DNA of 64,000 bases. Origin: Vulcanimicrobiota bacterium (GTDB lineage: Bacteria > Vulcanimicrobiota > Xenobia > Xenobiales > JADMJV01). The position numbers were made by a program, and so were the translations under genes. This document shows positions 1 to 64,000 of the stretch, piece after piece (the stretch's first letter is position 1; every line of letters begins with the position of its first letter). Location of the stretch: assembly GCA_050250895.1 (NCBI GenBank), contig JBFWNU010000001.1, positions 1,512,008-1,576,007 on the forward strand. The letters run 5' to 3'. A model generated the notes under the pieces. It was not told the origin of the DNA. It made no database searches and was given only the letters and a program-made list of their open reading frames with translations.

Positions 1-560
1 GAGATTCCCAGCTTACCCATGGCATAGTCCATCATGAGCAAGCTGGCATCGCCTTCGATCACCGCCTGAGCGGCAAAACTGGCATCGGTCGAAGTGGCCG
101 TCTTTCGGGCGATCTTCTCGAGGTCGAAATGCTGATCTTGAATGGCGTGGCCGAGTTCGTGAACGGTGAAAAGATCGGTCAGGTCCAGCCCCAGGGCAGC
201 GCCGACATCGGGCAAGTTGGCGTCTTTGACCACGATGTATCGCTTCTTGGCGGGGTCGTACAGGCCGCGAACCTGGCTGGCGTAGAGGGTGCGCAAGATG
301 GTGCGAATCGACCCGCTCTCGGGCATCAGCCCCAGGCTCTTGAGAAAGAACTCTTGAGCGGCCGTGAGGTCGGGGTCCAATTCTGCGTCGAGCAGTTTGA
401 GGACATAGTCTGCGGCCTGCTTCTGACTGACCACGGAGCTGGGGATTTTTCGGTATGACAATTCGCGCAGGCGGCCGGCTTCGGCCCCCAGAGCCCCGAG
501 ATCGGGTTGGGCCAGCGCGGCCGCGGACAACAGTAAGAAGAGGATGGACAGGTGGCGCAT
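1..560 (-). CDS. Secreted putative zinc metallopeptidase (HExxH...E gluzincin-like; Hvo_1808-like), 3' end runs off the window
   Basis: Not in the ORF track because it has no stop in the window. Manual translation from ATG 560 gives MRHLSILFLLLSAAALAQ (signal peptide)...GLYDPAKK...HELGHAIQDQHFDL...AVIEGDA. Confidence 0.75.
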   Translation of the reverse strand, partial: MRHLSILFLLLSAAALAQPDLGALGAEAGRLRELSYRKIPSSVVSQKQAADYVLKLLDAELDPDLTAAQEFFLKSLGLMPESGSIRTILRTLYASQVRGLYDPAKKRYIVVKDANLPDVGAALGLDLTDLFTVHELGHAIQDQHFDLEKIARKTATSTDASFAAQAVIEGDASLLMMDYAMGKLGI

Positions 561-597
561 GAGGGCCCAATTCTGGTCAGCGGTAGGGAACCCCTGG

Positions 598-629
598 AAA
601 TGAAACGGGCGACCCTCGCGGGTCGCCCG
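598..629 (-). terminator. Intrinsic terminator
   Basis: Minus strand reads CGGGCGACCC-GCGA-GGGTCGCCCG-TTTCATTT: perfect 10-bp stem, GNRA loop, U-rich tail. Confidence 0.7.
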
Positions 630-806
630 CCATCGGAGGTTTGCGTATTTCTACGCGCCCACCCCTCCGCGGGTGGGTGTTATACTGTCGTAAATGGCAC
701 CCACCTCCCTTCCTGTCGCGTTCTTCGTCGACATACGGACGCTGGGGTCGGTCCACCCCTGTCCGCTTCGCAGCCAGGACCGTTGGCTACGAGAACTTTT
801 CAAGTC
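600..806 (-). ncRNA. Candidate structured small RNA (or small-peptide transcript), family unknown
   Basis: Bounded by a near-consensus sigma70 promoter and a terminator; contains several hairpins (CGTAGCCA/TGGCTGCG, GCGGAC/GTCCGT, GCGTA-GAAA-TACGC); no convincing ORF. Confidence 0.5.
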
Positions 807-812
807 GCGAAA

Positions 813-841
813 ATTGTAACAAACGTGTGAACGCTAGTCAA
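813..841 (-). promoter_or_regulatory. sigma70-type promoter with extended -10
   Basis: Minus strand TTGACT (841-836), 17-nt spacer ending TGT, then TACAAT (818-813). Confidence 0.7.
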
Positions 842-1679
842 GAGTTTGAGCCTGTGGGAGAGGCGTAAATATCTCTTGAAGTTGGCGGGCCGCCGAGGGG
901 GCTCTCAGAGTGGGCCGCACCAGGGGGTCAGAGTCAATCCTGAAGACCCTCTGTTGCTGCACTGCGCGTAAGTTAGACCAACCGGGCAAGCGGGCCGCCT
1001 CGGTCGGGTCGAGGGTCGTGAGGACAATCACATCCGGGTCTCTTAGCAAAAGATCCTCATGGGACACGTTGGGATAGCCGTCAAGTTCAGAGAAGATGTT
1101 CTTCCCGCCGGCCAGGGTGATCAACTGGTCGACGAAGGAGCCCCCTCCGGCGGTCATCAGCGGGGTGCTCCAAATCTCGATGAAGACTCGCGGGGCCGGC
1201 TGTTTGCTGGCTCGCTCACGAATCTCGGTGACCTCGCGTTCAAATTTGTCCACCAGTTGCCGGGCCCGAGCTTGCTTGCCCACGATCTCTCCCAGTTCGA
1301 GGACCTGCTCTGGCAGGCGGTCCAGGTCGGCCGTGGCCAGGGCTCGACAGGGCACGCGCAAACTCTCCAGGCGCGCTTGCTGGGTGTTGAAGCCGGGGTC
1401 GAGCAGAACCAGATCGGGACGCAGCGAGACAACCTTTTCGTAGTTGATGTTCATGTCTCCGACCGAAGGTCGGGCTTTGACCTCGGGGGGAAAATCATCG
1501 TTGTCGGTGACACCCACCACCGACTCGCCCGCCCCCAGGGCAAAAAGAAGCTCGGTCAGGCTGGGGACCAAAGAGACAATGCGCCGGGGCGTGTCGGGGC
1601 TGGCGGCCGGACGAGGCGAATCGGGCGAGCAGCCTGCTAGCAGCAGGGCGGTGACGAATATCAGCCAGAAGTCTCTCAT
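834..1679 (-). CDS. btuF: Cobalamin-binding lipoprotein of an ABC transporter (BtuF-like, helical-backbone metal receptor)
   Basis: Lipobox LLAGC; RIVSLVPSLTELLFALGAG and EKVVSLRPDLV motifs; lies directly downstream of a B12 riboswitch. Start could be 1706. Confidence 0.85.
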   Translation of the reverse strand: MRDFWLIFVTALLLAGCSPDSPRPAASPDTPRRIVSLVPSLTELLFALGAGESVVGVTDNDDFPPEVKARPSVGDMNINYEKVVSLRPDLVLLDPGFNTQQARLESLRVPCRALATADLDRLPEQVLELGEIVGKQARARQLVDKFEREVTEIRERASKQPAPRVFIEIWSTPLMTAGGGSFVDQLITLAGGKNIFSELDGYPNVSHEDLLLRDPDVIVLTTLDPTEAARLPGWSNLRAVQQQRVFRIDSDPLVRPTLRAPSAARQLQEIFTPLPQAQTLD

Positions 1680-1740
1680 CGTTACAACAAGCAGATCTGG
1701 CTGCATCGGGTGACGCTCTTGTCCGGAGTCTGCCGAATGC

Positions 1741-1885
1741 TCGCAATCGGTCTCCTGACTCTCGGCTCGACGCCTGACACCCCCTTCCCCACGATGGTGC
1801 AGGTGGATCTTGGTGCGGCTCCCCGATTACAGTGGCGGCAACCGTGCCGGATTCACACCGGCTTCCCGTGCATTGCGAACCTTGA
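1741..1885 (-). promoter_or_regulatory. Cobalamin (AdoCbl) riboswitch
   Basis: Minus strand AGGTTC...GGGAAGCCGGTGTGAATCCGGCACGGTTGCCGCCACTGTAA...GGGAAG...AGTCAGGAGACCG: canonical motifs plus B12 box, upstream of btuF. Confidence 0.92.
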
Positions 1886-1970
1886 TCTATTCCGGCTCGA
1901 GAAAGAGCGGACCTGCCCAGGCCCTGTCAAAAATCAGGGACGCATCTGAGGCCTATTCTTAGCCGGGCCC

Positions 1971-4900
1971 TTAGCGGGTCCCGGCCTTGAGCAGGTCGAC
2001 CACGTAACGGCCCAGCAGCTTGGTCTGAGCCGTCGAGAGTTCCACGAACTGAACGCTGTGATGCCAGCCGTGTTCGGGATGCTCGCGCGATTGCAGCACC
2101 TCGCAGAGCACATCCAGACCCTCGTGGATTCCGAAAGACTCGACGCTGAGGGTGATGCGATCTCCGGGCGAGAAGGCTTGCTGGCAACCCAGCAGGGCTC
2201 CACCCAGTCCGAGGTCGAGACAGGTTCCAGCCACCTTGCTCCCATCGGGCAGGACCAGATCCACCGCCAGATTGGCTGGGGCACGAGTGAATTTGCGCTG
2301 ATTGAAGACCTTGGATTGCATGCCCACTTTGTTGAGCAGCGAGACGACCCAACTGCGGCCGAGCACCTCGGGAGATTCGCTAAACTGCAATCCGGCTTCC
2401 ATCACGCCGGCGTCGGACACCTTGAACCAGACCACCGTGGCGGCCACGCGGTCGTCGGGGTCGTCTTCGCCCCGATAGGGGTTGCTGATGTGCAGGGTCT
2501 GGCCGCGGTTGACCTGGCGCGAAACCACCAGGCGCATACCACCCAGGCTGATGTCCTTGATGGTGGCGTGAAAAATCTGGTTGCCGAAGAAGCAGTTGAC
2601 GTCGTACTCGCAGGAGAGGCGGACCAGACGACGGCGCTCCTGAGGGCTAGCGCCGGGGGAGGCGACGGGAGTGGCCACTCCATCCTTGATGGCCGATAAG
2701 ATACCCTCGCGGGTGCCTCCATCGCCTTGTTCCTGCACGCTTTTGAGTGCCTCGAGAATAGTCGAGCGATACTCGTCGGGAGGCTGCTGCAGTCGCGGCA
2801 CCTCGTTGTCGACGGGGGCCAGTAGCTCTTCTTTCGAAGGCTCCGGCTCTTCTTCAGGCGCTTCGCTCTCGGCCTCTTCTTCGACGGGCTCGGGGACCAG
2901 TTCCTCAAGGTCGGCTACGGCCTCGACCTCGGGAGCCGGGCCGGGGGCCTCGAACAGGGCGTCTCCCAGATCGAGTGTGGCGGGCCCGGCAAACAAGGCG
3001 TCTTGAGTGTCAGCGGGACCCTGCAACAGGGCGGGGCCCTCGAGCTGAGCCACGTCACTCTCTGGGACCCCTTGAAGGGTTTCTTCGGCCTCGGGAGCTA
3101 CCAGGTCGGCACGCGGTTGCTCCACCTCTGGGGCCGGGGCTTCCTGCTCGGACTCCTCGGCTACTACTTCGACGGGCTCGGCACCCTCGTCCTCGAGAGC
3201 CAGCTCGTCTTCACCAGAGTCCTCGACACCGTCGTCTTCTAGCGCGAGTTCGTCGTCCTCGGAGTCTTCGACCGCGTCGTCCTCCAGGGCCACTTCGTCT
3301 TCTTCAGAGTCCTCGACGTCGTCGTCTTCTAGCGCGAGTTCGTCTTCCTCGGAGTCTTCGACGGCGTCGTCCTCTAAGGCAAGCTCTTCTTCCTCAGAAT
3401 CCTCCAGGTCTTCATCCTCGAGGGCAAGTTCATCCTCTTCAGCTTCTTCGCCATGCACTTCGGCCTCGAGGTCCGCGTCAAGCACGAGGTCATCTTCTTC
3501 GAGTTCGAGTTCTTCACCGATCTCGTCGATGTCTTCCAGGGCGAGCTCTTCTTCGATAGAAGCCTCATCCTCGGGCTCCAGAGCCAGCTCTTCGTCGGTG
3601 AGGGCCAGTTCCTCGTCTTCTAGCTCGAGCTCTTCGTCAAGACCCAAATCCTCTTCGAGTTCGGCTTCTTCGAGGGCCAACTCGTCTTCCAGACCCAGTT
3701 CCTCGTCCTCGAGGTCGAGTTCGTCGTCTTCCAGCGCAAGCTCTTCGTCTTCCAGCCCGAGTTCGTCCTCGATGGAAGCTTCCTCTTCGGGCCCGAGGGC
3801 GAGTTCCTCGTCCTCCAGGTCGAGTTCCTCGTCTTCAGGAGCGAGTTCGTCTTCGGCCGACTCTTCGCCGTCGTCTTCCAGGTCGAGGCTCTCGTCTTCA
3901 AGAACCAATTCGTCCTCGACGGGCGCTTCTTCGGCGACTTCGTCTTCGAGGTCAAGCTCTTCGTCCTCGAGGTCAAGCTCGTCGTCTTCGAGGGCCAGCT
4001 CGTCTTCGCCGGACTCTTCGTCTTCGAGGTCGAGTTCTTCGTCCTCGAGAGCCAGCTCGTCTTCGCCAGATTCTTCTTCGGCTTCTTCGTCCTCAAGGTC
4101 GAGTTCTTCGCCTTCGAGGGCCAGCTCGTCTTCGCCGGACTCTTCGTCTTCGAGGTCGAGTTCTTCGTCCTCGAGGGCCAGCTCGTCGTCGCCAGATTCT
4201 TCCTCGACTTCTTCGTCCTCAAGGTCGAGTTCTTCGTCTTCGAGGGCCAGCTCATCTTCCCCAGGCTCTGCGGGCGCCTCGGCCACCTCGACCTCGAGGT
4301 CCAGTTCCTCGTCTTCGAGATCGAGCTCTTCGTCCTCGAGGTCCAGTTCTTCTTCGGGCGATTCTTCTTCAGCTTCGGCGACCTCCAGCTGGGCCCCGAT
4401 GGCGTCGATGTCTTCGAGTTCAAGCTCCGCGGGGGCCGGCTCCGGCTCCCCCGATTCCTCTTCGTCCTCGAGATCGAGTTCGTCTTCTTCGACCTCTTCG
4501 TCTTCTAGAGCTAGCTCGTCTTCCTCAGACTCCTCGACCTCTTCGTCCTCGAGGTCGAGTTCTTCGTCCTCAGACTCCTCTTCGACCTCGTCGTGCTCGA
4601 GAGCCAGTTCCTCTTCCTCGGACTCCTCGTCCTCGAGAGCTTCCTCGTCTTCCTCGACATCATCGTCTTCGAGGCCAAGTGCATCTGCCTCGGACTCTTC
4701 CTCGACGTCATCTTCTTCAAGGTCTAGCTCTTCATCGTCTTCTTCCTCTTCCTCGGACTCCTCGACATCGTCATCCTCGAGGTCGAGGTCGTCTTCGTCT
4801 TCTTCTAGTTCGTCCAGCTCGAGTTGGGGGATATCCAGCAGGGTCGGTTCGGGCCGTTCTTCGCGCGTCCGAAAGGCGATCTGGTCGAGAGGCTCGTCGT

Positions 4901-5756
4901 AATCGTCCTCCTCCTCGTCCTCTTCGTCTTCGGCCTCGTCGTCGTACTCTTCATCTTCGTCTTCGTCTTCATCGTACTCTTCATCTTCGTCTTCGTCTTC
5001 GTCTTCGGCCTCGACCTCGTCGTCGTCTTCCTCGAAGTCTTCGTCTTCCTCGAAGTCTTCGTCTTCCTCGAAGTCTTCGTCTTCCTCGTAATCTTCGTCT
5101 TCCTCAACGTCGTCTTCGAAAAGCTCCTCGCTGTCGAAGTATTGCTCGAAGTCGTCTGGCTCCTGGTATTCTTCGACTTCTTCGAACGAGTCATAGCGCT
5201 CGAGCGACTCGAAACGGCGAAAGTGGCGTTCGATCGACTCCATCTCGTCAGGGCCGCGCTCGAAGGAGGTGTAGTAGAGGGGATCCTCGATGCCGACGCC
5301 ACGGAAGTAGTCTCGGAATGAGGGCAGCGGCTCCTGATCGTCGGGTTCGAAACGGCGGCGGCCGCGCCCGCTCGGGGCCGGTCCGCGGGTGGAAAAGATC
5401 TGGGGCATTTCGACCAACCCGGCCAGCAAGCCCATCAAGCGGGCGCGCTCTTCTTCCGCTTCCCAGATCATTTGCTGGATCAGGCGGGTAGATTTGCCGC
5501 TCTCCTGGCGTTCGGAGAGGTCGGTGCGCAGTTTACGCAGGATCGATTCTACGTCAGAGAGCCGGTCGCGGAGGTTCTCGAGGCGCAGAATGGCAAGACG
5601 GTCACTGGCGAAGTCAATAAGACCCTTCAGTTCCCGCTCTTCGTTCTCCAAGCCGGGCGCCGGCCGGTCTTCCTGGCTTTCTATCGCCAGTTCTTCAAAG
5701 ACCTCAGCCTGCTTCCTCAGCCAGGACGAAACTCTTGATGAATCGAACTCTGGCAT
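1971..5756 (-). CDS. Giant acidic protein: N-terminal coiled-coil domain, ~700-aa D/E/L repeat region, two C-terminal PilZ domains
   Basis: PilZ motifs ERRRLVR...DISLGG and QRKFTR...DLGLGG; long ELDLEDE/ELALEDE repeats. Confidence 0.85.
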   Translation of the reverse strand: MPEFDSSRVSSWLRKQAEVFEELAIESQEDRPAPGLENEERELKGLIDFASDRLAILRLENLRDRLSDVESILRKLRTDLSERQESGKSTRLIQQMIWEAEEERARLMGLLAGLVEMPQIFSTRGPAPSGRGRRRFEPDDQEPLPSFRDYFRGVGIEDPLYYTSFERGPDEMESIERHFRRFESLERYDSFEEVEEYQEPDDFEQYFDSEELFEDDVEEDEDYEEDEDFEEDEDFEEDEDFEEDDDEVEAEDEDEDEDEEYDEDEDEDEEYDDEAEDEEDEEEDDYDEPLDQIAFRTREERPEPTLLDIPQLELDELEEDEDDLDLEDDDVEESEEEEEDDEELDLEEDDVEEESEADALGLEDDDVEEDEEALEDEESEEEELALEHDEVEEESEDEELDLEDEEVEESEEDELALEDEEVEEDELDLEDEEESGEPEPAPAELELEDIDAIGAQLEVAEAEEESPEEELDLEDEELDLEDEELDLEVEVAEAPAEPGEDELALEDEELDLEDEEVEEESGDDELALEDEELDLEDEESGEDELALEGEELDLEDEEAEEESGEDELALEDEELDLEDEESGEDELALEDDELDLEDEELDLEDEVAEEAPVEDELVLEDESLDLEDDGEESAEDELAPEDEELDLEDEELALGPEEEASIEDELGLEDEELALEDDELDLEDEELGLEDELALEEAELEEDLGLDEELELEDEELALTDEELALEPEDEASIEEELALEDIDEIGEELELEEDDLVLDADLEAEVHGEEAEEDELALEDEDLEDSEEEELALEDDAVEDSEEDELALEDDDVEDSEEDEVALEDDAVEDSEDDELALEDDGVEDSGEDELALEDEGAEPVEVVAEESEQEAPAPEVEQPRADLVAPEAEETLQGVPESDVAQLEGPALLQGPADTQDALFAGPATLDLGDALFEAPGPAPEVEAVADLEELVPEPVEEEAESEAPEEEPEPSKEELLAPVDNEVPRLQQPPDEYRSTILEALKSVQEQGDGGTREGILSAIKDGVATPVASPGASPQERRRLVRLSCEYDVNCFFGNQIFHATIKDISLGGMRLVVSRQVNRGQTLHISNPYRGEDDPDDRVAATVVWFKVSDAGVMEAGLQFSESPEVLGRSWVVSLLNKVGMQSKVFNQRKFTRAPANLAVDLVLPDGSKVAGTCLDLGLGGALLGCQQAFSPGDRITLSVESFGIHEGLDVLCEVLQSREHPEHGWHHSVQFVELSTAQTKLLGRYVVDLLKAGTR
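3230..4810 (-). repeat. Coding repeat array (ELDLEDE/ELALEDE units, including a ~126-bp tandem duplication near 4008/4134)
   Basis: gccggactcttcgtcttcgaggtcgagttcttcgtcctcgag recurs 126 bp apart; many 21-nt degenerate units. Confidence 0.85.
5023..5105 (-). repeat. 18-bp coding tandem repeat (EEDEDF x ~4)
   Basis: tcgtcttcctcgaagtct at 5023, 5041 and 5059, with a variant at 5077. Confidence 0.9.
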
Positions 5757-5939
5757 CCCCTTAGCGAGCGAGGCTGACCCGGTGCGCCCGAACGGTGGGC
5801 TCCCCTCGCCCTAACACGATCCCCTTACGGCTACGTAGTTAGCATATGCAACGAATTCCGTTCAAGTCGGCTCGATGCCATCCCTGCTAAACGAAGCAAT
5901 TTTTAGAACAAATGTTCCCCTTTGGGAGGGGACTTGGCC

Positions 5940-6437
5940 TTAGGCTGAGTCTACGACTTCTCGCTGGGAGGCCTTCTTACGGGCCTTCTTGGAGGGGCGA
6001 GCATCGGGCGCGATTTCTCGGCTGCGCCGTACGTCAGGGTTGGGTTTGCGAGCTTTTTGGCGCCCGCGAAGGCGTCGGCTTTCTTCTTCGGCTCGCACAG
6101 CCGCCGTGATGATGTGGTGCAGGCGGACGCGTTCGGACTCGGCGATGCTGATGAACGACTGGATCAAAGAGACCGGACGCCCTTCTTCTACTCGCTTTTG
6201 TTGGTCCTCTTGCAGGCCGCGCAAGATCGATTCGACATCTTCCATGTTCTCCTGGAGAGCTTCCAGCCGCAAAGACGCCAATCGGTCCTGAGCAAGACCG
6301 AGCAGGTCTTCCAGGCGATCTTCCTCTTCCTGGCGTGATTGAAAGGTGTGGGACTTCTCACCTTCCAGAAAGAGTTCTTCTAGCGCCTCTGCTTCAGAAC
6401 GCAGTCTCGACGCAAGCTCGAAGCTTGACTCCCTCAT
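5940..6437 (-). CDS. Coiled-coil protein paralogous to the N-terminus of the giant PilZ protein, with a basic tail
   Basis: SD GGAGG upstream; AQDRLASLRLEALQENMEDVESILRGL aligns with ASDRLAILRLENLRDRLSDVESILRKL. Confidence 0.8.
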   Translation of the reverse strand: MRESSFELASRLRSEAEALEELFLEGEKSHTFQSRQEEEDRLEDLLGLAQDRLASLRLEALQENMEDVESILRGLQEDQQKRVEEGRPVSLIQSFISIAESERVRLHHIITAAVRAEEESRRLRGRQKARKPNPDVRRSREIAPDARPSKKARKKASQREVVDSA

Positions 6438-6598
6438 CTACGAAGTCCTCCAGTTCCCCAAATCGAAATTGAAAAATCGAACATACGATCTTTTAATATC
6501 CCTCAACCCAAATCCTGCCTGAGGAAGAATCCTTACAAACCAGGAGTTCTCCTCCCTCGCAATAATTGATCTGCCAGAATCTTTTCGCCGGAGGACCC

Positions 6599-6862
6599 AT
6601 GAGTCGCCCCAAAGTCGAGATCTATACCTGGCAGACATGTCCTTATTGTTGGAGGGCCAAACAGTTGCTTGAAGATAAGGGGATCGCCTATATCGAGCAT
6701 TCCGTCGACGGCGACGACGAGGCCCGGGCGAAAATGATCGAGCGCGCGGGCGGCCGGCGCAGCGTACCCCAGATTTTTATCAACGACACTCACGTCGGGG
6801 GATGTGATGACCTTCATGATTTGGAGCGCCAGGGTAAGCTCGATGCTTTGCTGGCAGGTTAA
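6599..6862 (+). CDS. grxC: Glutaredoxin 3
   Basis: CPYC active site, SVPQIFIND..VGGCDDL; SD GGAGG before ATG 6599. Confidence 0.95.
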   Translation: MSRPKVEIYTWQTCPYCWRAKQLLEDKGIAYIEHSVDGDDEARAKMIERAGGRRSVPQIFINDTHVGGCDDLHDLERQGKLDALLAG

Positions 6863-6885
6863 GCCTGCCGGCTGATTTCGGCGGA

Positions 6886-6931
6886 AAATGAAAAGACCCT
6901 CGGCATCGGGGGGGGTCATCCGCCAAGGGTC
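6886..6931 (-). terminator. Hairpin plus U-tract between convergent grxC and alaS
   Basis: Minus strand GACCCTTGGC...GCCGAGGGTC-TTTTCATTTT. Confidence 0.5.
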
Positions 6932-7036
6932 GGAGGCGTTAGCCTCTGTAAGAATAATACCGCAGAGACCGGATTGGTCGAAGTGACAATACTACCAAGT
7001 CTGGCTAGTATATAGCTACCAATACGTTTTTTGTGG

Positions 7037-9709
7037 TCATGAACACTGCGCTTTTACCAGGTCCTCGACCTGGGCCAGGGCGGCCGAAAGCTCATCGGGA
7101 TTGCGTCCGCCCGCTTCGGCCAGGTCAGGGCGACCGCCGCCGCCACCGCCTACGCGCTTGGCTACTTCGCGGATGAGGTTGCCAGCATGGTACCCCTGTT
7201 TGACCAACCCTTTGTCCACCAGGGCCAGCAACGAGACCTTGCCGCCAGCCGTGCCGGCCAGAACGGCGATTCCCTGGAAGGTCGGGCGCAGAGCATCGGC
7301 CACTTTGCGCAGGTAGTCGGGGCCATGGGGTCCCAAATCGTGAGCCAGCAAGGCCACCTCGCCGACCTGCCGCTGGTTCTTGAGCAGCCCTTCGACCTGC
7401 TGGCTGGCCTCGGCCTGGCGAGCCCTCTCGAGTTCTTTTTCGAGATTTTTCTGCGTTTCCAGTAGAGCTTCGACCTTCTTGGCCACATCGCGCGCAGGCA
7501 CCCCCAACTCACGGCCGAGTTGCTCGAGCAGTTCCCGCTCCTGGCGCGCCGCCTCTAAGGTGGGCAGGCCGCAGATGGCCTCGACCCGGCGAATGCCAGC
7601 GGCGATAGCACCCTCCGAGACAAAGCGGTAGGGTCCCAGGTCGCCGGTTCGCAGGGCGTGGGTGCCGCCGCAAAGTTCCATCGAATAGCCGTCAAAAACA
7701 GGGTCTTCGAGCAGCCCCGAACCCTCACCGCCAATCTTGACCACCCGAACCTTGTCTCCATACTTGTCGCCAAAGAAGGCGATTACCGAGTCGGGCTTTT
7801 TGGACATGGGGATCTCGAACCATGAGACCGGTTCGTTCTCGAGGATGCGGGCATTGATCATCTCTTCGATCGTGGTCAATTCTGAGGACTTGACCCCTTC
7901 GAAGTGGGTAAAGTCAAAGCGCAGCCGTTCGGGGGCCACCAGCGAGCCCTGTTGGCGAACGTCCTTGCCCAAGACTTCGCGCAGGGCCCAGTGAAGCAGG
8001 TGGGTAACGGTGTGATGCCGCTGAATCTGGCGACGCCGCTCGCCATCTACCAGGGCCTGCACTTCGGCACCGGCCTGGGGAACCTGGCCGCTCACCAGGT
8101 GGCAGCGGTGAATGACCACGCCTTCTCGTTTTTGAGTGTCCTCTACCGCAAGTTCGAAGCCTTCCCCCACCAGTTGGCCCTTGTCGCCGAGCTGGCCACC
8201 CATTTCGCCGTAGAAGGGAGTGCTCTCCAGCACGATCTCGGGCTTCTTGGGATTGCCCAGCACGGCCTGGACCCGGGTCGACTCCTCTAGCTTTTCAAAG
8301 CCCACGAAGGGGGTGGGAGGCAGGTCGAGTTCGACCGCCTCGGCCGAAATCACCACTTTGGTCTGAGCGGCCCGAGCGCGTTCGCGCTGCTCTTCCATAC
8401 ATTTCTCGAAGGTCTCGCGATCCACCGTGAGGTTTCGCTCCCGAGCCATCGCCTCGGTCAGATCGACCGGAAAGCCATAGGTGTCATAAAGCTTAAAGGC
8501 GGCCTCGCCCGAGAACACGGTGGTCTGGCCCAACCCGGCCACCTCTTCTTCGAAGAGATGGATGCCGCGGTCGAGCGTCTGGTTGAACGAGACCTCTTCG
8601 GCCTTGATGATGCGCTCGATCTTGTCCCGTTCGCGAATGACCTCGGGAAAGACATGCCCCATGTGTTCGGCCAGCACCTTGACCAGTTTAAAGAGAAACG
8701 GCTCGGTCAGCTCAAGCTTGCGCCCGTAGCGGGCCGCCCTTCTCAACAGGCGACGCACGACATAGCCGCGCCCATCGTTGGACGGAATAGCTCCGTCGGC
8801 GACCGAGAAGGTGATCATGCGAATATGGTCGGCGCAGACCCGCATCGCGATCGAAACGTCATCGCCCGACTGGCCCGGGTGATAGGTTTTGCCCGACATC
8901 TGGGCCAGGGCCTCGATGATGGGGCGGAAGACCTCGGTGTCGTAGTTGGACACCTCGACGTCAAAATTCTTGCCGCCGGTGCACTCGAGCACCGAGCAGG
9001 CCCGCTCGAAGCCCATGCCGGTGTCCACATGCTTGGCCGGAAGTTCGCGCAGCGTTCCGTCGGCTTCCTGGTTGTATTGTATGAAGACCAGGTTCCACAG
9101 TTCGATGGCCAGCGGCGATCCCTGGTTGACCAGCGGTCCCCCGCTCTTGTCAGGGGTCAAATCGATGTGAATCTCTGAGCAGGGGCCGCAGGGGCCGGTA
9201 TCGCCCATCATCCAGAAGTTGTCGTCTTTGCCAAAGAAGAGGATGTGGCTGGGATCGATGTCGGTGCAGGTCCGCCAGAGTTCGGCCGCCTCTTCATCCT
9301 TGTCGAGGTCGTCGGTGCCCCCGAACACGGTGGCGTAGAGGCGGTCTTTGGGCAGCTTCCAAACCTGGGTGAGCAGCTCCCAGGCCCACTCGATGGCTTC
9401 CTTCTTGTAGTAGTCACCGAACGACCAGTTGCCCAACATCTCGAAGAAGGTGTGGTGATACGTGTCGTGACCGGTTTCTTCGAGGTCGTTGTGCTTGCCC
9501 GAGACGCGAATGCACTTCTGGGTGTCGGCAATGCGCCGGTTGCGTGGGGTAGCCTGGCCCAGGAAATAGGGCTTGAACTGATTCATGCCGGCATTGGTAA
9601 AAAGCAGGGTGGGGTCGTCGGCCGGCACCACCGGGGCGCTAGCGACGATCTCGTGCTGCTTTTGCTCGAAAAAATCTAGGAACGATTGACGAATCTCTGG
9701 GCCTTTCAT
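7037..9709 (-). CDS. alaS: Alanine--tRNA ligase
   Basis: LLFTNAGMNQFK, HHTFFEMLGNWSFGDY, editing domain HTVTHLLH/ELCGGTH, C-terminal GGGGG DHHA1. Confidence 0.98.
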   Translation of the reverse strand: MKGPEIRQSFLDFFEQKQHEIVASAPVVPADDPTLLFTNAGMNQFKPYFLGQATPRNRRIADTQKCIRVSGKHNDLEETGHDTYHHTFFEMLGNWSFGDYYKKEAIEWAWELLTQVWKLPKDRLYATVFGGTDDLDKDEEAAELWRTCTDIDPSHILFFGKDDNFWMMGDTGPCGPCSEIHIDLTPDKSGGPLVNQGSPLAIELWNLVFIQYNQEADGTLRELPAKHVDTGMGFERACSVLECTGGKNFDVEVSNYDTEVFRPIIEALAQMSGKTYHPGQSGDDVSIAMRVCADHIRMITFSVADGAIPSNDGRGYVVRRLLRRAARYGRKLELTEPFLFKLVKVLAEHMGHVFPEVIRERDKIERIIKAEEVSFNQTLDRGIHLFEEEVAGLGQTTVFSGEAAFKLYDTYGFPVDLTEAMARERNLTVDRETFEKCMEEQRERARAAQTKVVISAEAVELDLPPTPFVGFEKLEESTRVQAVLGNPKKPEIVLESTPFYGEMGGQLGDKGQLVGEGFELAVEDTQKREGVVIHRCHLVSGQVPQAGAEVQALVDGERRRQIQRHHTVTHLLHWALREVLGKDVRQQGSLVAPERLRFDFTHFEGVKSSELTTIEEMINARILENEPVSWFEIPMSKKPDSVIAFFGDKYGDKVRVVKIGGEGSGLLEDPVFDGYSMELCGGTHALRTGDLGPYRFVSEGAIAAGIRRVEAICGLPTLEAARQERELLEQLGRELGVPARDVAKKVEALLETQKNLEKELERARQAEASQQVEGLLKNQRQVGEVALLAHDLGPHGPDYLRKVADALRPTFQGIAVLAGTAGGKVSLLALVDKGLVKQGYHAGNLIREVAKRVGGGGGGRPDLAEAGGRNPDELSAALAQVEDLVKAQCS

Positions 9710-9758
9710 GGTGGCTCCTCTCAGAAGGAGACCGATTCTGGCCAGACGGGGTTACTTC

Positions 9759-12194
9759 CTACCGTTTTCGGGCTAGCTCGGGATAGCGCCGATCAATAAT
9801 ACGCAAGAACGCCTCGACCAGGTCGGGGTCGAAGTGGGTAGCTTTGCCCTCTTCTAGGATTCGCCGCACCTTGGCCACTTCCATGCCAGCTTTGTAGGGG
9901 CGCTCGGCGGCCAGGGCGTCAAACACGTCAGCCACCGCGATGACCCGAGCCGGCAGGGGAATCTGGTCGCCGCTGAGGCCGTCGGGATAGCCCTTTCCGT
10001 CCCAGCGCTCGTGGTGGCCTCGGATGGTGGGGCACAAATGGCGAAGCGACGCGATGGGATAGACGATCTGCTCGCCATAAATGGGGTGCATCTTGACCAG
10101 TTCGTACTCTTCCTCGGTCAGGCGCCCCGGCTTGTAGAGAATTTCCTTGGGAATGTGGATCTTGCCGATGTCGTGCAAGAGCCCAGCTCGCAGCATATCC
10201 TGCCCTGACATAAACTCGCCGATCTGGTCGAGTTTGGCGTCCGACTCCCCGTCGAGCAAGAAGCCCATTTCGCCGATATCCTTGAGCATGGCCCCGAACT
10301 TGATCTCTTTGCGGGTGTTCTTGTCGCTGATCCCAACCTCGTCGGCCAGTTCCATGGCCAGATCCAGCACCCGGGCCGAGTGGGCATAGGTGAACTCGCC
10401 GCCCATCTTGAGGATCAGGCCCAGGCTGTTGACGGCCGTGTTCTCGTCGAGTTCTTCCAGTTCTTCGTCGCGGTAGAGCTTTTTCAGCAGGGCCGAGATA
10501 GAGTGTCCGGCCATCCGCGAGGCGGTGTCGAAGCTGGCCTGAGTCGGCACCATGGTGTTGAGTTTGGCCATGCTCAGACGATAGGCGTCGAGGCTGGTGG
10601 TCAGACGCAGGCCGCGAACGTTGGCTTTTTCGGCGGCCTCGGTGCCCGCCTGGGCCGGAGGACCGCCACCGGGACCTTTGCCACCCCCTTCGCGCTCCCC
10701 GGCTTTCATCGACCCCGTCAAGGGATGGCGGGCCGCGGCCTGATGGACCGACTGGCGCGAGTTGGCCGGGGCCTGCTGCTGTTGCTGCTGCTGGGCCTGC
10801 GCGGTGCTGGCCTGGTGAGGATCGTTGGGTTTGCCGGCCGCTCCCCGATAGGAAGGCAAATAGCCCGACTCGTCGGGTCGCCCTGGCCGGCGCATCGAGA
10901 TCGGCTCGACCCGGTCTTCGAAGTTGCTGCGGCTGGACTCGAACAGCCCGTCGAGAACGGGGTTGAAGATGGGGATGTGGGAAGTGACCGGCCGCTTGCC
11001 GGTGGCCGCTCCTCGAGGCGGTTGGCCGGGGGTTTGCTGGGCCCGTGGCATGCCCTCGGAGGATAGTTGCCGTTTCTCTCCGGGCAGGCTGGCCTGGAGC
11101 GGACGACCGCTATCGCCCGGCCGGCCGGGCATGAAGCCCGACTTGGCGCCCCGCAGCGAGGCTCGTCGCGGCTCGCCGAAGCTCTCGCCAGCGGTGCGGC
11201 GAGTGCGCAGCAGTTGAGGGCCGCTCTCGGCCTCTTCGGAATGGTGGTGGGTCTGGGTGGCCGACGCGTCCCGCTTGTCCTTGGTCAGGGCCTTGGTGTC
11301 TCCGGTCAGAGCAGCCCCCCGCAAGAGTTCGGAGCTGCGGGTAGTGTCCTCTGCTCGGGGGGCGGCCGGAGCTTGACGGGCGGGCTCGGATTGGGTCTCG
11401 CGTTTGACCTGCGTTTCGGCCCGCGGGGCGGGTTGGCTGGGAGCCTGCCGCTCTTGTTTGAGCAGGCTACCGCGCTCGCTCGACGACGGCGCTGTTCTAG
11501 CCTCGTTCTTGGGTTGGGCCGTGGTCTCGGTCCTGTTTTGTGGTTGGGGGTGCTCGTCGCTGGTCTCGTGGGCGGTGGTGGTCGCAGCCGCGTCGGGTTT
11601 GCCGGCCGGCTTCTGGGCCTTGCTCTGGGCGGTGCCGGCTTCGGTCTGCTGCTGGGGTGTCTCGGGCTGTTTCTCGCGCGCTTCGAGGCGCGCGCTGACC
11701 CGTTCCATGTGCTGGCGCAGCTGCGCCAGGGCCTCGCGGGCCTGGCTCTGAAACTTTTCTTGCGGTGTTTGAGCCTGTTGGCTCTTTTGGGTGGCTTGCT
11801 GCTCTTTGGCTTGTTCTGATTTGTTGGTGTGGGCGGCTTTAAAGGCGGCGGTGGCGCGACTCATCTTGCGCAGCAGTTCGAAGTCGTTGACATCGAAATT
11901 CTCGAGGTCGGTGAGATGGGCCATGGCTTCTTCGCCTTCGAGGGCTGCTTCGTGGTCGAGCTTTCCGCTTTCGCGCAGGGTGTCCCAGGTGCGTTTGAGC
12001 TGATCGGCCGCGCTAAAGAGCCGCTGGCGGGCCAGACTTTGTTGGTTGACGCCGTCTTGAGCGGTCGCAGCGGCTGGCTCTTGGGAGGGTGCTTGAGGCT
12101 TGGCCTGATCGGCTTCACTGGCGCCTTTGCGAACGCCGTCGGCAGAGGTGAATCCCTTCTGCTGGACATTGATCATGGAAGTGAAGTCGAACAT
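9759..12194 (-). CDS. HD-GYP domain protein (putative cyclic dinucleotide phosphodiesterase) with a ~550-aa Q/P/A-rich disordered N-terminus
   Basis: HSARV...LLHDIGK...HHERWDGKGYPDGL...VADVFDAL...RPYK. Confidence 0.88.
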   Translation of the reverse strand: MFDFTSMINVQQKGFTSADGVRKGASEADQAKPQAPSQEPAAATAQDGVNQQSLARQRLFSAADQLKRTWDTLRESGKLDHEAALEGEEAMAHLTDLENFDVNDFELLRKMSRATAAFKAAHTNKSEQAKEQQATQKSQQAQTPQEKFQSQAREALAQLRQHMERVSARLEAREKQPETPQQQTEAGTAQSKAQKPAGKPDAAATTTAHETSDEHPQPQNRTETTAQPKNEARTAPSSSERGSLLKQERQAPSQPAPRAETQVKRETQSEPARQAPAAPRAEDTTRSSELLRGAALTGDTKALTKDKRDASATQTHHHSEEAESGPQLLRTRRTAGESFGEPRRASLRGAKSGFMPGRPGDSGRPLQASLPGEKRQLSSEGMPRAQQTPGQPPRGAATGKRPVTSHIPIFNPVLDGLFESSRSNFEDRVEPISMRRPGRPDESGYLPSYRGAAGKPNDPHQASTAQAQQQQQQQAPANSRQSVHQAAARHPLTGSMKAGEREGGGKGPGGGPPAQAGTEAAEKANVRGLRLTTSLDAYRLSMAKLNTMVPTQASFDTASRMAGHSISALLKKLYRDEELEELDENTAVNSLGLILKMGGEFTYAHSARVLDLAMELADEVGISDKNTRKEIKFGAMLKDIGEMGFLLDGESDAKLDQIGEFMSGQDMLRAGLLHDIGKIHIPKEILYKPGRLTEEEYELVKMHPIYGEQIVYPIASLRHLCPTIRGHHERWDGKGYPDGLSGDQIPLPARVIAVADVFDALAAERPYKAGMEVAKVRRILEEGKATHFDPDLVEAFLRIIDRRYPELARKR

Positions 12195-12325
12195 CGAAAA
12201 GTCTGGCCCCTTATGTTATCACGACCAGCCAAACAAGGTAAAGGCAAAGGGATCAAACTTCCCAAAACGAAGGACAGGCCACGTCGCTTTCCGGCGGCTC
12301 GAGTGACCAACCCCGGAGGTATGCC

Positions 12326-12838
12326 ATGAGTGGTGCCCAGATGGCTCCAGAATTCAGTCTTGAAGACACGCGAGGTCAGACCGTCAGGCTTTCTGACCAT
12401 CGCGGACGGGTGGTCATTTTGATCTTCGCCAGTCAAGCCACCCAGGAGGCCGCCTCGCGAGCCGCCAGCGGGCTTGGCAAGCGACTTCTACAGAACCCTC
12501 AGGTGGACATGTTCACCATCGTCAGCGTGCCCAAGATGTTCAAAATGATGGCTCAGGGGCTGCTCAAAGGAGCTCAGGACAAGGCTCTCTCGGCAGCTCG
12601 GAAGCGCTTCGAGAAAGAGGGCGCCGAAGTCCCCGCCGACCTGGAAAAGCGCATCTACATCTTGCCAGATTGGAATGGTGAGCAGGTCAAGCAGTTTGGC
12701 TTTGATCCCAAGGCCAAGATGGTCCACGTGGCCCTGGTCGCTCCCGACGGCACGGTGCCCGAGCGGGTCTCTTCGGAAGATGGCGAAAAAGCGGCCGAGG
12801 CCATCGCCGAGAAAACGCTCGCCCTACTCGGCCTGTAG
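12326..12838 (+). CDS. Redoxin/AhpC-TSA-fold protein lacking cysteines
   Basis: APEFSLEDTRGQTVRLSDHRGRVVILIF N-terminus; ILPDWNG; no Cys in the sequence. Confidence 0.7.
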   Translation: MSGAQMAPEFSLEDTRGQTVRLSDHRGRVVILIFASQATQEAASRAASGLGKRLLQNPQVDMFTIVSVPKMFKMMAQGLLKGAQDKALSAARKRFEKEGAEVPADLEKRIYILPDWNGEQVKQFGFDPKAKMVHVALVAPDGTVPERVSSEDGEKAAEAIAEKTLALLGL

Positions 12839-12844
12839 GACCTT

Positions 12845-13342
12845 CTACTTCTCGTCGGTGTTGGTGAAGTCCGACGGCTTGAGGTCGTCGATGAACTTCT
12901 TGAACTCGGTGTATTCCTTGGCGTCGTCGCTGCGCGACTTGTCTTCGACCGTCTCCTCGAGAATGATCTGCTCAGAGACGTAGATGGGCGAGTTGGTGCG
13001 CAGGGCCAGGGCGATGCTGTCACTGGGCCGGGCGTCGATCTCGAGGGGGCCGACGTTGGATTCGAGCACGACCTTGGCATAAAACGTATTCTCTTGAATG
13101 TCGTGAATGATGATACGGTCGACCCGGGCGCGGAGCGCCTCGATGACGGACTTCATCAGGTCGTGAGAGAGCGGGCGAGGGACCTGGGTCCCTTCCAGGG
13201 CGAGGGCGATGGCGGTGGCTTCGAACGGTCCGATCAGGATGGGCAGATGACGCTTGCCTTCGAGGTCTTTCAAGATGACGACCGGGTCGTGGGTGAGGAG
13301 GTCAATCCCCAACTTGTCGACTTTCATCCTCCGCATTCCCAT
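12845..13342 (-). CDS. Bifunctional nuclease family protein (DUF151/BFN)
   Basis: LPILIGPFEATAIA, PRPLSHDL, IDARPSDSIALALR. Start chosen at MGMRRMKV. Confidence 0.9.
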   Translation of the reverse strand: MGMRRMKVDKLGIDLLTHDPVVILKDLEGKRHLPILIGPFEATAIALALEGTQVPRPLSHDLMKSVIEALRARVDRIIIHDIQENTFYAKVVLESNVGPLEIDARPSDSIALALRTNSPIYVSEQIILEETVEDKSRSDDAKEYTEFKKFIDDLKPSDFTNTDEK

Positions 13343-13488
13343 GTGCCGGTTAACCCTCTCTAGATTGAACAAGTATAAAGCGTAGATGCGATGATCCCTG
13401 AGTACTGTTCCCTGGACCACAAGTAAATCCTCTGTCCGCCAGGCAGTTATTACAAGGGCACGGCCCGCGCTCTGGCGAAGGCGGGGCG

Positions 13489-14205
13489 GTGGAAAATCCA
13501 GTAGCCCTCATCTCCGACTGGAAGGGTTTAGCCGGTCCGGCCATCGCCCTGGCCCTGGCCCGTTGTGACTTCTCGCTGATGATCAACGGCCCCGAAGACG
13601 AGATATTCTCTCTTCAGACCGGAGAATTCCACGGCAAGATCCTGGCTCTGCCCTTCGACTACTCCTCTGAAGAGGCGGTCGAGCACGTCTTTTCGGCCGG
13701 GATCGATATCTTTGGGCGGGTCGACATTCTGGTCAACAACATCTATCACTGGAATGATGCGGCCCTGGGCGAGATTACCGATCAGATGTGGAACGACGTG
13801 CTCAACAACAACTTGAGGGCAAGCTTCTATGTTTGCCGCGCAGCCGCCCGACTGATGCAGGCTCTGGAGTATGGCAAGATCATCAACGTCACTTCCACCT
13901 CCTCGTTCTCGGGAGTCCACACCCAGTTTGCTGCCAGTTGCGCAGCCCTGCACTCGTTGACCCGGTCGCTGGCGCGCGAGCTGGCTCCCCTGGTGAGGGT
14001 CAATAGCATCGCCTGCGGACTGGTCGAGGAGCCGTGGGTGGATGAGGGGGGTCCCGAGCTGAGGGCGGCCTTGACGCGCAGTATTCCCCTGGGGCGGTTG
14101 TGCCGCACCGAAGACGTGGCCGAAGCGGTGGCTTACCTGGCCACAGGGGCCGACTTTATGACCGGACAAATGCTGGTGATCGATGGTGGAGAGACGATGC
14201 GATGA
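13489..14205 (+). CDS. SDR-family oxidoreductase-like protein with degenerate catalytic motifs
   Basis: FGRVDILVNN, GKIINVTS, LTRSLARELAP.VRVNSI, FMTGQMLVIDGG; YxxxK position reads FAASC. Confidence 0.8.
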   Translation: MENPVALISDWKGLAGPAIALALARCDFSLMINGPEDEIFSLQTGEFHGKILALPFDYSSEEAVEHVFSAGIDIFGRVDILVNNIYHWNDAALGEITDQMWNDVLNNNLRASFYVCRAAARLMQALEYGKIINVTSTSSFSGVHTQFAASCAALHSLTRSLARELAPLVRVNSIACGLVEEPWVDEGGPELRAALTRSIPLGRLCRTEDVAEAVAYLATGADFMTGQMLVIDGGETMR

Positions 14206-14561
14206 GAGTTTGGCTGTGCCTTTTGTGGCTGGGTTTGAGTCTGGCGGCAGCGGCCGTGCCGGTGGACGAGGCTTCGATGGTGGGTCGCTGGGAAGCTACG
14301 GTCAATCGCCGCACCCCTGACAACAAACGGGTGGAAATCACCTACACCTGGGTGTTTCAAGAAGACCATACGGGCTGGCAGGGGATCAAGAATAGCCAGT
14401 TCGAGGTGGACTCGAAGTCGGAGCTGACCTGGGATATCGACGATCGGACCCTCAATGTGCGCACCAGATCCGGCTTGCGGAGTTATCCGATTATCTCGGT
14501 CAATCGGCTCGAGATGGTCCTGCGCGACGGCAAGCGGGTCACTTACAAGCGCACTCCATAG
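14202..14561 (+). CDS. Small secreted beta-rich (lipocalin-like) protein
   Basis: ATGA overlap with the SDR stop; signal peptide MRVWLCLLWLGLSLAAAA; MVGRWE motif. Confidence 0.65.
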   Translation: MRVWLCLLWLGLSLAAAAVPVDEASMVGRWEATVNRRTPDNKRVEITYTWVFQEDHTGWQGIKNSQFEVDSKSELTWDIDDRTLNVRTRSGLRSYPIISVNRLEMVLRDGKRVTYKRTP

Positions 14562-14612
14562 AAGAAGCGTTCGACAGGACTCGCATGATCGGTCGAGAAC
14601 TTCGCCGCACCC

Positions 14613-16919
14613 ATGCGGCAGCGAGTGGTTCAATGGTTTTTTTTGGTGCTTCTGACGGGTCGCCTCTGGGCGGCTCCGCCACTGGCTGTTCCCGATCCCT
14701 CTAACGGTCAGCTGCTGTTGCTCAAAGACGGGGCCGTGAGGGCCCTGGCCCTCGAAGATGGCCAGGAGCTTTGGAGAACTGCCGTCGACGGAGCCTCGGA
14801 AGGCAAGCTCCTGGTGGTCGACGGTCAACGCTACCTCGCTACCCCCGACAAACTCTACTCCGTGGCTCGCGACGGTGAGGTCGAGCAGTTGGCCGAAATG
14901 GATTGGGGGCCGCAAAGCTATTCTGGCGGCTTGCTCTATGGCTTTGGTGGAAGTGTCTTCTATCGTGGACCCGTGCCCTGGGAAGCCAAAGTGGCCAAGA
15001 TCCAGGCGGTCCTCGAGGCCCCGGATGCGCTGGTTCTCACTACCGAAAAAGAGCTGCTGGTGCTCGACAAAGAGGGCAAGCTGCTGTGGAAAAGCGCGCG
15101 AGCGGCGACCGACCAGGGCCCCTGGCTGCTGAAGGACCTGGTGGTGGTGGGTCGTGGCCAGGACCTGCTAGGCTTCGCTCTGGCCGATGGGCAGCGGCGC
15201 TGGGACTATCGTCTCCGAGGCGATCTGGTCGGCGCCCCCGCCGTCAAAGACGACCTGATGCTGGCATCGTTCAAGGTGGATACCCAGCATTATGTGGTCG
15301 GCATGGGGGCCGACGGCCGTCCGCGTTTTCGCGTGCCCATGGAGGGGACGGTGGTCTCCATGTTGCCTGGCTCGACCCATCTGATTTTCTGCGAGGGTGA
15401 GGGTGGCATCAGCATCTCGGCGCTAGATGAAGCGGGAGTGGCCACCGGGCGATGGGGCTTCGCCGGCGAACTGGTCAAGGCCGTCGAGATGGATGGCAAA
15501 GTCTATGTTTTCATCCGCACCAAGCTGAGCGAGCCCAAATTCGATCTGCCCGGGGCGGCCTTCACCTGGAAACTATTCACCCCCAAGCTCAAACCCGTCT
15601 ACAACCTCAAGACCGGTGAGCCCATGCAGGAAGATATCCAGGGCTACCTGTTGCTGTCGTGGGTGCCGGGCCAGACGCCTGACCAGCTGGCTTCAGAGCC
15701 CCGCCAGAGTCTGGTCGGTCCTATTCAGGTGGTCGAGGACACTTTGCTCTATGCCACCCAGTTTCGCCCCGAGCGTCAGGCCGGCCAGCGGGTCAAGACC
15801 GATTGGCGTCACCCTTACGAGCCGGTGGCCGTGCATGGCGTTCATCAGGGTCAGAGCTGGACCTACGCCCCCACCGAGCGCCGCCAGGCCCCTAGCAAAG
15901 ACCGCCTGCCCGACAAAGCCTTTCCGGTGGATGGCACGAGTTTGCTCTTCACCACGGAAGACGACCGTCTGGCTGCCCTCGCGTTGGCCAGCGGCCAACC
16001 CCTGTGGGAGACCTCGAAGATGCGTCTCGACGAAGGGTCGGCCAGTATCGTGGCTGACGACCAGGGATTGACGGTGTTGACCCAGGTCGGGGCGCTGCAC
16101 TATGCCTATCGGGTCAAGGCTGGTCAGGTGGGCTGGCACAAACCCCTCACCGACGTGTTTTTGTGGGACAAGTTCAACAATCTCATGGGCGTGCTGATCC
16201 TGTGTGCGGCTCTGTGCTACTTCATCTTCGCGGCTCGCCGCCGGGATCTGTTCATCCGGCGCATTGCCGGTCTCAACGCCCTCGACGAGGCGGTGGGCCG
16301 GGCCACCGAGATGGGCAAACCCGTCCTCTATGTTACCGGGCTGGCCGATGTTGACGACATTCAGACCCTGGCATCGCTCTCGATCCTGGGTCACGTGGCC
16401 AAGAAGACCGCCGAATACGACACTCCGATCCTGGTGCCCACCAGCCGGGCGGTGGCCTTCAGCGCGGCTCAAGAGGTGGTCAAGGAGGCCTACACGGCCG
16501 CCGGCCGCCCCGACGCCTTCGTGGCTGATAATGTGCGCTATCTGACCGACGACCAGTTCGGCTACACGGCCGGGATCGACGGCATGATGCTGCGCGAGCG
16601 TCCGGCCGCCAACTTCTACATGGGCAAGTTTTATGCCGAGTCTCTGATTCTGGCCGAGACCGGCCACGCCACCGGGGCCATCCAGATTGCCGGTACGGCG
16701 ATGCCCAGCCAGTTACCGTTCTTCGTGGCCGCCTGCGATTACACGCTGATCGGTGAAGAATTGTTCGCGGCCTCGGCCTATCTTTCCAAAGACCCGCTCC
16801 AGGTCGGCAGCTTACGCGGCCAGGACGTGGGCAAGGCGATCGTGATGGTGTGCCTGGTGCTAGGCGCCCTGGCCATCACCTTCGGTTACGATTTCGTCAA
16901 AGGTTGGTTCGCCACATGA
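14613..16919 (+). CDS. Signal peptide + PQQ/BamB-like beta-propeller + TM + DUF6754-like alpha/beta domain + TM
   Basis: Propeller repeats ALEDGQELW, ALADGQRRW, ALASGQPLW; C-terminal IRRIAGLNALDEAVGRATEMGKP...LIGEELFAASAYL matches DUF6754 as I recall it (not searched). Confidence 0.75.
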   Translation: MRQRVVQWFFLVLLTGRLWAAPPLAVPDPSNGQLLLLKDGAVRALALEDGQELWRTAVDGASEGKLLVVDGQRYLATPDKLYSVARDGEVEQLAEMDWGPQSYSGGLLYGFGGSVFYRGPVPWEAKVAKIQAVLEAPDALVLTTEKELLVLDKEGKLLWKSARAATDQGPWLLKDLVVVGRGQDLLGFALADGQRRWDYRLRGDLVGAPAVKDDLMLASFKVDTQHYVVGMGADGRPRFRVPMEGTVVSMLPGSTHLIFCEGEGGISISALDEAGVATGRWGFAGELVKAVEMDGKVYVFIRTKLSEPKFDLPGAAFTWKLFTPKLKPVYNLKTGEPMQEDIQGYLLLSWVPGQTPDQLASEPRQSLVGPIQVVEDTLLYATQFRPERQAGQRVKTDWRHPYEPVAVHGVHQGQSWTYAPTERRQAPSKDRLPDKAFPVDGTSLLFTTEDDRLAALALASGQPLWETSKMRLDEGSASIVADDQGLTVLTQVGALHYAYRVKAGQVGWHKPLTDVFLWDKFNNLMGVLILCAALCYFIFAARRRDLFIRRIAGLNALDEAVGRATEMGKPVLYVTGLADVDDIQTLASLSILGHVAKKTAEYDTPILVPTSRAVAFSAAQEVVKEAYTAAGRPDAFVADNVRYLTDDQFGYTAGIDGMMLRERPAANFYMGKFYAESLILAETGHATGAIQIAGTAMPSQLPFFVAACDYTLIGEELFAASAYLSKDPLQVGSLRGQDVGKAIVMVCLVLGALAITFGYDFVKGWFAT

Positions 16920-17593
16920 TGCGTCGCCAGATACCGCTCATCATCACCTTCCTGTCCGGGTTGGTGCTGGTGGTTCAATACTACTTTTCTACCCTCAACC
17001 ACATCGGCGATACGGTGGCCGACTGGTTTCAGGCGATTAGCGCTTTCGCCTACGTGTTGGGCGCGGCTAGCCTGGTGGTGGTCAACGGCCGCAAGATCCA
17101 GCGCCAGTCTCCGGGCTGGTTCTACAATCTCGTCTTGCTACTGTCGCTATTCATCACTCTCTATGTGGGCATGTTCAACGACTTCATCGGGTTGGGCTAT
17201 CCCGGGCATAACCCGGTGGCCGAAGGCACGACCTTCGACTGGCTCTTCCAGTATGTTCACACCCCGCTCTCGGCCACCATGTTCAGCTTGCTGGCTTTCT
17301 TCATCGCCTCGGCTGCCTACCGTGCTTTCAAAGCGCGCAGTATCGAGTCGACCTTACTACTGGGCTCGGCCTTTCTGGTGATGATCTTCCGCGTTCCCCT
17401 GGGTGAGTTGATCTGGAACGAGTCGGGCCTGGGCAACTGGTTCTCCATCGGCAAGTTCATCGATGACTACATCATGGGTGGCTTTAACGTGGCCGGCCAG
17501 CGAGCCATTCAGGTGGCCGCGGCCATCGGCCTGATTTCGGTCTCGCTCAAAATCATGCTCGGCATCGAGCGGTCCTATCTGGGAGGTGACTAG
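16916..17593 (+). CDS. Conserved integral membrane protein (~6 TM)
   Basis: ATGA overlap; hydrophobic helices; PLSATMFSLLAFFIASAAYRAFKARS and LGIERSYLG. Confidence 0.8.
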   Translation: MMRRQIPLIITFLSGLVLVVQYYFSTLNHIGDTVADWFQAISAFAYVLGAASLVVVNGRKIQRQSPGWFYNLVLLLSLFITLYVGMFNDFIGLGYPGHNPVAEGTTFDWLFQYVHTPLSATMFSLLAFFIASAAYRAFKARSIESTLLLGSAFLVMIFRVPLGELIWNESGLGNWFSIGKFIDDYIMGGFNVAGQRAIQVAAAIGLISVSLKIMLGIERSYLGGD

Positions 17594-18453
17594 TGGAGCA
17601 GCCCAAGCCCCAGAACGCCGATATCCTCACCCGGCTGGCTACCCTCGATCGGCGCATCATCTTCATCGTCATCGCCTTTGCCGTGGCCATCCCCATCTTT
17701 TTCCCCCTGGGGTTACCCATTGCGCCGACCAAATCGGTGATCGGAGCCTACGACTATACCGAGAAGCTAAAACCCGGCAGCCTGTTGCTCTTTTCATACG
17801 ACTACGGCCCGTCGACCAAGGTCGAGCTACACCCGATGGTTTTGGCTGCCATGGACCAGGTGCTCAAGAAAGACTGCAAGATCATCGGCATGGCCCTCTA
17901 TCCTGAGGGCCAGGCTCTGTGCGACGAGTCGTTTGCGGCCATGATGAAGCTGCACCCCGACAAGAAATACGGCGTCGATCTCGTCAACCTGGGCTATAAG
18001 GCCGGCAACGAGGGCGTGCTGGTCAGTCTGGGCCTCGACTTTCGCGGCCTCTTTCCGGTCGATGCCCGAGGCACGCCCCTATCCGACATTCCCGCCCTGC
18101 GCAGGATCACGCGTCTGCAAGATTTCGACCTGGTGGCCAGCTACTCGGCCGGCTATCCCGGAGCCCTCGAGCACATCCGTCTAACCAACGCCCAGTATGG
18201 CTTGCCGCTGATCGTCGGGACCACGGCCGTGCAGACTCCCCAGTATTATCCCTATTTCAACTCGGGTCAGCTCAAGGGTCTGATCGGCGGGCTGGGCGGC
18301 GCGGCCGAGTACGAGAAGTTGAGCGGCTTTGAGGGCACAGCCACGTCAGGGATGGACGCCCAATCCATCGCTCACTTCGTCATCGCCGCCTTTATCTTGA
18401 TGGCCAACATCATCTACTTCCTACAGTGGCGTGACCGCCAGGAGGCGCGATGA
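17593..18453 (+). CDS. TM + alpha/beta domain + TM protein (probable distant DUF6754 paralogue)
   Basis: TAGTG overlap; YGVDLVNLGYKAG, GQLKGLIGGLGGAAEYE, GMDAQSIAH. Confidence 0.8.
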   Translation: MEQPKPQNADILTRLATLDRRIIFIVIAFAVAIPIFFPLGLPIAPTKSVIGAYDYTEKLKPGSLLLFSYDYGPSTKVELHPMVLAAMDQVLKKDCKIIGMALYPEGQALCDESFAAMMKLHPDKKYGVDLVNLGYKAGNEGVLVSLGLDFRGLFPVDARGTPLSDIPALRRITRLQDFDLVASYSAGYPGALEHIRLTNAQYGLPLIVGTTAVQTPQYYPYFNSGQLKGLIGGLGGAAEYEKLSGFEGTATSGMDAQSIAHFVIAAFILMANIIYFLQWRDRQEAR

Positions 18454-19118
18454 CCGAAACCTACACGATATCGCAGGTCTTCGGGATCTGGACGGCCGGT
18501 TTCTTGACCGTCTGCGTGTTCAGCTTTCTCTACGGCGACAACCCGCTTTACAAATTCGCCGAGCACGTCTATGTCGGGGTCTCGGCCGGTTACTGGATGT
18601 GCCTGGGCTACTGGCAGACTATCGAGCCGATCATCTTCGAGCGCTTGCTCAAGTTCGATTGGTGGGCCCTCTTGCCGCTGGGTCTGGGCATCATGCTACT
18701 GTTGCGGTTGTTTCCCCAGACGGCCTGGGTGTCGCGCTGGCCGCTAGCCTTTCTGGTGGGCGTCTATGCCGGTCTCAACATCGTCTTGACCATGCAGGCT
18801 CAAGTGCTCAAGCAGGTCGAGGACACCATCGTGCCCCTGGCGGGCAGCGAGTTGACCTGGGGTCAACTGGTGGTCAACTGGATCCTGGTGGTGGGCTTTT
18901 TTACCGGTCTCATCTATTTCTACTTCTCGGTCGAGCACAAGGGCTGGTTCTTCGGCGGGGCCGCCCGGGTTGGTATCTGGATGCTGATGATCGCCCTGGG
19001 AGCCTCCTTTGGCTATACGGTCATGGCCCGGGTCTCGCTGTTGATCGGGCGGGTCATGTTCTTTAAAGACGAGTTTTTGCCGGCCACCTTGCACTTTTTC
19101 TTGAGAGGTGGCGGATGA
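18450..19118 (+). CDS. Conserved integral membrane protein (~6 TM)
   Basis: ATGA overlap; SFLYGDNPLYKFAEHVYVGVSAGY and ALGASFGYTVMARVSLLIGR. Confidence 0.8.
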   Translation: MTETYTISQVFGIWTAGFLTVCVFSFLYGDNPLYKFAEHVYVGVSAGYWMCLGYWQTIEPIIFERLLKFDWWALLPLGLGIMLLLRLFPQTAWVSRWPLAFLVGVYAGLNIVLTMQAQVLKQVEDTIVPLAGSELTWGQLVVNWILVVGFFTGLIYFYFSVEHKGWFFGGAARVGIWMLMIALGASFGYTVMARVSLLIGRVMFFKDEFLPATLHFFLRGGG

Positions 19119-19510
19119 GCATCACCTTTCATCCCGCCGCCGAGCGACCGGTGGCGGCGGCCGGGCTGGCCTTCTTTCTGGGCCTGGTCGGGGCCGTCTT
19201 GATGCACCTGGTCTCACCGGTAGTAGCCCTGTCGCTGAGCTTGGCCCTGGCCGCGTCGCTGGCAAGCTTCTTCTTGCCCACCGTTTACGAGTTCGCCGAC
19301 GAGACCATCACGGTCAGCCGGCTGGGCGCCCGCCAGACTTATGCCTGGTCGCGCTTTCGTAGCTTCGAGCAGGACAAGAACGGAGTCTTCCTCTCTCCTT
19401 ATCGCCAGCGCCATCGCCTGGACCGTTTGCGAGGCGTCTTCCTTCCCCTGGACCGCGCCCGCCGCCATCAACTCAAACCGCTGCTGGAGGCCCGTCTTGT
19501 CGAGCGTTAG
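19115..19510 (+). CDS. 2-TM protein with a C-terminal bacterial PH/YcxB-like domain
   Basis: ATGA overlap; FFLPTVYEF...YAWSRFRS...NGVFLSP...RGVFL. Confidence 0.7.
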   Translation: MSITFHPAAERPVAAAGLAFFLGLVGAVLMHLVSPVVALSLSLALAASLASFFLPTVYEFADETITVSRLGARQTYAWSRFRSFEQDKNGVFLSPYRQRHRLDRLRGVFLPLDRARRHQLKPLLEARLVER

Positions 19511-19772
19511 CCAGACCCCCGACGTGGCCACCCTGATCGAGAAGGTCTCGGACCAGATCGTGGCCCGGCGCCTGTCGACGGCGGCCATCTTCATCCTCGA
19601 GTCAGGCAAGCCGCTGACCACCGTGGGTAGCCAGTTTCTGATCTTTCTCGACCCCATCCTCAAGATTTTCTTGACCGTGCCCGACTATCAGCTTTTCATC
19701 GAGCTGCTCGAAGACCGCCAGAAGGTTGAAGAACTCATCTGCGCCATCGAGCGAAAAGAGGACGCGCTGTGA
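19497..19772 (+). CDS. Small conserved helical protein (91 aa)
   Basis: GGAGG 6 nt before TTG 19497; AAIFILESGKPL..VGSQFLIFLDP; stop overlaps the next GTG. Confidence 0.7.
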   Translation: MSSVSQTPDVATLIEKVSDQIVARRLSTAAIFILESGKPLTTVGSQFLIFLDPILKIFLTVPDYQLFIELLEDRQKVEELICAIERKEDAL

Positions 19773-21556
19773 AAGAGATCCGCAGCATTCTGGCCACCGA
19801 TTGCGGCAGCACCACCACCAAGTGCATCCTGATCGAAAAGCAGGGCGACGAGTATCGGCTGGCCGTGCGCGGCGAGGCTCCCACCACGGTCGAGGCCCCG
19901 GCTGAAGATGTCACCCAGGGGGTGGCCAACGCCGTGGCCGAGGTGCAAGAGCTGGCCGGGCGCCCCATGCTCGACGACAAACGCGAGCTGATCAAGCCTT
20001 ACGACGGCAAACAGGGAGTCGACATCTATCTCTCGACCTCGTCGGCGGGCGGGGGTTTGCAGATGGTGGTGGGCGGGGTGGTTCGCGAGATGACGGCCAA
20101 GAGCGCCCAGAAGGCCGCGCTGGGGGCCGGAGCCATCGTGATGGACGTGCTGGCCTCTAACGACAAGCGCCTGCCCCACGAGAAAATCGAGACCATTCGC
20201 CAGCTGCGCCCCGACATGGTGCTGCTGGCCGGCGGAGTCGACGGGGGCACGGTCAAGCATGTGGTCGAGTTGGCTCAGATCGTGGGCGCGGCCGACCCGC
20301 GGCCGCGCCTGGGCGTGAGCTACGAGTTGCCGGTCATCTTCGCGGGCAACATCGACGCTCGCGAGAACGTCGAACAGATCCTGGGACACAAGACGGCGCT
20401 CGAAGTGGTCGACAACCTGCGGCCCTCGATGGAGAAGGAGAATCTCCAGCCCTCGCGCCTCAAGATTCAGGACCAGTTTCTCGAGCACGTCATGGCTCAC
20501 GCGCCCGGCTATCCGCGCCTGATGACCTGGGTCGACGAAGAGATCATGCCGACCCCGGCGGCGGTCGGCTCGATCATGCAGCGGATCGCCGAGAAATACG
20601 ACATCACCGTGGTCGGGGTCGACATCGGCGGCGCTACCACGGATGTCTTCTCGGTCTTCGAGGGAGTCTTCAACCGCACCGTCTCGGCCAACTACGGCAT
20701 GAGCTATTCGTTCTCGAACGTCTTTGCCGACGCCGGCATCGATAACGTCATGCGGTGGGTGCCGTTCGACATGGAAGAGCGTGATCTGCGCAACCGCATC
20801 AAGAACAAGATGATCCGGCCCACCTCGATCCCCTATCTGATGACCGAGTTGGTGGTCGAGCAAGCCATGGCTCGCGAGGCCCTGCGCCTATCCTTTGACC
20901 AGCACAAGCTGCTGGCTACCGGCCTCAAGGGGGTGCAGAGGGTCAACGACATCTCGGCCATGTTCAGCTTTGGCGAAGCGCCTGAAGACACCCTGGTCAA
21001 CGTGATGGAGTTGGACATGCTGATCGGCTCGGGAGGAGTGCTCTCGCATGCCCCCCGCCGGGCTCAGTCGGCTATGATGATGATCGACGCCTTCTTGCCC
21101 GAGGGGGTCACGCAGCTAACGGTCGACTCGATCTTCATGATGCCTCAGCTGGGCGTGCTGGCCAAGGTGCACCCCGAGGCGGCTACCCAGGTGTTCGAGA
21201 AGGACTGCCTGATCTATCTTGGCACCTGTATTGCTCCGGTGGGCCCCTCCAAACCGGGGCGCACCGTGTTGACCGGCACCATCGGGAGCACGGACTTCGA
21301 GCTTCGCTATGGCGAGCTGAAGGTGATTCCCATGAAGGTCGGCGAGAAGGCGTGGGCCCTGTTGCGCCCCACCCGAGGACTGGACGTGGGCGCCGGTCGC
21401 GGCCACCCTCTCGAAACGACCGTCCATGGTGGCGTGGCCGGCATTATCCTCGACGGCCGCGGTCGCCGCCCCTTCGAGGTGCCCAAAGACAAGCAAGAAC
21501 GGATCGAGAAGCTACTGGCCTGGAACAAGGCTCTCGATCTCTATCCGGAGTTCTAA
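19769..21556 (+). CDS. GlmL/MutL-like (glutamate mutase L family) ASKHA ATPase
   Basis: Phosphate-1 ATDCGSTTTK, SSAGGGL, LAGGVDGG, MPTPAAV, phosphate-2 VDIGGATTDVFS, adenosine IGSGGVLSHAP. Confidence 0.85.
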   Translation: MKEIRSILATDCGSTTTKCILIEKQGDEYRLAVRGEAPTTVEAPAEDVTQGVANAVAEVQELAGRPMLDDKRELIKPYDGKQGVDIYLSTSSAGGGLQMVVGGVVREMTAKSAQKAALGAGAIVMDVLASNDKRLPHEKIETIRQLRPDMVLLAGGVDGGTVKHVVELAQIVGAADPRPRLGVSYELPVIFAGNIDARENVEQILGHKTALEVVDNLRPSMEKENLQPSRLKIQDQFLEHVMAHAPGYPRLMTWVDEEIMPTPAAVGSIMQRIAEKYDITVVGVDIGGATTDVFSVFEGVFNRTVSANYGMSYSFSNVFADAGIDNVMRWVPFDMEERDLRNRIKNKMIRPTSIPYLMTELVVEQAMAREALRLSFDQHKLLATGLKGVQRVNDISAMFSFGEAPEDTLVNVMELDMLIGSGGVLSHAPRRAQSAMMMIDAFLPEGVTQLTVDSIFMMPQLGVLAKVHPEAATQVFEKDCLIYLGTCIAPVGPSKPGRTVLTGTIGSTDFELRYGELKVIPMKVGEKAWALLRPTRGLDVGAGRGHPLETTVHGGVAGIILDGRGRRPFEVPKDKQERIEKLLAWNKALDLYPEF

Positions 21557-22677
21557 TGGGAGCCTACACACCCGGCCTCAAGGTCACCGAGAATACGCTG
21601 CTCAAGCTCGAGCGGCGCCTGCCCCTGGATGGCGAGGTGCTCGCGCAGGAAGGCGACAAGGTCGTCTGGGACACCATCGTGGCCCGCACCGACCTGCCCG
21701 GTCGAGTGGACATGATCAACGTGGCCAACAAGCTGGGTATCGAGGCAGCGGCCGTGCCTGGGGCGATGTTCAAGAAGGTCGGCGAGCCCATCGGAAAAGG
21801 CGACCCGATGGCTCAGAACGAGGGTTTTTTCGGGTTTTTCAAGTCGACTCTGCCGGCCCCGATGGCGGGCACCATCGAATCGGTCTCGGAGATCACCGGT
21901 CAGGTCATCTTGCGGGCTCCGCCACGACTGGTCGAGATTTCGGCCTATGTCGAGGGGGTGGTCGATCAGGTGCTGCCCAACCAGGGGGTGGTGGTCAAGA
22001 CTTTCGGCACTTTTATCCAGGGTATTTTCGGCATCGGCGGCGAGACCTCGGGCGAACTGGTGATGGTGGCCGAGGCTCCCGACCAGCCGATGACCCCCGA
22101 TCAAATCAAGCCCGAACACGCCGGTAAGATCGTAGTCGGCGGCAGCCTGGTCACCAACCCGGTGCTGGCGGCCGCCATTTCGACCGGGGTGAAGGGTCTC
22201 ATCGTGGGCGGGATTCACGACCAGGACCTGCGCGATTTTCTGGGCTACGACCTGGGCGTGGCCATTACCGGCTCCGAGCGCAAGGGGGTGACCCTGGTAG
22301 TCACCGAGGGCTTTGGCCCCATCCCCATGGCTCGGCGCACCTTCGAGCTGTTGCGCTCGAAGGTGGGCCGGCGCGCCTCAATGTCGGGGGCCACCCAGAT
22401 CCGCGCCGGCGTGATTCGCCCCGAAGTGATCATTCCCGAGCTCGAAGGCGACTGGCTGCAGAGCGAAGACCGCGTGCTCGATCTCGAACTGGCCGTAGGC
22501 GCTCCGGTGCGTATCATCCGTGAGCCCAACTTTGGCCGCCTGGCCAAGGTGGTGGCCCTGCCGGTCGAACCGGCCGTCATTCCCAGCGAGGCCAAGGTGC
22601 GAGTGGCCGAGATCGAACTCGAAGGCGGCGAGCGAATGATTTTGCCCCGAGCGAATCTGGAGCTGATCGAAGGCTGA
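21556..22677 (+). CDS. Conserved protein with barrel-sandwich-hybrid (RnfC/NqrA-N-like) segments, an alpha/beta core and a C-terminal KOW/SH3-like domain
   Basis: TAATG overlap; GEVLAQEGDKV, APMAGTIESVS, AYVEGVVDQV; LVVTEGFG; VGAPVRIIREPNFGRLAKV. Confidence 0.75.
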   Translation: MGAYTPGLKVTENTLLKLERRLPLDGEVLAQEGDKVVWDTIVARTDLPGRVDMINVANKLGIEAAAVPGAMFKKVGEPIGKGDPMAQNEGFFGFFKSTLPAPMAGTIESVSEITGQVILRAPPRLVEISAYVEGVVDQVLPNQGVVVKTFGTFIQGIFGIGGETSGELVMVAEAPDQPMTPDQIKPEHAGKIVVGGSLVTNPVLAAAISTGVKGLIVGGIHDQDLRDFLGYDLGVAITGSERKGVTLVVTEGFGPIPMARRTFELLRSKVGRRASMSGATQIRAGVIRPEVIIPELEGDWLQSEDRVLDLELAVGAPVRIIREPNFGRLAKVVALPVEPAVIPSEAKVRVAEIELEGGERMILPRANLELIEG

Positions 22678-22812
22678 GGCCGCTCGCTTTGCTCGCCGGG
22701 GAGCGCTCGCTGTGCTCGCGAGAAAGGAGCGCCGACTGCGTCGGCGGGAGTGGGAGCTCTTGCTTCGCTCGAGGGAAGGGAGCGTCGGTCGCTGCCGCTC
22801 CCTCCGGGAGTT
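22678..22812. repeat. REP-like palindromic cluster between convergent genes
   Basis: cgctcgctttgctcgc / cgctcgctgtgctcgc; hairpins cgccgac-tgc-gtcggcg and gggagcg...cgctccc. Confidence 0.5.
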
Positions 22813-22815
22813 GGG

Positions 22816-23724
22816 CTAAAGGGCCAGGTCGAGCAGGAGTTTGGTGTGGCCTCGGGTGAGGCGCCAGCGGGGTTGGGCGCGCTCAAGGCGGGTCCAGCCG
22901 AGGGTCAGAATGTCGCCTGGCTCGAGGCCGAGTTGATGCAGCGGTCCCTGGCAGCCCGGTGAGCAGCTGATATGGTAGACATCCCACTCACTGTCGAGCC
23001 GGCAGCCGGGTTGCAGTCGCCCGCGGACGGCCACGGCCTGGTGGGTGCGCTGCAGCCGATCGGCCCGGTCGACGACTTCGAGTTGTCGCGAAAGCGGAGC
23101 GGTAGCCATCCAGCCGTCGGCCCCCCGGGTGAAGCTGACATCGGGAAATTCACTCTCGAGAGCACGGATGATGCTATCATCCTGGGTATTGGGCTGAAAG
23201 GGAAGTGGCCCTGACTGCACGGGTGTTTGGTCGATGGCTGCGAGCAGGCGCTTGAAGGCCAGCAGATCCACCAGGGAGCCGACACAGTAGAAGCCGTTCA
23301 GCTTCGGATGTAAGCGGAGGACCATGGTAGGAAATCGACGCTGCATGAGAGGCAGCAACTCTCGGGCCGACGCCCCTTCCAGTAGAAACTCCTGACCGCA
23401 GTACTCCCCTCGGATATCGCGCACCGGGATGAGTAGCAACTGGCGGCCGACCAGCTTCCACTCGTCGCGGCCCACTATTTCATCGAGGGCCTGTAGGGCC
23501 GATGCGCCGGTCAAGTCGAGGTTGACCTGGCCCTCGAGGTTACCGATCACTTCCAGGCCGGCCCGCTGGGCGACCAGGGCGATGGCCTGGTCGCGGCCGA
23601 ATTGGCCCCGCAGTTCGACCGGCGTCTCGAGGCCGATAGGTTGGCGGGTGAGGGCCGCCGAGAGGACCACGACCACCAGCAAGAACCCGAGTTCGGCCAC
23701 TCTTCGCACGTTCAGTCCCACCAC
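22816..23724 (-). CDS. Membrane-anchored protein with secretin N-terminal-type (STN/N0 + NolW-like) domains and no secretin barrel
   Basis: GQVNLDLTGASALQALDEIV; LEGASARELLPLM...NGFYCVGS...KRLLAAIDQ. Start may be GTG ~23709. Confidence 0.55.
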   Translation of the reverse strand: MVGLNVRRVAELGFLLVVVVLSAALTRQPIGLETPVELRGQFGRDQAIALVAQRAGLEVIGNLEGQVNLDLTGASALQALDEIVGRDEWKLVGRQLLLIPVRDIRGEYCGQEFLLEGASARELLPLMQRRFPTMVLRLHPKLNGFYCVGSLVDLLAFKRLLAAIDQTPVQSGPLPFQPNTQDDSIIRALESEFPDVSFTRGADGWMATAPLSRQLEVVDRADRLQRTHQAVAVRGRLQPGCRLDSEWDVYHISCSPGCQGPLHQLGLEPGDILTLGWTRLERAQPRWRLTRGHTKLLLDLAL

Positions 23725-24323
23725 AGGTCGAGCATCTGCTCTTGCCGGATCTGTTCTTGCAGAGCTTCGATGTCGCCCAGGCCTTGATCGACGATGTCGG
23801 GGCAGAAGCGGTAGACGCGGGCGGCGAACTCGGGGAGGGGGTCGGGCACCTTCTTGAGTCGCAAAGTGATGGAGTCGGTACTGGCCTGATAGATGTCGAT
23901 ACCTAGCTCGCGGTCCCAGGCTTGCAGCTCGTCGACGAGATCCGAGGTGCTCAGGCCATAGTTGACCGCGTCGCTGGCGGCCACCCGCAGGATTTCAAAC
24001 TGGTTCGAGCCGGGGGCGACCACCAACTCGGTGCCCTGGGCGGGCGGGTCGGCCAGGCTGTGGATGGTGCCGATGAAGGCCACGTAGCCGGCCGGCAGGC
24101 GAGCCCGGATGTCGGCTAACAGGGGTTCGGCTTGCTCAGGGTCGACCAGCACCGAACGCGCACCATCGTAACGCTCACGACCGAATTCGCGGGTAGAAAA
24201 AGGACGCACGGGCTGACCGGTGGCCTCGGCCAGGACTTGCTCGGCCGGGTCGCTGGCGCCGCCTGGGCCGCAGGCCACCATCAAAGCCAGCATCAGCATG
24301 CCAAAGTCGCGCAGTCTGGACAC
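23712..24323 (-). CDS. DUF4253-family lipoprotein
   Basis: Lipobox MVAC; NYGLST..L...L..W, FCPDIVDQG, C-terminal LWWD. Confidence 0.75.
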   Translation of the reverse strand: MSRLRDFGMLMLALMVACGPGGASDPAEQVLAEATGQPVRPFSTREFGRERYDGARSVLVDPEQAEPLLADIRARLPAGYVAFIGTIHSLADPPAQGTELVVAPGSNQFEILRVAASDAVNYGLSTSDLVDELQAWDRELGIDIYQASTDSITLRLKKVPDPLPEFAARVYRFCPDIVDQGLGDIEALQEQIRQEQMLDLWWD

Positions 24324-24365
24324 TTTAGAACTATTCGGGCCTGGCGAACGAGCGCCTTTGATCGA

Positions 24366-25013
24366 CTAGAGCTTACCGGCCATGAACATCTCCATGGCGC
24401 GTCTTTGCTCGGCCAGCAGGCGTTGCACGGTGGGGCGTTTCTTCATCTCGGCAACAAAGGCCTCAAAGTCGGGCAACTCGGCGAGGGGGTTTGCCTCACC
24501 GGAGAGTTCCATGGTCGTGCCCACCAGAGGCAGAGTGGTGATTCCGGCCAGGTCGGCCAGAGTGAACTCTGAGCCGGCCAGGTAGGGTTGAAACTTGACC
24601 ACCCGTTTGAGGGCCTGCATGCCGAAGGCGACGTCTTCCCTGGCTTTGGCAATCTTGGCCGGGTCTTTGGGCTCGCCGAAATAGGCCCCCCCGAAGAGGG
24701 GGCGCACCGGCGCGTCGAGGTTGAAGTGAATGATGCAGTAGATCTGGTCGGCCACAGCAGCCTGATACGGGTCGGCTGGCAAGAGCGGCGGATTGGGGGC
24801 CAGGCGGTCGAGATAGGTCAGAATCGCGCGGCTTTCGGACAGGAAGCCCTGCTCACACTCGATGGCCGGAATCTTGCCGCAGGGAGAGATTCTAAGAAAC
24901 GACTCTTCGCGATTTGGCTTGACGCCCACTTCCTCAAACTCGAGGCCCTTCTCGAGCATGGCCAGCTTGACGATGTTGTAATAGTTGCTGATGGGAAAGC
25001 CGTGGAGTTTCAT
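24366..25013 (-). CDS. Glutathione S-transferase
   Basis: SNYYNIVKLAMLEKG, SPCGKIPAI, LSESRAILTYL, FTLADL. Confidence 0.92.
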   Translation of the reverse strand: MKLHGFPISNYYNIVKLAMLEKGLEFEEVGVKPNREESFLRISPCGKIPAIECEQGFLSESRAILTYLDRLAPNPPLLPADPYQAAVADQIYCIIHFNLDAPVRPLFGGAYFGEPKDPAKIAKAREDVAFGMQALKRVVKFQPYLAGSEFTLADLAGITTLPLVGTTMELSGEANPLAELPDFEAFVAEMKKRPTVQRLLAEQRRAMEMFMAGKL

Positions 25014-26038
25014 CGAGGAGAATTCCTCCCGGCGCTGCGCGAGACCTCTGCGGCGGGCTTGAAGTCACTCACCTTGAGTTCGAAGATCTGGCGGCCCTCG
25101 TTGGTCAGCATCAGGGTCTCGTTGTCGATGAAACAGAGGCCCTCGGCCTGGCCGGCTCCGTGAAAGACCAATCGGCGGGCTGCCTGTTGGAAGAATTGGT
25201 CTCCCTGGGGCGGGGTATCGAACAGCCAGACCGACTGCACCGGAGCCTCGACCAGCACGGCCAGGCATGATTCGTCGGGAGCCACATCGGCGGCGGTCAC
25301 CCAGCCGCCTAGCTCCTGATTGTCTACCTTGCGGAGTGGGTTGACGCGATCAAAGGTCATTTGATCCAGGCGATAGAGGTTGGCGTCGAGCGCAGGCACC
25401 GAGAGTCGATAAGCCGGTCGATGCTTGGTGATGAAATAGAGATGACCGCGGAACCAGAAACTGGCCTCGCAATCATACTCCCAGGCCGTGCGAGGCGGAA
25501 ACTCGGTCTGGTCCGGATACTCCACGGGAACCCAGCCCAGCACCCTGGTGCGATGCACCGACAGGGGGTTGGGCTCGCGCACCACATAGATGCCGAGGTC
25601 GCGGCGGGCGTTGCCGTTATTGCCCATATCGCAGAGATAGAGGTTGCCATCGCCCAGGGTGATGTCTTCCCAGTCGATGTTGTTGGCCAGGTCGATGGTA
25701 ATGCCGGGGTAAGGCTGCTTCGACTTGTCCCCCGATGGCGGCCCGACGTAGTAGTCTCGGTTTTCAAGCCACTCGGGAATGACCACTCGCCCCCCCCGAT
25801 CCATGGCGAAGACCCGAGCGATATCACCGCTATCGTTGTGAACCCAGAAAAGACCGGGGTAGGTGCGACTGGCGACTACCCCGCTTTGCTCGTTGACCGG
25901 GGCGTGGTCTACGCGGGCGCTGGGGGAGAGCAGCACACCAGATTGGTCGCTGGGCTGACCGAGCACGCCCACGAATACCAGGGCAATCAGTAGCAGAACC
26001 CCCCCGCCCAGGGCCAGGTATCGCCGCCGTCGCGTCAC
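25010..26038 (-). CDS. Membrane-anchored extracellular beta-propeller (phytase-like/SdiA-regulated-like)
   Basis: EQSGVVAS, FWVHNDSGD, DWEDIT, DMGNNGNAR, YDCEA, GQAEGLCF. Start placed at GTG (VTRRRRYL) because the longer ORF overlaps the next gene. Confidence 0.7.
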   Translation of the reverse strand: MTRRRRYLALGGGVLLLIALVFVGVLGQPSDQSGVLLSPSARVDHAPVNEQSGVVASRTYPGLFWVHNDSGDIARVFAMDRGGRVVIPEWLENRDYYVGPPSGDKSKQPYPGITIDLANNIDWEDITLGDGNLYLCDMGNNGNARRDLGIYVVREPNPLSVHRTRVLGWVPVEYPDQTEFPPRTAWEYDCEASFWFRGHLYFITKHRPAYRLSVPALDANLYRLDQMTFDRVNPLRKVDNQELGGWVTAADVAPDESCLAVLVEAPVQSVWLFDTPPQGDQFFQQAARRLVFHGAGQAEGLCFIDNETLMLTNEGRQIFELKVSDFKPAAEVSRSAGRNSPR

Positions 26039-26099
26039 GGCGGCGGAGTTAGACGCAGCTGGGAAGGACTCCTGGCCGACCGGGGCCGAACTGGCGGGC

Positions 26100-26888
26100 A
26101 TGCCTATCCTCCTGCTCTTGCTGTTGCTGCTGTTCGGTTGTGAACAGGGCGATTCCGTCAGTCTCGACACCGGGGCCTCCGGGGTAACCCCGGCCACCCC
26201 CACGCCGGTCCTGCGGTTTCGGGTGGTGAACACCTTTCCCCACAATACTAACGCCTTCACCGAAGGTTTGTTGTTCTCGGGGGGCAACCTCTTCGAGAGC
26301 ACGGGTTTGCGAGGCCAGTCGTCGGTGCGCCGGGTCGATCTGACCACCGGCAACGTCCTCAACCAGACCAACCTGGCGGCCAACTTGTTTGGCGAAGGAT
26401 TGGCCTTGTTCAACAACCAGTTGTTCATGGTGACCCTGGAAGGCAACGGCTTTCTCTTCAACCCGGCCACGCTGGCCCAGCAGGGGGTCTTCACTATTCA
26501 GGGGCAAGGCTGGGGTTTGGCCAGCACTCCGACGGCGCTCATCATGAGCAACGGCAGCAACTTGATCCAGTTCCTCGACCCCAATACCCGGGCTGTTACC
26601 GGCGTGCTGGATGTTCGCGACCAGGGCATTCCCGTCAACGGCCTCAACGAACTCGAATTCGTGGACGGGATGATCCTGGCCAATATCTTTCCCACCGATC
26701 GCATCGCGGCCATCGACCCCTCCAACGGCCGGGTGATGTTCTACGTCAATCTCGACGGCATCATCAATAAGGCGACGCTGGGTCCCGAGGATGTCGCCAA
26801 CGGCATCGCGTTCGACCAGGGTGGGCAACGCCTGTTCGTGACCGGCAAACGGTGGCCCAGCCTCTTCGAGATCCAGATCGTCCCCTAA
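26100..26888 (+). CDS. Glutaminyl-peptide cyclotransferase (bacterial/plant-type QC) lipoprotein
   Basis: FPHNTNAFTEGL, ESTGLRG, FGEGL, QGWGL, LNELE, NGIAFD, VTGKRWP; lipobox LFGC. Confidence 0.9.
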   Translation: MPILLLLLLLLFGCEQGDSVSLDTGASGVTPATPTPVLRFRVVNTFPHNTNAFTEGLLFSGGNLFESTGLRGQSSVRRVDLTTGNVLNQTNLAANLFGEGLALFNNQLFMVTLEGNGFLFNPATLAQQGVFTIQGQGWGLASTPTALIMSNGSNLIQFLDPNTRAVTGVLDVRDQGIPVNGLNELEFVDGMILANIFPTDRIAAIDPSNGRVMFYVNLDGIINKATLGPEDVANGIAFDQGGQRLFVTGKRWPSLFEIQIVP

Positions 26889-27052
26889 GGGTCCACCAAT
26901 CCGGCCTTCGGCGCGAAGCGCCGCCGCCGCAAGCTGGAGCCTTGACACGGGGGTGGGCGCAAGCTGGTGTTTTAGCGCGGAGTTCAGCGGAGGACGCAAA
27001 GGCCGCGGAGGGGTTGCAGGCTTGGGGGAGTAGGCTCTCTAGTGATTTTTCT

Positions 27053-27239
27053 GGTTGAGGCCGGTGCGGCTGGAAGGTCTTCCCACCTTCCACCGTAGTT
27101 CAAGACGCCGGCCAGGTGGTGCCGTGTGTGGTAGCGCCGTACTCGGGGGGGATGCTCTTCCTTCCGTGCTTGAGAGTGGTCTCCACCTTGAGCGGGACCG
27201 GGCAAAGCCCTAACCCATAAATTCGCCAGGACGCTCACC
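27053..27239 (+). ncRNA. ssrS: Probable 6S RNA
   Basis: 187 nt; ends pair (GGTTGAG/CTCACC); inner stem CCGG..AGGTGG / CCACCT..CCGG; CCACCT-TGAGCGGG resembles the Firmicutes-type 6S 3' motif. Confidence 0.6.
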
Positions 27240-27293
27240 TCACGCCCCCCACGACCCTCTCCGTGCCCTCCTGATCTCCGCGGTTTATTTCTC

Positions 27294-27468
27294 CGGCGCT
27301 GCGCGCCGCGCCGCTGGGGGGACTCCAGCGAACGTCCCCCCGGACGCGGCTTGACGGGACCGATGAGAACGAAGGTCCCGTCAAGCTAAACTGCGCGGGT
27401 AGCGGCGTTCCCATCGGTCCCTTCGGCGCTGCGCGCCGCGCCGCTGGGGGGACTCCGGCGAGCGTCCC
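27294..27468. repeat. Two 45-bp GC-rich direct repeats flanking an inverted repeat (REP/BIME/MITE-like)
   Basis: 27294-27338 and 27424-27468 differ at 2 positions; GCTTGACGGGACC/GGTCCCGTCAAGC lies between them. Confidence 0.75.
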
Positions 27469-27483
27469 GAGAAGGCCAGCCAG

Positions 27484-28641
27484 ATGGAGAGCTTTCGCCA
27501 GCAACTCAGGGCTCGGCTGGAAGGCATCCTGGCTCCCCGCCTGGAGCGCATTGAGCGAGACCAGAGCTGGCAGGCGCAGACCGAGGCCCTGAGCGAACTG
27601 GGAGAGCACGGCTACCTGGCCATGCTGTTCGCAGACTCGTTCCCCGGGGCTGTGCCTGGCCGGGGGTTGGTGGCCACGGCCGTGATGTCCGAAGAGCTGG
27701 CTTATCTCAACTACGCCTTCGAGACCACCGTGGCCAGCACGCTCAGTTGCGCCAAGACCTTCTACGATTACGCCCCGGACGGGCTCAAGCAGCGCTATCT
27801 GCCGGGTATTCTGCGAGGTAGCGAAGTGAGCGCCATCGGCATGACCGAACCCCAGGCGGGCTCGGATGCCGCGGCCATGAAGACCCGCCTCGAGGTCGAC
27901 GGTGATCACTACGTCATCACCGGGTTCAAGCGCTACATCTCGAATGCCGGGGTGGCTTCCAGCTATCTCGTCTATGGGCTCACCGACCCTGCTCAGGGCG
28001 CGGCCAGAGGGATGACGGCCGTGGTGGTTCCGGCCGACACGCCGGGGCTGTCATGTCCACGCACCTATAGCTTCATGGGTCGAAACGGCTCGGTGGTGGG
28101 CGAGGTGAAGCTGGAAGGGTGCCGGGTGCCGGCGACCAACGTGTTGGGCCAGGTCGGCGGGGGCTTCAAGATCATGCTGAGTATGCTCAACTTCGAACGC
28201 ATTCTGGTGGGAGCCTCGAGTCTGGGCGTGGCCCGCAGTGCCTTCGACGAGGCTCGGCGTCACGCCCAACAGCGTCACGCGTTCGGCCAACCGCTGGGTT
28301 CCAAGCAGCTGATTTGGAGCCGCATCGCCGACATGAGTTGGCGCATCGACAGCGCCCGCGCGCTGACCTATGCAGCGGCTCGGTGCTACGATGAGGGCGC
28401 CCGCGGCAAAGCGTTGATGAAAGAGGCGGCCACCGCCAAGCTGGTGGGTTCGGAGGCAGCCGGTTTTTGCGCCGATGCGGCCGTGCAGATTCTGGGCGGC
28501 GACGGACTGACCAAGGAATATGGGCGGGTCGAGCAGATCTATCGCGATGCCCGAGCGCTGACCATTGCGGGTGGAACCAGCGAGATGGTGCGCTATCTGA
28601 TCGCCCGCACGGCTTTGCCCGATATCGCTCTCAACCTGTAA
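27484..28641 (+). CDS. Acyl-CoA dehydrogenase
   Basis: GMTEPQAGSD, GFKRYISNA, RHAFGQPL, QILGGDG, YRDARALTIAGGTSE. Confidence 0.93.
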   Translation: MESFRQQLRARLEGILAPRLERIERDQSWQAQTEALSELGEHGYLAMLFADSFPGAVPGRGLVATAVMSEELAYLNYAFETTVASTLSCAKTFYDYAPDGLKQRYLPGILRGSEVSAIGMTEPQAGSDAAAMKTRLEVDGDHYVITGFKRYISNAGVASSYLVYGLTDPAQGAARGMTAVVVPADTPGLSCPRTYSFMGRNGSVVGEVKLEGCRVPATNVLGQVGGGFKIMLSMLNFERILVGASSLGVARSAFDEARRHAQQRHAFGQPLGSKQLIWSRIADMSWRIDSARALTYAAARCYDEGARGKALMKEAATAKLVGSEAAGFCADAAVQILGGDGLTKEYGRVEQIYRDARALTIAGGTSEMVRYLIARTALPDIALNL

Positions 28642-28651
28642 GGAGGACGCA

Positions 28652-30229
28652 ATGGCCATCGACATCGCTTCCATTCTGCGGCGGGCTGCCGACCGCTATC
28701 CCCAGCGCGAGGCCCTGGTCTTTGAAGAGAAACGCTTCACCTATGCCGAGTGGAACGAGAGGGTCAATCGCTTCGCTTTTGCCCTCTCTGAGCTGGGCAT
28801 CTGCCCGGGGGACCGGGTGGCCTTTTATTTGACCAACTCGGAAGGGTCGGTGACCACCCACTTCGCCTGCCAGAAGCTGGGGGCGGTATCGGTGCCCATC
28901 AACTTTCGCCTGGGTCGGACCGAACTCGAGCAGATCGTGCGCGACGCGGGAGCCCGGGTACTGGTCTACAGCCAGTTCGCAACCGAGGAGGTGGCGGCCA
29001 TGGCTCGCAATCTGCGCAGCGTCCACGACTTCATCTCGGCGGCCGAGTCAGACCAGGAGGTCCCCGAGGGGCATCATCGCTTCTTTGACCTGATCGACAA
29101 GCAACCCAACCACCGCGAACCCAACCATCGTAACCAGGCCGACACGATTTCGGCGCTGATCTACACCTCCGGCACCACCGGCCGGGCCAAAGGGGTCGTT
29201 CACACTCACGGCAACGACTTCCATATCGCCATGAACTGCGTGATGGAATACAGCCTGCGCCGAGCCGATCGGGCTCTGCATATTGCTCCGCTCTATCACG
29301 TGGGGGGAATGCAGGCCTTCTTCATTCCCCACGCCCTGGTGGGCGGCGCCAACGTGGTGATGGGACGCTACGACTGTCTCAAGACGATGGAGACCATCGA
29401 GCGCGAGAAGATCACCTCACTGTTTGCCGTGCCGGTCCAACTCGAAGAGATGCTCGACCATCCGCGTCGGGGAGAGTTCGATCTGTCGAGCCTGCGCCTC
29501 ATCACCACGGGGGGGGCGGCCTCTACCAGCAACACCCTGCGGCGTGTGGTCGATGAACTTTGTCCAGGAGTTTTCAACGGCTACGGCATGACCGAGGGCA
29601 GTTTGACCCTGTTACTGCATCCCGAAGATGTGGCCGACCGACCCGAGTCGTGCGGTAAGCCCACGCTGATCACCGATGCTCGTGTCATCCGCCATCAAGA
29701 AGGCGTCCCGTCGAACCCTGACGAGGTGGTGCCCACTGGCGAGAAGGGCCAACTGGTGGTGCGTGGGCCTCAGGTGACTCCGGGCTACTGGAACAATACC
29801 GCCGCCACCGTCGACAAACTCAGGCTGGGCTGGCTGCACACCGGCGATGTGTTCAGCCGTGACGAAGACGGCTTCTTCTATTTTCACGGCCGGGTCGACG
29901 ATATGATCGTCAGCGGCGGCGAGAACGTCTATCCGCGCGAGGTGGAGGAGGCCGTGCTCGGCCACGCCGGAGTCGGCTCGGTAGCGGTGGTGGGTTTGCC
30001 CCACCAACGCTGGGGGCAGGCGGTGACGGCGGTGGTGGTGGCCAAAGGCCCTGAGGTGACGGCCGAGAGCGTGCTCGAGTTTTGCCGCCAACAGAGCGGT
30101 CTGGCTCGCTACAAGTGTCCCAAGATGGTGCTGCTGGTCGAGGAGCTACCCCGCAACCCCACCGGCAAGATCCAGCGCTTTCGCCTGGTCGAGCAGTTTC
30201 GCGAGGTGTACGCCGAGGTGATCCGATGA
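28652..30229 (+). CDS. Acyl-CoA synthetase (AMP-forming, long-chain fatty acid-CoA ligase family)
   Basis: YTSGTTGRAKG, GYGMTEG, GWLHTGD, GRVDDMIVSGGENVYP, PRNPTGKI. Confidence 0.93.
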   Translation: MAIDIASILRRAADRYPQREALVFEEKRFTYAEWNERVNRFAFALSELGICPGDRVAFYLTNSEGSVTTHFACQKLGAVSVPINFRLGRTELEQIVRDAGARVLVYSQFATEEVAAMARNLRSVHDFISAAESDQEVPEGHHRFFDLIDKQPNHREPNHRNQADTISALIYTSGTTGRAKGVVHTHGNDFHIAMNCVMEYSLRRADRALHIAPLYHVGGMQAFFIPHALVGGANVVMGRYDCLKTMETIEREKITSLFAVPVQLEEMLDHPRRGEFDLSSLRLITTGGAASTSNTLRRVVDELCPGVFNGYGMTEGSLTLLLHPEDVADRPESCGKPTLITDARVIRHQEGVPSNPDEVVPTGEKGQLVVRGPQVTPGYWNNTAATVDKLRLGWLHTGDVFSRDEDGFFYFHGRVDDMIVSGGENVYPREVEEAVLGHAGVGSVAVVGLPHQRWGQAVTAVVVAKGPEVTAESVLEFCRQQSGLARYKCPKMVLLVEELPRNPTGKIQRFRLVEQFREVYAEVIR

Positions 30230-31107
30230 AGTTGCGAGTGGGCGTGGCCCAGATGGAATGCGAACTGGGCAATCTGGCCAAGAACCTCGAGCGGATGGAA
30301 GAGTTCGTCGCTCAGGCCGAGGCCGACCAGATCGACCTGCTGGTTTTTCCAGAGCTGGCTTTGAGCGGCTATTCGGTGCGCGGACGCTTTCACGAGATGG
30401 CGGTTCGCCTGGACAGTCCCGAGGTCGTCAAGCTGCGCGAACTCTCGCGGCGGGTCGCGATGGCCGTCGGCCTGATCGAAGAGACCCGGGAAATCGAGTT
30501 CTACAACAGCGCGGTGTACTTTGCCGATGGCAAGATTCGCCATGTCCATCGCAAGATCTATCTGCCCACCTATGGCGTCTTCGAAGAGAAGCGCTTCTTT
30601 GCCCAGGGCCGCGACATGCAAGCGTTCGACACGCGCCACGGGCGGATGGCCATGCTGGTTTGCGGCGATTGCTGGCATCTGCCGCTGCCGTATACCGCCG
30701 TTCACGACGGAGCCGACCTGCTGCTGTTTTTGGTGGCCAGTTCTCGCGAGGGACTGGCCGAGTCGGTGGATTCAGCCGCTGGCTGGCATCGACTCAACCA
30801 GACCTACGCCCTTACGATGGGGGCCTTCGTGATCTTTTCCAACCGTGCCGGTAGCGAAGAGGGGCTCAATTTTTACGGAGCTTCCCAGATCATCTTGCCC
30901 AATGGCGAGGTGGCCTGCCAGGCCGCCTTCGACCAGCCCGACCTCATCGCCGCCGACCTGGACATGAGCCAGTTGCGCCGCCAGCGCATCATTTTGCCCT
31001 TTCGGCGCGACGACCACCTCGAAACCACCTTGCGCCTGACCCGAGAAGTCATGGTCCGCAAGAGCGAGCGGCAACGACGCTTCGTGAGCGAATTCGAAGA
31101 GGCCTAG
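30226..31107 (+). CDS. Nitrilase-superfamily carbon-nitrogen hydrolase (similar to the glutaminase domain of NAD synthetase)
   Basis: E-K-C triad: FPELALSGY, HRKIYLPTYGVFEEKRFF, LVCGDCWH; ATGA overlap. Confidence 0.88.
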   Translation: MKLRVGVAQMECELGNLAKNLERMEEFVAQAEADQIDLLVFPELALSGYSVRGRFHEMAVRLDSPEVVKLRELSRRVAMAVGLIEETREIEFYNSAVYFADGKIRHVHRKIYLPTYGVFEEKRFFAQGRDMQAFDTRHGRMAMLVCGDCWHLPLPYTAVHDGADLLLFLVASSREGLAESVDSAAGWHRLNQTYALTMGAFVIFSNRAGSEEGLNFYGASQIILPNGEVACQAAFDQPDLIAADLDMSQLRRQRIILPFRRDDHLETTLRLTREVMVRKSERQRRFVSEFEEA

Positions 31108-31119
31108 CGGAGCGCCGTG

Positions 31120-31128
31120 TGTTATACT
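31120..31128 (+). promoter_or_regulatory. Extended -10 element immediately before ATG (probable leaderless mRNA)
   Basis: TGTTATACT, 6 nt, then ATG 31135; no SD. Confidence 0.5.
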
Positions 31129-31134
31129 CCTGCT

Positions 31135-32790
31135 ATGAACCGGGGCAGGGGCTTTTCGCTAGGTGCAGCTCTGTTGGTGGTGATGATCGTATCGCTACTG
31201 GGAGTCACCATCGCCGGGATGAGCGTGACCCATCAGGGCTTGCTGCTTCATTCCGAGAATTCGACCCGGGCCCGCAACGCGGCGCGATCGCTCATCGAGC
31301 GAGCGATGGCGGGAATCTTCGACGGTAGCCTGGCCCCCGACGCCACCCTGACCGACCAGGGCACCGGCTATGAAGCGGTGCTGACCTTCGATCCGTCCGA
31401 GGCCGATGCCCGCCAGATTCCCGTCTCGATCAACAATCTAGAAGGCTCGAACTCGGTCAAGAATCCCAATAACGGCGGGTTGGTGCCGGCCGCCACCGCC
31501 CGGCTGGTGGCCTGGTCGCGTTATCGTGGGCAGGTTCATCAGGTGGAAGTCTTGCTCTATGTGCCGCCTTATCCTTACGCTCTGGCTTGTGCCGGGCCGC
31601 TGGATGCTCCCACCGGCGTGATTGTGGGCGAACTCATGGATTATGCCGTCAGCGGTCCCCTCGAGAATCTGCCCCTGGCTCCGGCCGATCTCGGTTCGGG
31701 CAGTGTCGCCTCGAATGCGGTGCTGTTGGGCGGGCGTAGTCGCGTCACCGGCAACGTCGAGACCCCCGGTCAGATCGTGCTCCAGGACCAGGCGGTCATC
31801 GACGGTGAGCGGCGGGGAGGTTGGGGTGACGTGCCCATTCCGGCTCTGGACCCTACCGATTATGACCCCCTTACCCGGGGCCTCACCACCCTGCCTTTGC
31901 CGGCGGCGGGCACTCCGCTGACCCAGGTCTATCGCGAGACCGGCGATCGCACCGTCGACTCGCTCGACCTGCAGAACGGCTTTGTCTATATCGAGGGTAA
32001 CCTGACGGTCAACAACGGGGTGACCGGGCAGGGAGTGCTGGTGACCACCGGTGCTCTGACCATCAACGGCGGCACCGACATTCGCCAGTCGCTGCTCGAT
32101 CTGGCCCTGGTCAGCGGGGGCAAGACCACCCTCACCGGGGCTGGGCCCGAGACCTCTGCCTTTCACGGCGTGGTCTATGCCGGCGGCGGGCTCGAGGCTC
32201 GGCGCATCGCCGTGGTGGGCACGCTGATCGCCAACAACGCGGCCGTGCCGGTCAGCCTCGAAGAAGTGGCCGTCTTCGAAAAGCCTGGCGAAGAGGGACC
32301 CAAACCGGGCCTAGCCCAACTCGGGGTCACGCGCGGTCCCCTTTATCTAGGAACTCAACACGCCCTGGCCAAGGCCATCAGCGTTCAAGACTACAGCGGC
32401 GTGTGGACCACTCAGGGAACCCCGAGCAACGCCTTGCTCAAGTTCGAAGCCACCCCCGTGTTAGTCAGCGGCCAGGTCACCTATGACTATACCTTGACCA
32501 CCTTGACCACCCCCGCGCTGGTCTTGAGCGGACGAGGACGCAACGCTTTGAGCGGCGACATCGGCGTGACCTCGGGCCAGATGAACCCTTTTCGCCAGGC
32601 CTTCGGTCTGCAGAACGGCAACGTTGGCCGCTACGGGTTATCGACGCTGCTAACTTATCTCGACGAGTTTGCGGCCGGGGTAGATACCGGCGACGAACCG
32701 CCCGTCAACCCGGCTTTGATCCTCGAGGACCTGAGCAAGATTCTGCGCCTGGCCGACCGGGTGCGGGTGTTGGAGTGGGTCGAACGGTGA
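31135..32790 (+). CDS. PilX/GspK-like large minor pilin with a C-terminal beta-helix-like region
   Basis: Prepilin-like RGRG^FSLGAALLVVMIV lacking Glu5; ARNAARS; FVYIEGNLTV..GQGVLVTTGALTI. Confidence 0.7.
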   Translation: MNRGRGFSLGAALLVVMIVSLLGVTIAGMSVTHQGLLLHSENSTRARNAARSLIERAMAGIFDGSLAPDATLTDQGTGYEAVLTFDPSEADARQIPVSINNLEGSNSVKNPNNGGLVPAATARLVAWSRYRGQVHQVEVLLYVPPYPYALACAGPLDAPTGVIVGELMDYAVSGPLENLPLAPADLGSGSVASNAVLLGGRSRVTGNVETPGQIVLQDQAVIDGERRGGWGDVPIPALDPTDYDPLTRGLTTLPLPAAGTPLTQVYRETGDRTVDSLDLQNGFVYIEGNLTVNNGVTGQGVLVTTGALTINGGTDIRQSLLDLALVSGGKTTLTGAGPETSAFHGVVYAGGGLEARRIAVVGTLIANNAAVPVSLEEVAVFEKPGEEGPKPGLAQLGVTRGPLYLGTQHALAKAISVQDYSGVWTTQGTPSNALLKFEATPVLVSGQVTYDYTLTTLTTPALVLSGRGRNALSGDIGVTSGQMNPFRQAFGLQNGNVGRYGLSTLLTYLDEFAAGVDTGDEPPVNPALILEDLSKILRLADRVRVLEWVER

Positions 32791-33155
32791 AGCGAGGACA
32801 CTCTCTGGCCGAAGTGGTCATTTCGATCTTCCTGCTGGGGTTGGTGGTGGGAGCCATTCTCAATTTGTGGCCCACCTCGCTGCTTTCGGTCGAGCGTAAC
32901 GAGGCTCGTATGCAGGCCATGCATCTGGCCCAAAACGGGCTCGAGACCGTGGCTCGGGAGCCCTTTCAAAAGCTGCTGGTGCGACCGGTTCAGGTCGAGA
33001 CGATCGGGCGCGACGGGCGCGACTTCGTGCGCCGCCTCACGGTCACGGGCCTGGGTCCGTCACTATGCGAGTTGGTGGTCGAAGTGAGCTGGGAGGATCA
33101 CGGCCGCCAGGCCAGGGTGGAGGAGAGGCTGTTTGTCTCGGAACTTCACCGCTAG
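32787..33155 (+). CDS. PilV-like minor pilin
   Basis: KRG^HSLAEVVISIFLLGLVV; AMHLAQNGLE; VEVSW; GTGA overlap. Confidence 0.75.
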   Translation: MKRGHSLAEVVISIFLLGLVVGAILNLWPTSLLSVERNEARMQAMHLAQNGLETVAREPFQKLLVRPVQVETIGRDGRDFVRRLTVTGLGPSLCELVVEVSWEDHGRQARVEERLFVSELHR

Positions 33156-33750
33156 AGCCGGATTGAGTTTGCTCGAAGTGCTGGTGGCCATGGGGCTGGC
33201 CGCCCTGGTCGCCACCTATTTTCTGGCGATTCTGATTCCCAGTATCCGACATACCGGACGGGCCACCGCTCGGGCTAGTCTGGCCGAAGAAGCCATGCTC
33301 GTGTTCGACCACCTCGAGAAGGACCTGCGGGGTGCGGCGGCGCCCACCGTCTTTGACTATCAAGAGGCTGACGGCACCCGCTGGGTGGCCATCCAGCGAT
33401 TGATGGGAGTCGGCGCCTCGCGCACCCAGCGCTGGGACAGTCAAGAGGCCCCCTTCGCCGGAGTGGTCTATCGCTTCGGTGGCCCGTCCTTTCGGTTGGT
33501 GCGCTACGCTGACGTCGATTTGCAGTTGGTGGGCCTGGAAGACCCCAGCCTGACCAAGGTGAAAACGGCGGTGTCCGGCGCCCGCCAGGTCGAGATGGCA
33601 CCCCATCTGAGCGAGCTGCGCTGGCAAGAGGACACGGCCACCGGCCTCATGACGGTGGGCCTGACGCTGACGCGCAAAGATCCGGATCTGCAGCTGACCT
33701 TAGAGCGTGTGCTGGCTCCCCGCAACAGCCTGCGCACTTCGCACGAATAG
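33133..33750 (+). CDS. PilW/GspJ-like minor pilin
   Basis: RAG^LSLLEVLVAMGL; HLEKDLRGA. Confidence 0.75.
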   Translation: MSRNFTARAGLSLLEVLVAMGLAALVATYFLAILIPSIRHTGRATARASLAEEAMLVFDHLEKDLRGAAAPTVFDYQEADGTRWVAIQRLMGVGASRTQRWDSQEAPFAGVVYRFGGPSFRLVRYADVDLQLVGLEDPSLTKVKTAVSGARQVEMAPHLSELRWQEDTATGLMTVGLTLTRKDPDLQLTLERVLAPRNSLRTSHE

Positions 33751-35322
33751 CTAGAGCGCTTTGAGCAGGCTGAGGGTGGGAGAGAGAGTGGCGATCAGGA
33801 ACACGGCCACGATGGCTCCCACCAGCATGGTCAGCAGAGGCTCGATCAAGGCGGGCAGGCTCTCGAGCCAGCGCGTCAACTCTTCTTCGGCCACCCGAGC
33901 CAGGCCCAACAGAATGCCTTCCAGTTGTCCCGCCTGCTCACCCACCTCGAGCAGGGCCAGAAAAGAGGGGTCGAAGCAGTTGGTACGTCCGAGCGCTTCG
34001 GTCAGGCCGGCTCCCGACTTGATGTCTTCGACCAGCTGCTGGGCCTGTCCGTTCAGGCGCTGGTGACCGGCCACGCGCACCGCCTGCGCCAGGCCTTCGA
34101 GCAGGTTCTGGCCGGCCCGCAGCGAGAGGTAAAGAGCGCGGGCCAACCTGGCTTGCATGGCCTGGCGCGAGAGGGCACCCAGGACCGGCACTCCTTCGGC
34201 CAGGAATTGCACTCGGTTTCGGCGACTCTGGCCGCCCGGGGCCGGGCCCATCCACCAGCCCAGGGCCCCCAGTCCCAGGACGAGAGTCAGCCAGGTGCCG
34301 GGCCAGGCGGCCCAGTTCGAAAACGTCATGAGGGCTCGGGTCAGCAGCGGTATGGTCGCGCCCGAGGCTTGCAAGAATTCGAGCTGGCCTTTGAGTAGCA
34401 GGGGGGGAATGAGCACTGCTCCCAGCAGGCACAGGCCCAGCACGAAGGCTGGGTAGATCAGGGCGCTGCGCAGGCGGTGGGCCTGGGCTTGAGAGCGCTC
34501 TTGATAGTCGGCTAGCAACTCGAGCACCTCTTGGAGCGTGCCCGACTCTTCGCCGGTGCGTACCATCTCGACCTGAAAGGCGTTAAACACTCGAGGAAAG
34601 CTCTGCAGGGCCTTCGACAGGGGGCGGCCCTGGTGGATCCGGGCGGCGAGGTGCTCGACCACCTCGACCATGCGGGGGTCTTCCTGGTCGCGGACCAGGC
34701 AGGCGAAGCACTCGGTGACCGGTAGGCCCACCTTGAGCATAGTGGCCAGGCTGCGCAGAAAGAGGCTGACCGAGCGCCCCCGCGGCGCCGAGGTGAGGTT
34801 GGGCGTGGCGCTGACAGGGGCGGGCGCCGCGGCCACCATCGGGCGAGCTCGTTGTTGCTTGTCGGGGAGGGGAATGTCGAGGCGTTCGCCCTCGAAGAGG
34901 GTGGCCTCGAGCCGGCGGGCGCAGGTGAGCAGCCACTTGAGGTCGTCGTGAAGAAAAGCCGGCGAGCGGGCCTGGCGATCGGCGTAGAGAATGCCCCATA
35001 CTCCGTGGCTGGGGTGAAACAGCGGGGCGGCCACGATCGAGCGCACGTCGCTGACTTGCAGGCTGGCGGCGTCGCGAAAATCGGGATGACGGCTGGCGTC
35101 GGCCGTCCACAGCGGTTGGGCGCTATGGAAGACCTTGCGAAAGACGGTGGTGCTCATGGGCGCCTCGGCCAGGCCGACGCATTTTTCCAGGCCATGGGCG
35201 CCCTCGATCTGATAGTCCTGACCGTGGGGGCTGGATAAAATCAGGGCCCGGTCCGGGCGAAGAGCAGCTACCATGACCTGCATGGCGTTGGTGAGGGTCT
35301 CCTGGCGCGAAGGGTCGCTCAC
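33751..35322 (-). CDS. GAF domain fused to a PilC/GspF platform protein
   Basis: GAF: DVRSIVAAPL..GVWGILYAD; T2SSF: FLRSLATMLKVGLP, GEESGTL, ALIYP, VGEQAGQL, LIEP. Confidence 0.85.
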   Translation of the reverse strand: MSDPSRQETLTNAMQVMVAALRPDRALILSSPHGQDYQIEGAHGLEKCVGLAEAPMSTTVFRKVFHSAQPLWTADASRHPDFRDAASLQVSDVRSIVAAPLFHPSHGVWGILYADRQARSPAFLHDDLKWLLTCARRLEATLFEGERLDIPLPDKQQRARPMVAAAPAPVSATPNLTSAPRGRSVSLFLRSLATMLKVGLPVTECFACLVRDQEDPRMVEVVEHLAARIHQGRPLSKALQSFPRVFNAFQVEMVRTGEESGTLQEVLELLADYQERSQAQAHRLRSALIYPAFVLGLCLLGAVLIPPLLLKGQLEFLQASGATIPLLTRALMTFSNWAAWPGTWLTLVLGLGALGWWMGPAPGGQSRRNRVQFLAEGVPVLGALSRQAMQARLARALYLSLRAGQNLLEGLAQAVRVAGHQRLNGQAQQLVEDIKSGAGLTEALGRTNCFDPSFLALLEVGEQAGQLEGILLGLARVAEEELTRWLESLPALIEPLLTMLVGAIVAVFLIATLSPTLSLLKAL

Positions 35323-36596
35323 CGATAACCCTCGAGGGCCGCCATCAGAGCGTGGGTGGCCTCTTCGGTGGTGGTGAAGCGCTCGGCCGTGGTCTTGGCC
35401 AGCATCTTGAGCACGGCCGCATCGACCTCGTCGGGCAGGGTGGGGTTGAACTGGCTGGGTGGAGGCGGGCTGCTGGTCATTTGGGCGAACAGTAACTGCA
35501 TCACGTCGCGAGTGTCGAAAGGCAAGCGCCCGGTCAGCACCTCGTAGGCGATGATGCCCAGAGAATACTGATCGGTGCGGGGATCCAGGTCGTTGCCCTG
35601 GATCTGCTCGGGAGCCATGTAGGCGGGTGTGCCCAGGGCGGTGCCGGTCTGGGTGAGCTTCTCGGAGTCTTCTTGCTTGGCCAGGCCGAAATCCATCACC
35701 TTGAGCAGACCCTTCTCGGTCAGCATGATGTTGTCTGGCTTGAGGTCGCGATGGACCACCCCGCGCGAGTGGGCGTAGACCAGGGCCCCGAACAGAGCCG
35801 AGAGGACCTGGCGGGCCTGGTCGGGGGCCGGCCGGCCCTGCTCGAGCAGGTCGCCCAGGGTCTGGCCCCGCACGAATTCCATGACCAGATAGAAGCGACC
35901 CTGGTGTTCACCCCACGATAGCACGCGCACGATATTGGGATGGTCAAGGCGGGCGCAGATCTCGGCCTCGCGTTCGAATCTTTTGGCGAAGTCTCGCTGG
36001 CGGGCCAGATCCGAAGCGATCACCTTGACGGCCACGGCCCGTTCGGGGTCGAGATTGTCATAGGGAAGGCCGCGATAGACGGTGGCCATCCCTCCCTGAC
36101 CCAGAGCATCCACCAGCTGATAGTCGGCGATCCGCTCCGAGAATAGGCTCTTCACCCTGGCCGTATCGCCGGCGTAGCCTTCTAGCGTGGTGAGGCGTTG
36201 CTCGGCGTCGAGCCCGCGCTTGCGATTGCGCCAGAAGCCGGCCAGGGCAGCGGCGGCCAGGGCCAGCACCAGCCACACCCAGGCGGGGGGGTGAAAGAGG
36301 AAGTCCTTGATGGCCACTGCCGTCGATTCGGGTTTGAGGCGGATCGGCTCTTCGAAAGTGCTGGCCAGCACGGCCGGGTCGACCGGGATGGTGCGATTCT
36401 GGTGGCCCTCGAGCACGAACTGGATGGTGACGTTACCCTGGTTTGGGTCAAACTCGATCTGGGTGGGGGTGACCCCTAGCTCGTTGTTCTGCAAATACAC
36501 CCTGGCACCGGGCGGATAGCTTCTCACCCAGACCTGATCGGCCCAACTGCCGGCGCTCAGACAAGACAACAGCGCAATGGCCCAGAATACTCGCAC
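35319..36596 (-). CDS. PEGA-domain transmembrane Ser/Thr protein kinase
   Basis: [17 protein letters not shown] (PEGA), [37 protein letters not shown]. Confidence 0.93.
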
Positions 36597-36673
36597 TCCC
36601 AGAGTTTTCTGGTGGTCAGGAAGAGCTCCTTCACCCCGGGGGATGGTATCGCGTGCGGAACGAATGCCCCGGC

Positions 36674-36898
36674 ATGCAAAAATGGTTGTTCGTGTTCTTT
36701 CTCTTCGGGCTGGGCTCGGCTTCGGCCGAGACCTGGCAGTCGCCCCGCTGGGGCACCAGCTGGATGAGAGTGCCGGGGGTGCTCACCGCCAGCGGTGATC
36801 GCTATCGGGGCGGGTATTTCGGCATCTGGTTCAGTCCCGATTTCAGCCCCGAGCAGATTCGTCAGGTGCTGGCTGGTGTGAAGGCCTACCAGCCCTAG
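36674..36898 (+). CDS. Small secreted hypothetical protein
   Basis: Signal peptide MQKWLFVFFLFGLGSASA; fills the gap between genes. Confidence 0.45.
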   Translation: MQKWLFVFFLFGLGSASAETWQSPRWGTSWMRVPGVLTASGDRYRGGYFGIWFSPDFSPEQIRQVLAGVKAYQP

Positions 36899-38247
36899 AC
36901 CTGAGGCTCGTCGTCGTCGGCCCCGGTGTGGCGGGGCGAGGCGTTCCAGCAGAAGGCGAAGGCCACCGCCGAAGCCAGGGCGCAGGCGATCAATAGCGAG
37001 AAGCCGCCGTCCCAGCCGTAGGTCTCGACCACTTTGCCCAGGCCATAGCCCGAGAGCACGCCGCTGAGATAGCCGAAGAAGCCAGTGAGTCCGATGGCCG
37101 TTGCCGCGGCTCGCTTGGTGGCCAGATCCGCTGTCATCACCCCCACCAAGAACTGGGGGCCGTAGATGAGAAACCCCACCGCCAGCAGAGTAATGCTGTC
37201 GAGCCACTGGCTACCCTCGGGAACCTTCCAGAACAGAAAGATGGCCGCCGCCGTGCCCAGCATATAGACCACGCACACCGGGGCCCGGCGGCTGGCCAGA
37301 TAGCGGTCGGTGATGTAGCCGGCTAACAGCGAGCCCACCAGGCCGGCCAGCTCGAAACCGGCCGTCATGGCTCCCGCCTGGGTCAGGTCGATGTGCTTGG
37401 CCTGGTTGAGATAGGTGGGCGCCCAGTTGAGAAAGCCGTAGCGCACCACGTAGACAAAGAAATTGCCCAGGCAGATCAGCCAGATGTAGGGGTTGGCAAA
37501 GACATGGTGACGCAGGAAGGCCCGAAACTCGGGACCCGATTGGTCTTCGTCGCCGTCGGCTCGGGGCACGCTGGTGTCACCGGTGTATTCTTCGACCGGG
37601 CCAAGCCCGACCGAGGCCGGGGTGTCCCGCAGGTGAACGGCCAGGAAGACACTGATGACCAGGGCGATCAATCCCGGCCCGAAAAAGCACCAGCGCCAGC
37701 CGTAGTTCTCACCGAGATAGCCGGCCAGAATCAAGATGACGGCCGCGCCCACCATGTGCGAGGTGTTCCAGATGCCCCACATCACCCCACGCTCTTTGGG
37801 CGAGAACCAGTGGGACAGGACCCGGGCGCAAGGTGGAAAGCCCATACCCTGGAACCAGCCGTTGAGCATCCACACGATGCCCATGGTCAGGGCCGCATAA
37901 CTAAACCCGAAGACGAAGTTGATGATGGCCGAAACTCCCAGACCGATCGCCATGAAGTAGCGAGGGTTGGAACGGTCGGCCAGCATGCCGTTGAGAAACT
38001 TCGAGCATCCGTAGAGCAGGTCGTGCAGGGTGAGAAAGCCGCCCAGGCTGGACTTGCTGATGCCCAGGTCTTTCTCCATCAGCGGCATGGCCACCGAGAT
38101 GTTTTTACGAACAAAGTAGTAGACCGCGTAGCCGATGAAGGTGGTGTAAAGTTGGCGGATGCGCCAGTAGCGGTAGCTGGTCTGCACCTCTTCGGGGCTG
38201 CCGCTGAGGCGCTCGATGGCCGGGGGCGGGGTGAAGAGGGCTCGCAT
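36895..38247 (-). CDS. MFS organophosphate:Pi antiporter family (GlpT/UhpC/PgtP-like)
   Basis: GYAVYYFVRKN, LADRSNPR, QGMGFPPC, ERGVMWGIWNTSH, RDTP, IYGPQ. Confidence 0.9.
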   Translation of the reverse strand: MRALFTPPPAIERLSGSPEEVQTSYRYWRIRQLYTTFIGYAVYYFVRKNISVAMPLMEKDLGISKSSLGGFLTLHDLLYGCSKFLNGMLADRSNPRYFMAIGLGVSAIINFVFGFSYAALTMGIVWMLNGWFQGMGFPPCARVLSHWFSPKERGVMWGIWNTSHMVGAAVILILAGYLGENYGWRWCFFGPGLIALVISVFLAVHLRDTPASVGLGPVEEYTGDTSVPRADGDEDQSGPEFRAFLRHHVFANPYIWLICLGNFFVYVVRYGFLNWAPTYLNQAKHIDLTQAGAMTAGFELAGLVGSLLAGYITDRYLASRRAPVCVVYMLGTAAAIFLFWKVPEGSQWLDSITLLAVGFLIYGPQFLVGVMTADLATKRAAATAIGLTGFFGYLSGVLSGYGLGKVVETYGWDGGFSLLIACALASAVAFAFCWNASPRHTGADDDEPQV

Positions 38248-38328
38248 AAAGCGTGGCTTTCGCCGGCCGGGTTGTGAACCCTCGGAGAAGTCCAGGAGCC
38301 TTACCGGTCGGGCCAGAATGAAGGGGAA

Positions 38329-38859
38329 GTGAAGAGACGCGCCTTTACCCTGGTCGAGATTCTGATCGCCATGGCGGTGCTGGTGATTTTGGCCGCCGGG
38401 GTCTTCTTTTCGGTCCAGAACACCCGCAATCGCGCGCGCAATGCCGCGATTCTGGCGGCGGCCCGCACCATCGCCGCCGATCAGGTGACCCCGCTGGTCG
38501 GCAAGTTCGATCAGGAGCATCGCTACGGCGGGGCCAACAACGTGAAGTTCTTCAACGGGCAACTGGCCCGCAATCTACAACGCGGCCCCACCGGCAACAT
38601 CTACAGCTATCGCAACCCCGTCTCGCTCAGCGGCGAGGTCGTCGCCCGCGGGGCTCCCAGCGAGCCCGCCCCGGCCATCTACATCACCAACCGCAACAAC
38701 TATACCTACGAGCGGGTGGGGCGCAGCGACAAGCGACTCGAGCGGGTCGAGGGGTCGATCATCATCTGGATGTCGAATAGCTCGCCCGACTTCGAGGTCT
38801 ACTACATCGACACCGACGGTGAGCGCAGCGATTTTCGCTGGACAGCCTCGGGCCCCTAG
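38329..38859 (+). CDS. Type IV pilin/pseudopilin
   Basis: KRRA^FTLVEILIAMAVLVILA N-methyl-Phe motif. Confidence 0.85.
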   Translation: MKRRAFTLVEILIAMAVLVILAAGVFFSVQNTRNRARNAAILAAARTIAADQVTPLVGKFDQEHRYGGANNVKFFNGQLARNLQRGPTGNIYSYRNPVSLSGEVVARGAPSEPAPAIYITNRNNYTYERVGRSDKRLERVEGSIIIWMSNSSPDFEVYYIDTDGERSDFRWTASGP

Positions 38860-39770
38860 AAGACGTCGGCCAGATCGGTGAACTCTTCCTGGCGAGCCAG
38901 ATCGCCGGGCGTCTGCCCCTGATTGTCTTTCAGACTTGCGTTGGCGCCCTTTTGCAACAGTATCTGGGCGGCCTCTTTCGAGTCGTTGGCGGCAGCGTAG
39001 TGAAGCGCGTTCTGGCCTTTGGCGTCGACGCGGTTTGGATCGGCCCCGGCCTCGAGCAACAGCTCGAGCACCGGCACTTCGCCCTGGGCGGCGGCCAGAT
39101 GCAGAGCGGTCTGGCCTTGCTTGTTGGCCGCCGTCACGGTGACCCCGGCTTTCAGGACCGCCTCGGTGGCTTCGGAGCTGTTGCTTTTGACCGCGTAGTG
39201 GAGGGCGGTGTTGCCTGCCTCGTCGGCCTGATCAGGGCGTGCTCCGGCCTCGAGCAGAGGGGTCACCAGCTCGGGCCTGGCTTCGAAGACGGCCCATTGC
39301 AGGGGGGTCGTGCCGCCGGGCCCGACTCCGTTGGGGTTGGCACCCAGCTTCACCAGTTCGGCTACCATCGGTTGGTTCCCGGTCAGGATGGCCGCCTGCA
39401 GGGGCAACTTGCCGTCTAATCCCGGCGCGTTCAAGAGTTCGGGCTGGGATTTGGCCAGGGAGGCCACGCTCTTTTGGTCGCCCTTCTCGATGGCCGTGAT
39501 GAGAGAGTTGCTTTCTGCTTGTTGCTCGACCTTGCGAGTGGCGGCCAGATAGGGAGCCCCCACCATCAAGACGATCGCCAGCACCGCCGCTGCCACCAAA
39601 ACGCCCATCGAGCGGCCGGACAGGCTGGCCGCCCCTTCGGGCTCGACCTCGGTAACGAGATGACCCGCTTCCGAGAGACGGGCAATGGCCTCGACCTTGC
39701 TCTCGGCCTCGATCGTGCCGTGTTTCTTCTGCCCTTGCGAGTCGGTTACGGTATAGCGAAACTTGGCCAC
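38856..39770 (-). CDS. PilC-N-terminal-like module + TM + ankyrin repeats
   Basis: MAKFRYTVTDSQGQKKHGTIEAESKVEAIARL; TM; GNTALHYA, GQTALHLAA, GQNALHYAA. Confidence 0.8.
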   Translation of the reverse strand: MAKFRYTVTDSQGQKKHGTIEAESKVEAIARLSEAGHLVTEVEPEGAASLSGRSMGVLVAAAVLAIVLMVGAPYLAATRKVEQQAESNSLITAIEKGDQKSVASLAKSQPELLNAPGLDGKLPLQAAILTGNQPMVAELVKLGANPNGVGPGGTTPLQWAVFEARPELVTPLLEAGARPDQADEAGNTALHYAVKSNSSEATEAVLKAGVTVTAANKQGQTALHLAAAQGEVPVLELLLEAGADPNRVDAKGQNALHYAAANDSKEAAQILLQKGANASLKDNQGQTPGDLARQEEFTDLADVF

Positions 39771-39842
39771 GATACTCTCTTGGACGGCCCGGCCGGTTTT
39801 CCTCGGAAGGACTCGGGCGCTTGGGCTGGGAACGGCCAGCCT

Positions 39843-40658
39843 ATGACAGACCTCACCACCAGAATCGAAGAAGCCTTTCAAGACCGCCAACTGCTCTCGA
39901 AGCCTGAATATCGGCAGGCGGTCGAAGACACCATCGAGGGCCTCGACAGCGGTCGCCTGAGGGTGGCCGAAAAGCAGGCCGGCGGGTGGGTCGTCAACGC
40001 CTGGGTCAAACAGGCCATTCTGCTTTATTTCGCGGTGGCCGAAATGAAGGTGTTCGAGGTCGGGCCTTTCGAGTTCTATGACAAGATTCCACTCAAGCGC
40101 AACCTGAAGGAAGCCGGCGTGCGGGTGGTTCCCCCAGGAACGGCCCGGCGAGGCAGCTTTCTCGAGCCGGGGGCCATCCTGATGCCCGGCTATGTCAACA
40201 TCGGCGCCCGGGTGGGTGCCGGTACCATGGTCGACACCTGGGCCACCGTGGGCAGTTGCGCCCAGATCGGTTCCCATGTGCACCTGTCGGGCGGAGTGGG
40301 TATCGGGGGCGTGCTCGAGCCCCCCGGGGCCACCCCCGTGATCGTCGAAGATGGAGCCTTCATTGGCAGTCGCTGCATTGTGGTCGAAGGGGTGGTGGTC
40401 GAGCAAGAAGCGGTGCTGGGGGCCAACGTGGTCCTGACCGCCTCGACCCCTATCGTGGATGTAACGGGCTCTGAGGCGAAGATCACCAAAGGGCGGGTTC
40501 CGGCTCGCTCGGTGGTCATCCCCGGTACGATGCCCAAGGAATTCCCGGCCGGTACCTACGGTGTGCCCTGCGCTCTTCTCATCGGTCAGCGTAAAGAGTC
40601 GACCGATAAAAAGACCAGCCTCAACGAGGCACTGCGCGAGTTTCGTGTCGACGTCTGA
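39843..40658 (+). CDS. dapD: 2,3,4,5-tetrahydropyridine-2,6-dicarboxylate N-succinyltransferase
   Basis: WVKQAILLYF, YDKIPLK, MVDTWATVGSCAQIG, GGVLEP, KTSLNEALR. Confidence 0.96.
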   Translation: MTDLTTRIEEAFQDRQLLSKPEYRQAVEDTIEGLDSGRLRVAEKQAGGWVVNAWVKQAILLYFAVAEMKVFEVGPFEFYDKIPLKRNLKEAGVRVVPPGTARRGSFLEPGAILMPGYVNIGARVGAGTMVDTWATVGSCAQIGSHVHLSGGVGIGGVLEPPGATPVIVEDGAFIGSRCIVVEGVVVEQEAVLGANVVLTASTPIVDVTGSEAKITKGRVPARSVVIPGTMPKEFPAGTYGVPCALLIGQRKESTDKKTSLNEALREFRVDV

Positions 40659-41673
40659 GTTAGCTCGCCGCACTCTCGAACTGGTCTCGGTGGCCAGCGT
40701 CACCCGAGCCGAGAAGGCCCTGGCCGATCAAACCCAGGAGTGGGCCCTGAGGCACTTCGGGGCCGAGCGCGTGCGTCGCTGGCGTGACGGGGTGCTGGTC
40801 TTGCCGTCAGGAGCCGGCCCGCACCTGGCTCTGGTGGGGCACCTCGACACCGTGCCTCCGGCCGCCGGTCAGCCCACCGAGATTCGCGACGGCCGGGTCT
40901 ACGGGTGCGGAGCCAGCGACATGAAGGCTGGGGTGGCCGTCATGATGGCCCTGCTCGAGCGCTATGATGCGGTCGGTGTCTTTTATGACCGGGAAGAGGG
41001 TCCGGGCGACGAGAACGGGCTGGTGCCCCTGCTCGAGCTGGCCCCCGCCCTCGCTCTGGCCATCGTGCTCGAGCCCACCAACAACGAGGTTCAGGTTGGC
41101 TGCGTGGGCAGCCTGCACGCGCGCGTTACGGTGGCTGGTCAGCGGGCCCACTCGGCCCGTCCCTGGCAAGGCAAGAATGCCGTTTACGAGGCTCTTCCTC
41201 TCTTGCAGCGTCTGGCCGGTCTGGAACGGCGCCAGGTGCAGGTGCAGGGCCAGACCTTCTATGAGGTGCTTACCGTCACCCAGGCCAACACCGGCAATCC
41301 GCGCAACGCCGTGCCCGATGCTCTGGTGCTCAACCTGAACTATCGGTTCGCTCCGGGGCGCGACGAGCAATCCGCCCGAGCTCAGGTCCTCGAGGCCTGC
41401 CAGGGCCATGAGGTCGAGATCCTCGATTTCGCCCCGGCCGGAGCGGTTTGTCTTGATCATCCACGACTCGACGCCTGGATCAAGAAGCAGGGCCTGGTGG
41501 TCACCTCAAAGCAGGCCTGGACCGACGTGGCTCAACTCACGGCCCGCGGCGTGCCGGCCGTCAATTTTGGCCCCGGCGAGCCGGCTCAGGCCCACCAGGC
41601 GGGGGAATGGGCCGAGATCGCCGCCATCGAGGCCAACTACGAGCACTTGATCCAGCTGCTCGATTGCAGGTAG
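40645..41673 (+). CDS. dapE: Succinyl-diaminopimelate desuccinylase (M20)
   Basis: GHLDTVP, GCGASDMK, YDREEG, AHSARPWQG, WTDVA, AHQ; directly follows dapD. Confidence 0.9.
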   Translation: MSTSELARRTLELVSVASVTRAEKALADQTQEWALRHFGAERVRRWRDGVLVLPSGAGPHLALVGHLDTVPPAAGQPTEIRDGRVYGCGASDMKAGVAVMMALLERYDAVGVFYDREEGPGDENGLVPLLELAPALALAIVLEPTNNEVQVGCVGSLHARVTVAGQRAHSARPWQGKNAVYEALPLLQRLAGLERRQVQVQGQTFYEVLTVTQANTGNPRNAVPDALVLNLNYRFAPGRDEQSARAQVLEACQGHEVEILDFAPAGAVCLDHPRLDAWIKKQGLVVTSKQAWTDVAQLTARGVPAVNFGPGEPAQAHQAGEWAEIAAIEANYEHLIQLLDCR

Positions 41674-41708
41674 AGGACGGCCAGGGTCACGAATCGGCCG
41701 ACATTCCG

Positions 41709-44246
41709 ATGAGCGACTACCTGCTGCCCGACACTTGCTATCCGGCCTTCGCGCCTCTCATCGATTTAAGCGAGAACGAGTGCGCCAACATTACGGCGCG
41801 AGCCGTGACCGCCTGGTTGGGGCAAAGCCGGCCCGACGCCTGGGGCGCCAGTATGTTCTTGTTCGGGCCGACCCGTCGCATGCTGTTCGAGGCGGGCCTC
41901 TGTCTCGAGTGGGAGAACTGGCAGGACCTCTTCACTCAAGACGAGCGCTGGCACGAGTTGCTGGGCGAGTATCAGGCCGGCTCGCTGGCGACCGACCGGC
42001 GGCTGTATCTGGCTCGACTGCTGATGCACGTGGGGCTTTACCAGGGGGTCTTCGACGTTCTTCACGACCTCGAGGGCAGCGAAGAAGAGCTGGGCTGGGC
42101 GCGTTACTTCCGCTTCCAATCCAGACTGATGGAGGACTGGCACTGTCCGCTGGGCGATTTTGGCGACGGTTGGTTGCCGGCGTTTTCTCCGCGGCTGCGC
42201 TATGAGGTCGGCCTTCTGCTGGCCACCACTGCGGTGCGCGAGCGTGAACCGGCCGAGGTCGAGCGGTGGCTGGCCTGGGTCGAGGCCACCCTGCCCGAGT
42301 TTGACGAGGGTCCCGAGCGTAGCCTGGCTCGAGCCCGTTGGCTCAAGAAGAGGACCGGGCTAGACTCGCTTCGCGGCCAACCGGTCGAAGAGGGCTATCG
42401 GGCCGCCCTGGCCTGCCTCGAGTCCATCGAGGACCCCAATTGGCTCGACCTGGCGGTCGAAACCGAGCGCCGCACCCGGGGCAATTTGACCAGTCTCTAT
42501 CTACGGCGCGAGGACTATGCCAGCGCCGAGCCCGAGTGCTTGCGGGTCAACCAACTGGACCCGTTCTGCTCGATGGGATGGATGTTGCGTGGCCGGGTGG
42601 CCGAAGGCCGCGGGCACCTCGATCAGGCGGGGGCGGCCTATACCCTGGCCGCTCGCTACGGCCCCCTCGAACGAACCTACAGCCTGCATCGCCTGGCGGA
42701 ACTCACCGGCAAAGAACAGGCGATGCTGGTCATGGAGTCCATCGAGGCCGACTTCGCCGATGCCCTGGAAACGGTGGTGGCGGCCCGTCGCCTGGCCGAT
42801 GGGACGCGACTGAGTGCCTGGTTCGAGTCGGTCTTGCCCGACCAGGCCGAAGAGGCGGAAACCCCGCCCTTTCCGCTCTATGTCTCAACCATGCGGGCGC
42901 TGGACCGGGATTCGGTGTTCTTGGGCCGAGTGCGTCGCGGCGAGACCTATCAACGCTTTTTGCCGTATTGGGAGCTGCAGGCTCCGACCCTGCCCCACTC
43001 GCTCTCGGCCCTGATGCCGCTCCAGGTCTATCAGGGGCTGACCGGAGCCAAACCCCCGGGTCAGGTGGGCAGCCTGCAACGGGCTCTGGGAGCCGACTTT
43101 CGCGACGAGCTTCGCACAGCGTGCTATTTTGGCACCGAGAGGGCCCAATCCGACGAGGCCCTGGGTCGCGAGCCCGAATCGTTGCGAGGGTTGGCCCCGC
43201 CAATGGACCACTTTCTCGACCTGCTCGAGGGGTTCGACGACCAGTCGCTCGAGCAAAAAAATCAACTCTGCCGTTTGCTGGCGGCGCTGGGCTTCTATGG
43301 TGAGGCGATTCGTTTGCTGCCTATGCCCGACCCCGAGTGCGATTGGGGGCTGCATGACTGCAACGCGTTTCTCTTGCGGCAGAACTATCGCCACGTGCTG
43401 GTGGCCGAGCAAGCCCGTCAGGGTCGCGACTTTGACTACGTCTTCGCCAAGACCTCGGGCGACCCCGAGTTCTTGCGGCTGCGCTATGGCATCGCCCTGG
43501 CGGCCACCATCCATCACGGCCTGCAGCGCGAGGGTGAAGCCACCTGGAAGTGGCGCGAGATCGCTCAGAACGAACTGGCCAGACTGGCGGCCGAGTCGAG
43601 CCATTCGCCGTTTGCGGTGGGTTTGGCGACGACCCGTTTCTATCGGGCCGCCAGCTTTGCACCGTTCGTCACCAAAGACCTCGACCTGTTGCGCAGCGAC
43701 GCCGAGCAGTGCGAGCAGATCGCCCGCGGATTGGCGGCCGGCGACGCGCACGAAGAGCTGCTGCGGCGCGAGAATATGTTTCCCATGCTCGAGACCTGTT
43801 CGCGCATCTGGGGCTTTCTCAAAGATCATGACCGGGCTGCGGCCATGATGGAAGAGATCGTCGCCGAGGTCGATCCTCTCGATTCGAAGGCCTGGATCCA
43901 GGTCGGCGAGATGCGTGAGAAACGGGGCCAGCTCGAGTCGGCCTATGAGGCTTTCTGCCAGGCCGGCAGGCTGCGGGTTCCACTGGGGGCCGTCGCCTGG
44001 TTTCGGGCCGCTCGTTGCGCCGAGCAACTCGGACGAGAGGACGAGTGTCTGGAATGCCTGCTACGCAGTCTGCGCCACTGTGCTGGGGGTACCTCGGCCT
44101 TGCTGGGGGTGCTGGAATTGGCCCGCCGACGCCACGACTCGTATTTGGTCAACTGGTCCCGACTGGCCCTGGAAGGCTTGAGCGAGCGTCCCGAGCTGGT
44201 CGAACCCGAGCGAGGTTGGGTGGAGCAGGCGCTGGCGGCCCAATGA
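41709..44246 (+). CDS. Large TPR-like helical protein with internal duplication
   Basis: LDPFCSMGWMLRGRV / VDPLDSKAWIQVGEM repeats; no enzyme motif seen. Confidence 0.7.
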   Translation: MSDYLLPDTCYPAFAPLIDLSENECANITARAVTAWLGQSRPDAWGASMFLFGPTRRMLFEAGLCLEWENWQDLFTQDERWHELLGEYQAGSLATDRRLYLARLLMHVGLYQGVFDVLHDLEGSEEELGWARYFRFQSRLMEDWHCPLGDFGDGWLPAFSPRLRYEVGLLLATTAVREREPAEVERWLAWVEATLPEFDEGPERSLARARWLKKRTGLDSLRGQPVEEGYRAALACLESIEDPNWLDLAVETERRTRGNLTSLYLRREDYASAEPECLRVNQLDPFCSMGWMLRGRVAEGRGHLDQAGAAYTLAARYGPLERTYSLHRLAELTGKEQAMLVMESIEADFADALETVVAARRLADGTRLSAWFESVLPDQAEEAETPPFPLYVSTMRALDRDSVFLGRVRRGETYQRFLPYWELQAPTLPHSLSALMPLQVYQGLTGAKPPGQVGSLQRALGADFRDELRTACYFGTERAQSDEALGREPESLRGLAPPMDHFLDLLEGFDDQSLEQKNQLCRLLAALGFYGEAIRLLPMPDPECDWGLHDCNAFLLRQNYRHVLVAEQARQGRDFDYVFAKTSGDPEFLRLRYGIALAATIHHGLQREGEATWKWREIAQNELARLAAESSHSPFAVGLATTRFYRAASFAPFVTKDLDLLRSDAEQCEQIARGLAAGDAHEELLRRENMFPMLETCSRIWGFLKDHDRAAAMMEEIVAEVDPLDSKAWIQVGEMREKRGQLESAYEAFCQAGRLRVPLGAVAWFRAARCAEQLGREDECLECLLRSLRHCAGGTSALLGVLELARRRHDSYLVNWSRLALEGLSERPELVEPERGWVEQALAAQ

Positions 44247-44273
44247 AAATCGGGCCGGAAATCCCGGCCCGAG
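44246..44273 (-). terminator. Intrinsic terminator between convergent genes
   Basis: Minus strand TCGGGCCGG-GATTT-CCGGCCCGA-TTTT. Confidence 0.65.
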
Positions 44274-44293
44274 GAAAGTTCTTGTCTTTGAGT

Positions 44294-44572
44294 TTAGGTG
44301 CCGACGTGATCGTCGTCGATGAAGACGGTAGCGCGGCTGGCCGTGTTGAGCCCGGCAAAGCTCTCGGTCAGAGCGCTGGCAAGCTTACCCCCGCTGGCCG
44401 AGGGTTTTTCGCTGGCCTGGGGCGCGTTGGGGGTCGAAGCGGGTTTGTTGGGGGCGCTCGGCTTCGGCTTGTTGGTGTTGCTATTGGTGCCGGTGGGCTT
44501 GGGCTTGCTCGTGGCCGGTTTGGTGTTACGACTGGGGCGGCTGGCCGAGCCGGAAACTTTGGAAATAGCCAT
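44294..44572 (-). CDS. Small S/T/K/P-rich low-complexity protein
   Basis: SD GAGGAG upstream; terminator downstream; MAISKVSGSAS. Confidence 0.6.
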   Translation of the reverse strand: MAISKVSGSASRPSRNTKPATSKPKPTGTNSNTNKPKPSAPNKPASTPNAPQASEKPSASGGKLASALTESFAGLNTASRATVFIDDDHVGT

Positions 44573-44700
44573 TGTTAGTGAGTCTCCTCGTGCTGTGGTT
44601 GATACCTTCTGGTTGATAGCAGGATACTCCGGGTTTCTTGGGGCGGGGTTTGGACTGGGACCCGGGAGTTATGAACTGGCTGTAAATTTTTTGGCGAACT

Positions 44701-47700
44701 CTAGGGCAGGCAGCGCAAGGGGGTCATATAGACGTTGAGCTGGCCGCTATCGCCTGCCCGCAGGTTATTGGCAAAGGATACGAAGGCTAGAAACCGGCCG
44801 TCGTAGGACAGGGTCGAGCAGAAGGTGTTGTCTTCGGGGAAGCCCCCGGCAGCCGAAAAGACGGCTTGCGACAGGGTGCCCGCGGTGCGGTCGTAGAGAT
44901 AAGGAATGCAGTCACCAGTGGCCCCGGTCACCAGGGTCGTGGCGTCGGTTTCGAAAGCCACCAGACCTCCGTCCGAGGACACATTAGGGTTGAGGCAGTC
45001 GCTGTCGGGCTCAACGCCTGCGTCCGAGAGGCTGACTCGGGTGGTGGTGCCGCTGGCCACTTCGACCAGATAGATGTCGGTGACGGCGTTGGTGTCGCCA
45101 CTGACCAGGTTGGTGGCCTCGGATTCGAAAGCCACGAAGGCTCCGTCTTTGGAGATACGGGGGTGGTTTGATAGTCCGTCAGGGTCGCCCCCACCGGACG
45201 CTTCACTGATGCGGGTGGTGACTCCGGTGGTTCGGTTGTAGAGGAAGATATCTTTGAGGGCGTTGCCGTCGGTGGTGCTCAAGAGGTTGGTGGCTTCAGA
45301 ATCGAACACGACCAGGTTACCATCCTCCGAGATATCGGAGTTGGTCGAGCGTCCGTCGCTATCTCCACCGCCATCGGCCACACTGACCCGTTCGATGGTG
45401 TCGTTGAGCCGGTCATAAACGAAGCAATCCTGAAAGCCATTGCCGTCACCGCTCACCAGATTGGTGGCTTCGGACTCGAAGGTGACGTAGCGGCCATCCG
45501 GCGTGATGCGGGCGTCTGAAGAGCGACCGTCGGCATCGCCACCGCTGGTGTTGACGGTGATGCGGCGGGTGGTCTGGTTGACCCGGTCATAGAGAAAGAT
45601 GTCTTGCTCGCCGTTGGCGTCACCGCTGACCAGGTCGGAGGCGTCCGATTCATAGACGATATAGCGACCATCGCCCGAAATGACCGGCACGTCACTGTCT
45701 CCGTTGGGATCGCCGCCGCCGGTGTCGAGGCTGATGCGCTGGTTGGTGTTGGTCTTGAAGTCGTAGAGATAGACATCATAAGCGTCATTGCCGACTCCGC
45801 CGGTGAGGTCGGTGGCCAGCGAGATAAAGACTAGAAAGCGTCCGTCCGAAGAGAGCGCCGGCCAGTCCGACTCGTCGTCAGGTTCGTCGCCGGCCGTGGT
45901 GGTGCTGCCGCGCAGGTTGATATGGTCGACCACGGTGGCCGTGAGCAACGGTCGAGTGCCGGTGACCTTTTCCACCGCCGACAGGTCGACCGAACCGGTC
46001 GAGACGCCGGTCACCCGCCCCACCGTCGAGACGGTGGCCACGCTGGTGGTGGCGCTGAACCAATCCCGCAAGAAGCGCCGAATATCGAGGGTCAGGCCGT
46101 TACTGAAGACGCCCGGAGCGGCCAGTTCGCACTCCATAGCGGTGAGCAGGCCGACTTCTTCCTCCAGGCTGATGCTCTCAAGCTGGGGGCCCACCCCATA
46201 ACCCCAGGCCGGCAACACGGGACTGGCCACCGCCAGCCCCGCCAGGCTGGCGCCGGTGCCGCCGGTGGGCACCACCTCGAGGGTGGTGAGAGCACCGGTG
46301 GTGGCGTTGAGGTCAAAAGAATAGATCTGATCGGTGGCCTGGCCGGTGACGTAGAGGAAGGCTCCGCTGGGATCGACCACCAGGCGGGCCGGAGCAGCGT
46401 TAGTGGACGAATCCACCGTGAAAGCCGTGGAGAGACCCAGGGTCTTGTCGGCGTTGACGGCAAAGCGGTGAATGGAGTTGGTGGCATTGATGGAATAGAC
46501 GAAGCCGCCTCGGGGCTCGACCACCACGTCGCGCACTCCGCCGCTGCTGACCACTTGACTGCCCAGCGAAATCAGGGCTCCGGTCGTGGCCTCGATCGAG
46601 AAGGCTTCGACGGTGCCGGTGCCGCCTCCGTTGCAGCCCACATAGATGGCGTCGCCGTCAGGATGCACGGCCAGGGCCACCGGCTGATTGATGGCGGTGG
46701 CGAAGGGCGAGCCCGGTACTTCGCTCAGGCTGCCGGCATCGCTCATCGAGAAGGCGCTGACCGTCTGGTCGGTCTGGTTACAGACAAAAACATAACAGCC
46801 TTCGGCTCCGTAGGCGATGCGAGCCGCCCCGCTGCCGGCCGCGCCGCTGGAGGGATTGGTGCGGCTGAAGGTGCCGGTGGAAGGGTCGATGATGAAGCCT
46901 TCGATGCCGCCCTGGTCGTTGAGGGCGTGGGCGAAGCGACCGCTCGGGTCGGCGCCGCAACCACGGCCAGTCCGCTCTCGGGCGAGGTGCTCTCGGCCTG
47001 AGTCAGGCTGCCGCTGCTGAGGTCGATCTGAAAGTTCTTGAAGAGGCTGGTGGAAAGATTGGTCACCTCGAGGAAGGTGCCGCGCGGGTTGACGGCCAGT
47101 TCGGTGGGACCGTCACCGGTCAGACTGAGGTTGGTTCCGGGGGTCAGAGTCCCATCGTTGTTGAGGCTGTAGACATAGATCACTTCGCTGGCCGGGTCCG
47201 CGGCATACAGAAAGTTGGGAGTCTCGGGAAAGCTGCCGCTGGCCAGGCTGATGGTGTGGCCGGAGAGGTCTCGCAGATAGAGGTCGTCGTCATGGGTCGT
47301 GTCGCTGGTGTCGAGATTGCTGGCCGTCGAGCGAATGGCGGCTCCCACACCGTCATAGTGGACGGCCACCATGTCGGTATCGCTGTCGCCCTTGGTGCCG
47401 GCCACTCCATTCGCCCGACTGAGCAAGGTGACCGTGCCGCTGTCGTAGAGGTAGGCGTCGGGGGTGGTGTCGGTGTCGTCGGGGTCTAGATTGGTGGCGA
47501 TCGAGGCGAAGACTACCTGGCCGCTCTCGTCGATGGAGTTGAAGGCCGAATGTCCGTTGCCTTCGTTGCCCGACGAGTCGACACTTACCCGGGTGGTGGT
47601 GCCGGCGTTGACATCGCGCACGAAGACGTCGTAGGCATCGTTGGTGTCGCCGGCCACCAGGTCGGTGGCTCGAGAAAGGAAGGAAACCAGCGGCGTGGCT

Positions 47701-48692
47701 TCGGTGCCACCGAGGATGGGGCACTGGCTGTGGGAGTCTCCGGCGGTGCTGGTGCCGTCGATGGCGCTCACCAGGGTGGTGGTGGAAAGAGTCGTGTCGC
47801 GGACATAGATTTGGCGGCTGCCGTTGGCGTTGGGAAGGGCGTTGTCGGCGCTCGAAAAGACCACGAAGCGGCCGTTCTCGGAGATGGTCGGATCGTTGGA
47901 GGAGGCGGCCACTAACTGGGCTCCGCTGTTATCGAGGCTGACCCGTTCCGTGACGCCGGTCTGCAAATCGTGGCGGAAGACATCGATCAAGCCGTTGGTG
48001 TCGTTGGCCACCAGATTGCCGGCTTCCGAGGCATAGACGACGTAGCGGCCGTCGGCCGAGAGCTGGGGTACGTACGAGTCTTCGTCGGCTTCGGTTCCCG
48101 AGGAGTCGACACTGACGCGCGTGGTGGTGCCGGTCTCAAGGTCGCGCACGAAGATGTCGAACGAACTATTGCCGTCGCCATCAACCAGGTTGGTCGAACT
48201 CGAGCGAAACGCCACGTAGCGACCGTCTCGCGAGATGGTGGCTTCGTGGCTGTTGCCGTTGGCCTGGGCGTTGCCGGGGCCCAGGCTGACCCGGGTGAGG
48301 CACCCGGACTTGTAGTCGCGCAGATAGATGTCGTCTTTGTCGTTGCTGTCGCCCGGAATGAGTGCTTCGCCGGAATGGAAGACGAAGTAGCGGATGCCGC
48401 TGAAGTCGTCACCGTCGGCGGTGCAAGGATGCTTGAGGCTGGCCGCGCCCCGGTTGACGCCGCGCCCGATGAACTCACGAGCCGCCTGATCGTCATCCTC
48501 GGCAAGGAGGTGCCCCAGAGTATCGTCATCCTCGACCACGGGTAAGGGGTTGGCCACGGTCGGGCCGCCCGGGGCGCTCACCGCGGCCAGTCCGGTCGCT
48601 GGTCCACCTCCGGTCTCGTTAGTGCCGACCGAGATCGGTCCATTGCATCCCCACAACAGGGTCAGGATCACAAGAGAAATCAGTCTTTTCAC
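44701..48692 (-). pseudogene. Frameshifted ~1330-aa lipoprotein: TolB/PD40-like propeller, lactonase-like propeller, Ig (Big_2)-like domain, second TolB-like propeller (true pseudogene or sequencing indel)
   Basis: SD AGGAG + GTG 48692, lipobox LWGC; repeats ISRDGRYVAF, DTNGLIDVF; after ~46972 the other frame continues DPSGRFAHALN...SAFSMSDAGSL directly into ORF 44701..46746. Confidence 0.8.
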
Positions 48693-48700
48693 GGGAACTC

Positions 48701-49174
48701 CTAAACTGGGGTGCAGGGACACGAGGTCAGGTCAAGGTCGGCTGCGGCTCGACAACGACAGTCGGGGTCGGTGGCCGAAGGGCCGCAGGTGCGGGTGCCA
48801 AAGATGCCGTCGCAGAGCGTGCCGCAGAAGCCACCGGCTTCACACTCGTCGTCGGTGATCAAAGATTGCGCCAGGGCCGGCAAGGGGGCCAGCACCGAGG
48901 TCACGGCCACGCCGGCGGCGGCTAACAGGGCGCGGCGGCCGGGATCGGGCGAAGTGGGCGGACTTGCGAGCAACCCCAGTTGGGCAAGGTCGGCCAGGAT
49001 CGCTTGCTCGACCTCGTTGGGCTGTTCGAGTTGGCCCTGCTGGCAGGCTTCAAAGCAGGCCCGGGCCGGACCGCTCAGCTCGAAGGCTCGGGTCTGGGCG
49101 GGATCGTAGATCAACAACGATTGGCCCACGGGTTGACAGATGAGCTCCCCGACCGGAGAGAAAAAGCCACTCAT
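48701..49174 (-). CDS. PqqD/RRE-like domain fused to an RR-leader and a Cys-rich C-terminal peptide
   Basis: ICQPVGQSLLIYDP...AFELSGPARACFEAC...LADLAQLGLL; RRALLAAAG..VTSVLAPLPALAQS; 8 Cys in the last ~50 aa. Confidence 0.7.
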   Translation of the reverse strand: MSGFFSPVGELICQPVGQSLLIYDPAQTRAFELSGPARACFEACQQGQLEQPNEVEQAILADLAQLGLLASPPTSPDPGRRALLAAAGVAVTSVLAPLPALAQSLITDDECEAGGFCGTLCDGIFGTRTCGPSATDPDCRCRAAADLDLTSCPCTPV

Positions 49175-49242
49175 AGTTGTCGATGCTAGACGGCAACTGT
49201 GACGGAACCTAAGGCAAATGTAAAAGAAGTGTGTGTGAAGTT

Positions 49243-51117
49243 TTAGCGCCTTTTATGACGGGCGATGAGAGCTCGGGTCTTCATCTCGTCTGCTTCTGGC
49301 CCCCGGCGCAGAGCCTGGTAGACTTCGGCCAGAAAGGCGTAGAGTTCGGAGTCCTCCACGCCGGCTTTATCGGCCGCCTCCAGGGCCATACGGGCCAGTT
49401 TGGCCGTGGTCTCGAGGTCGCCGGCGGCGAACTCTTCGCGGGCCCGCATCAAGGCTGCCCGCCACAGGACATCCTCCACGTCTTCGGCCCGAGTCAAGGC
49501 GGCCAGGGCCTCTTTGAGGGTGCGCGCACACGACTTCTTGAGCCTTTGGCGCAGGTCGACCACGAGCATCAGGTGACGTCCGAGTAGGGCCGAGTCGTCG
49601 AGTCGACGAGCGTGGGTGAGAGCTTCCTCGAGCAGTTCGAGGGCCTCGACATCGGCCAGCGACCCGGCCTGCTCTTGAGTTTGGCGCACCAGCTTGGTGA
49701 GCAGCCGTTCGGCTTCCTGGCGGTTGCCACTGGTGTGATGCAGGTTGGCCAGCCGGCGCATCGACTCGAGATCGACGCTCTGCATCTCGAGACTCTTGAG
49801 ATAGCACTCCTCGACCATGACCTGAAAGGTCGGGCCCACTGGACCCCGATAGTGGCGCAGCTCGCTCAGCAGCGGCAAGCACTTGACTTGCTCGCTTTCG
49901 GGCAGCTGCGTAAAGCGCTCGACGACCTCGCGGGCCAGGCTCGAGATGTAGGTCTCGAGACGCGGCTGGAGCTTGTCGCGGGCCAGCGAAGGGAAAGGCC
50001 CGGGGGCCGAGATCACCACGGCCGCTTGCAGTTCGAGTTCGACCGGGGCTTTATTGGGACGGCCATTGATGATCAGGGTGATTCCCTTGAGGTCGGCCCG
50101 TTGGGGGTGCAGTCCGATTTCAATGGTGAAAGGGTCGACATGGCTCTCTGAGTGGGCCACCACGGCCGCCGCCGGGGCTTCGATGGCTACGCCTTCGGGG
50201 CAGACCGCTTTCCAGGCCAGACAAGAGCCGATGGCCGAAGGCACCGCCTCGGTGTCGAGCAGGACCGAGGTCTCTTCGGTGAGTTGACCGGTGGCCGGGC
50301 CCTCCATCGAGAGCGCTTTGCGCACCTGGTGGATATTGCGATAGCGTCCGTCCTTGCGGATGGACATCATCTTCAGGAGGGCGCGCTCGAGTCGGGCCGG
50401 GATGGCGGGGTTGATGGTGCGAGGCGATTTCAAGCTTTCGACCCCGGCCACGATAGCCACCACCGGGGGCGGGATCTCCCGGGTCAGCAGGGTGTAGAGG
50501 GTGGCTCCCAGAGAGAAGATGTCGCTGCGAGGGTCGGTGCCCTCCCCGCCGTACTGCTCCAGGGGTGCATAGCCGGCCGAGCCCATCCCCCGAATGTAAG
50601 TTTGGGTCTGAGTCTCATCCTGAAAGACCCGGGCGATGCCGAAGTCGATCAGACGGAGCTTCTCGCTGCGGTCGATCATCACGTTGCTGGGCTTGAGATC
50701 GCGAAAGATGATCGGAGGGTCCTGGGCATGCAGATAGTCCAGCGCATCGCACAGCTGGTTGGCCCAACCCAGCACGCGTTCGACGGCAAAAAAGGTGGGA
50801 ACTTTGTCCACTGCTTGCTTGAGGGTCAAGCCGTCGATGAAAGGCATCACCAGATACTGGCTGTCGCCCTCTTCGAAGTAGTCGAGCACCTGGACCAGTC
50901 CCGGGTGCTCGAGCGAGACCAACAGTTGGGCCTCGTGGCGAAACTGGTCCACGGCTTGCTCGCGCTCTTCGGCCCGGCTGGGGGGCACCATCAGCTCTTT
51001 GACGGCCACCATCGAGCCAACCCAGGTACGTGCCAGATAGACCGCTCCCATGCCCCCGCGGCCGATTACCTTCATGACATGGTACTTCCTAGCGAGAACC
51101 GTCCCGGCAGCCAGCAC
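49243..51117 (-). CDS. Ser/Thr protein kinase with a C-terminal TPR-like region
   Basis: IGRGGMGAVY, VAVKE, IIFRDLKPSN, DFGIAR, GYAPLEQ. Confidence 0.92.
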   Translation of the reverse strand: MLAAGTVLARKYHVMKVIGRGGMGAVYLARTWVGSMVAVKELMVPPSRAEEREQAVDQFRHEAQLLVSLEHPGLVQVLDYFEEGDSQYLVMPFIDGLTLKQAVDKVPTFFAVERVLGWANQLCDALDYLHAQDPPIIFRDLKPSNVMIDRSEKLRLIDFGIARVFQDETQTQTYIRGMGSAGYAPLEQYGGEGTDPRSDIFSLGATLYTLLTREIPPPVVAIVAGVESLKSPRTINPAIPARLERALLKMMSIRKDGRYRNIHQVRKALSMEGPATGQLTEETSVLLDTEAVPSAIGSCLAWKAVCPEGVAIEAPAAAVVAHSESHVDPFTIEIGLHPQRADLKGITLIINGRPNKAPVELELQAAVVISAPGPFPSLARDKLQPRLETYISSLAREVVERFTQLPESEQVKCLPLLSELRHYRGPVGPTFQVMVEECYLKSLEMQSVDLESMRRLANLHHTSGNRQEAERLLTKLVRQTQEQAGSLADVEALELLEEALTHARRLDDSALLGRHLMLVVDLRQRLKKSCARTLKEALAALTRAEDVEDVLWRAALMRAREEFAAGDLETTAKLARMALEAADKAGVEDSELYAFLAEVYQALRRGPEADEMKTRALIARHKRR

Positions 51118-51141
51118 CTGCCTAACTTTCTCGTTGGCTCA

Positions 51142-51936
51142 TCAAGTCCTACCGATCTCGGTGGCGGTCAGGAAATCATGCAGCAGGCCAGCCACTCGCC
51201 CGGCTACGTCAAATCGACCCAGATCGACAAAATCCATATGTCCGACCTCGGCTAGCACCACGCATCTGGCATCGGGCAACAGGTCGGCCAGACGGATGCG
51301 ATCCTGGTAGCGGGTGCCGTCAGAGGTGTGGTCGCGGCTGCCAGTCATCAGCAAAGTCGGGACGTGCAACTCGCCGAAGGCCTCGGGTCGGAAAAGGCGA
51401 CCCGGCGCCTGAAAGGACAACGCCGCCACCGCTCGCACCCGCTCGTCCCGAAAGTGATAGCGGCGGCCCTCGATCTCGACCGGTACGCCGGCCACGGCTA
51501 GAGCCGCATAGGCGCCCAAGGAGTGGCCGGCCACCGCCAGCCGTTCGACTCCGAAGGCCTGCTGCAGGCGCCCGATTAGCCAGCCAAGATCCACCGGCCG
51601 GTCACGCATGCTAGGCGGGCTGTGAACCTTGCGGCCCAGGGCGGGCCCCGGGCGCAAGAGTCGCTCGGGCAAGAGGCGAACGGCCGCGGGACGGTCGCTG
51701 CCGGGGTGTTCCACCATCGCTACTGCCCAGCCCAGCGAGCGTAAAGCGAGGGCCAGGCGGGAATAATCCAGCAGACTGCCGCCAAATCCGCTCGAGAAGA
51801 CCAACCAACCGCGCGGGTCGCCAGGCAGATACAACGCGCAACCAAGGCGGCGAGAGCGGCTCGGGTCGTGACACTCCCAGACCGTGTCGGGAGCGTGGCG
51901 GCTGGTGTAGCCAAGCCAGTTTAGCAGTTTATGCAA
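51142..51936 (-). CDS. Alpha/beta hydrolase (PAF-AH/dienelactone hydrolase-like)
   Basis: SGFGG, VEHPGSD, GHSLG nucleophile, MTGSRD, GHMDF. Confidence 0.85.
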   Translation of the reverse strand: MHKLLNWLGYTSRHAPDTVWECHDPSRSRRLGCALYLPGDPRGWLVFSSGFGGSLLDYSRLALALRSLGWAVAMVEHPGSDRPAAVRLLPERLLRPGPALGRKVHSPPSMRDRPVDLGWLIGRLQQAFGVERLAVAGHSLGAYAALAVAGVPVEIEGRRYHFRDERVRAVAALSFQAPGRLFRPEAFGELHVPTLLMTGSRDHTSDGTRYQDRIRLADLLPDARCVVLAEVGHMDFVDLGRFDVAGRVAGLLHDFLTATEIGRT

Positions 51937-51989
51937 GCAGGGCTTCCAATTCGTTTCGCGAAAGCGGGGGCGCTTCGAGAGATATCAAT

Positions 51990-52562
51990 ATGCAGATTTT
52001 CTACTTTCTGGTCGCATTTCTTTTCGCCGTTTGTCTGGGCAGCATCATCGAGTGGTTCGTCCACAAGGACCTGATGCATAGCATCCGCTTCATGCGCACG
52101 CCTCACCAGCGCCACGCCGTCGAGCATCATGCCGAGCGTCGAGCTCCGGGCAAATACTACGCTAAGGCAGACGAACTCAAGGAATACCATCTCTTCGAGA
52201 CCTCGTTCATGCCGCTGCTGTGGATCCTGCATTCCCCCGTCTTTGCGGGTGCCTACTATCTGTTCGGTCTGGCGGCCGCCATCGGGGTGGCAGCGGGCAC
52301 GGCCTTTTACGTCTTCGGTTATGAAACGCTGCACTGGTATATGCACTGTCCCGACGACTTCATCTTTCGGGATTCACGCTGGTTCCAGTTTCTTTCGGAG
52401 CATCACCGACTGCATCACAACAAGTCCGACATCAACTATAACGTGGTGTTACCCCTGGGTGACCTGCTCCTGGGCACTTTTGTGACCAGCCATTCAATCA
52501 AGCGGGAGCCAGAGGACATCCGTCGAAATGCTCCGCTTCCGCCTCAAGACGCGATGCGGTAG
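51990..52562 (+). CDS. Fatty acid hydroxylase/sterol desaturase family membrane protein
   Basis: His boxes HKDLMH, HAVEHH, HWYMH, HHRLHH; NYNV..P.GD.LLGT. Confidence 0.85.
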   Translation: MQIFYFLVAFLFAVCLGSIIEWFVHKDLMHSIRFMRTPHQRHAVEHHAERRAPGKYYAKADELKEYHLFETSFMPLLWILHSPVFAGAYYLFGLAAAIGVAAGTAFYVFGYETLHWYMHCPDDFIFRDSRWFQFLSEHHRLHHNKSDINYNVVLPLGDLLLGTFVTSHSIKREPEDIRRNAPLPPQDAMR

Positions 52563-52596
52563 CGAACCTGCGCGTCGATGGGGTGGGGAGCGCCTG

Positions 52597-55500
52597 ATGA
52601 AATCGACCAGCGTGGCCAAGAAGAGTCTCAAGAATTTGAGCGCCGACGAGCGAACGGTGCTCGAGTTGCTATCGCTTTATTACCTGCCCGCCGGCGAAAG
52701 TTCGCTGGTCGAGGCGCTCAAGAGGTACGGCAAGCCGAGCCTGGCCCAGAAGGCGCATGACGTGCTCGAACGCCTGGTCGAGAGTGACCTGGTGACCCGC
52801 AATGGACGCAGTTATCGTTGTCTGCCCGAGGTGGTCGAGCTCGCCAGCCAGAGCGCTGTCGAGGGCAAGCGATTTGAAAAGCTCCAGGCGGCCCTGCCTC
52901 CGCGCAGCTCCATCGCCTCGGCTCTAGAAGATTTCCCCGAAGGGGTGCGCGATCTGCGCCTGGCTCTTTATGCCGGCGACAAGATGGAGTTCGTCAAGCG
53001 CCTCGCCAGTCTGGTCAAACGCCATCCCAACCACTATAACCTGGACCCTCCTCTGAGTCGCATGGCCCGACTGCAAACCGACACCAGGTGGTTGCAATCG
53101 ATGGATGACGGCTTGCGGACCCTGGTGGTCCAGGGGGTGATGCTCAAGGGCAGCCAGCATCTGTTGCCCGGGGCCACGGTGGCCGAGTGGCTGGCCCAGC
53201 AATACAAGAAGGAAGGAGACGGCATCAGTCCTTTCTATCGTCTGCTGCACCTGCAGAATCTCTTGCTCAGCGACGAATTTCGCAAGGTCGACCGGGCTTT
53301 GGTCGACGGCCCGCCCTTGCCCAGCCTCAAAGGCTGGCTCGAATTCGAGAAGGGCCGGTACAAGAAAGCCCTGGCCGAACTCGAGAAGGCTCTCGAGTTG
53401 GCCGGGCGAGAAGCCACCGGCAAGGTGACCCTGACAGGTTTCGCTAGCTTTCTCTTGCCGGTCAGCTACCTGATCTCTGACAAGATCGACGAGGCCAAGC
53501 GCTACGTCGATGGCTTGCGGGGTCTTGACATGGAGGCGCTGCACTGGCTGGTGACGGTTCGTCAGCGAGGCGGGATCGAAGAGCCAGAGTGGTTGCCGCG
53601 CTTCCGGCGGCGCGATCCACGCCTGGACGGGCTCGACGCTCTGGGAGCCGTGCTGGCTCTCTATTGGGCCGGCTGTCTGGAGGAGGCGCGCGAGTTTGAA
53701 GACCGCATGGCGGGGTTGGCTCGCCGCGCCAATGAGGCCGGCTACTTGTGGGTCGAGCGTCAGGCCCGGGCTTTGATGGATCGCTTGAACCATCGAGAAC
53801 CCGAGGGCAAGCACCCTCCCCTGGTGGACGCCCTCAAACCCGCCGAGGCCTGGCGTCGGTCTTTGGATGCGTTGCTCGAGGTGGCCTTGCAGTCGGGCGG
53901 GTCCAGCGGCGAGCGGGTGGCCTGGCGGGTGGAAGAGATCGACGGTCAATTTGGCGTCAGACCTTACCTGCAGAAGCGTTCCAAGAAGGGTGACTGGACG
54001 GGCGGGCGCGACATTTTGCCGGCTCGGCTGCTCAATCAGCACGGCGACGTGCTGCTCGAGCAAGACCGCAACGCCCTGCGAACGCTGGTTCAAGGCCTCG
54101 ATTCGTATCGCGTGGGCGACGAATCGACCCTGGCCGAGCTGGTCGGTCACCCCTATGTTTTCTGGGAGCCCGACCCCAGCATGCGCCTGGAGATTCAGCG
54201 CGGAACCCCCGAGATTCGGGTGCTCGAGCACGAGAAGGAAGTTCAGGTCGACGTCCAACCGGTATTGCCCTATTTCTCGGCTGATGTCGGCGTGTTGCAA
54301 GAGGGTCCCCACCGGCTGCGCGTCTACCGGCTTACCGAGAATCAGAAAGAGATCGCGCGCATTCTCGGCAAAGGCCTGAGAGTGCCGGTCGAGGCGGCCG
54401 ACGAGCTGCGCCAGATCGTCGAGTCGCTGGCCCCCTATATCGGAGTTCAGAGCGACCTTTCGGGCAGCTTCGCCGGCGTCAAGGAAGTCGAAGCCGATTG
54501 TAAGCCCAACCTGTTCTTGATCCCCCACGGGGTCGGTCTGCGACTCGAGATGCGCGTGCTGCCGGTGGGCGAGAACGGACCGGCTTTTGCCCCCAGCCAG
54601 GGCGGCCGGATGGTGCTGGCCGAACTCAAGAAGGTCGGCCGAGTTCAAACCAGTCGCGACCTCGAGCGAGAGTTCGAGCTGGGAGTCGAGATTCTCGAGG
54701 CCTGTCCCACCATCACCCGGTTTGGCCCGGGCGGCTGGAACTGGGTGATCGAATCTCCCACCGATTGCCTCGAAGTGCTAGAAGAGCTGCAAGAACTGCC
54801 GCCAGGTAAGCTCGCGCTGCACTGGCCCGAGGGCGAGACGATGTCGGTCCGCAAGCCGGCCGGCTTACTCAAGATGGAGGTCAAGAAGAGCCGCGATTGG
54901 TTCGCCGTCAACGGCGAACTCGAGGTCGACGAGGATCTGGTGCTCGACATCAACGCCCTGCTCGAGCGACTACAGCACAGTCACGGACGCTTTCTGCAGC
55001 TCGAAGACGGCCAGTTTCTGGCTCTCACCGACCGCTTCCGGCAACGTCTCGAGCAACTGGCCGACCTGCGCGCGGGCAACGGCCAGGAGGTGCTGCTCAA
55101 TCCGCTGGCCGCGGCCGTGGCTCTGGGCGAGGATGTCGAGGGTGACAAAGCCTGGAAAGAGCATGTGCGCCAGTTCAACCAGGCCTGGAGCTACCAGCCC
55201 GAAGTTCCCTCGACCTTGCGGGCGCGTCTGCGCCAGTATCAGCGCGACGGCTTTGCCTGGCTGGGCCAGCTCGCTAACCTTCAGACGGGGGCCTGCCTGG
55301 CCGACGACATGGGTCTTGGCAAGACCCTTCAAGCTCTGACCGTGATTCTCTCCCGCGCCCCTCAGGGACCGACGCTGGTGATAGCGCCGACCTCGGTCTG
55401 TTCGAACTGGCTCGATGAAGCGCATCGCTTCGCGCCCAGCCTGCGTCCCGTGATCTTTGCCGAATCCGACCGGGCCCAGGTGGTGCAGGACGCGGGGCCT

Positions 55501-56598
55501 TTCGACCTGATCGTCTGCAGTTACGGTCTGTTGACCCGCGAAACCGAACTGCTGGCTTCGCGCCAATGGACCACTCTGGTGCTCGACGAGGCCCAGGCTA
55601 TCAAGAATTTTCAGACCCAGCGCTTCAAGTCGGCGGCCACCCTGACGGCCGATTTCAGGCTGGCCACCACCGGCACTCCTATCGAGAACAACCTCGACGA
55701 ACTCTGGACCTTGTTCCGCTTTCTCAACCCCGGGTTGCTCGGCGATCGCGAACAGTTTCGCGGGCGCTTCTCAGCACCCATCGAGCAGGGTGACAAGCCG
55801 GCCCGCAATCGCTTGCGCGATTTGGTGCGCCCCTTCATCTTGCGTCGCCTCAAGAGCGAGGTGCTCGACGAACTGCCGCCGCGCACCGAGATCACCCTGC
55901 GGGTCGAGCTCTCTGACGAAGAGAAGGCACTCTACGAGAGTTTGCGCCGGCGCGCGCTGGAAGAACTCGACGAGAAGGGCAAGGAAGCCCAAACCCTGGC
56001 GGTGCTGGCCCAGTTGATGAAGCTGCGTCGGGCTTGCTGTCATCCACAACTGGTGGCTCCCGACCAGGATATCCCCGCCTCCAAGATGGAGACCTTCCGC
56101 GAGCTGGTGCTCGAGCTGCTCGAGAACGGCCACAAAGCGCTGGTCTTTTCGCAGTTTGTCGACGTGCTGTCGTTGCTGCGCGAAGAACTCGACACTCACG
56201 ACATCAGCTATCAGTATCTCGACGGTAGCACCCCGGCCAAGGAGCGAGCTCGGCGAGTGGCCGACTTCCAGTCGGGCCAGGGCGACCTCTTCCTCATCAG
56301 CCTCAAAGCGGGCGGGGTCGGGCTTAACCTTACGGCCGCCGACTACGTCATTCATTTCGACCCCTGGTGGAATCCGGCCGTCGAAGATCAGGCCTCAGAC
56401 CGCGCTTATCGCATCGGCCAGCAGCGCCCGGTCACCATCTACCGTCTGGTGAGCCAGGGCACGGTCGAAGAGAAGATCGTCGAGCTGCACCGAGACAAGC
56501 GCGAACTGGCTGCCGGGTTGCTCGATGGCAGCGATCAGGTCGCGGGTATGACCTCGACCGATCTGCTCGACTTGATCCGAGGGACTTCGCTGGTATGA
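52597..56598 (+). CDS. SNF2/SWI2-family helicase with a large N-terminal region
   Basis: LADDMGLGKT, LDEAQAIKN, TGTPIEN, SLKAGGVGLNLT, QASDRAYRIGQ. Confidence 0.95.
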   Translation: MKSTSVAKKSLKNLSADERTVLELLSLYYLPAGESSLVEALKRYGKPSLAQKAHDVLERLVESDLVTRNGRSYRCLPEVVELASQSAVEGKRFEKLQAALPPRSSIASALEDFPEGVRDLRLALYAGDKMEFVKRLASLVKRHPNHYNLDPPLSRMARLQTDTRWLQSMDDGLRTLVVQGVMLKGSQHLLPGATVAEWLAQQYKKEGDGISPFYRLLHLQNLLLSDEFRKVDRALVDGPPLPSLKGWLEFEKGRYKKALAELEKALELAGREATGKVTLTGFASFLLPVSYLISDKIDEAKRYVDGLRGLDMEALHWLVTVRQRGGIEEPEWLPRFRRRDPRLDGLDALGAVLALYWAGCLEEAREFEDRMAGLARRANEAGYLWVERQARALMDRLNHREPEGKHPPLVDALKPAEAWRRSLDALLEVALQSGGSSGERVAWRVEEIDGQFGVRPYLQKRSKKGDWTGGRDILPARLLNQHGDVLLEQDRNALRTLVQGLDSYRVGDESTLAELVGHPYVFWEPDPSMRLEIQRGTPEIRVLEHEKEVQVDVQPVLPYFSADVGVLQEGPHRLRVYRLTENQKEIARILGKGLRVPVEAADELRQIVESLAPYIGVQSDLSGSFAGVKEVEADCKPNLFLIPHGVGLRLEMRVLPVGENGPAFAPSQGGRMVLAELKKVGRVQTSRDLEREFELGVEILEACPTITRFGPGGWNWVIESPTDCLEVLEELQELPPGKLALHWPEGETMSVRKPAGLLKMEVKKSRDWFAVNGELEVDEDLVLDINALLERLQHSHGRFLQLEDGQFLALTDRFRQRLEQLADLRAGNGQEVLLNPLAAAVALGEDVEGDKAWKEHVRQFNQAWSYQPEVPSTLRARLRQYQRDGFAWLGQLANLQTGACLADDMGLGKTLQALTVILSRAPQGPTLVIAPTSVCSNWLDEAHRFAPSLRPVIFAESDRAQVVQDAGPFDLIVCSYGLLTRETELLASRQWTTLVLDEAQAIKNFQTQRFKSAATLTADFRLATTGTPIENNLDELWTLFRFLNPGLLGDREQFRGRFSAPIEQGDKPARNRLRDLVRPFILRRLKSEVLDELPPRTEITLRVELSDEEKALYESLRRRALEELDEKGKEAQTLAVLAQLMKLRRACCHPQLVAPDQDIPASKMETFRELVLELLENGHKALVFSQFVDVLSLLREELDTHDISYQYLDGSTPAKERARRVADFQSGQGDLFLISLKAGGVGLNLTAADYVIHFDPWWNPAVEDQASDRAYRIGQQRPVTIYRLVSQGTVEEKIVELHRDKRELAAGLLDGSDQVAGMTSTDLLDLIRGTSLV

Positions 56599-56627
56599 GC
56601 GGAAATGTTCGCCTATAATTGGTAAGT

Positions 56628-58703
56628 ATGGCTAGCAAGGCAGGTTACGACATTCGCGAAGAACTCGCCGTTCGTTGCTTGCCTGGTACGCTAGTCTATT
56701 GCATCAGCGGTACGGGAATGATCCTGACCAGCCCGTTTTACCAGGCAAAACCCGGCCTGAGCCTCGCGTTCCTGGTAGTCCTGACCATTTTTGGCGGGCT
56801 GCGCTACCGGCTCGCCGCCCGCGTGCCTCGACCCGTTTGGGGTTTGGCCTGGCTCTCGGCCTTCCGGGCTCTCTGCCTGACCAACGCTCTCGTCTGGGGG
56901 GTGATGGCGGCTCTTTCCCTCGAGCACGACGGTGATTGGAACCGTTGGCTGGCGCTAGCTCTTACGGCCGTCATCGCGGCCGGAGCCACCACCGCCCTGG
57001 CCCCCGACTTTACCACTTTCGCGGCCTATTCGGTAGGCTTGGTGGGACCGGTCAGCTTGCCGTATTTTTTCCGGACCACCCCGGGCGGCCTGGTCAGCGC
57101 CGGGCTGATCTTGTCTTTATTGGTTCTGCTGATCTGGCTGGGCTGGCTGCAATCTCGGACCTACCACCGGTTTCTTTCAAGAGAACAAACAGGACAGCAA
57201 CAAGTCAAGAGCGCCGAAGAGCAGCTGCGGCGGGTCCTCGAGGGGTCCAAGCTGGGCACGTTCGATTGGTATCTCGACTCGGACAGTCCTGGTTTTGACC
57301 ACAAGATGTTGGATTTGCTGGGCTACAAAGCCAGTGACTTCGAGCCGTTTTTGGCACGCTGGAACGACATTCTTCATCCCGAAGACCGCCAACCGCTCCA
57401 CGACACCATTGCGCGTCATCTCAGGCTCGAAGGCGTCGTGTGTGAGGTCGAAATTCGAGTTCGAGCCGCCAGCGGCGAGTGGCGCTGGCTTCGCTTTCGG
57501 GGTCAGGTGGTCGACCGAGCGCCCGATGGACGAGCCATCCGTGTGGCCGGAACCTATGAAGACATCTCGACTCGCAAGGAATCTGAATTGGCCCTTCGGC
57601 ATCTCGAAGAAGAGATGCGTCAGGCCCAGAAACTCGAGATGCTCGGCGTACTCGCGGGTGGTGTGGCCCACGGATTCAATAACATGTTGGCTTCGTTCGT
57701 GGGCAATCTGGAGCTCGCTTTGCTCGACCTGCCCGAGACGCATCCCGTCCACGAAAATCTGCGCGACGCCCGAAATTCGGCCCTCGAGGCTTCCGGCCTG
57801 TGTGACCAGCTGTTGACCTATGCCGGCAAGAACCGGCTGCAGGTCGAGACGATCGGACTCAACGCCTTGATCGCGGAGATGGAGCCGTTGTTGAAGGTCT
57901 CCCTCGACAAGAACGTGACGCTCGAGCTGGAGTTTGACCCGCGGCTGCCAGCCCTCGAGGCCGACATCTGCCAGATGCGCCAGGTGATCTTGAATTTGCT
58001 CACCAACGCCTCCGAGGCCAGTTCCAACTCGGGCGGAGTCGTTCGCCTGGCCACTCGAGCGGATGAGTCGAGGATCATTCTCGAGGTGAGTGACCGGGGC
58101 TGTGGCATGGAGCCAGAGACCATCCAGAGAGTTTTCGAGCCTTTCTACACCACCAAGTTTCCGGGGCGTGGTCTGGGCTTGTCGGCGGTGCTTGGGATCG
58201 TCAAAAGCCATGGCGGCGAGGTCAGCCTGCAGTCAACTCCGGAGGTTGGCACCGTGGTGCGTGTGACCCTTCCCGGGGCCGATCCGGTGCCCGACAAGGT
58301 CCTTCCCGAACCCCGGCCCGCGGTGGGGCGAACCACGGTCCTGGTGGTCGATGACGAAGAGCCGGTGCGGCGGGTGGTGGTCAAGATGCTCGTCAAGGCC
58401 GGCTACGGCGTCATCGAGGCGGGGGACGGGGTGGAGGCCCTCGAGGCTTTAGCCGCCGAGCCCGCGGTCCGGTTGGTTTTGCTCGACGTGGCCATGCCGC
58501 GCAAAGATGGCTACCAGACCCTGACCGAGCTGCGTCAAAAGTATCCCGAGTTACCCGTCATTCTGGCCAGTGGCTACGCTGAAGCCACCGTGCTCGAGCG
58601 CGTCGCCGATCAGGCCCAGGGCTTTCTCAAGAAGCCTTTCGGGCGAGCCCAACTGCTGGGCAAGATCGGCCAGCTGATGGGCGCCTTACCAGAGCGGGTC
58701 TAG
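56628..58703 (+). CDS. Membrane hybrid sensor histidine kinase (TMs-PAS-HisKA-HATPase-REC)
   Basis: ILHPEDR (PAS), AGGVAHGFNN, QVILNLLTNA, DRGCGM, FYTTK..GRGLGL, VLVVDDE..LLDVAMP..KKPF. Confidence 0.93.
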   Translation: MASKAGYDIREELAVRCLPGTLVYCISGTGMILTSPFYQAKPGLSLAFLVVLTIFGGLRYRLAARVPRPVWGLAWLSAFRALCLTNALVWGVMAALSLEHDGDWNRWLALALTAVIAAGATTALAPDFTTFAAYSVGLVGPVSLPYFFRTTPGGLVSAGLILSLLVLLIWLGWLQSRTYHRFLSREQTGQQQVKSAEEQLRRVLEGSKLGTFDWYLDSDSPGFDHKMLDLLGYKASDFEPFLARWNDILHPEDRQPLHDTIARHLRLEGVVCEVEIRVRAASGEWRWLRFRGQVVDRAPDGRAIRVAGTYEDISTRKESELALRHLEEEMRQAQKLEMLGVLAGGVAHGFNNMLASFVGNLELALLDLPETHPVHENLRDARNSALEASGLCDQLLTYAGKNRLQVETIGLNALIAEMEPLLKVSLDKNVTLELEFDPRLPALEADICQMRQVILNLLTNASEASSNSGGVVRLATRADESRIILEVSDRGCGMEPETIQRVFEPFYTTKFPGRGLGLSAVLGIVKSHGGEVSLQSTPEVGTVVRVTLPGADPVPDKVLPEPRPAVGRTTVLVVDDEEPVRRVVVKMLVKAGYGVIEAGDGVEALEALAAEPAVRLVLLDVAMPRKDGYQTLTELRQKYPELPVILASGYAEATVLERVADQAQGFLKKPFGRAQLLGKIGQLMGALPERV

Positions 58704-59759
58704 CCAGGGTTTGGAGCCGCCCCCGATGGTGAAGCCCACCAGATAGACGGGCTCGTCGCGAACCCCTCCGGTTTCGACTCGGGCGAAGGCGTGCACATTT
58801 CGGGTGACGCCCAGTTCGGCCCCCACGAAGGCACCCGGACGAACGCCGTCGACTTCGAGAAAATCGAGCGCCGGATGATTCGAGTAGGCCCCTTCGAGAC
58901 GAAAGCCACCTTCCAGAGTCAGCCGGCCGTAAGGGCGATACTCCAGCCCGGCCTCCGCGCGCCAGCTGGATAACCCCTCACCCAGGGGCAACGTGCCTTC
59001 GAGACTGGTTTGTGCGCTCCACTGCGCCGCGTCGTCGAGTTGACGATGCAGGGCCACTCCGCCGGTTACTATCGGTCGAACGGTGAAGCCGTCGGTGGTG
59101 TAGGTGGATTGCAGTTCGCTACCGACTCGCCCGCCAAAGCCGCCGTTCTGGTGGAACCACTGTTGAAAATCGTGACCGCCCAGAGTGCCCAGACCTTGCA
59201 CCCCGCCCCCCACTCCATAGATGAGGTCGGTCCGCTCGTCGAGCTGCAGGCGGGTATTGCGCTGGATCCCGATCTCGGCCAGGTCGGTGCGAAGCCCCTG
59301 ATAGTCCGGAGAGGGCTCCCAGGCGCCGCGCTGGGTCAGCATCGAATAACGGCCGGCTCCAACCCATTGCTCGTCGCCCTGAGTGCGCACGAACTCGCCC
59401 CGGAGTTCAGCGGTCCAGCCGTCGTCGTCGTTACGGTCCTGGCCAGGAACCCGGTCCTTTTCGGGCACGATTCCACTGAGAAAGCCCGGCAGGCTGTCGT
59501 TGGCCTGAGAGAACGTCACGCGAGTTTCGACCGGCTCGGACAGCGACGAGGTAGGCTCGGTGGCTTGAGCGGCCGGGGCCGCGGCCACCAGACCGGCTAC
59601 GCCGGCCCCGAGCAGTAAGGCCTTGCTCAACCAACCGGTCGAACTGGCGCAGGGGGCCGCCTCATGGATGGGCGCCTCGAGTTGCGCCGGAGCCGGGCCA
59701 GGCTTAGGAGCTCTGCTACCGGGCGGCGCCGAGAATCGGATGGAACTACTGATGCACAC
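58686..59759 (-). CDS. Putative outer-membrane beta-barrel (LpxR/DUF2219-like) with an extended N-terminus
   Basis: Internal signal ALLLGAGVAGLVAAAPAAQA; NDDDGWTAEL, LGGHDFQQWFH; amphipathic strands. Confidence 0.5.
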   Translation of the reverse strand: MCISSSIRFSAPPGSRAPKPGPAPAQLEAPIHEAAPCASSTGWLSKALLLGAGVAGLVAAAPAAQATEPTSSLSEPVETRVTFSQANDSLPGFLSGIVPEKDRVPGQDRNDDDGWTAELRGEFVRTQGDEQWVGAGRYSMLTQRGAWEPSPDYQGLRTDLAEIGIQRNTRLQLDERTDLIYGVGGGVQGLGTLGGHDFQQWFHQNGGFGGRVGSELQSTYTTDGFTVRPIVTGGVALHRQLDDAAQWSAQTSLEGTLPLGEGLSSWRAEAGLEYRPYGRLTLEGGFRLEGAYSNHPALDFLEVDGVRPGAFVGAELGVTRNVHAFARVETGGVRDEPVYLVGFTIGGGSKPWLDPLW

Positions 59760-59817
59760 AAAAGCCTCCTGCCGCCTCAGAGTAGCCGCGAGCCAGGCGA
59801 CTCAGGTTACAAAGGTG

Positions 59818-60369
59818 TTAAACTGCGGGACACCCCTCCCGGATGAATAGGAACTTGCGGCGGGTCCACTCTAGCCCGGCTACGCTAGCCGGGGGTAGGA
59901 ACTGGTCGTTGTCGACCGCCCGCAACAAGAGGCGAATCAGGCCGGCATGCACGAACAACAGGTGCCGGCCCGGGCTGAGGTGATCGACAAACTCATAGAC
60001 CCGGCGCCGAAAAGCGGCCATGTCCTCGCCGTTGGGGGCACGAAAGCCCTCGAACTCGAGGATGCGGTCGCGCACCGCCGGGTCGAGGTCGTGCCAGATG
60101 AGGCCCTCTACATCGCCGAAATGAAACTCGCGCAGCCGGGCGTCGGCCCGGGCCGGACCCAGAGCCAGGCGAGCCGTCTCGACCGCTCGGGAGAGGTCGG
60201 ATGACCACACATCGACGAATTCGTGGGCCGAGAGAAAGCCCCGCAACGAGCGGGCCTGTTGGCGGCCGTGCTCGGTGAGGGCGGCGTCGAACCAGCCACA
60301 CACCTTTCCGTCGGCGTTCCACTCGGTCTGGCCATGGCGCACCAGCCACAATTCGACCTCGGGCGACAC
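59818..60369 (-). CDS. Histidine phosphatase (PGM/CobC/GpmB-like)
   Basis: LVRHGQTEWN, SSDLSRA, LREFHFG, FVHAG. Confidence 0.9.
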   Translation of the reverse strand: MSPEVELWLVRHGQTEWNADGKVCGWFDAALTEHGRQQARSLRGFLSAHEFVDVWSSDLSRAVETARLALGPARADARLREFHFGDVEGLIWHDLDPAVRDRILEFEGFRAPNGEDMAAFRRRVYEFVDHLSPGRHLLFVHAGLIRLLLRAVDNDQFLPPASVAGLEWTRRKFLFIREGCPAV

Positions 60370-61653
60370 CTACCGCTGCTCGATGGGCACGTAGTCCCGC
60401 TGCACTTCGCCGGTATAGATCTGGCGAGGGCGATAGATCTTGCGGTCGGGGTCCTCGAGCATCTCTTTCCACTGAGCGATCCAGCCCGGCAGGCGACCGA
60501 GGGCGAACATCACCGTGAACATGTTGGTGGGAATACCCATGGCCCGATAGAGGATGCCGCTGTAGAAGTCGACGTTCGGATAAAGTTTGCGTTCGATGAA
60601 ATAGTCGTCGCTCAGAGCCACCTCTTCGAGTTGCTTGGCGATCTCGAGCAGGGGATCGTCGACTCCGAGTTTGGCCAGAGCCTTGTCGGCCGAGGCTTTC
60701 AGGATTTGGGCCCGAGGGTCGAAGTTGCGATAGACACGATGACCGAAGCCCATCAGACGGAAGCCGTCGTCCTTATCCTTGGCCATGCGCACGTACTTCT
60801 TATAGTCGGCCCGGTCGGCCTGAATGCGCTCGAGCATCTGGATGACCTGCTGGTTGGCCCCGCCGTGCAGCGGACCCCACAGGGCACAGATGCCGGCCGC
60901 GATCGAAGCGAACAGGTTGGCGCCGCTACTGCCGACCATGCGCACCGTCGAGGCGCTGCAGTTCTGCTCGTGATCGGCGTGGAGAATCAGCAACAGATTC
61001 AAGGCCTCGACCAGATTCTTGTCGAGCTCGTAGGGCTCGGCGGGCACCGCGTGCATCATGTGCAAGAAGTCGCTGGCATAGCCCAGGTCGTTGCGCGGAT
61101 AGATATAGGGCTGACCGATCGACTTCTTGTAGCTAAAGGCTGCGATGGTCTTGAGTTTGGCCAGCAGGCGGGTAATGTTCTGATCGCGCTGGCCGTCATC
61201 GTCGGGGTAATAGGCCGACAACGAGGCGACCATGGCCGACAGGATGGCCATCGGATGGGCGGTGGGTGGATAGCCCTCGAAGAATTTTTTCATGTCCTCA
61301 TGAATCAGACTATGGCTGGTCAGCTCTCGGCGAAAGCGGTCGAGTTCGTCTTGGGTGGGCAGGTGACCATAGACGAGTAGATAGCTGACCTCGGTGAAAT
61401 CGGCCTTTTCGGCCAGTTGCTCGATGGGATAGCCGCGATATAGCAGGACGCCCTGATCGCCATCGATGAAGGTGATGGCCGATAAGCATGACCCCGTGTT
61501 GCCATAGCCGTTGTCGAGAGTGATGACCCCGGTCTGCTTGCGCAAAGACGAGATGTCGACCGCAAGTTCGCCCAGCGACCCCTCTACCATCGGCATCTCG
61601 GCCTCGGTCCCATCGAAGGTAAATTTGGCGGCGCTGGTTTTTGCGGTGGTCAT
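60370..61653 (-). CDS. gltA: Citrate synthase (type II)
   Basis: LHADHEQNCSAS, GPLHGGAN, RLMGFGHRVY, YPNVDFYSG. Confidence 0.97.
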   Translation of the reverse strand: MTTAKTSAAKFTFDGTEAEMPMVEGSLGELAVDISSLRKQTGVITLDNGYGNTGSCLSAITFIDGDQGVLLYRGYPIEQLAEKADFTEVSYLLVYGHLPTQDELDRFRRELTSHSLIHEDMKKFFEGYPPTAHPMAILSAMVASLSAYYPDDDGQRDQNITRLLAKLKTIAAFSYKKSIGQPYIYPRNDLGYASDFLHMMHAVPAEPYELDKNLVEALNLLLILHADHEQNCSASTVRMVGSSGANLFASIAAGICALWGPLHGGANQQVIQMLERIQADRADYKKYVRMAKDKDDGFRLMGFGHRVYRNFDPRAQILKASADKALAKLGVDDPLLEIAKQLEEVALSDDYFIERKLYPNVDFYSGILYRAMGIPTNMFTVMFALGRLPGWIAQWKEMLEDPDRKIYRPRQIYTGEVQRDYVPIEQR

Positions 61654-61723
61654 GAGTTACTCCGGCTAAAAATTTCGTGTTTGATTCACCGTCGTCGAAA
61701 GGATCCCTACCGGTTCTGGGCCG

Positions 61724-63871
61724 TTATTGACCTCCGTCGAGGCAACGCGCGATGTAGCGGGCGACGGTGCGAGCCTCTACTGGATCGACATCCTTGAACT
61801 GAATACCGATATGATATTTATCCTCGACTGGGCGAGTCCAGGCCACCTGGCCAACGACCTGGACCACCGGCAAGCCGAACTCCAGCATCAGTCTTACCGA
61901 AAAGTCTTGCTCTTCGGGCAGAGGAGTGTCGAGCTGAAGGCCCAGGCCTTCGGGCGAGAGGTTGCCTGCATAGCACTCGGTCCACTCTTCCTGGTCCTGG
62001 GCCTTGAGCTGGATGGGCAACAGCCGGTAGAGGCGATAGCGAGAGCGACGATGCATTTCGGACAAGCCTGATAGGAACTGCTCGAGGCGCTCCTTGCTCT
62101 CGTCCACCGGGTTACTGAAGGCCAACCCATGCACGAAGGTTCCCCCCACCAGGTCTCGCATCCAGACCACCCGGCAGGGCAATTCGATGGTGCCTTCCGA
62201 GGCCATTTCGAGTTCGGCCAGGGGAATGGACAGGTCGAATTGACCGTCGGGTAACTGGTGGTCGACATTGACCCGCATCCCCCCGTGGGAGAGGTCGACC
62301 AGGAAAAGGTTCATCGGACGAGTTTCGCCGTTGGCTCGCAACTCGGCCGAAAGGATCTTGTTCAGGCCGGCGTTCTTTCGCGGACTCTGGCGTCGCTCGG
62401 GACGAACTTCCGTCATCGCTCCTCCTGATTCATCCTTCCCTTCGTTCGGCGCCGTTTTCCTGCTAGCGTGTTTTTCAAGCTTGGCCCGCACCTGAGGGGC
62501 CAGGGCTGGGCCGGCTGTCTGGGCGGCTGCTTCTAGATGCGGCCGCATCTCGTCGCTGCGGCCCAACTCTTCGAGCGCACAGGCGATGTTGAACTGGCAA
62601 TTGGCCAACACCTGAGGGTTGGGGTTGGGTTGGCGCTGCCAGATGGCTAAAGCCTGGCGAGCGCACTCCAGGGCTCGCTCGAAGTTCTGGCCAAGAAAGG
62701 CCACCAGTCCGCTGGAAGCCAGCGCCTGAGCCGAGGTCGGATGGTCCGGGCCAAAACGGGTGAGGGTGGCGGCGGTGACTTCGTCCGTGACCGCCAGGGC
62801 CTGCTCGTAATGTCCGGAGTGGTGGTAGAGCTGGGCCAGCTCTTCGAGGGTGGCAAGCACGGCCGGATGCAACTTGCCCAGGCGCAGCCGGAAGATGTCG
62901 AGCGAGCGTTGATAGAGAGTTTCGGCCTCTTCGAGTCGCTGACCCGTCAAGCAGATGCCGGCCAGATTCTTGACCGCCGAACCCACTCGAAAATCGTCTT
63001 GTCCGAAGGCGGCCTCGCGAATGGCCAGCGTCTGTCGACAGGCGTTCTCGGCCTGGTCCAGCTGCCCTAAGGACGCATAGGTGGCCGCCAGCGACTCGAG
63101 AGCGTCGCCCACCATCGGATGACTGGGCCCCAGACGATTGACCAAAATCTCGTGCCCCTGACGTTGATAAGAAACGGCCTGAGCCAGATTGCCCGAGGCC
63201 TGGAGCTGATGGCCCACGGCCAGCAGTACCTGGGCCATCTGAGGGTCCTGGTCACCCAGGCGACTCTGATACAGCCTCAGGCCTCGCTGGCGAGAGGCCT
63301 CGGCCCCAACGTGATCGCCGCTTTGCTCCTGGGCCTGGGATAGCTGCAAGAGCGCGGCTGCAACCTGGGCATGGTCGACGCCGTAGTGACGCATGCGCGC
63401 CGTGACCATTTCGCGCAACACTTCGACGGCCCGGCCGGGGCGACGTTGCTCGGTATAGAAGTTGGCCAGACTCTCCAGGGTCTGGTCGAGGCGTTCCGGA
63501 GGGGCCTGGCGGGCCAGTTCGAGAGACTCGGTCAGATAACGTTCGGCCTGCTCGGTGCGGCCTAACTCCTGGCAGACGGTGGCTAGATTGGATAGGGCCA
63601 GTCCGACTTCCGGGTGGGTTTGACCGAGGTTCTCGACCGTGATTCCCAGCGCTCGTTGAAGCAGCTCGAAGCTTGAATTCAGCTTGCCTTGAGCCTGGTG
63701 GGCCGCGGCCAGATTGTTGAGCGTCAGAGCCAGCCGTGGGTCCACCGCCCCGAACTGGTCGGCTTGCTCAAGAGCAGCCACGTAAGCCTCTTCTGCTTGC
63801 TGGTAGTCTTGTCGGGAGAACGCTTCTTTGCCGAGGTTGATGAAGGTCTCCCAGAGATAGGGGTCACTCAT
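61724..63871 (-). CDS. TPR_12 (kinesin-light-chain-like) repeat protein fused in frame to tandem PilZ domains
   Basis: LALTLNNLA, HPEVGLALSNLA repeats; ERRQSPR..DLSHGG and HRRSRYR..NLSPEG. Confidence 0.85.
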   Translation of the reverse strand: MSDPYLWETFINLGKEAFSRQDYQQAEEAYVAALEQADQFGAVDPRLALTLNNLAAAHQAQGKLNSSFELLQRALGITVENLGQTHPEVGLALSNLATVCQELGRTEQAERYLTESLELARQAPPERLDQTLESLANFYTEQRRPGRAVEVLREMVTARMRHYGVDHAQVAAALLQLSQAQEQSGDHVGAEASRQRGLRLYQSRLGDQDPQMAQVLLAVGHQLQASGNLAQAVSYQRQGHEILVNRLGPSHPMVGDALESLAATYASLGQLDQAENACRQTLAIREAAFGQDDFRVGSAVKNLAGICLTGQRLEEAETLYQRSLDIFRLRLGKLHPAVLATLEELAQLYHHSGHYEQALAVTDEVTAATLTRFGPDHPTSAQALASSGLVAFLGQNFERALECARQALAIWQRQPNPNPQVLANCQFNIACALEELGRSDEMRPHLEAAAQTAGPALAPQVRAKLEKHASRKTAPNEGKDESGGAMTEVRPERRQSPRKNAGLNKILSAELRANGETRPMNLFLVDLSHGGMRVNVDHQLPDGQFDLSIPLAELEMASEGTIELPCRVVWMRDLVGGTFVHGLAFSNPVDESKERLEQFLSGLSEMHRRSRYRLYRLLPIQLKAQDQEEWTECYAGNLSPEGLGLQLDTPLPEEQDFSVRLMLEFGLPVVQVVGQVAWTRPVEDKYHIGIQFKDVDPVEARTVARYIARCLDGGQ

Positions 63872-64000
63872 AGTATCGATTCGCGTCGAATTCGAGCCAA
63901 TCGTTCCAGAGCCTGCATCCCCTCGGGGCTTAGTGGCGGTTTTCGAGGGCGCAGCCGAGGGAAGACCTCGTCGCGGATTTCGGACTTGAGCGCTTCCACT
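63868..64000 (-). CDS. 3' end of an upstream gene (partial)
   Basis: Open frame ..VEALKSEIRDEVFPRLRPRKPPLSPEGMQALERLARIRRESIL* whose TGA overlaps the next ATG. Confidence 0.5.
   Translation of the reverse strand, partial: VEALKSEIRDEVFPRLRPRKPPLSPEGMQALERLARIRRESIL

Follow-up and report, generated by a model that had tools for sequence, protein, structure and literature searches.

Two adjacent genes on the same strand encode paralogous proteins that share an N-terminal domain not described before. In the window (the whole stretch of 64,000 nucleotides that was analysed), the long paralogue continues into a hyper-acidic segment and ends in two PilZ domains, and the short one ends in a basic tail. 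With its new domain family, the pair represents a variant form of PilZ effector. Tentatively, we read it as a c-di-GMP effector module that is made of two proteins and specific to this lineage, Xenobia (Eremiobacterota), a reading that falls a little short of an even chance. The locus is organised as follows, in window coordinates:

1971..5756 (-), long paralogue gene, an open reading frame of 1261 aa (P0001; 142 kDa, pI 4.05)
2001..2303 (-), PilZ domain 2, aa ~1152-1252, with linker RKFTR and DLGLGG (Ser replaced by Gly); PF07238 and own-genome search
2367..2639 (-), PilZ domain 1, aa 1040-1130, with RRLVR and DISLGG; Pfam PF07238 and own-genome search
2652..3116 (-), Pro/Ala/Glu-rich linker, aa 881-1035, with two D-A-L-F-x-x-P motifs at DNA positions 2943-3002
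3117..5186 (-), hyper-acidic low-complexity region, aa 191-880, net charge -413
5187..5402 (-), Arg/aromatic-rich linker, aa 119-190, defined by composition, with an RY[DE]SFE-like island
5403..5756 (-), shared three-helix domain of the long protein, aa 1-118; AlphaFold2 model
5757..5939 (-), spacer of 183 bp between the short and long genes
5940..6437 (-), short paralogue gene, an open reading frame of 165 aa (P0002), three-helix head and Arg/Lys-rich tail
5943..6083 (-), basic disordered tail of the short protein, aa 119-165, net charge +11, pI 11.8
6084..6437 (-), shared three-helix domain of the short protein, aa 1-118; alignments A1/A2
6566..6862 (+), glutaredoxin gene, divergent from the short gene; Pfam Glutaredoxin, E 5.9e-23

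Both genes are real, and their tandem arrangement is the one described in the initial annotation. In the window protein and in seven complete orthologues, head, acidic region and PilZ domains all lie in a single open frame, and the GC3 of the long gene (0.69) is similar to that of neighbouring genes. The whole short gene is contained in RNA-library contigs of 4/4 runs, which derive from a relative about 95% identical. The listed differences from this relative fall mostly at third codon positions (12/12 in the long head and 14/19 in the short gene), and therefore both genes are under purifying selection. The RNA-library contigs, which may include DNA, extend into the spacer from either gene, but no contig spans it. 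The spacer also contains a terminator-like hairpin at 5916-5932, on the 3' side of the short gene; across the region, seven terminator-like sites were found against 7.2 expected from shuffles, which is no excess, and the hairpin is treated as a lead only. The neighbours of the pair are the glutaredoxin gene, alaS and a BtuF-like gene, with no hint of motility, division or segregation, and a c-di-GMP-type HD-GYP (HD_5) gene lies 3 kb away. A glutaredoxin homologue adjoins the short gene in all 13 of the relatives' loci that contain it, those of family f2 (the sister family of f1, to which the window belongs) included, and this neighbour tracks the short gene, not the long one.

The short and long proteins align by BLASTP with 53/138 identities (38%; E 2e-17 under compositional adjustment) over residues 9-139 of the long protein and 8-145 of the short. 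The Smith-Waterman score of the first 125 residues of each protein is 201, compared with a mean of 41 and a maximum of 76 in 2000 plain shuffles (z 21.8), and with a mean of 71 and a maximum of 127 in 2000 shuffles that keep the hydrophobic/polar pattern (z 7.9). This last value rules out coiled-coil bias as the source of the match; the homology originally claimed over about 100 residues thus survives that control, and it covers about 118. The AlphaFold2 model of the long head has helices at residues 6-28, 34-86 and 91-115 (pLDDT 80.4), and the domain is predicted to be a three-helix coiled-coil unit. In an alignment of 26 short and long forms taken from 15 genomes, 16 columns of the 118-residue domain are invariant, seven of them charged positions, which suggests a common constraint on both clades, for example a shared interface. 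The window genome contains exactly two copies of this head.

By sequence-profile and fold searches the shared head, which had not been recognised at the outset, is a new domain family. In a Pfam scan of 26 domain members the best E was 0.00029, for one member only, and no family reached the cut-off; neither NCBIfam nor PADLOC and PHROGs holds a family for it. A PDB profile search with the head gave a best E of 0.12, Foldseek with the head model returned nothing at E<=0.001, its matches, like those of a VIA search, being generic helical ones, and a search of the ESM Atlas gave no usable match. The best geometric match is the bMERB domain, with a Z of 9.9 (rmsd 2.8 over 118 residues) that lies below the noise level of about 13 for helical models. 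Like the shared head, bMERB (EHBP1, 6zsi; Mical, 5szg) has three long antiparallel helices, but these are eukaryotic Rab-binding domains with 14% identity to the head, and the likeness is in shape only. Functional readings based on resemblance to bMERB, PspA/ESCRT-III or the seryl-tRNA-synthetase arm were rejected, the head matches being generic for helical hairpins. The name DUF327/YaaR, which one source gives to the short-protein relative P0049, was also set aside, with no Pfam match to it in P0049 at E<=0.1 or in the window protein at E<=1.

A predicted complex of the long head with the short head reached an ipSAE of 0.45 (0.42-0.54), compared with 0.00 for three controls, with a partner pLDDT of at least 82 and at least 96% of contacts in agreement between runs. 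A complex score of 0.60 or less was shared by 18/157 solved complexes and by both mismatched pairs passing the mark, and a pass in this range is more likely to be false than true for any pairing that was not probable beforehand. The model therefore points weakly to association of the two heads, with a score that does not distinguish hetero- from homo-association. The idea of a hetero-oligomer, as first put forward, is left with this weak pass for the heads (0.45 against a best control of 0.00), and its acid/base complementarity of the tails fails in family f2.

The middle of the long protein is extreme in composition. Residues 191-880 are 58-71% D/E and contain EDEDFE-type hexads followed by about 40 LxLE heptad-like units, the latter encoded by 21-nt and 45-nt DNA repeats; the roughly 700 residues of D/E/L repeats noted at the outset are thus indeed present. 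The segment is judged to be disordered from its composition. With a net charge of about -455, the long protein is the most acidic open reading frame of the 9.5-Mb genome. The acidity is kept in orthologues across genera (23-43% D/E), and the repeat sequence is not kept. The Kyte-Doolittle 19-residue mean of the long protein peaks at 1.1, inside PilZ2, there is no signal peptide or membrane segment, and the protein is, as far as its sequence indicates, cytoplasmic. An antisense Ser-rich open reading frame (3529..4902, +) overlaps the acidic region.

The linker that follows contains a short recurrent motif, [LF]F[AESD][GSA][PS], which is present in one to four copies about 80-165 residues before PilZ1 in ten of the 12 complete long proteins. 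Two or more copies occurred in 1/2000 shuffles of the window protein, for a pattern that was derived from these same sequences. The β-clamp-binding consensus is QL[SD]LF; the DxLF motif was rejected as a site of this kind, the Gln not being conserved.

The C-terminal 220 residues form a tandem PilZ module. Pfam PF07238 matches the long protein in two stretches with 93.5 bits (cut-off 22.5), in agreement with the two PilZ domains of the initial annotation; PilZ is the sole Pfam family reported at E<=1, and the PilZN family is not among the matches. Two PilZ domains are found in the window protein, in 7/7 complete f1 orthologues and in 4/4 long database representatives; the f2 long proteins are not assembled as far as their C-termini, and statements about PilZ cover f1 orthologues and database representatives. 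ERRRLVRL, DISLGG, QRK[FY]TRA and D[LI]GLGGA are invariant in 8/8 orthologues. RxxxR is present ahead of both barrels, as RRLVR before barrel 1 and RK[FY]TR before barrel 2. The D/NxSxxG motif is present in barrel 1 as DISLGG; at its place barrel 2 has D[LI]GLGG, where Gly for Ser is invariant in 8/8. Because of this replacement, the share of PilZ2 in ligand binding is uncertain. The two-barrel model has a pLDDT of 71 overall and 84-93 within the barrels.

Among PDB sequences, the tandem region found nothing beyond a chance match (E 0.41). Foldseek with the model matched six two-barrel PilZ receptors, with E from 1.6e-9 to 1.4e-6 over 229-266 alignment columns. These are MotI/DgrA (5vx6; E 1.6e-9 over 238 columns), PlzA (7mie; 7.7e-9), MrkH (5ked; 5.3e-8), YcgR (5y6f; 1.2e-7), PlzD/VCA0042 (2rde) and PP4397 (3kyf), the alignments of the first four extending over both barrels; all have two barrels and a linker RxxxR, as predicted for the long protein. 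The TM-scores are low (0.27-0.45), and the inter-barrel orientation is thus not reproduced. With motifs invariant in 8/8 and a two-barrel fold like that of MotI, PlzA, MrkH and YcgR, the proposal of a c-di-GMP-responsive protein holds to the extent that the module is predicted to be of the c-di-GMP-receptor type. In two-barrel receptors the linker RxxxR is described as the c-di-GMP switch (bioRxiv 10.1101/2020.02.11.943704). Several differences from the known receptors were found. They are stand-alone proteins of 210-250 aa, whereas here the module ends a protein of 1261 aa. In the YcgR type, barrel 1 is a YcgR_N/PilZN domain without ligand motifs, whereas barrel 1 of the long protein is a canonical PilZ domain with its own RxxxR and DxSxxG; its barrel 2 has DxGxxG, unlike that of the known receptors. 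The domain order is the same as in PilZ-PilZ tandem proteins, in which, according to the same preprint (10.1101/2020.02.11.943704), one domain is typically without both motifs; the long protein keeps RxxxR in both domains and is fused to about 1000 further residues. In the literature on acidic or disordered PilZ proteins and on tandem PilZ proteins, no description of this architecture was found.

The distribution of the family is narrow. The shared domain accounts for 16 representative clusters among 1.84 billion proteins and was found only in two large-genome families (f1 and f2) of one order, in class Xenobia of the Eremiobacterota/Vulcanimicrobiota. A search with the short protein gave 81 protein clusters at E<=1e-3, which, two small fragments excepted, have 55-98% identity. 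Both forms are present in 15 of the 16 genomes with a match, the exception being 64% complete, and the two genes are thus co-conserved. The pair is adjacent and on the same strand in all 12 f1 genomes with a match; in the f2 genomes G016 and G020 the two genes are on different contigs. The short and long clades separate with 99/96 support, and the short branches are much shorter than the long ones. The two clades, of which the short evolves slowly and the long fast, go back to one old duplication, and both copies have been retained since before the f1/f2 split in 15/16 genomes with a match.

The K/R-rich tail attributed to the short paralogue is confirmed in the window protein and in f1, where its net charge ranges from +4 to +10 in 11 orthologues, but it is not universal: in two f2 orthologues the tail has an acidic end and a net charge of -7. 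Since the f2 genes are unlinked and the f2 short tail is acidic, neither linkage nor complementarity of tail charge is required.

If the pair is an effector module, c-di-GMP would bind to the RxxxR ahead of barrel 1 and to that of the inter-barrel linker, and binding would lock the two barrels closed, as in YcgR, MotI, PlzA and MrkH, thus changing the partners of the C-terminal module. The three-helix heads would be the oligomerisation unit, by which the long protein associates with itself or with its small, much better conserved paralogue. The latter may be the constant core or anchor, which would leave its basic tail available to bind the acidic spacer or another polyanion, whether nucleic acid, polyphosphate or membrane. 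The long protein would act as an arm switched by c-di-GMP, and its long, charge-repelled tether would present short docking motifs as well. It is rather unlikely, in our judgement, that the paralogues are instead independent, the head homo-oligomerising and the two proteins never meeting; the adjacency in f1 would then be a trace of tandem duplication, the long protein one more PilZ effector among about a hundred, and the role of its small paralogue unrelated to it and perhaps linked to glutaredoxin. The unlinked genes of G016 and G020, the glutaredoxin neighbour that goes with the short gene and not the long, the very different rates of the two clades and the weak complex prediction for the heads all agree with independence, but the retention of both copies since before the f1/f2 split, the 16 positions (seven charged) invariant in both clades and the presence of exactly two copies in the genome argue against it.

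The acidic segment could also be the working part itself, as a polyanion decoy or buffer, a mimic of nucleic acid or polyphosphate, or a sink for Mg2+, Ca2+ or polyamines; it would sequester basic proteins (the tail of the small paralogue included) or cations, with c-di-GMP at the PilZ end setting its availability. Such a role would fit the most acidic open reading frame of the genome, an acidity conserved without sequence, as expected under selection on composition, and the basic tail of the partner in f1. It is improbable given the extreme charge mismatch (+11 against about -450) and the acidic tail of the f2 partner; moreover, nothing connects the state of the PilZ domains with the acidic segment, and the hydrophobic LxLE and LF motifs suggest docking sites over pure charge. 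Another scheme, which we rate as decidedly improbable, is a c-di-GMP-switched polyelectrolyte system: the small paralogue would nucleate assembly by head and basic tail, the giant polyanion would join by its head and form a charge-driven, client-recruiting phase or brush through its LxLE and DxLFxGP motifs, and the tandem PilZ module would open or close the assembly. It is highly improbable that the pair works as HubP, FimV or PopZ do, as a polar or positional hub with a matrix of self-assembled heads and an acidic disordered region that gathers clients, possibly in a condensate. Oligomerising helices and a long acidic disordered region with short conserved motifs do resemble hub proteins, and HubP/FimV has an extensive acidic, repeat-built cytoplasmic region comparable to residues 191-880. 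However, membership of the HubP/FimV group, suggested by the early comparison, fails: of the features listed for the group in PMC12918733 (LysM, transmembrane segment, acidic cytoplasmic region and FimV C-terminal domain), the long protein lacks the periplasmic LysM-like domain, the transmembrane segment and the C-terminal FimV (TPR-like) domain, and its C-terminus is a tandem PilZ module, its only Pfam match. HubP/FimV in turn has neither PilZ nor a small paralogue, and the gene neighbourhood (glutaredoxin, alaS, BtuF-like) does not favour a hub. PopZ, a cytoplasmic protein in which a helical oligomerisation element is combined with an acidic, disordered region that binds clients, has no sequence or Pfam relation to the long protein, which differs in the order of its parts, in an acidic region about ten times longer and in the predicted addition of a c-di-GMP sensor. 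Finally, repeats that break the relatives' assemblies and the antisense frame that shadows the region might suggest a low-complexity open frame or a mis-assembled repeat. The probability of such an artefact is negligible: in eight genomes of three genera a conserved head and two conserved PilZ domains share one frame, GC3 is neighbour-like and the differences from the relative lie at third codon positions, so that the conserved architecture refutes it for practical purposes.

PilZ proteins are the commonest c-di-GMP receptors, and to our knowledge the output mechanism of most multi-domain PilZ proteins is unknown. Here, an undescribed and sharply lineage-restricted domain family is kept as a strict paralogue pair, and one member attaches what is predicted to be among the most extreme polyanionic segments to a second-messenger sensor. 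Should the heads bind each other, the pair would offer a compact means of studying the coupling of a disordered polyanion to a nucleotide switch; if not, it would comprise one more uncharacterised PilZ effector and a small conserved coiled-coil protein. Were the polyelectrolyte scheme true, an uncultured phylum would have invented a type of cytoplasmic organising hub undescribed in bacteria. That phylum has almost no cultured members, and the host genome has about a hundred PilZ domains (103 matches). PilZ-PilZ tandems are very common in it, with two or more matches in 27 open frames or more.

Three 21-bit matches outside f1 and f2 (G019, G269 and G300; E ~1e-3 per genome) were taken as chance. 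Absence from G003, G007 and G009 was not taken as a sign of gene loss, their alaS contigs stopping 17-275 bp past alaS, before the site of the locus in sister genomes. P0094 combines head residues 1-86 with an SBP_bac_5 domain, and its frame is probably chimeric or mis-called. Islands like RY[DE]SFE are also visible by eye in sequences of genus g2 and family f2.

Two consecutive minus-strand genes within the first 7 kb of the window encode proteins of very different length, P0002 (short) and P0001 (long), which share an N-terminal domain of three predicted helices, the head. The locus is organized as follows:

1971..5756, minus strand: long gene, P0001, 1261 aa
5757..5939: spacer of 183 bp between the short and long genes of the minus-strand pair
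5940..6437, minus strand: short gene, P0002, 165 aa
6566..6862, plus strand: glutaredoxin gene, divergent from the short gene

Further upstream are alaS and an HD_5/HD-GYP-type gene, and downstream a gene for a BtuF-like binding protein. A Ser-rich open reading frame at 3529..4902 on the plus strand is an antisense shadow of the acidic repeats. In the HD_5/HD (HD-GYP-type) protein (9759-12194, minus strand), ~550 residues of Gln/Ala/Pro/Glu-rich low-complexity sequence precede the catalytic domain; conservation in relatives of the genus g3, where the gene also adjoins alaS, is confined to the last ~250-270 residues.

The short and long proteins are 38% identical over 138 residues (E 2e-17, BLASTP with compositional adjustment). 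The first 125 residues of the pair give a Smith-Waterman score of 201, whereas none of 2000 plain shuffles scored above 76 (z 21.8) and none of 2000 shuffles keeping the hydrophobic/polar pattern above 127 (z 7.9). The latter value indicates that the similarity is not due to heptad bias, and the paralogy proposed in the initial annotation therefore holds after control for coiled-coil composition. In an alignment of 15 long and 11 short heads (26 in total, taken from 15 genomes), 16 columns of the 118-residue domain are invariant: M1, L13, A17, E21, E39, L43, L54, R58, L59, D68, V69, R83, G87, A100, E103 and R106. The AlphaFold2 model built on this alignment consists of three helices (residues 6-28, 34-86 and 91-115), with a mean pLDDT of 80.4 that rises above 95 at residues 61-110.

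The head had not been recognized when the sequence was first read, and it matches no described family in any of the searches made. Scanning the 26 members against Pfam gave scattered sub-threshold matches only, NCBIfam, PADLOC and PHROGs gave none, the best E-value of the head profile against PDB sequences was 0.12, and Foldseek returned nothing at E<=0.001 for the model. The best Z of an exhaustive structural comparison, 9.9 for the bMERB three-helix domain, lies below the ~13 reached by unrelated helical models. The name “YaaR/DUF327”, given by one source to a short-protein relative, was not borne out. A database representative of 446 aa, P0094, joins head residues 1-86 to an SBP_bac_5 solute-binding domain; its frame is probably chimeric or wrongly called.

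The distribution of the head is narrow. At E<=0.001, a profile search of 1.84 billion representative proteins yielded only 16 clusters, all of which belong to the short or the long form, and a word-based search with the short protein yielded 81 (all but 2 small fragments 55-98% identical). The relatives' records are labelled Candidatus Xenobia and Vulcanimicrobiota. Two MAG records with close relatives of the pair (L031 and L032) are titled Burkholderiales and Selenomonadaceae, probably wrongly, since a genome search assigns these contigs to the genus and family of the window itself. Across 301 genomes of the phylum, the only convincing matches come from the window's family, f1 (11/15, plus the window's genome), and its sister family, f2 (4/5), both with genomes of 5-9 Mb; the 19 small-genome members of f3, a third family of the same order, gave no match except one of 21 bits, at chance level. 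In three f1 genomes with no match (G007, G003 and G009; loci L035, L036 and L037), the contigs stop 17-275 bp past alaS, just short of the position of the locus in sister genomes, so that the locus is unassembled there and its absence is not shown. Short-read assemblies seem to break at the acidic-repeat gene, with systematic loss of the locus from MAGs.

The treatment of the two genes as a pair is borne out by their co-conservation. The window's genome contains exactly two copies of the head, and both forms are present in 15 of the 16 genomes with a match, the exception being 64% complete. Each of the 12 f1 genomes with a match has the short gene immediately upstream of the long gene and on the same strand, and the glutaredoxin neighbour accompanies the short gene in 13/13 relatives' loci containing it. 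In f2, G016 and G020 carry the two genes on separate contigs; as the short gene is inside an 86-kb contig, the genes are truly unlinked there. In a maximum-likelihood tree the short and the long heads are separated with 99/96 support, which means a single duplication before f1 and f2 diverged; branch lengths are small within the short clade and large within the long one.

The long protein comprises the following regions:

Residues 1-118: head, three helices
Residues 119-190: Arg/aromatic-rich linker
Residues 191-300: 71% D/E, EDEDFE-type hexads
Residues 301-880: 58% D/E and 17% Leu, in 7- and 15-residue units, with 40 LxLE
Residues 881-1035: Pro/Ala/Glu-rich linker with two DALFxxP motifs
Residues 1040-1130: PilZ domain 1
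Residues ~1152-1252: PilZ domain 2

Its net charge is about -455 and its pI 4.05, and no other open frame in the 9.5-Mb genome is as acidic; the protein contains no hydrophobic segment. The DNA under residues 301-880 contains repeats of 21, 45, 69, 90 and 126 nt. Orthologues remain acidic (23-43% D/E, net charge -166 to -412 in complete ones) and do not keep the repeat sequence, LxLE units being abundant only in the window's genus; this is compatible with selection for composition, not for sequence. The motif [LF]F[AESD][GSA][PS] occurs in 1-4 copies, roughly 80-165 residues before PilZ domain 1, in 10/12 complete long proteins, the same proteins from which the pattern was derived, so it serves as a lead only. 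In f2 long proteins (L026 and L029, aa ~200-520), an extra mixed-charge E/R/K/A helical stretch of ~300 residues with repeated DREARRAARRAAQE units, absent from the window protein, separates the head from the acidic region. Their C-termini are missing because assemblies break inside the repeats; the single apparently complete f2 long frame has an N run inside and no PilZ domain was seen in it. Two other large frames of the window's genome have strongly acidic stretches: C3:724167-732284 (plus strand, 2706 aa, net -330) and C10:91452-94706 (plus strand, 1085 aa, net -188).

Two PilZ domains are found in the window protein, in 7/7 complete f1 orthologues and in 4/4 long database representatives. 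The motifs ERRRLVRL...DISLGG of the first barrel and QRK[FY]TRA...D[LI]GLGGA of the second are each invariant (8/8), the second consistently having Gly at the Ser position of the canonical motif. Modelling of the C-terminal 290 residues gave two barrels (pLDDT 84-93), and the best fold matches of this model, which share the two-barrel fold, span both: MotI/DgrA (E 1.6e-9), PlzA (7.7e-9), MrkH (5.3e-8) and YcgR (1.2e-7), with PlzD and PP4397 also among them. TM-scores of these matches are only 0.27-0.45, which is expected if the model does not reproduce the inter-barrel angle. According to a preprint (bioRxiv 10.1101/2020.02.11.943704), the linker RxxxR is the c-di-GMP switch in the MotI/YcgR-type two-barrel class, and one domain of tandem PilZ proteins is typically without motifs; in contrast to such proteins as described there, both domains of the long protein keep their arginines. 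We regard the long protein, with fair confidence, as a c-di-GMP receptor. The c-di-GMP receptor repertoire of the genome is unusually large: 103 PilZ matches exceed the Pfam cut-off, and at least 27 open frames contain more than one of them, so that tandem PilZ seems to be a sensor cassette that this lineage can reuse. One of these frames encodes a second large protein of the window (61724..63871, minus strand), which combines TPR-like helical repeats with a C-terminal tandem PilZ.

Complex prediction between long residues 1-120 and short residues 1-122, with purpose-made alignments, gave an ipSAE of 0.45 (runs 0.45, 0.54 and 0.42) against 0.00 in three controls; partner pLDDT was 82 or higher, and 96% or more of the contacts agreed between runs. 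On the tool's own scale this is weak support: the ipSAE mark was reached by 116/157 solved complexes and 2/215 mismatches, and values of 0.60 or less comprise only 18 of the passing solved complexes together with both passing mismatches. The prediction hints that the long head may bind the short head, and to that extent it leans toward the hetero-oligomer originally claimed for the pair; alternatively, the paralogues may be independent homo-oligomers. The polar hub suggested at the same time is another possible reading, but its likeness to HubP/FimV was not upheld, three of the four defining features, as given in PMC12918733, being lacking. The acidic segment, for its part, may be a polyanion decoy or a cation buffer. 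We tentatively favour a model in which the heads would connect the long protein with its small paralogue, which evolves slowly, the polyanionic segment would be a tether or docking platform for the C-terminal module, and this module would be switched by c-di-GMP. No description of the pair was found in the literature searched on acidic or disordered PilZ, tandem PilZ and Xenobia/Eremiobacterota; the C-terminal domains are known, and the head, the strict short/long pairing and the fusion of a giant polyanion to tandem PilZ are new.

A relative of ~95% identity is present in contigs of four RNA-library runs from one wastewater study, in which DNA may be present. The whole short gene was recovered in 4/4 runs and the long head in 3/4, and none of the contigs spans the spacer. 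Third codon positions account for 12/12 listed differences from this relative in the long head and 14/19 in the short gene, which supports purifying selection on both frames. Elsewhere in the window (14613-16916, plus strand), a 768-aa protein joins a PQQ_2/BamB-like propeller to DUF6754 (E 1.3e-117).

What the first reader, a model, noticed from the sequence alone, without database searches (positions are those of the whole stretch)
14613..22677. Candidate undescribed ATP-driven membrane system built around an orphan GlmL-like ASKHA ATPase
Seen: eight genes whose stops and starts all overlap (ATGA, TAGTG, GTGA, TAATG and one 14-nt overlap). They encode a periplasmic propeller-TM-DUF6754-like protein, two ~6-TM proteins, a TM-alpha/beta-TM protein, a 2-TM PH-like protein, a small helical protein, a GlmL/MutL-family protein with intact ASKHA phosphate-1/2 and adenosine motifs, and a hybrid-barrel/KOW protein. 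Established: GlmL/MutL-type proteins are known as putative reactivases encoded beside B12 mutases (glutamate mutase, ornithine/lysine aminomutase). No mutase subunit or DxHxxG B12-binding protein is present in this window. Inference: the ATPase has been repurposed to energise a new transporter, translocase or signalling complex, with the propeller as a substrate-capture module. From memory, similar clusters occur uncharacterised in other poorly cultured phyla; this was not verified.
Basis: partly seen in the sequence, partly recalled or inferred. Interest (0 to 1): 0.9.

Follow-up and report, generated by a model that had tools for sequence, protein, structure and literature searches.

The report
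Conserved actin-fold ATPase membrane operon
Eight tightly packed genes encode an actin/Hsp70-fold ATPase, its partner protein and a set of membrane proteins that occur together in many little-studied bacterial phyla, are not linked to vitamin-B12 enzymes, and match nothing whose function is known.

Summary
Eight overlapping + strand genes (14613-22677) encode a propeller-TM-DUF6754 protein, three further membrane proteins, two small proteins, a 595-aa PF13941 (GlmL/MutL) ASKHA protein and a three-domain partner.

The gene set is conserved as two modules: G1-G4 (membrane) and G6-G8 plus an optional G5. Of 80 related loci, 27 hold G1-G4, G7 and G8. In a 61-genome sample of the phylum, DUF6754 and PF13941 occur in exactly the same 34 genomes.

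The long G7 form is a separate clade. It is 57-80% identical across phyla but only 26-31% identical to short GlmL paralogues. In the same phylum, four of six such paralogues examined sit in glutamate-mutase or ornithine-aminomutase operons. The window's genome has no GlmE match. G7-G8 fusions are common (50 of 51 longer relatives of G8).

Function is not shown. My best reading (about 0.45) is an ATP-driven membrane transport or translocation machine. Context hints at amino acids or peptides, but weakly. Fold searches gave only generic or domain-level matches, and the one complex prediction gave no verdict.

No paper was found in seven searches. This scan has flagged the same system before on other DNA (at least 16 notes, all "uncharacterised"). 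The propeller ectodomain was seen only here among 28 relatives scanned.

The parts
14613..16919 (+). G1, 768 aa. Signal-like N-terminus, periplasmic BamB/PQQ-type beta-propeller (res ~38-500), TM helix (523-541), cytoplasmic Rossmann-like DUF6754 domain (514-764 = nt 16152-16904), C-terminal TM helix (739-757).
   Evidence: Pfam; hydropathy; DUF6754 model at pLDDT 85.9; 45 invariant columns in 27 sequences.
16916..17593 (+). G2, 225 aa polytopic membrane protein, no family. Conserved core P..ATMFSLLAFF.ASAA.RAF and C-terminal LGIERSYLGG.
   Evidence: No Pfam or NCBIfam match; alignment A2; hydropathy; found in 29 of 80 loci.
17593..18453 (+). G3, 286 aa. N-terminal TM (22-40), ~215-aa middle domain predicted outside the membrane, C-terminal TM (259-277). 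The positive-inside rule puts the middle domain in the periplasm (inference).
   Evidence: found in 30 of 80 loci.
18450..19118 (+). G4, 222 aa polytopic membrane protein, no family. Invariant D30 N31 E38 R96 Q122 R194.
   Evidence: found in 29 of 80 loci.
19115..19510 (+). G5, 131 aa. Hydrophobic N-terminal hairpin plus an Arg-rich C-terminal domain (weak YcxB/bacterial PH-like hit). Optional subunit.
   Evidence: E 0.0039, below cut-off; tblastn hit in 17 of 80 loci. Absent upstream of G6 in Riflebacteria-type, Cloacimonadota-type and several gcvPB-linked loci.
19497..19772 (+). G6, ~91 aa small helical protein with a conserved R...LE..KPL...Q...P...Y...LE.R pattern. Start is TTG 19497 or GTG 19524.
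   Evidence: found in 46 of 80 loci, directly before G7.
19769..21556 (+). G7, 595 aa long-form GlmL/MutL-family ASKHA protein: PF13941 core (res 7-480) plus a ~115-aa C-terminal extension.
21556..22677 (+). G8, 373 aa cytoplasmic partner of G7. Three domains: barrel-sandwich hybrid (model res ~8-125), swivelling beta/beta/alpha domain (~130-300), KOW/SH3-like barrel (~310-374).
   Evidence: Model; fold searches. 50 of 51 longer relatives are fused to PF13941. Directly after G7 in 47 of 80 loci.

Best explanation
The eight genes encode one self-contained, widely conserved system made of two modules.

Module M is an inner-membrane complex:
- G1: a variable ectodomain, one TM helix, a near-invariant cytoplasmic Rossmann-like DUF6754 domain, and a second TM helix.
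- G2 and G4: polytopic subunits.
- G3: a domain held between two TM helices, probably periplasmic.

Module C is a cytoplasmic nucleotide-driven unit:
- G7: a long-form GlmL-type ASKHA ATPase.
- G8: a barrel, a swivelling domain and a KOW-like barrel.
- G6: a small protein.
- G5: in some lineages, a membrane-anchored PH-like protein.

Most likely mechanism (inferred, not shown): G7 and G8 bind and hydrolyse ATP. The resulting domain movement is passed to the cytoplasmic DUF6754 domain and through the TM helices of G1 and G3 to the G2/G4 core. That drives transport or translocation of a substrate across the cytoplasmic membrane. The direction and the substrate are unknown. Neighbouring genes in other phyla lean weakly towards amino-acid or peptide uptake.

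G7 does not work as a B12-mutase helper.
For: Shown here:
1. Tight translational coupling of all eight genes.
2. Conserved gene order as two blocks. Among the 27 of 80 loci that hold G1-G4, G7 and G8, the orders are G5-G6-G7-G8-G1-G2-G3-G4 (10), G6-G7-G8-G1-4 (6), G1-4-G6-G7-G8 (6) and other (5).
3. Genome-level co-occurrence. PF20539 over cut-off and PF13941 (E<=1e-20) occur in the same 34 of 61 genomes of the phylum, and both are missing from the other 27. In 5 of 5 genomes where G7 stands alone in its locus, DUF6754 and G8 lie elsewhere in the genome.
4. G7-G8 fusions: 50 of 51 longer G8 relatives carry PF13941.
5. Separation from mutase helpers:
   - The long forms are one clade (stem 1.43, SH-like support 100; 26 of 78 long rows used, plus 6 short rows).
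   - Identity to short forms is 26-31%, against 55-80% among long forms.
   - Of 6 short forms in the same phylum, 3 lie in GlmS-MutL-GlmE-methylaspartate-lyase operons and 1 in an ornithine aminomutase operon. The other 2 lie beside an alanine-racemase-like gene, with no mutase seen.
   - The window's genome has one PF13941 gene over the cut-off (plus one sub-threshold match elsewhere, 21.5 bits), one PF20539 gene and no GlmE match.
6. Very strong constraint. 167 of 595 G7 positions are at least 98% identical in 78 sequences from many phyla, including all nucleotide-binding motifs. DUF6754 has 45 invariant columns. The system is kept in 1.4-Mb genomes.
7. Topology. G8 and DUF6754 are cytoplasmic and the ectodomain is outside. 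This is consistent with a single read-through or fusion protein, G8-TM-Fn3-TM-DUF6754 (P0004).
8. One ATPase with more than one membrane module: genome G005 has 2 DUF6754 genes and 1 G8.

Context hints:
- gcvT-gcvH-gcvPA-gcvPB, or gcvPB alone, ends within 10 nt of G5/G6 or overlaps it in 9 of 80 loci.
- In 3 Riflebacteria-type loci, SBP_bac_5-OppD-OppF lies directly before G1.
Against: - No subunit matches any transporter, pump, secretion or ATP-synthase family in Pfam, NCBIfam or PADLOC.
- The DUF6754 fold is a generic Rossmann-like fold. Best hits are Sir2 Z 10.3, MT0777 10.0 and transhydrogenase dIII 9.5, but 145 chains reach Z>=8.
- The swivelling domain of G8 has no invariant His or Cys, so a PTS- or PPDK-type phosphorelay is not supported.
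- ATP hydrolysis, complex formation and a substrate are all untested.
- The operon is split in many genomes. Only 15 of the 36 loci with at least 9 kb on both sides of G7 hold G1-G4. The closest relatives keep G7 about 24 kb from the membrane genes.
- No riboswitch or other ligand-telling element was found in the window or in 35 related loci.
- The gcv and Opp neighbours occur in a minority of loci and could be inherited synteny. The OppDF pair probably serves OppBC permeases encoded elsewhere.
- Wzy_C and Wzz genes flank the same Riflebacteria loci, which would point to export instead.
Confidence: 0.45

Rival explanations
1. Reactivase-like maintenance of a membrane enzyme. G7 with the swivelling domain of G8 acts like the ATP-dependent reactivases of B12 enzymes, but on the membrane-tethered Rossmann-like DUF6754 domain. 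It would open that domain to load, exchange or reset a bound nucleotide-type cofactor. The membrane module would be an enzyme or an ion-coupled converter rather than a substrate transporter.
For: - G7 is a true PF13941 family member.
- G8 carries a swivelling beta/beta/alpha domain.
- DUF6754 is a Rossmann-like domain whose best fold neighbours bind NAD(P) or FAD (Sir2, transhydrogenase dIII, CODH epsilon). It has many invariant acidic and polar residues plus one invariant Cys.
- Recalled, not tested: diol dehydratase reactivase alpha combines an ASKHA ATPase with a swivelling domain and binds a Rossmann-like beta subunit. RACo-type ASKHA activators act on corrinoid proteins.
Against: - No B12-binding motif or domain is present. 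DUF6754 has no invariant His.
- Diol dehydratase reactivase did not appear among the listed fold matches of G8.
- No cofactor can be inferred.
- The variable ectodomains and the multiple membrane modules per ATPase fit transport or recognition better.
Confidence: 0.2
2. A signalling or envelope-sensing complex. The variable ectodomain (propeller or Fn3) senses an envelope or external cue, and G7/G8 are the cytoplasmic output or regulator.
For: - Ectodomains vary (fn3 in 5 of 28, PQQ_2 in 1 of 28) on an almost invariant cytoplasmic domain.
- A PH-like membrane adaptor (G5) is present in some lineages.
Against: - There is no kinase, cyclase, HTH or receiver domain in any of the eight proteins.
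- G7 identity of 55-80% across phyla and retention in 1.4-Mb genomes are unusual for sensors.
- Four dedicated membrane subunits are more than sensing needs.
Confidence: 0.1
3. An actin-like scaffold. G7 polymerises like MreB, FtsA or ParM on a membrane receptor complex and organises envelope synthesis.
For: - ASKHA fold.
- Membrane partners with periplasmic domains, recalling MreBCD or PilMNO in outline (recalled).
- Wzy_C and Wzz neighbours in 3-4 Riflebacteria-type loci.
Against: - G7 belongs to the GlmL/hydantoinase-like branch (PF13941, weak PF01968), not to the actin-like filament families.
- Its obligate partner G8 has no counterpart in those systems.
- Polymerisation was not tested.
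Confidence: 0.05
4. G7 is an ordinary GlmL that serves a B12-dependent mutase encoded elsewhere, and the membrane genes are unrelated neighbours.
For: Pfam and NCBI-style naming ('glutamate mutase L').
Against: - The genome (99.6% complete) has no GlmE match.
- All three NCBIfam GlmL models score below their cut-offs.
- G7 falls in a separate clade.
- It co-occurs perfectly with DUF6754.
- Genomes that have mutase operons carry their own short GlmL as well.
Confidence: 0.02

Closest known systems
GlmL/MutL (methylaspartate mutase accessory protein) and the Or-4 GlmL-related protein of ornithine degradation (Pfam PF13941; NCBIfam NF040745, NF040744, TIGR01319)
   Same: Same Pfam family over res 7-480 (E 3e-124). 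Same ASKHA nucleotide-binding motifs.
   Different: - 595 aa with a ~115-aa C-terminal extension, against 455-502 aa.
- 26-31% identity.
- Below all three NCBIfam cut-offs.
- Separate clade.
- Never beside a mutase in the 80 loci whose repeated neighbour families I annotated. Instead it is linked to G8, G6 and DUF6754.
- Even the function of canonical GlmL is only presumed (recalled).
Diol dehydratase / glycerol dehydratase reactivase (DdrAB, PduGH)
   Same: An ASKHA ATPase working with a swivelling domain and acting on a Rossmann-like partner domain. This is a resemblance in outline, and the DdrA architecture is recalled.
   Different: - No sequence or listed fold match.
- Here the swivelling domain is on a separate protein with extra barrel and KOW domains.
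- The Rossmann-like domain is held between two TM helices.
- No B12 enzyme is present.
Phosphohistidine swivelling domains (PTS Enzyme I, rifampin phosphotransferase, pyruvate kinase C-terminal domain), RraA, and the aconitase X small subunit
   Same: The middle domain of G8 aligns with 2wqd_A (Z 9.2, rmsd 3.0, 108 res), RraA 3c8o_A (Z 8.9, 127 res), 5hv1_A (Z 8.6) and 7cnr_B (Z 7.6).
   Different: - No invariant His in 52 sequences.
- Z values lie in the range the tool calls common.
NqrA / RnfC N-terminal barrel-sandwich hybrid domain of Na+-NQR and Rnf
   Same: G8 res 49-123 aligns with RnfC 8ahx_C (Z 7.4, 65 res) and NqrA 4u9o_A (Z 7.4, 64 res). 19% of one related Atlas cluster hits PF13375 RnfC_N. 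In outline both systems pair a soluble barrel-bearing subunit with two ~220-aa polytopic subunits and bitopic subunits.
   Different: - G2, G4 and the other subunits had no Pfam or NCBIfam family match at all.
- There are no conserved Cys.
- There are no flavin or Fe-S domains.
DHS-like / Rossmann nucleotide-binding domains (Sir2, transhydrogenase dIII, RCK/KTN)
   Same: The cytoplasmic domain of DUF6754 aligns with 3u31_A (Z 10.3, 142 res), 1kjn_B (Z 10.0), 4j16_C (Z 9.5) and several RCK domains at about Z 9.
   Different: Generic similarity only: 145 chains reach Z>=8, and there is no shared motif. The domain is inserted between two TM helices.
Binding-protein-dependent ABC importers (architecture only)
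   Same: Two ~220-aa polytopic subunits, an extracytoplasmic alpha/beta domain and a cytoplasmic nucleotide-driven unit. One ATPase may serve several membrane modules. SBP_bac_5-OppD-OppF lies next to G1 in 3 loci.
   Different: - None of the eight proteins has an ABC_tran or BPD_transp_1 domain.
- The ATPase has the ASKHA fold.

Membership tests
GlmL/MutL B12-mutase accessory proteins | Match to Pfam PF13941 | tested here: met
   E 3e-124, res 7-480, covering the whole model.
GlmL/MutL B12-mutase accessory proteins | Reaches the curated NCBIfam cut-offs (NF040745 GlmL, NF040744 Or-4, TIGR01319) | tested here: not met
   228.8 vs 475 bits, 224 vs 600 bits, 153.8 vs 204.05 bits.
GlmL/MutL B12-mutase accessory proteins | Encoded beside glutamate mutase or aminomutase subunits (B12-binding plus catalytic chain) | tested here: not met
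   - None in the 34 window ORFs scanned.
- No PF06368 match in the 99.6%-complete genome.
- The PF09043 search was blank, but its control rang nowhere, so that part is inconclusive.
- Short paralogues in the same phylum do sit in such operons.
GlmL/MutL B12-mutase accessory proteins | Groups with mutase-linked sequences in a tree | tested here: not met
   FastTree: the long forms are one clade apart from both short-form groups (support 100, stem 1.43). Caveats: midpoint root, long branches, and only 26 of 78 long rows used.
ASKHA (acetate and sugar kinase / Hsc70 / actin) nucleotide-binding superfamily | Phosphate-1, phosphate-2 and adenosine motifs intact | tested here: met
   TDCGSTTTK, VDIGGATTDVFSV and GSGGVLSHAPRR are at least 98% conserved in 78 sequences. 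The motif names and their roles are recalled. ATP binding itself was not tested.
DUF6754 (PF20539) | Full-length match over the curated cut-off | tested here: met
   391.9 bits vs 27, model positions 4-255 of 257.
ABC transporters | ABC_tran nucleotide-binding domain and a recognised permease family | tested here: not met
   None of the eight proteins has either at E<=0.01.
PTS Enzyme I / PPDK-type phosphotransfer swivelling domain | Swivelling beta/beta/alpha fold | tested here: inconclusive
   Z 9.2 to 2wqd_A over 108 residues, a range the tool calls common. RraA and aconitase X score equally well.
PTS Enzyme I / PPDK-type phosphotransfer swivelling domain | Conserved phospho-acceptor histidine | tested here: not met
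   There is no His among the invariant or nearly invariant columns of 52 G8 sequences.
Rnf / Na+-NQR | RnfA/E-NqrD/E-type membrane subunits with conserved Cys, and flavin or Fe-S subunits | tested here: not met
   G2 and G4 have no Pfam or NCBIfam family match at all and no invariant Cys. Only the N-terminal barrel of G8 resembles RnfC/NqrA (Z 7.4).
Known or candidate anti-phage defence systems | Match to any PADLOC model | tested here: not met
   0 of 8 proteins.

The most novel reading that the evidence does not exclude
This is a new class of primary membrane machine in which an actin/Hsp70-fold (ASKHA) ATPase with a swivelling-domain partner powers transport or translocation through a four-subunit membrane complex. 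That would set it apart from machines powered by ABC, P-type, rotary or AAA+ ATPases. It would be a near-housekeeping function in dozens of mostly uncultured phyla, kept even in 1.4-Mb genomes.
Probability: 0.35. Interest if true: 0.9.

Novelty: categorically new. Interest (0 to 1): 0.8.

Why it matters
Six of the eight proteins have no assigned function. The seventh, G7, is routinely mis-named "glutamate mutase L" (names seen).

The system is widespread. G8 alone has 2398 representative clusters at E<=0.001, and 473 at E<=1e-30, among 1.84 billion. It is conserved at a level typical of core machinery and is present in very small genomes.

If it is an ASKHA-powered transporter or converter, it adds a new energising principle to membrane biology. 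It would also explain a conserved block of "hypothetical" genes in Eremiobacterota, Planctomycetota, Armatimonadota, Cloacimonadota, WOR-3, Zixibacteria, Poribacteria and others.

It also corrects annotation. Long-form PF13941 genes should not be read as evidence of B12-dependent glutamate fermentation.

Complete genomes of named strains carry it (Planctomicrobium sp. SH664 and SH668, loci L072 and L073), so it may be testable by genetics.

Tried and rejected
- **Complex prediction.** G8 with the cytoplasmic DUF6754 domain (A6 residues 42-226): no verdict, score 0.00 in two runs, controls not run. This counts neither for nor against binding.
- **PDB by sequence.** Nothing for G7 at E<=1, G8 at E<=10 or the G7 profile A7 (only two chance rows at E 2.1).
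- **ESM Atlas.** G8 returned only its own family. G4 against named clusters gave no usable hit. Neither has an Atlas structure.
- **Paralogy.** hhalign found no similarity for G2 vs G4 or for G3 vs DUF6754: probabilities 0.8%, 0.7% and 0.9%.
  - No Rfam match at E<=0.1 in window 11000-24000.
  - 35 related loci scanned at gathering score gave only 3 tRNAs.
  - RF00168 matched 1 of 50 carrier genomes. That copy precedes an unrelated 454-aa ORF with no G1-G8 homologue within 14 kb.
  - The lead is not reproduced and not refuted, because the two relatives it names were not in my set.
- **OppDF as the motor of G1-G4.** Rejected as unsupported. The best OppBC pairs in the same genomes have their own SBP but no ATPase nearby, so OppDF probably serve them.
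- **Defence system.** No PADLOC match.
- **Promoter and terminator scan.** 0 promoter-like sites. Terminator-like sites were at the shuffle level, 9 vs 6.3 +/- 2.4.
- **Expression.** No RNA holder listed, and only two DNA runs with 5-7% of the words.
- **Literature.**
  - 0 papers each for 'DUF6754', 'PF13941', 'GlmL'+'ASKHA', 'TIGR01319' and 'methylaspartate mutase'+'MutL'+'reactivat'.
  - 'glutamate mutase L' gave 1 paper, irrelevant by its title (PMC4389238; listing only).
  - 'GlmL' alone gave 869 papers of noise, of which only the listing of 25 was seen.
  - No paper was read.

Full report
**1. The observation**

The + strand between 14613 and 22677 carries eight ORFs with overlapping junctions: ATGA (G1/G2, G3/G4, G4/G5), TAGTG (G2/G3), GTGA (G6/G7) and TAATG (G7/G8). 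G5/G6 overlaps by 14 nt if G6 starts at TTG 19497; a GTG at 19524 is the alternative. G8 starts at 21556, three bases later than I first assumed, so A1 and model numbering is true+1.

Pfam and NCBIfam give:
- G1: PQQ_2 propeller plus DUF6754 (E 1.3e-117).
- G7: PF13941 MutL (E 3e-124), but below the curated cut-offs of all three NCBIfam GlmL models.
- G5: only a sub-threshold YcxB hit.
- G8: only a sub-threshold Biotin_lipoyl hit.
- G2, G3, G4 and G6: nothing.

A simple hydropathy scan fits two polytopic proteins (G2, G4), a TM-domain-TM protein (G3) and two TM helices flanking the DUF6754 domain of G1. The flanking genes (alanyl-tRNA synthetase, an HD-domain protein, SDR, GST, acyl-CoA metabolism) are unrelated. 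None of the 34 window ORFs scanned has a B12-binding or mutase domain (14 ORFs beyond 40.7 kb were not scanned).

**2. Conservation of the gene set**

A scan of 185,579 species genomes with G7 found 142 relatives, of which 80 loci were kept. The closest are Eremiobacterota/Xenobia MAGs (80% identity). The others come from many phyla, including Latescibacterota, Fermentibacteria, Cloacimonadota, WOR-3, Zixibacteria, Poribacteria, Planctomycetota, Armatimonadota, Riflebacteria, Marinimicrobia, Eisenbacteria and Calescibacteria. These still share 55-71% identity.

tblastn of the eight window proteins against these loci gave:

| Gene | Loci with a hit (of 80) |
|---|---|
| G8 | 55 (directly after G7 in 47) |
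| G6 | 46 |
| G1, G2, G3, G4 | 29-30 each |
| G5 | 17 |
| G1-G4 + G7 + G8 together | 27 |

Among those 27 loci the orders are G5-G6-G7-G8-G1-G2-G3-G4 (10), G6-G7-G8-G1-4 (6), G1-4-G6-G7-G8 (6) and other (5). This shows two blocks, [G1-G4] and [(G5)-G6-G7-G8].

Many loci are short contigs. Among the 36 loci with at least 9 kb on both sides of G7, 15 hold G1-G4 and 21 hold G8. The operon is therefore often split, and it is split in the closest relatives:
- L004 and L005 have G7 alone among unrelated genes.
- L006 keeps G2-G6 about 9 kb away on the other strand.

G5 is optional.

**3. Genome-level linkage**

In 5 of 5 genomes whose G7 locus lacks the other genes, DUF6754 and G8 are present elsewhere. 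Two of these genomes are only 1.4 Mb, and one of those two has two DUF6754 genes but one G8. In Planctomicrobium, G8 sits directly before the DUF6754 gene while G7 is about 480 kb away.

In a 61-genome sample of the window's phylum (all at least 85% complete), PF20539 over cut-off and PF13941 at E<=1e-20 are found in exactly the same 34 genomes. Both are missing from the same 27, which include whole families (0 of 17 and 0 of 5). Related genomes are not independent, so this shows joint inheritance and joint loss rather than a statistic.

The window's genome (99.6% complete) has one gene of each over the cut-off, plus one sub-threshold PF13941 match on another contig (E 4.6e-4, 21.5 bits). It has no GlmE match. 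The lysine aminomutase search was blank, but its control rang nowhere.

**4. Not a mutase helper**

Five genomes of the phylum sample also hold short PF13941 genes (455-502 aa). I examined six of these genes:
- Three lie in B12-binding (GlmS)-MutL-GlmE-methylaspartate ammonia-lyase operons.
- One lies in an OAM_alpha-OraE(B12)-MutL-racemase operon.
- Two lie beside a racemase-like gene, with no mutase seen in the ORFs scanned.

The window's G7 is 26-31% identical to them. In a FastTree of 26 long rows (every third of 78) and the 6 short rows, the long forms are one clade on a stem of 1.43 with support 100 (midpoint root, long-branch warning).

**5. G7 and G8**

G7 is extraordinarily constrained. 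167 of 595 positions are at least 98% identical in 78 sequences, including TDCGSTTTK, STSSAGGGLQ, GGxDGG, VDIGGATTDVFSV, GSGGVLSHAPRR and DSIFMMPxLGVL. The ~115-aa C-terminal extension is less conserved but keeps GGVxGxIxDxRGRP.

G8 is fused to the C-terminus of G7 in 50 of the 51 longer relatives found. Forty-seven of these (943-1022 aa) are full fusions and three are fragments.

A model of G8 (pLDDT 86.9) has three domains:
- A barrel-sandwich hybrid. Best neighbours are the RnfC and NqrA N-termini (Z 7.4).
- A swivelling beta/beta/alpha domain. Neighbours are PTS Enzyme I 2wqd Z 9.2, RraA Z 8.9-9.1, rifampin phosphotransferase Z 8.5-8.6, AF0055/aconitase X Z 7.6-8.9 and the pyruvate kinase C-terminal domain Z 7.7.
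- A KOW/SH3-like barrel (Z 8.7).

These Z values are in the range the tool calls common, so they assign folds, not functions. G8 has no invariant His or Cys. Its invariant residues lie in the loops FIQGIFGIGGE, LGVAITGxE, TEGFG, GATQIRAGVIRPE and RxIRxPxFG.

**6. The membrane module**

The DUF6754 part of G1 (model pLDDT 85.9) is a long TM helix, a Rossmann-like alpha/beta domain and a second long helix. Arg-rich flanks place the domain in the cytoplasm (inference). Fold neighbours are nucleotide-binding Rossmann-like domains: Sir2 Z 10.3, MT0777 10.0, transhydrogenase dIII 9.5, RCK/KTN about 9 and CODH epsilon by Foldseek. However, 145 chains reach Z>=8.

Forty-five of its columns are invariant in 27 sequences, including several Glu, Asp and Gln residues and a Cys-Asp-Tyr triplet.

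The ectodomain varies. Of 28 relatives, 5 have fn3 and only the window has PQQ_2. Long G1 frames (800-930 aa) elsewhere in the phylum suggest the large head is a lineage trait.

One single-sequence protein, P0004, reads G8, hydrophobic segment, Fn3, TM, DUF6754 in one frame. This is topologically consistent with G8 and DUF6754 inside and Fn3 outside. It may be a read-through artefact.

G2 and G4 are not detectably related to each other, nor G3 to DUF6754.

**7. What it does**

Nothing here shows a function. The anatomy points to an ATP-driven transport or translocation machine, and I give that reading about 0.45:
- a nucleotide-driven cytoplasmic unit,
- a conserved cytoplasmic docking-type domain tethered by two TM helices,
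- two polytopic subunits,
- an extracytoplasmic domain subunit,
- variable ectodomains,
- sometimes several membrane modules per ATPase.

Context gives weak hints about the substrate:
- In 9 loci of FCB-type phyla, glycine-cleavage genes end within 10 nt of G5/G6 or overlap it. These are gcvT-H-PA-PB in L008, and gcvPB at least in the others.
- In 3 Riflebacteria-type loci, an SBP_bac_5 peptide-binding protein and OppD/OppF lie directly before G1. The same loci also carry Wzy_C and Wzz genes at the flanks.
- The OppDF pair most likely serves OppBC permeases encoded elsewhere.

The main rival (0.2) is a reactivase-like role. By analogy with B12-enzyme reactivases (recalled), G7 plus the swivelling domain would act on the Rossmann-like DUF6754 domain to load or reset a cofactor. 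Signalling (0.1), an actin-like scaffold (0.05) and an ordinary GlmL (0.02) are less likely.

**8. Novelty**

No described system matched in Pfam, NCBIfam, PADLOC, PDB sequences or PDB folds. Seven full-text searches found no paper on it. Only listings were seen, and subscription journals are not covered.

This scan has met the same system before on other DNA. The notes are e1-3120175, e1-2111297, e1-3389924, e1-358430, e1-1159726, e1-5130646, e1-1169250, e1-2212277, e1-4271297, e1-2109903, e1-2075333, e1-4675729, e1-3328180, e1-1924469, e1-2111293 and e1-5047484. All call it uncharacterised. They are AI notes and not independent evidence.

- the same-genome coexistence of long and short GlmL forms, with their contexts,
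- the exact 34/34 co-occurrence in one phylum,
- the domain anatomy of G8,
- the gcv and Opp contexts,
- a negative test of the riboswitch lead.

Noticed in passing
L008:4828-9209, and L014, L019, L020, L022, L024, L028, L031, L078 just upstream of G5/G6: Glycine-cleavage genes are translationally coupled to the first gene of the ATPase module in 9 of 80 loci from several FCB-type phyla. L008 has gcvT, gcvH, gcvPA and gcvPB; some loci have only gcvPB. This holds even where G8 and G1-G4 are detached (L022, L028, L031).
   Followed up: partly
L016:1497-5466, L018:1793-5557, L068:2122-5795: An SBP_bac_5 peptide-binding protein and OppD/OppF ATPases lie directly before G1, with no permease genes in the locus. 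The best OppBC pairs in the same genomes have an SBP but no ATPase nearby, so this looks like a split Opp system. Wzy_C/TPR and Wzz/GNVR genes flank the whole block.
   Followed up: partly
L090, L092, L093, L094 (genomes G007, G063, G065, G032 of the window's phylum): Complete glutamate mutase (GlmS-MutL-GlmE-methylaspartate ammonia-lyase-AtuA-like) and ornithine aminomutase operons occur in some members of this phylum, alongside the long-form G7 system.
   Followed up: yes
P0004 (707 aa, one sequence): A single open frame joins G8 to the signal/TM segment, Fn3, TM and DUF6754 of the next gene. It is either a real fusion or a lost stop codon.
   Followed up: partly
L053, L059, L060, L062 downstream of G7: In four small-genome loci (Calescibacteria-type), G7 is followed by an aldehyde dehydrogenase and five conserved ORFs with no Pfam match (cluster families 29-33), instead of by G8.
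   Followed up: partly
L009:11805-12722, L042:11785-12603, L044, L045: An extra ~270-300-aa ORF with no Pfam match is inserted between G7 and G8 in four Zixibacteria/FCB-type loci.
   Followed up: no
L020, L023, L046, L050, L052 between G3 and G4: G3 and G4 are separated by 1.3-4 kb of inserted genes. In L023 and L046 the insert is a sulfatase-family gene.
   Followed up: partly
window 19688-20863 (-), 15693-16667 (-), 14133-14915 (-): Long antisense ORFs (391, 324 and 260 aa) overlap G7 and G1. Antisense ORFs opposite G7 also clustered across loci (families 4 and 8). This is typical of G+C-rich coding DNA; they are not genes.
   Followed up: partly
window 22730-22746: A 7-bp G+C-rich hairpin lies between the convergent ends of G8 (stop at 22677) and the minus-strand ORF 22816-23724. 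It was scored as a minus-strand terminator-like site.
   Followed up: no
window 1971-5756 (-), 33751-35322 (-), 35319-36596 (-): A 1261-aa protein whose only recognised domains are two C-terminal PilZ stretches; a type II secretion F-like protein with an N-terminal GAF domain; and, overlapping it, a Ser/Thr kinase with a PEGA domain.
   Followed up: no
G051 (same family as the window's genome, 97% complete): This close relative has neither PF13941 nor a real DUF6754 match (only E 2e-4). The system may have been lost recently within the family, or it may lie in an unassembled part.
   Followed up: no
L098:1831-2015 (G076:C38): The only lysine riboswitch found in 50 carrier genomes precedes a 454-aa ORF that I did not identify and that is unrelated to G1-G8.
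   Followed up: partly
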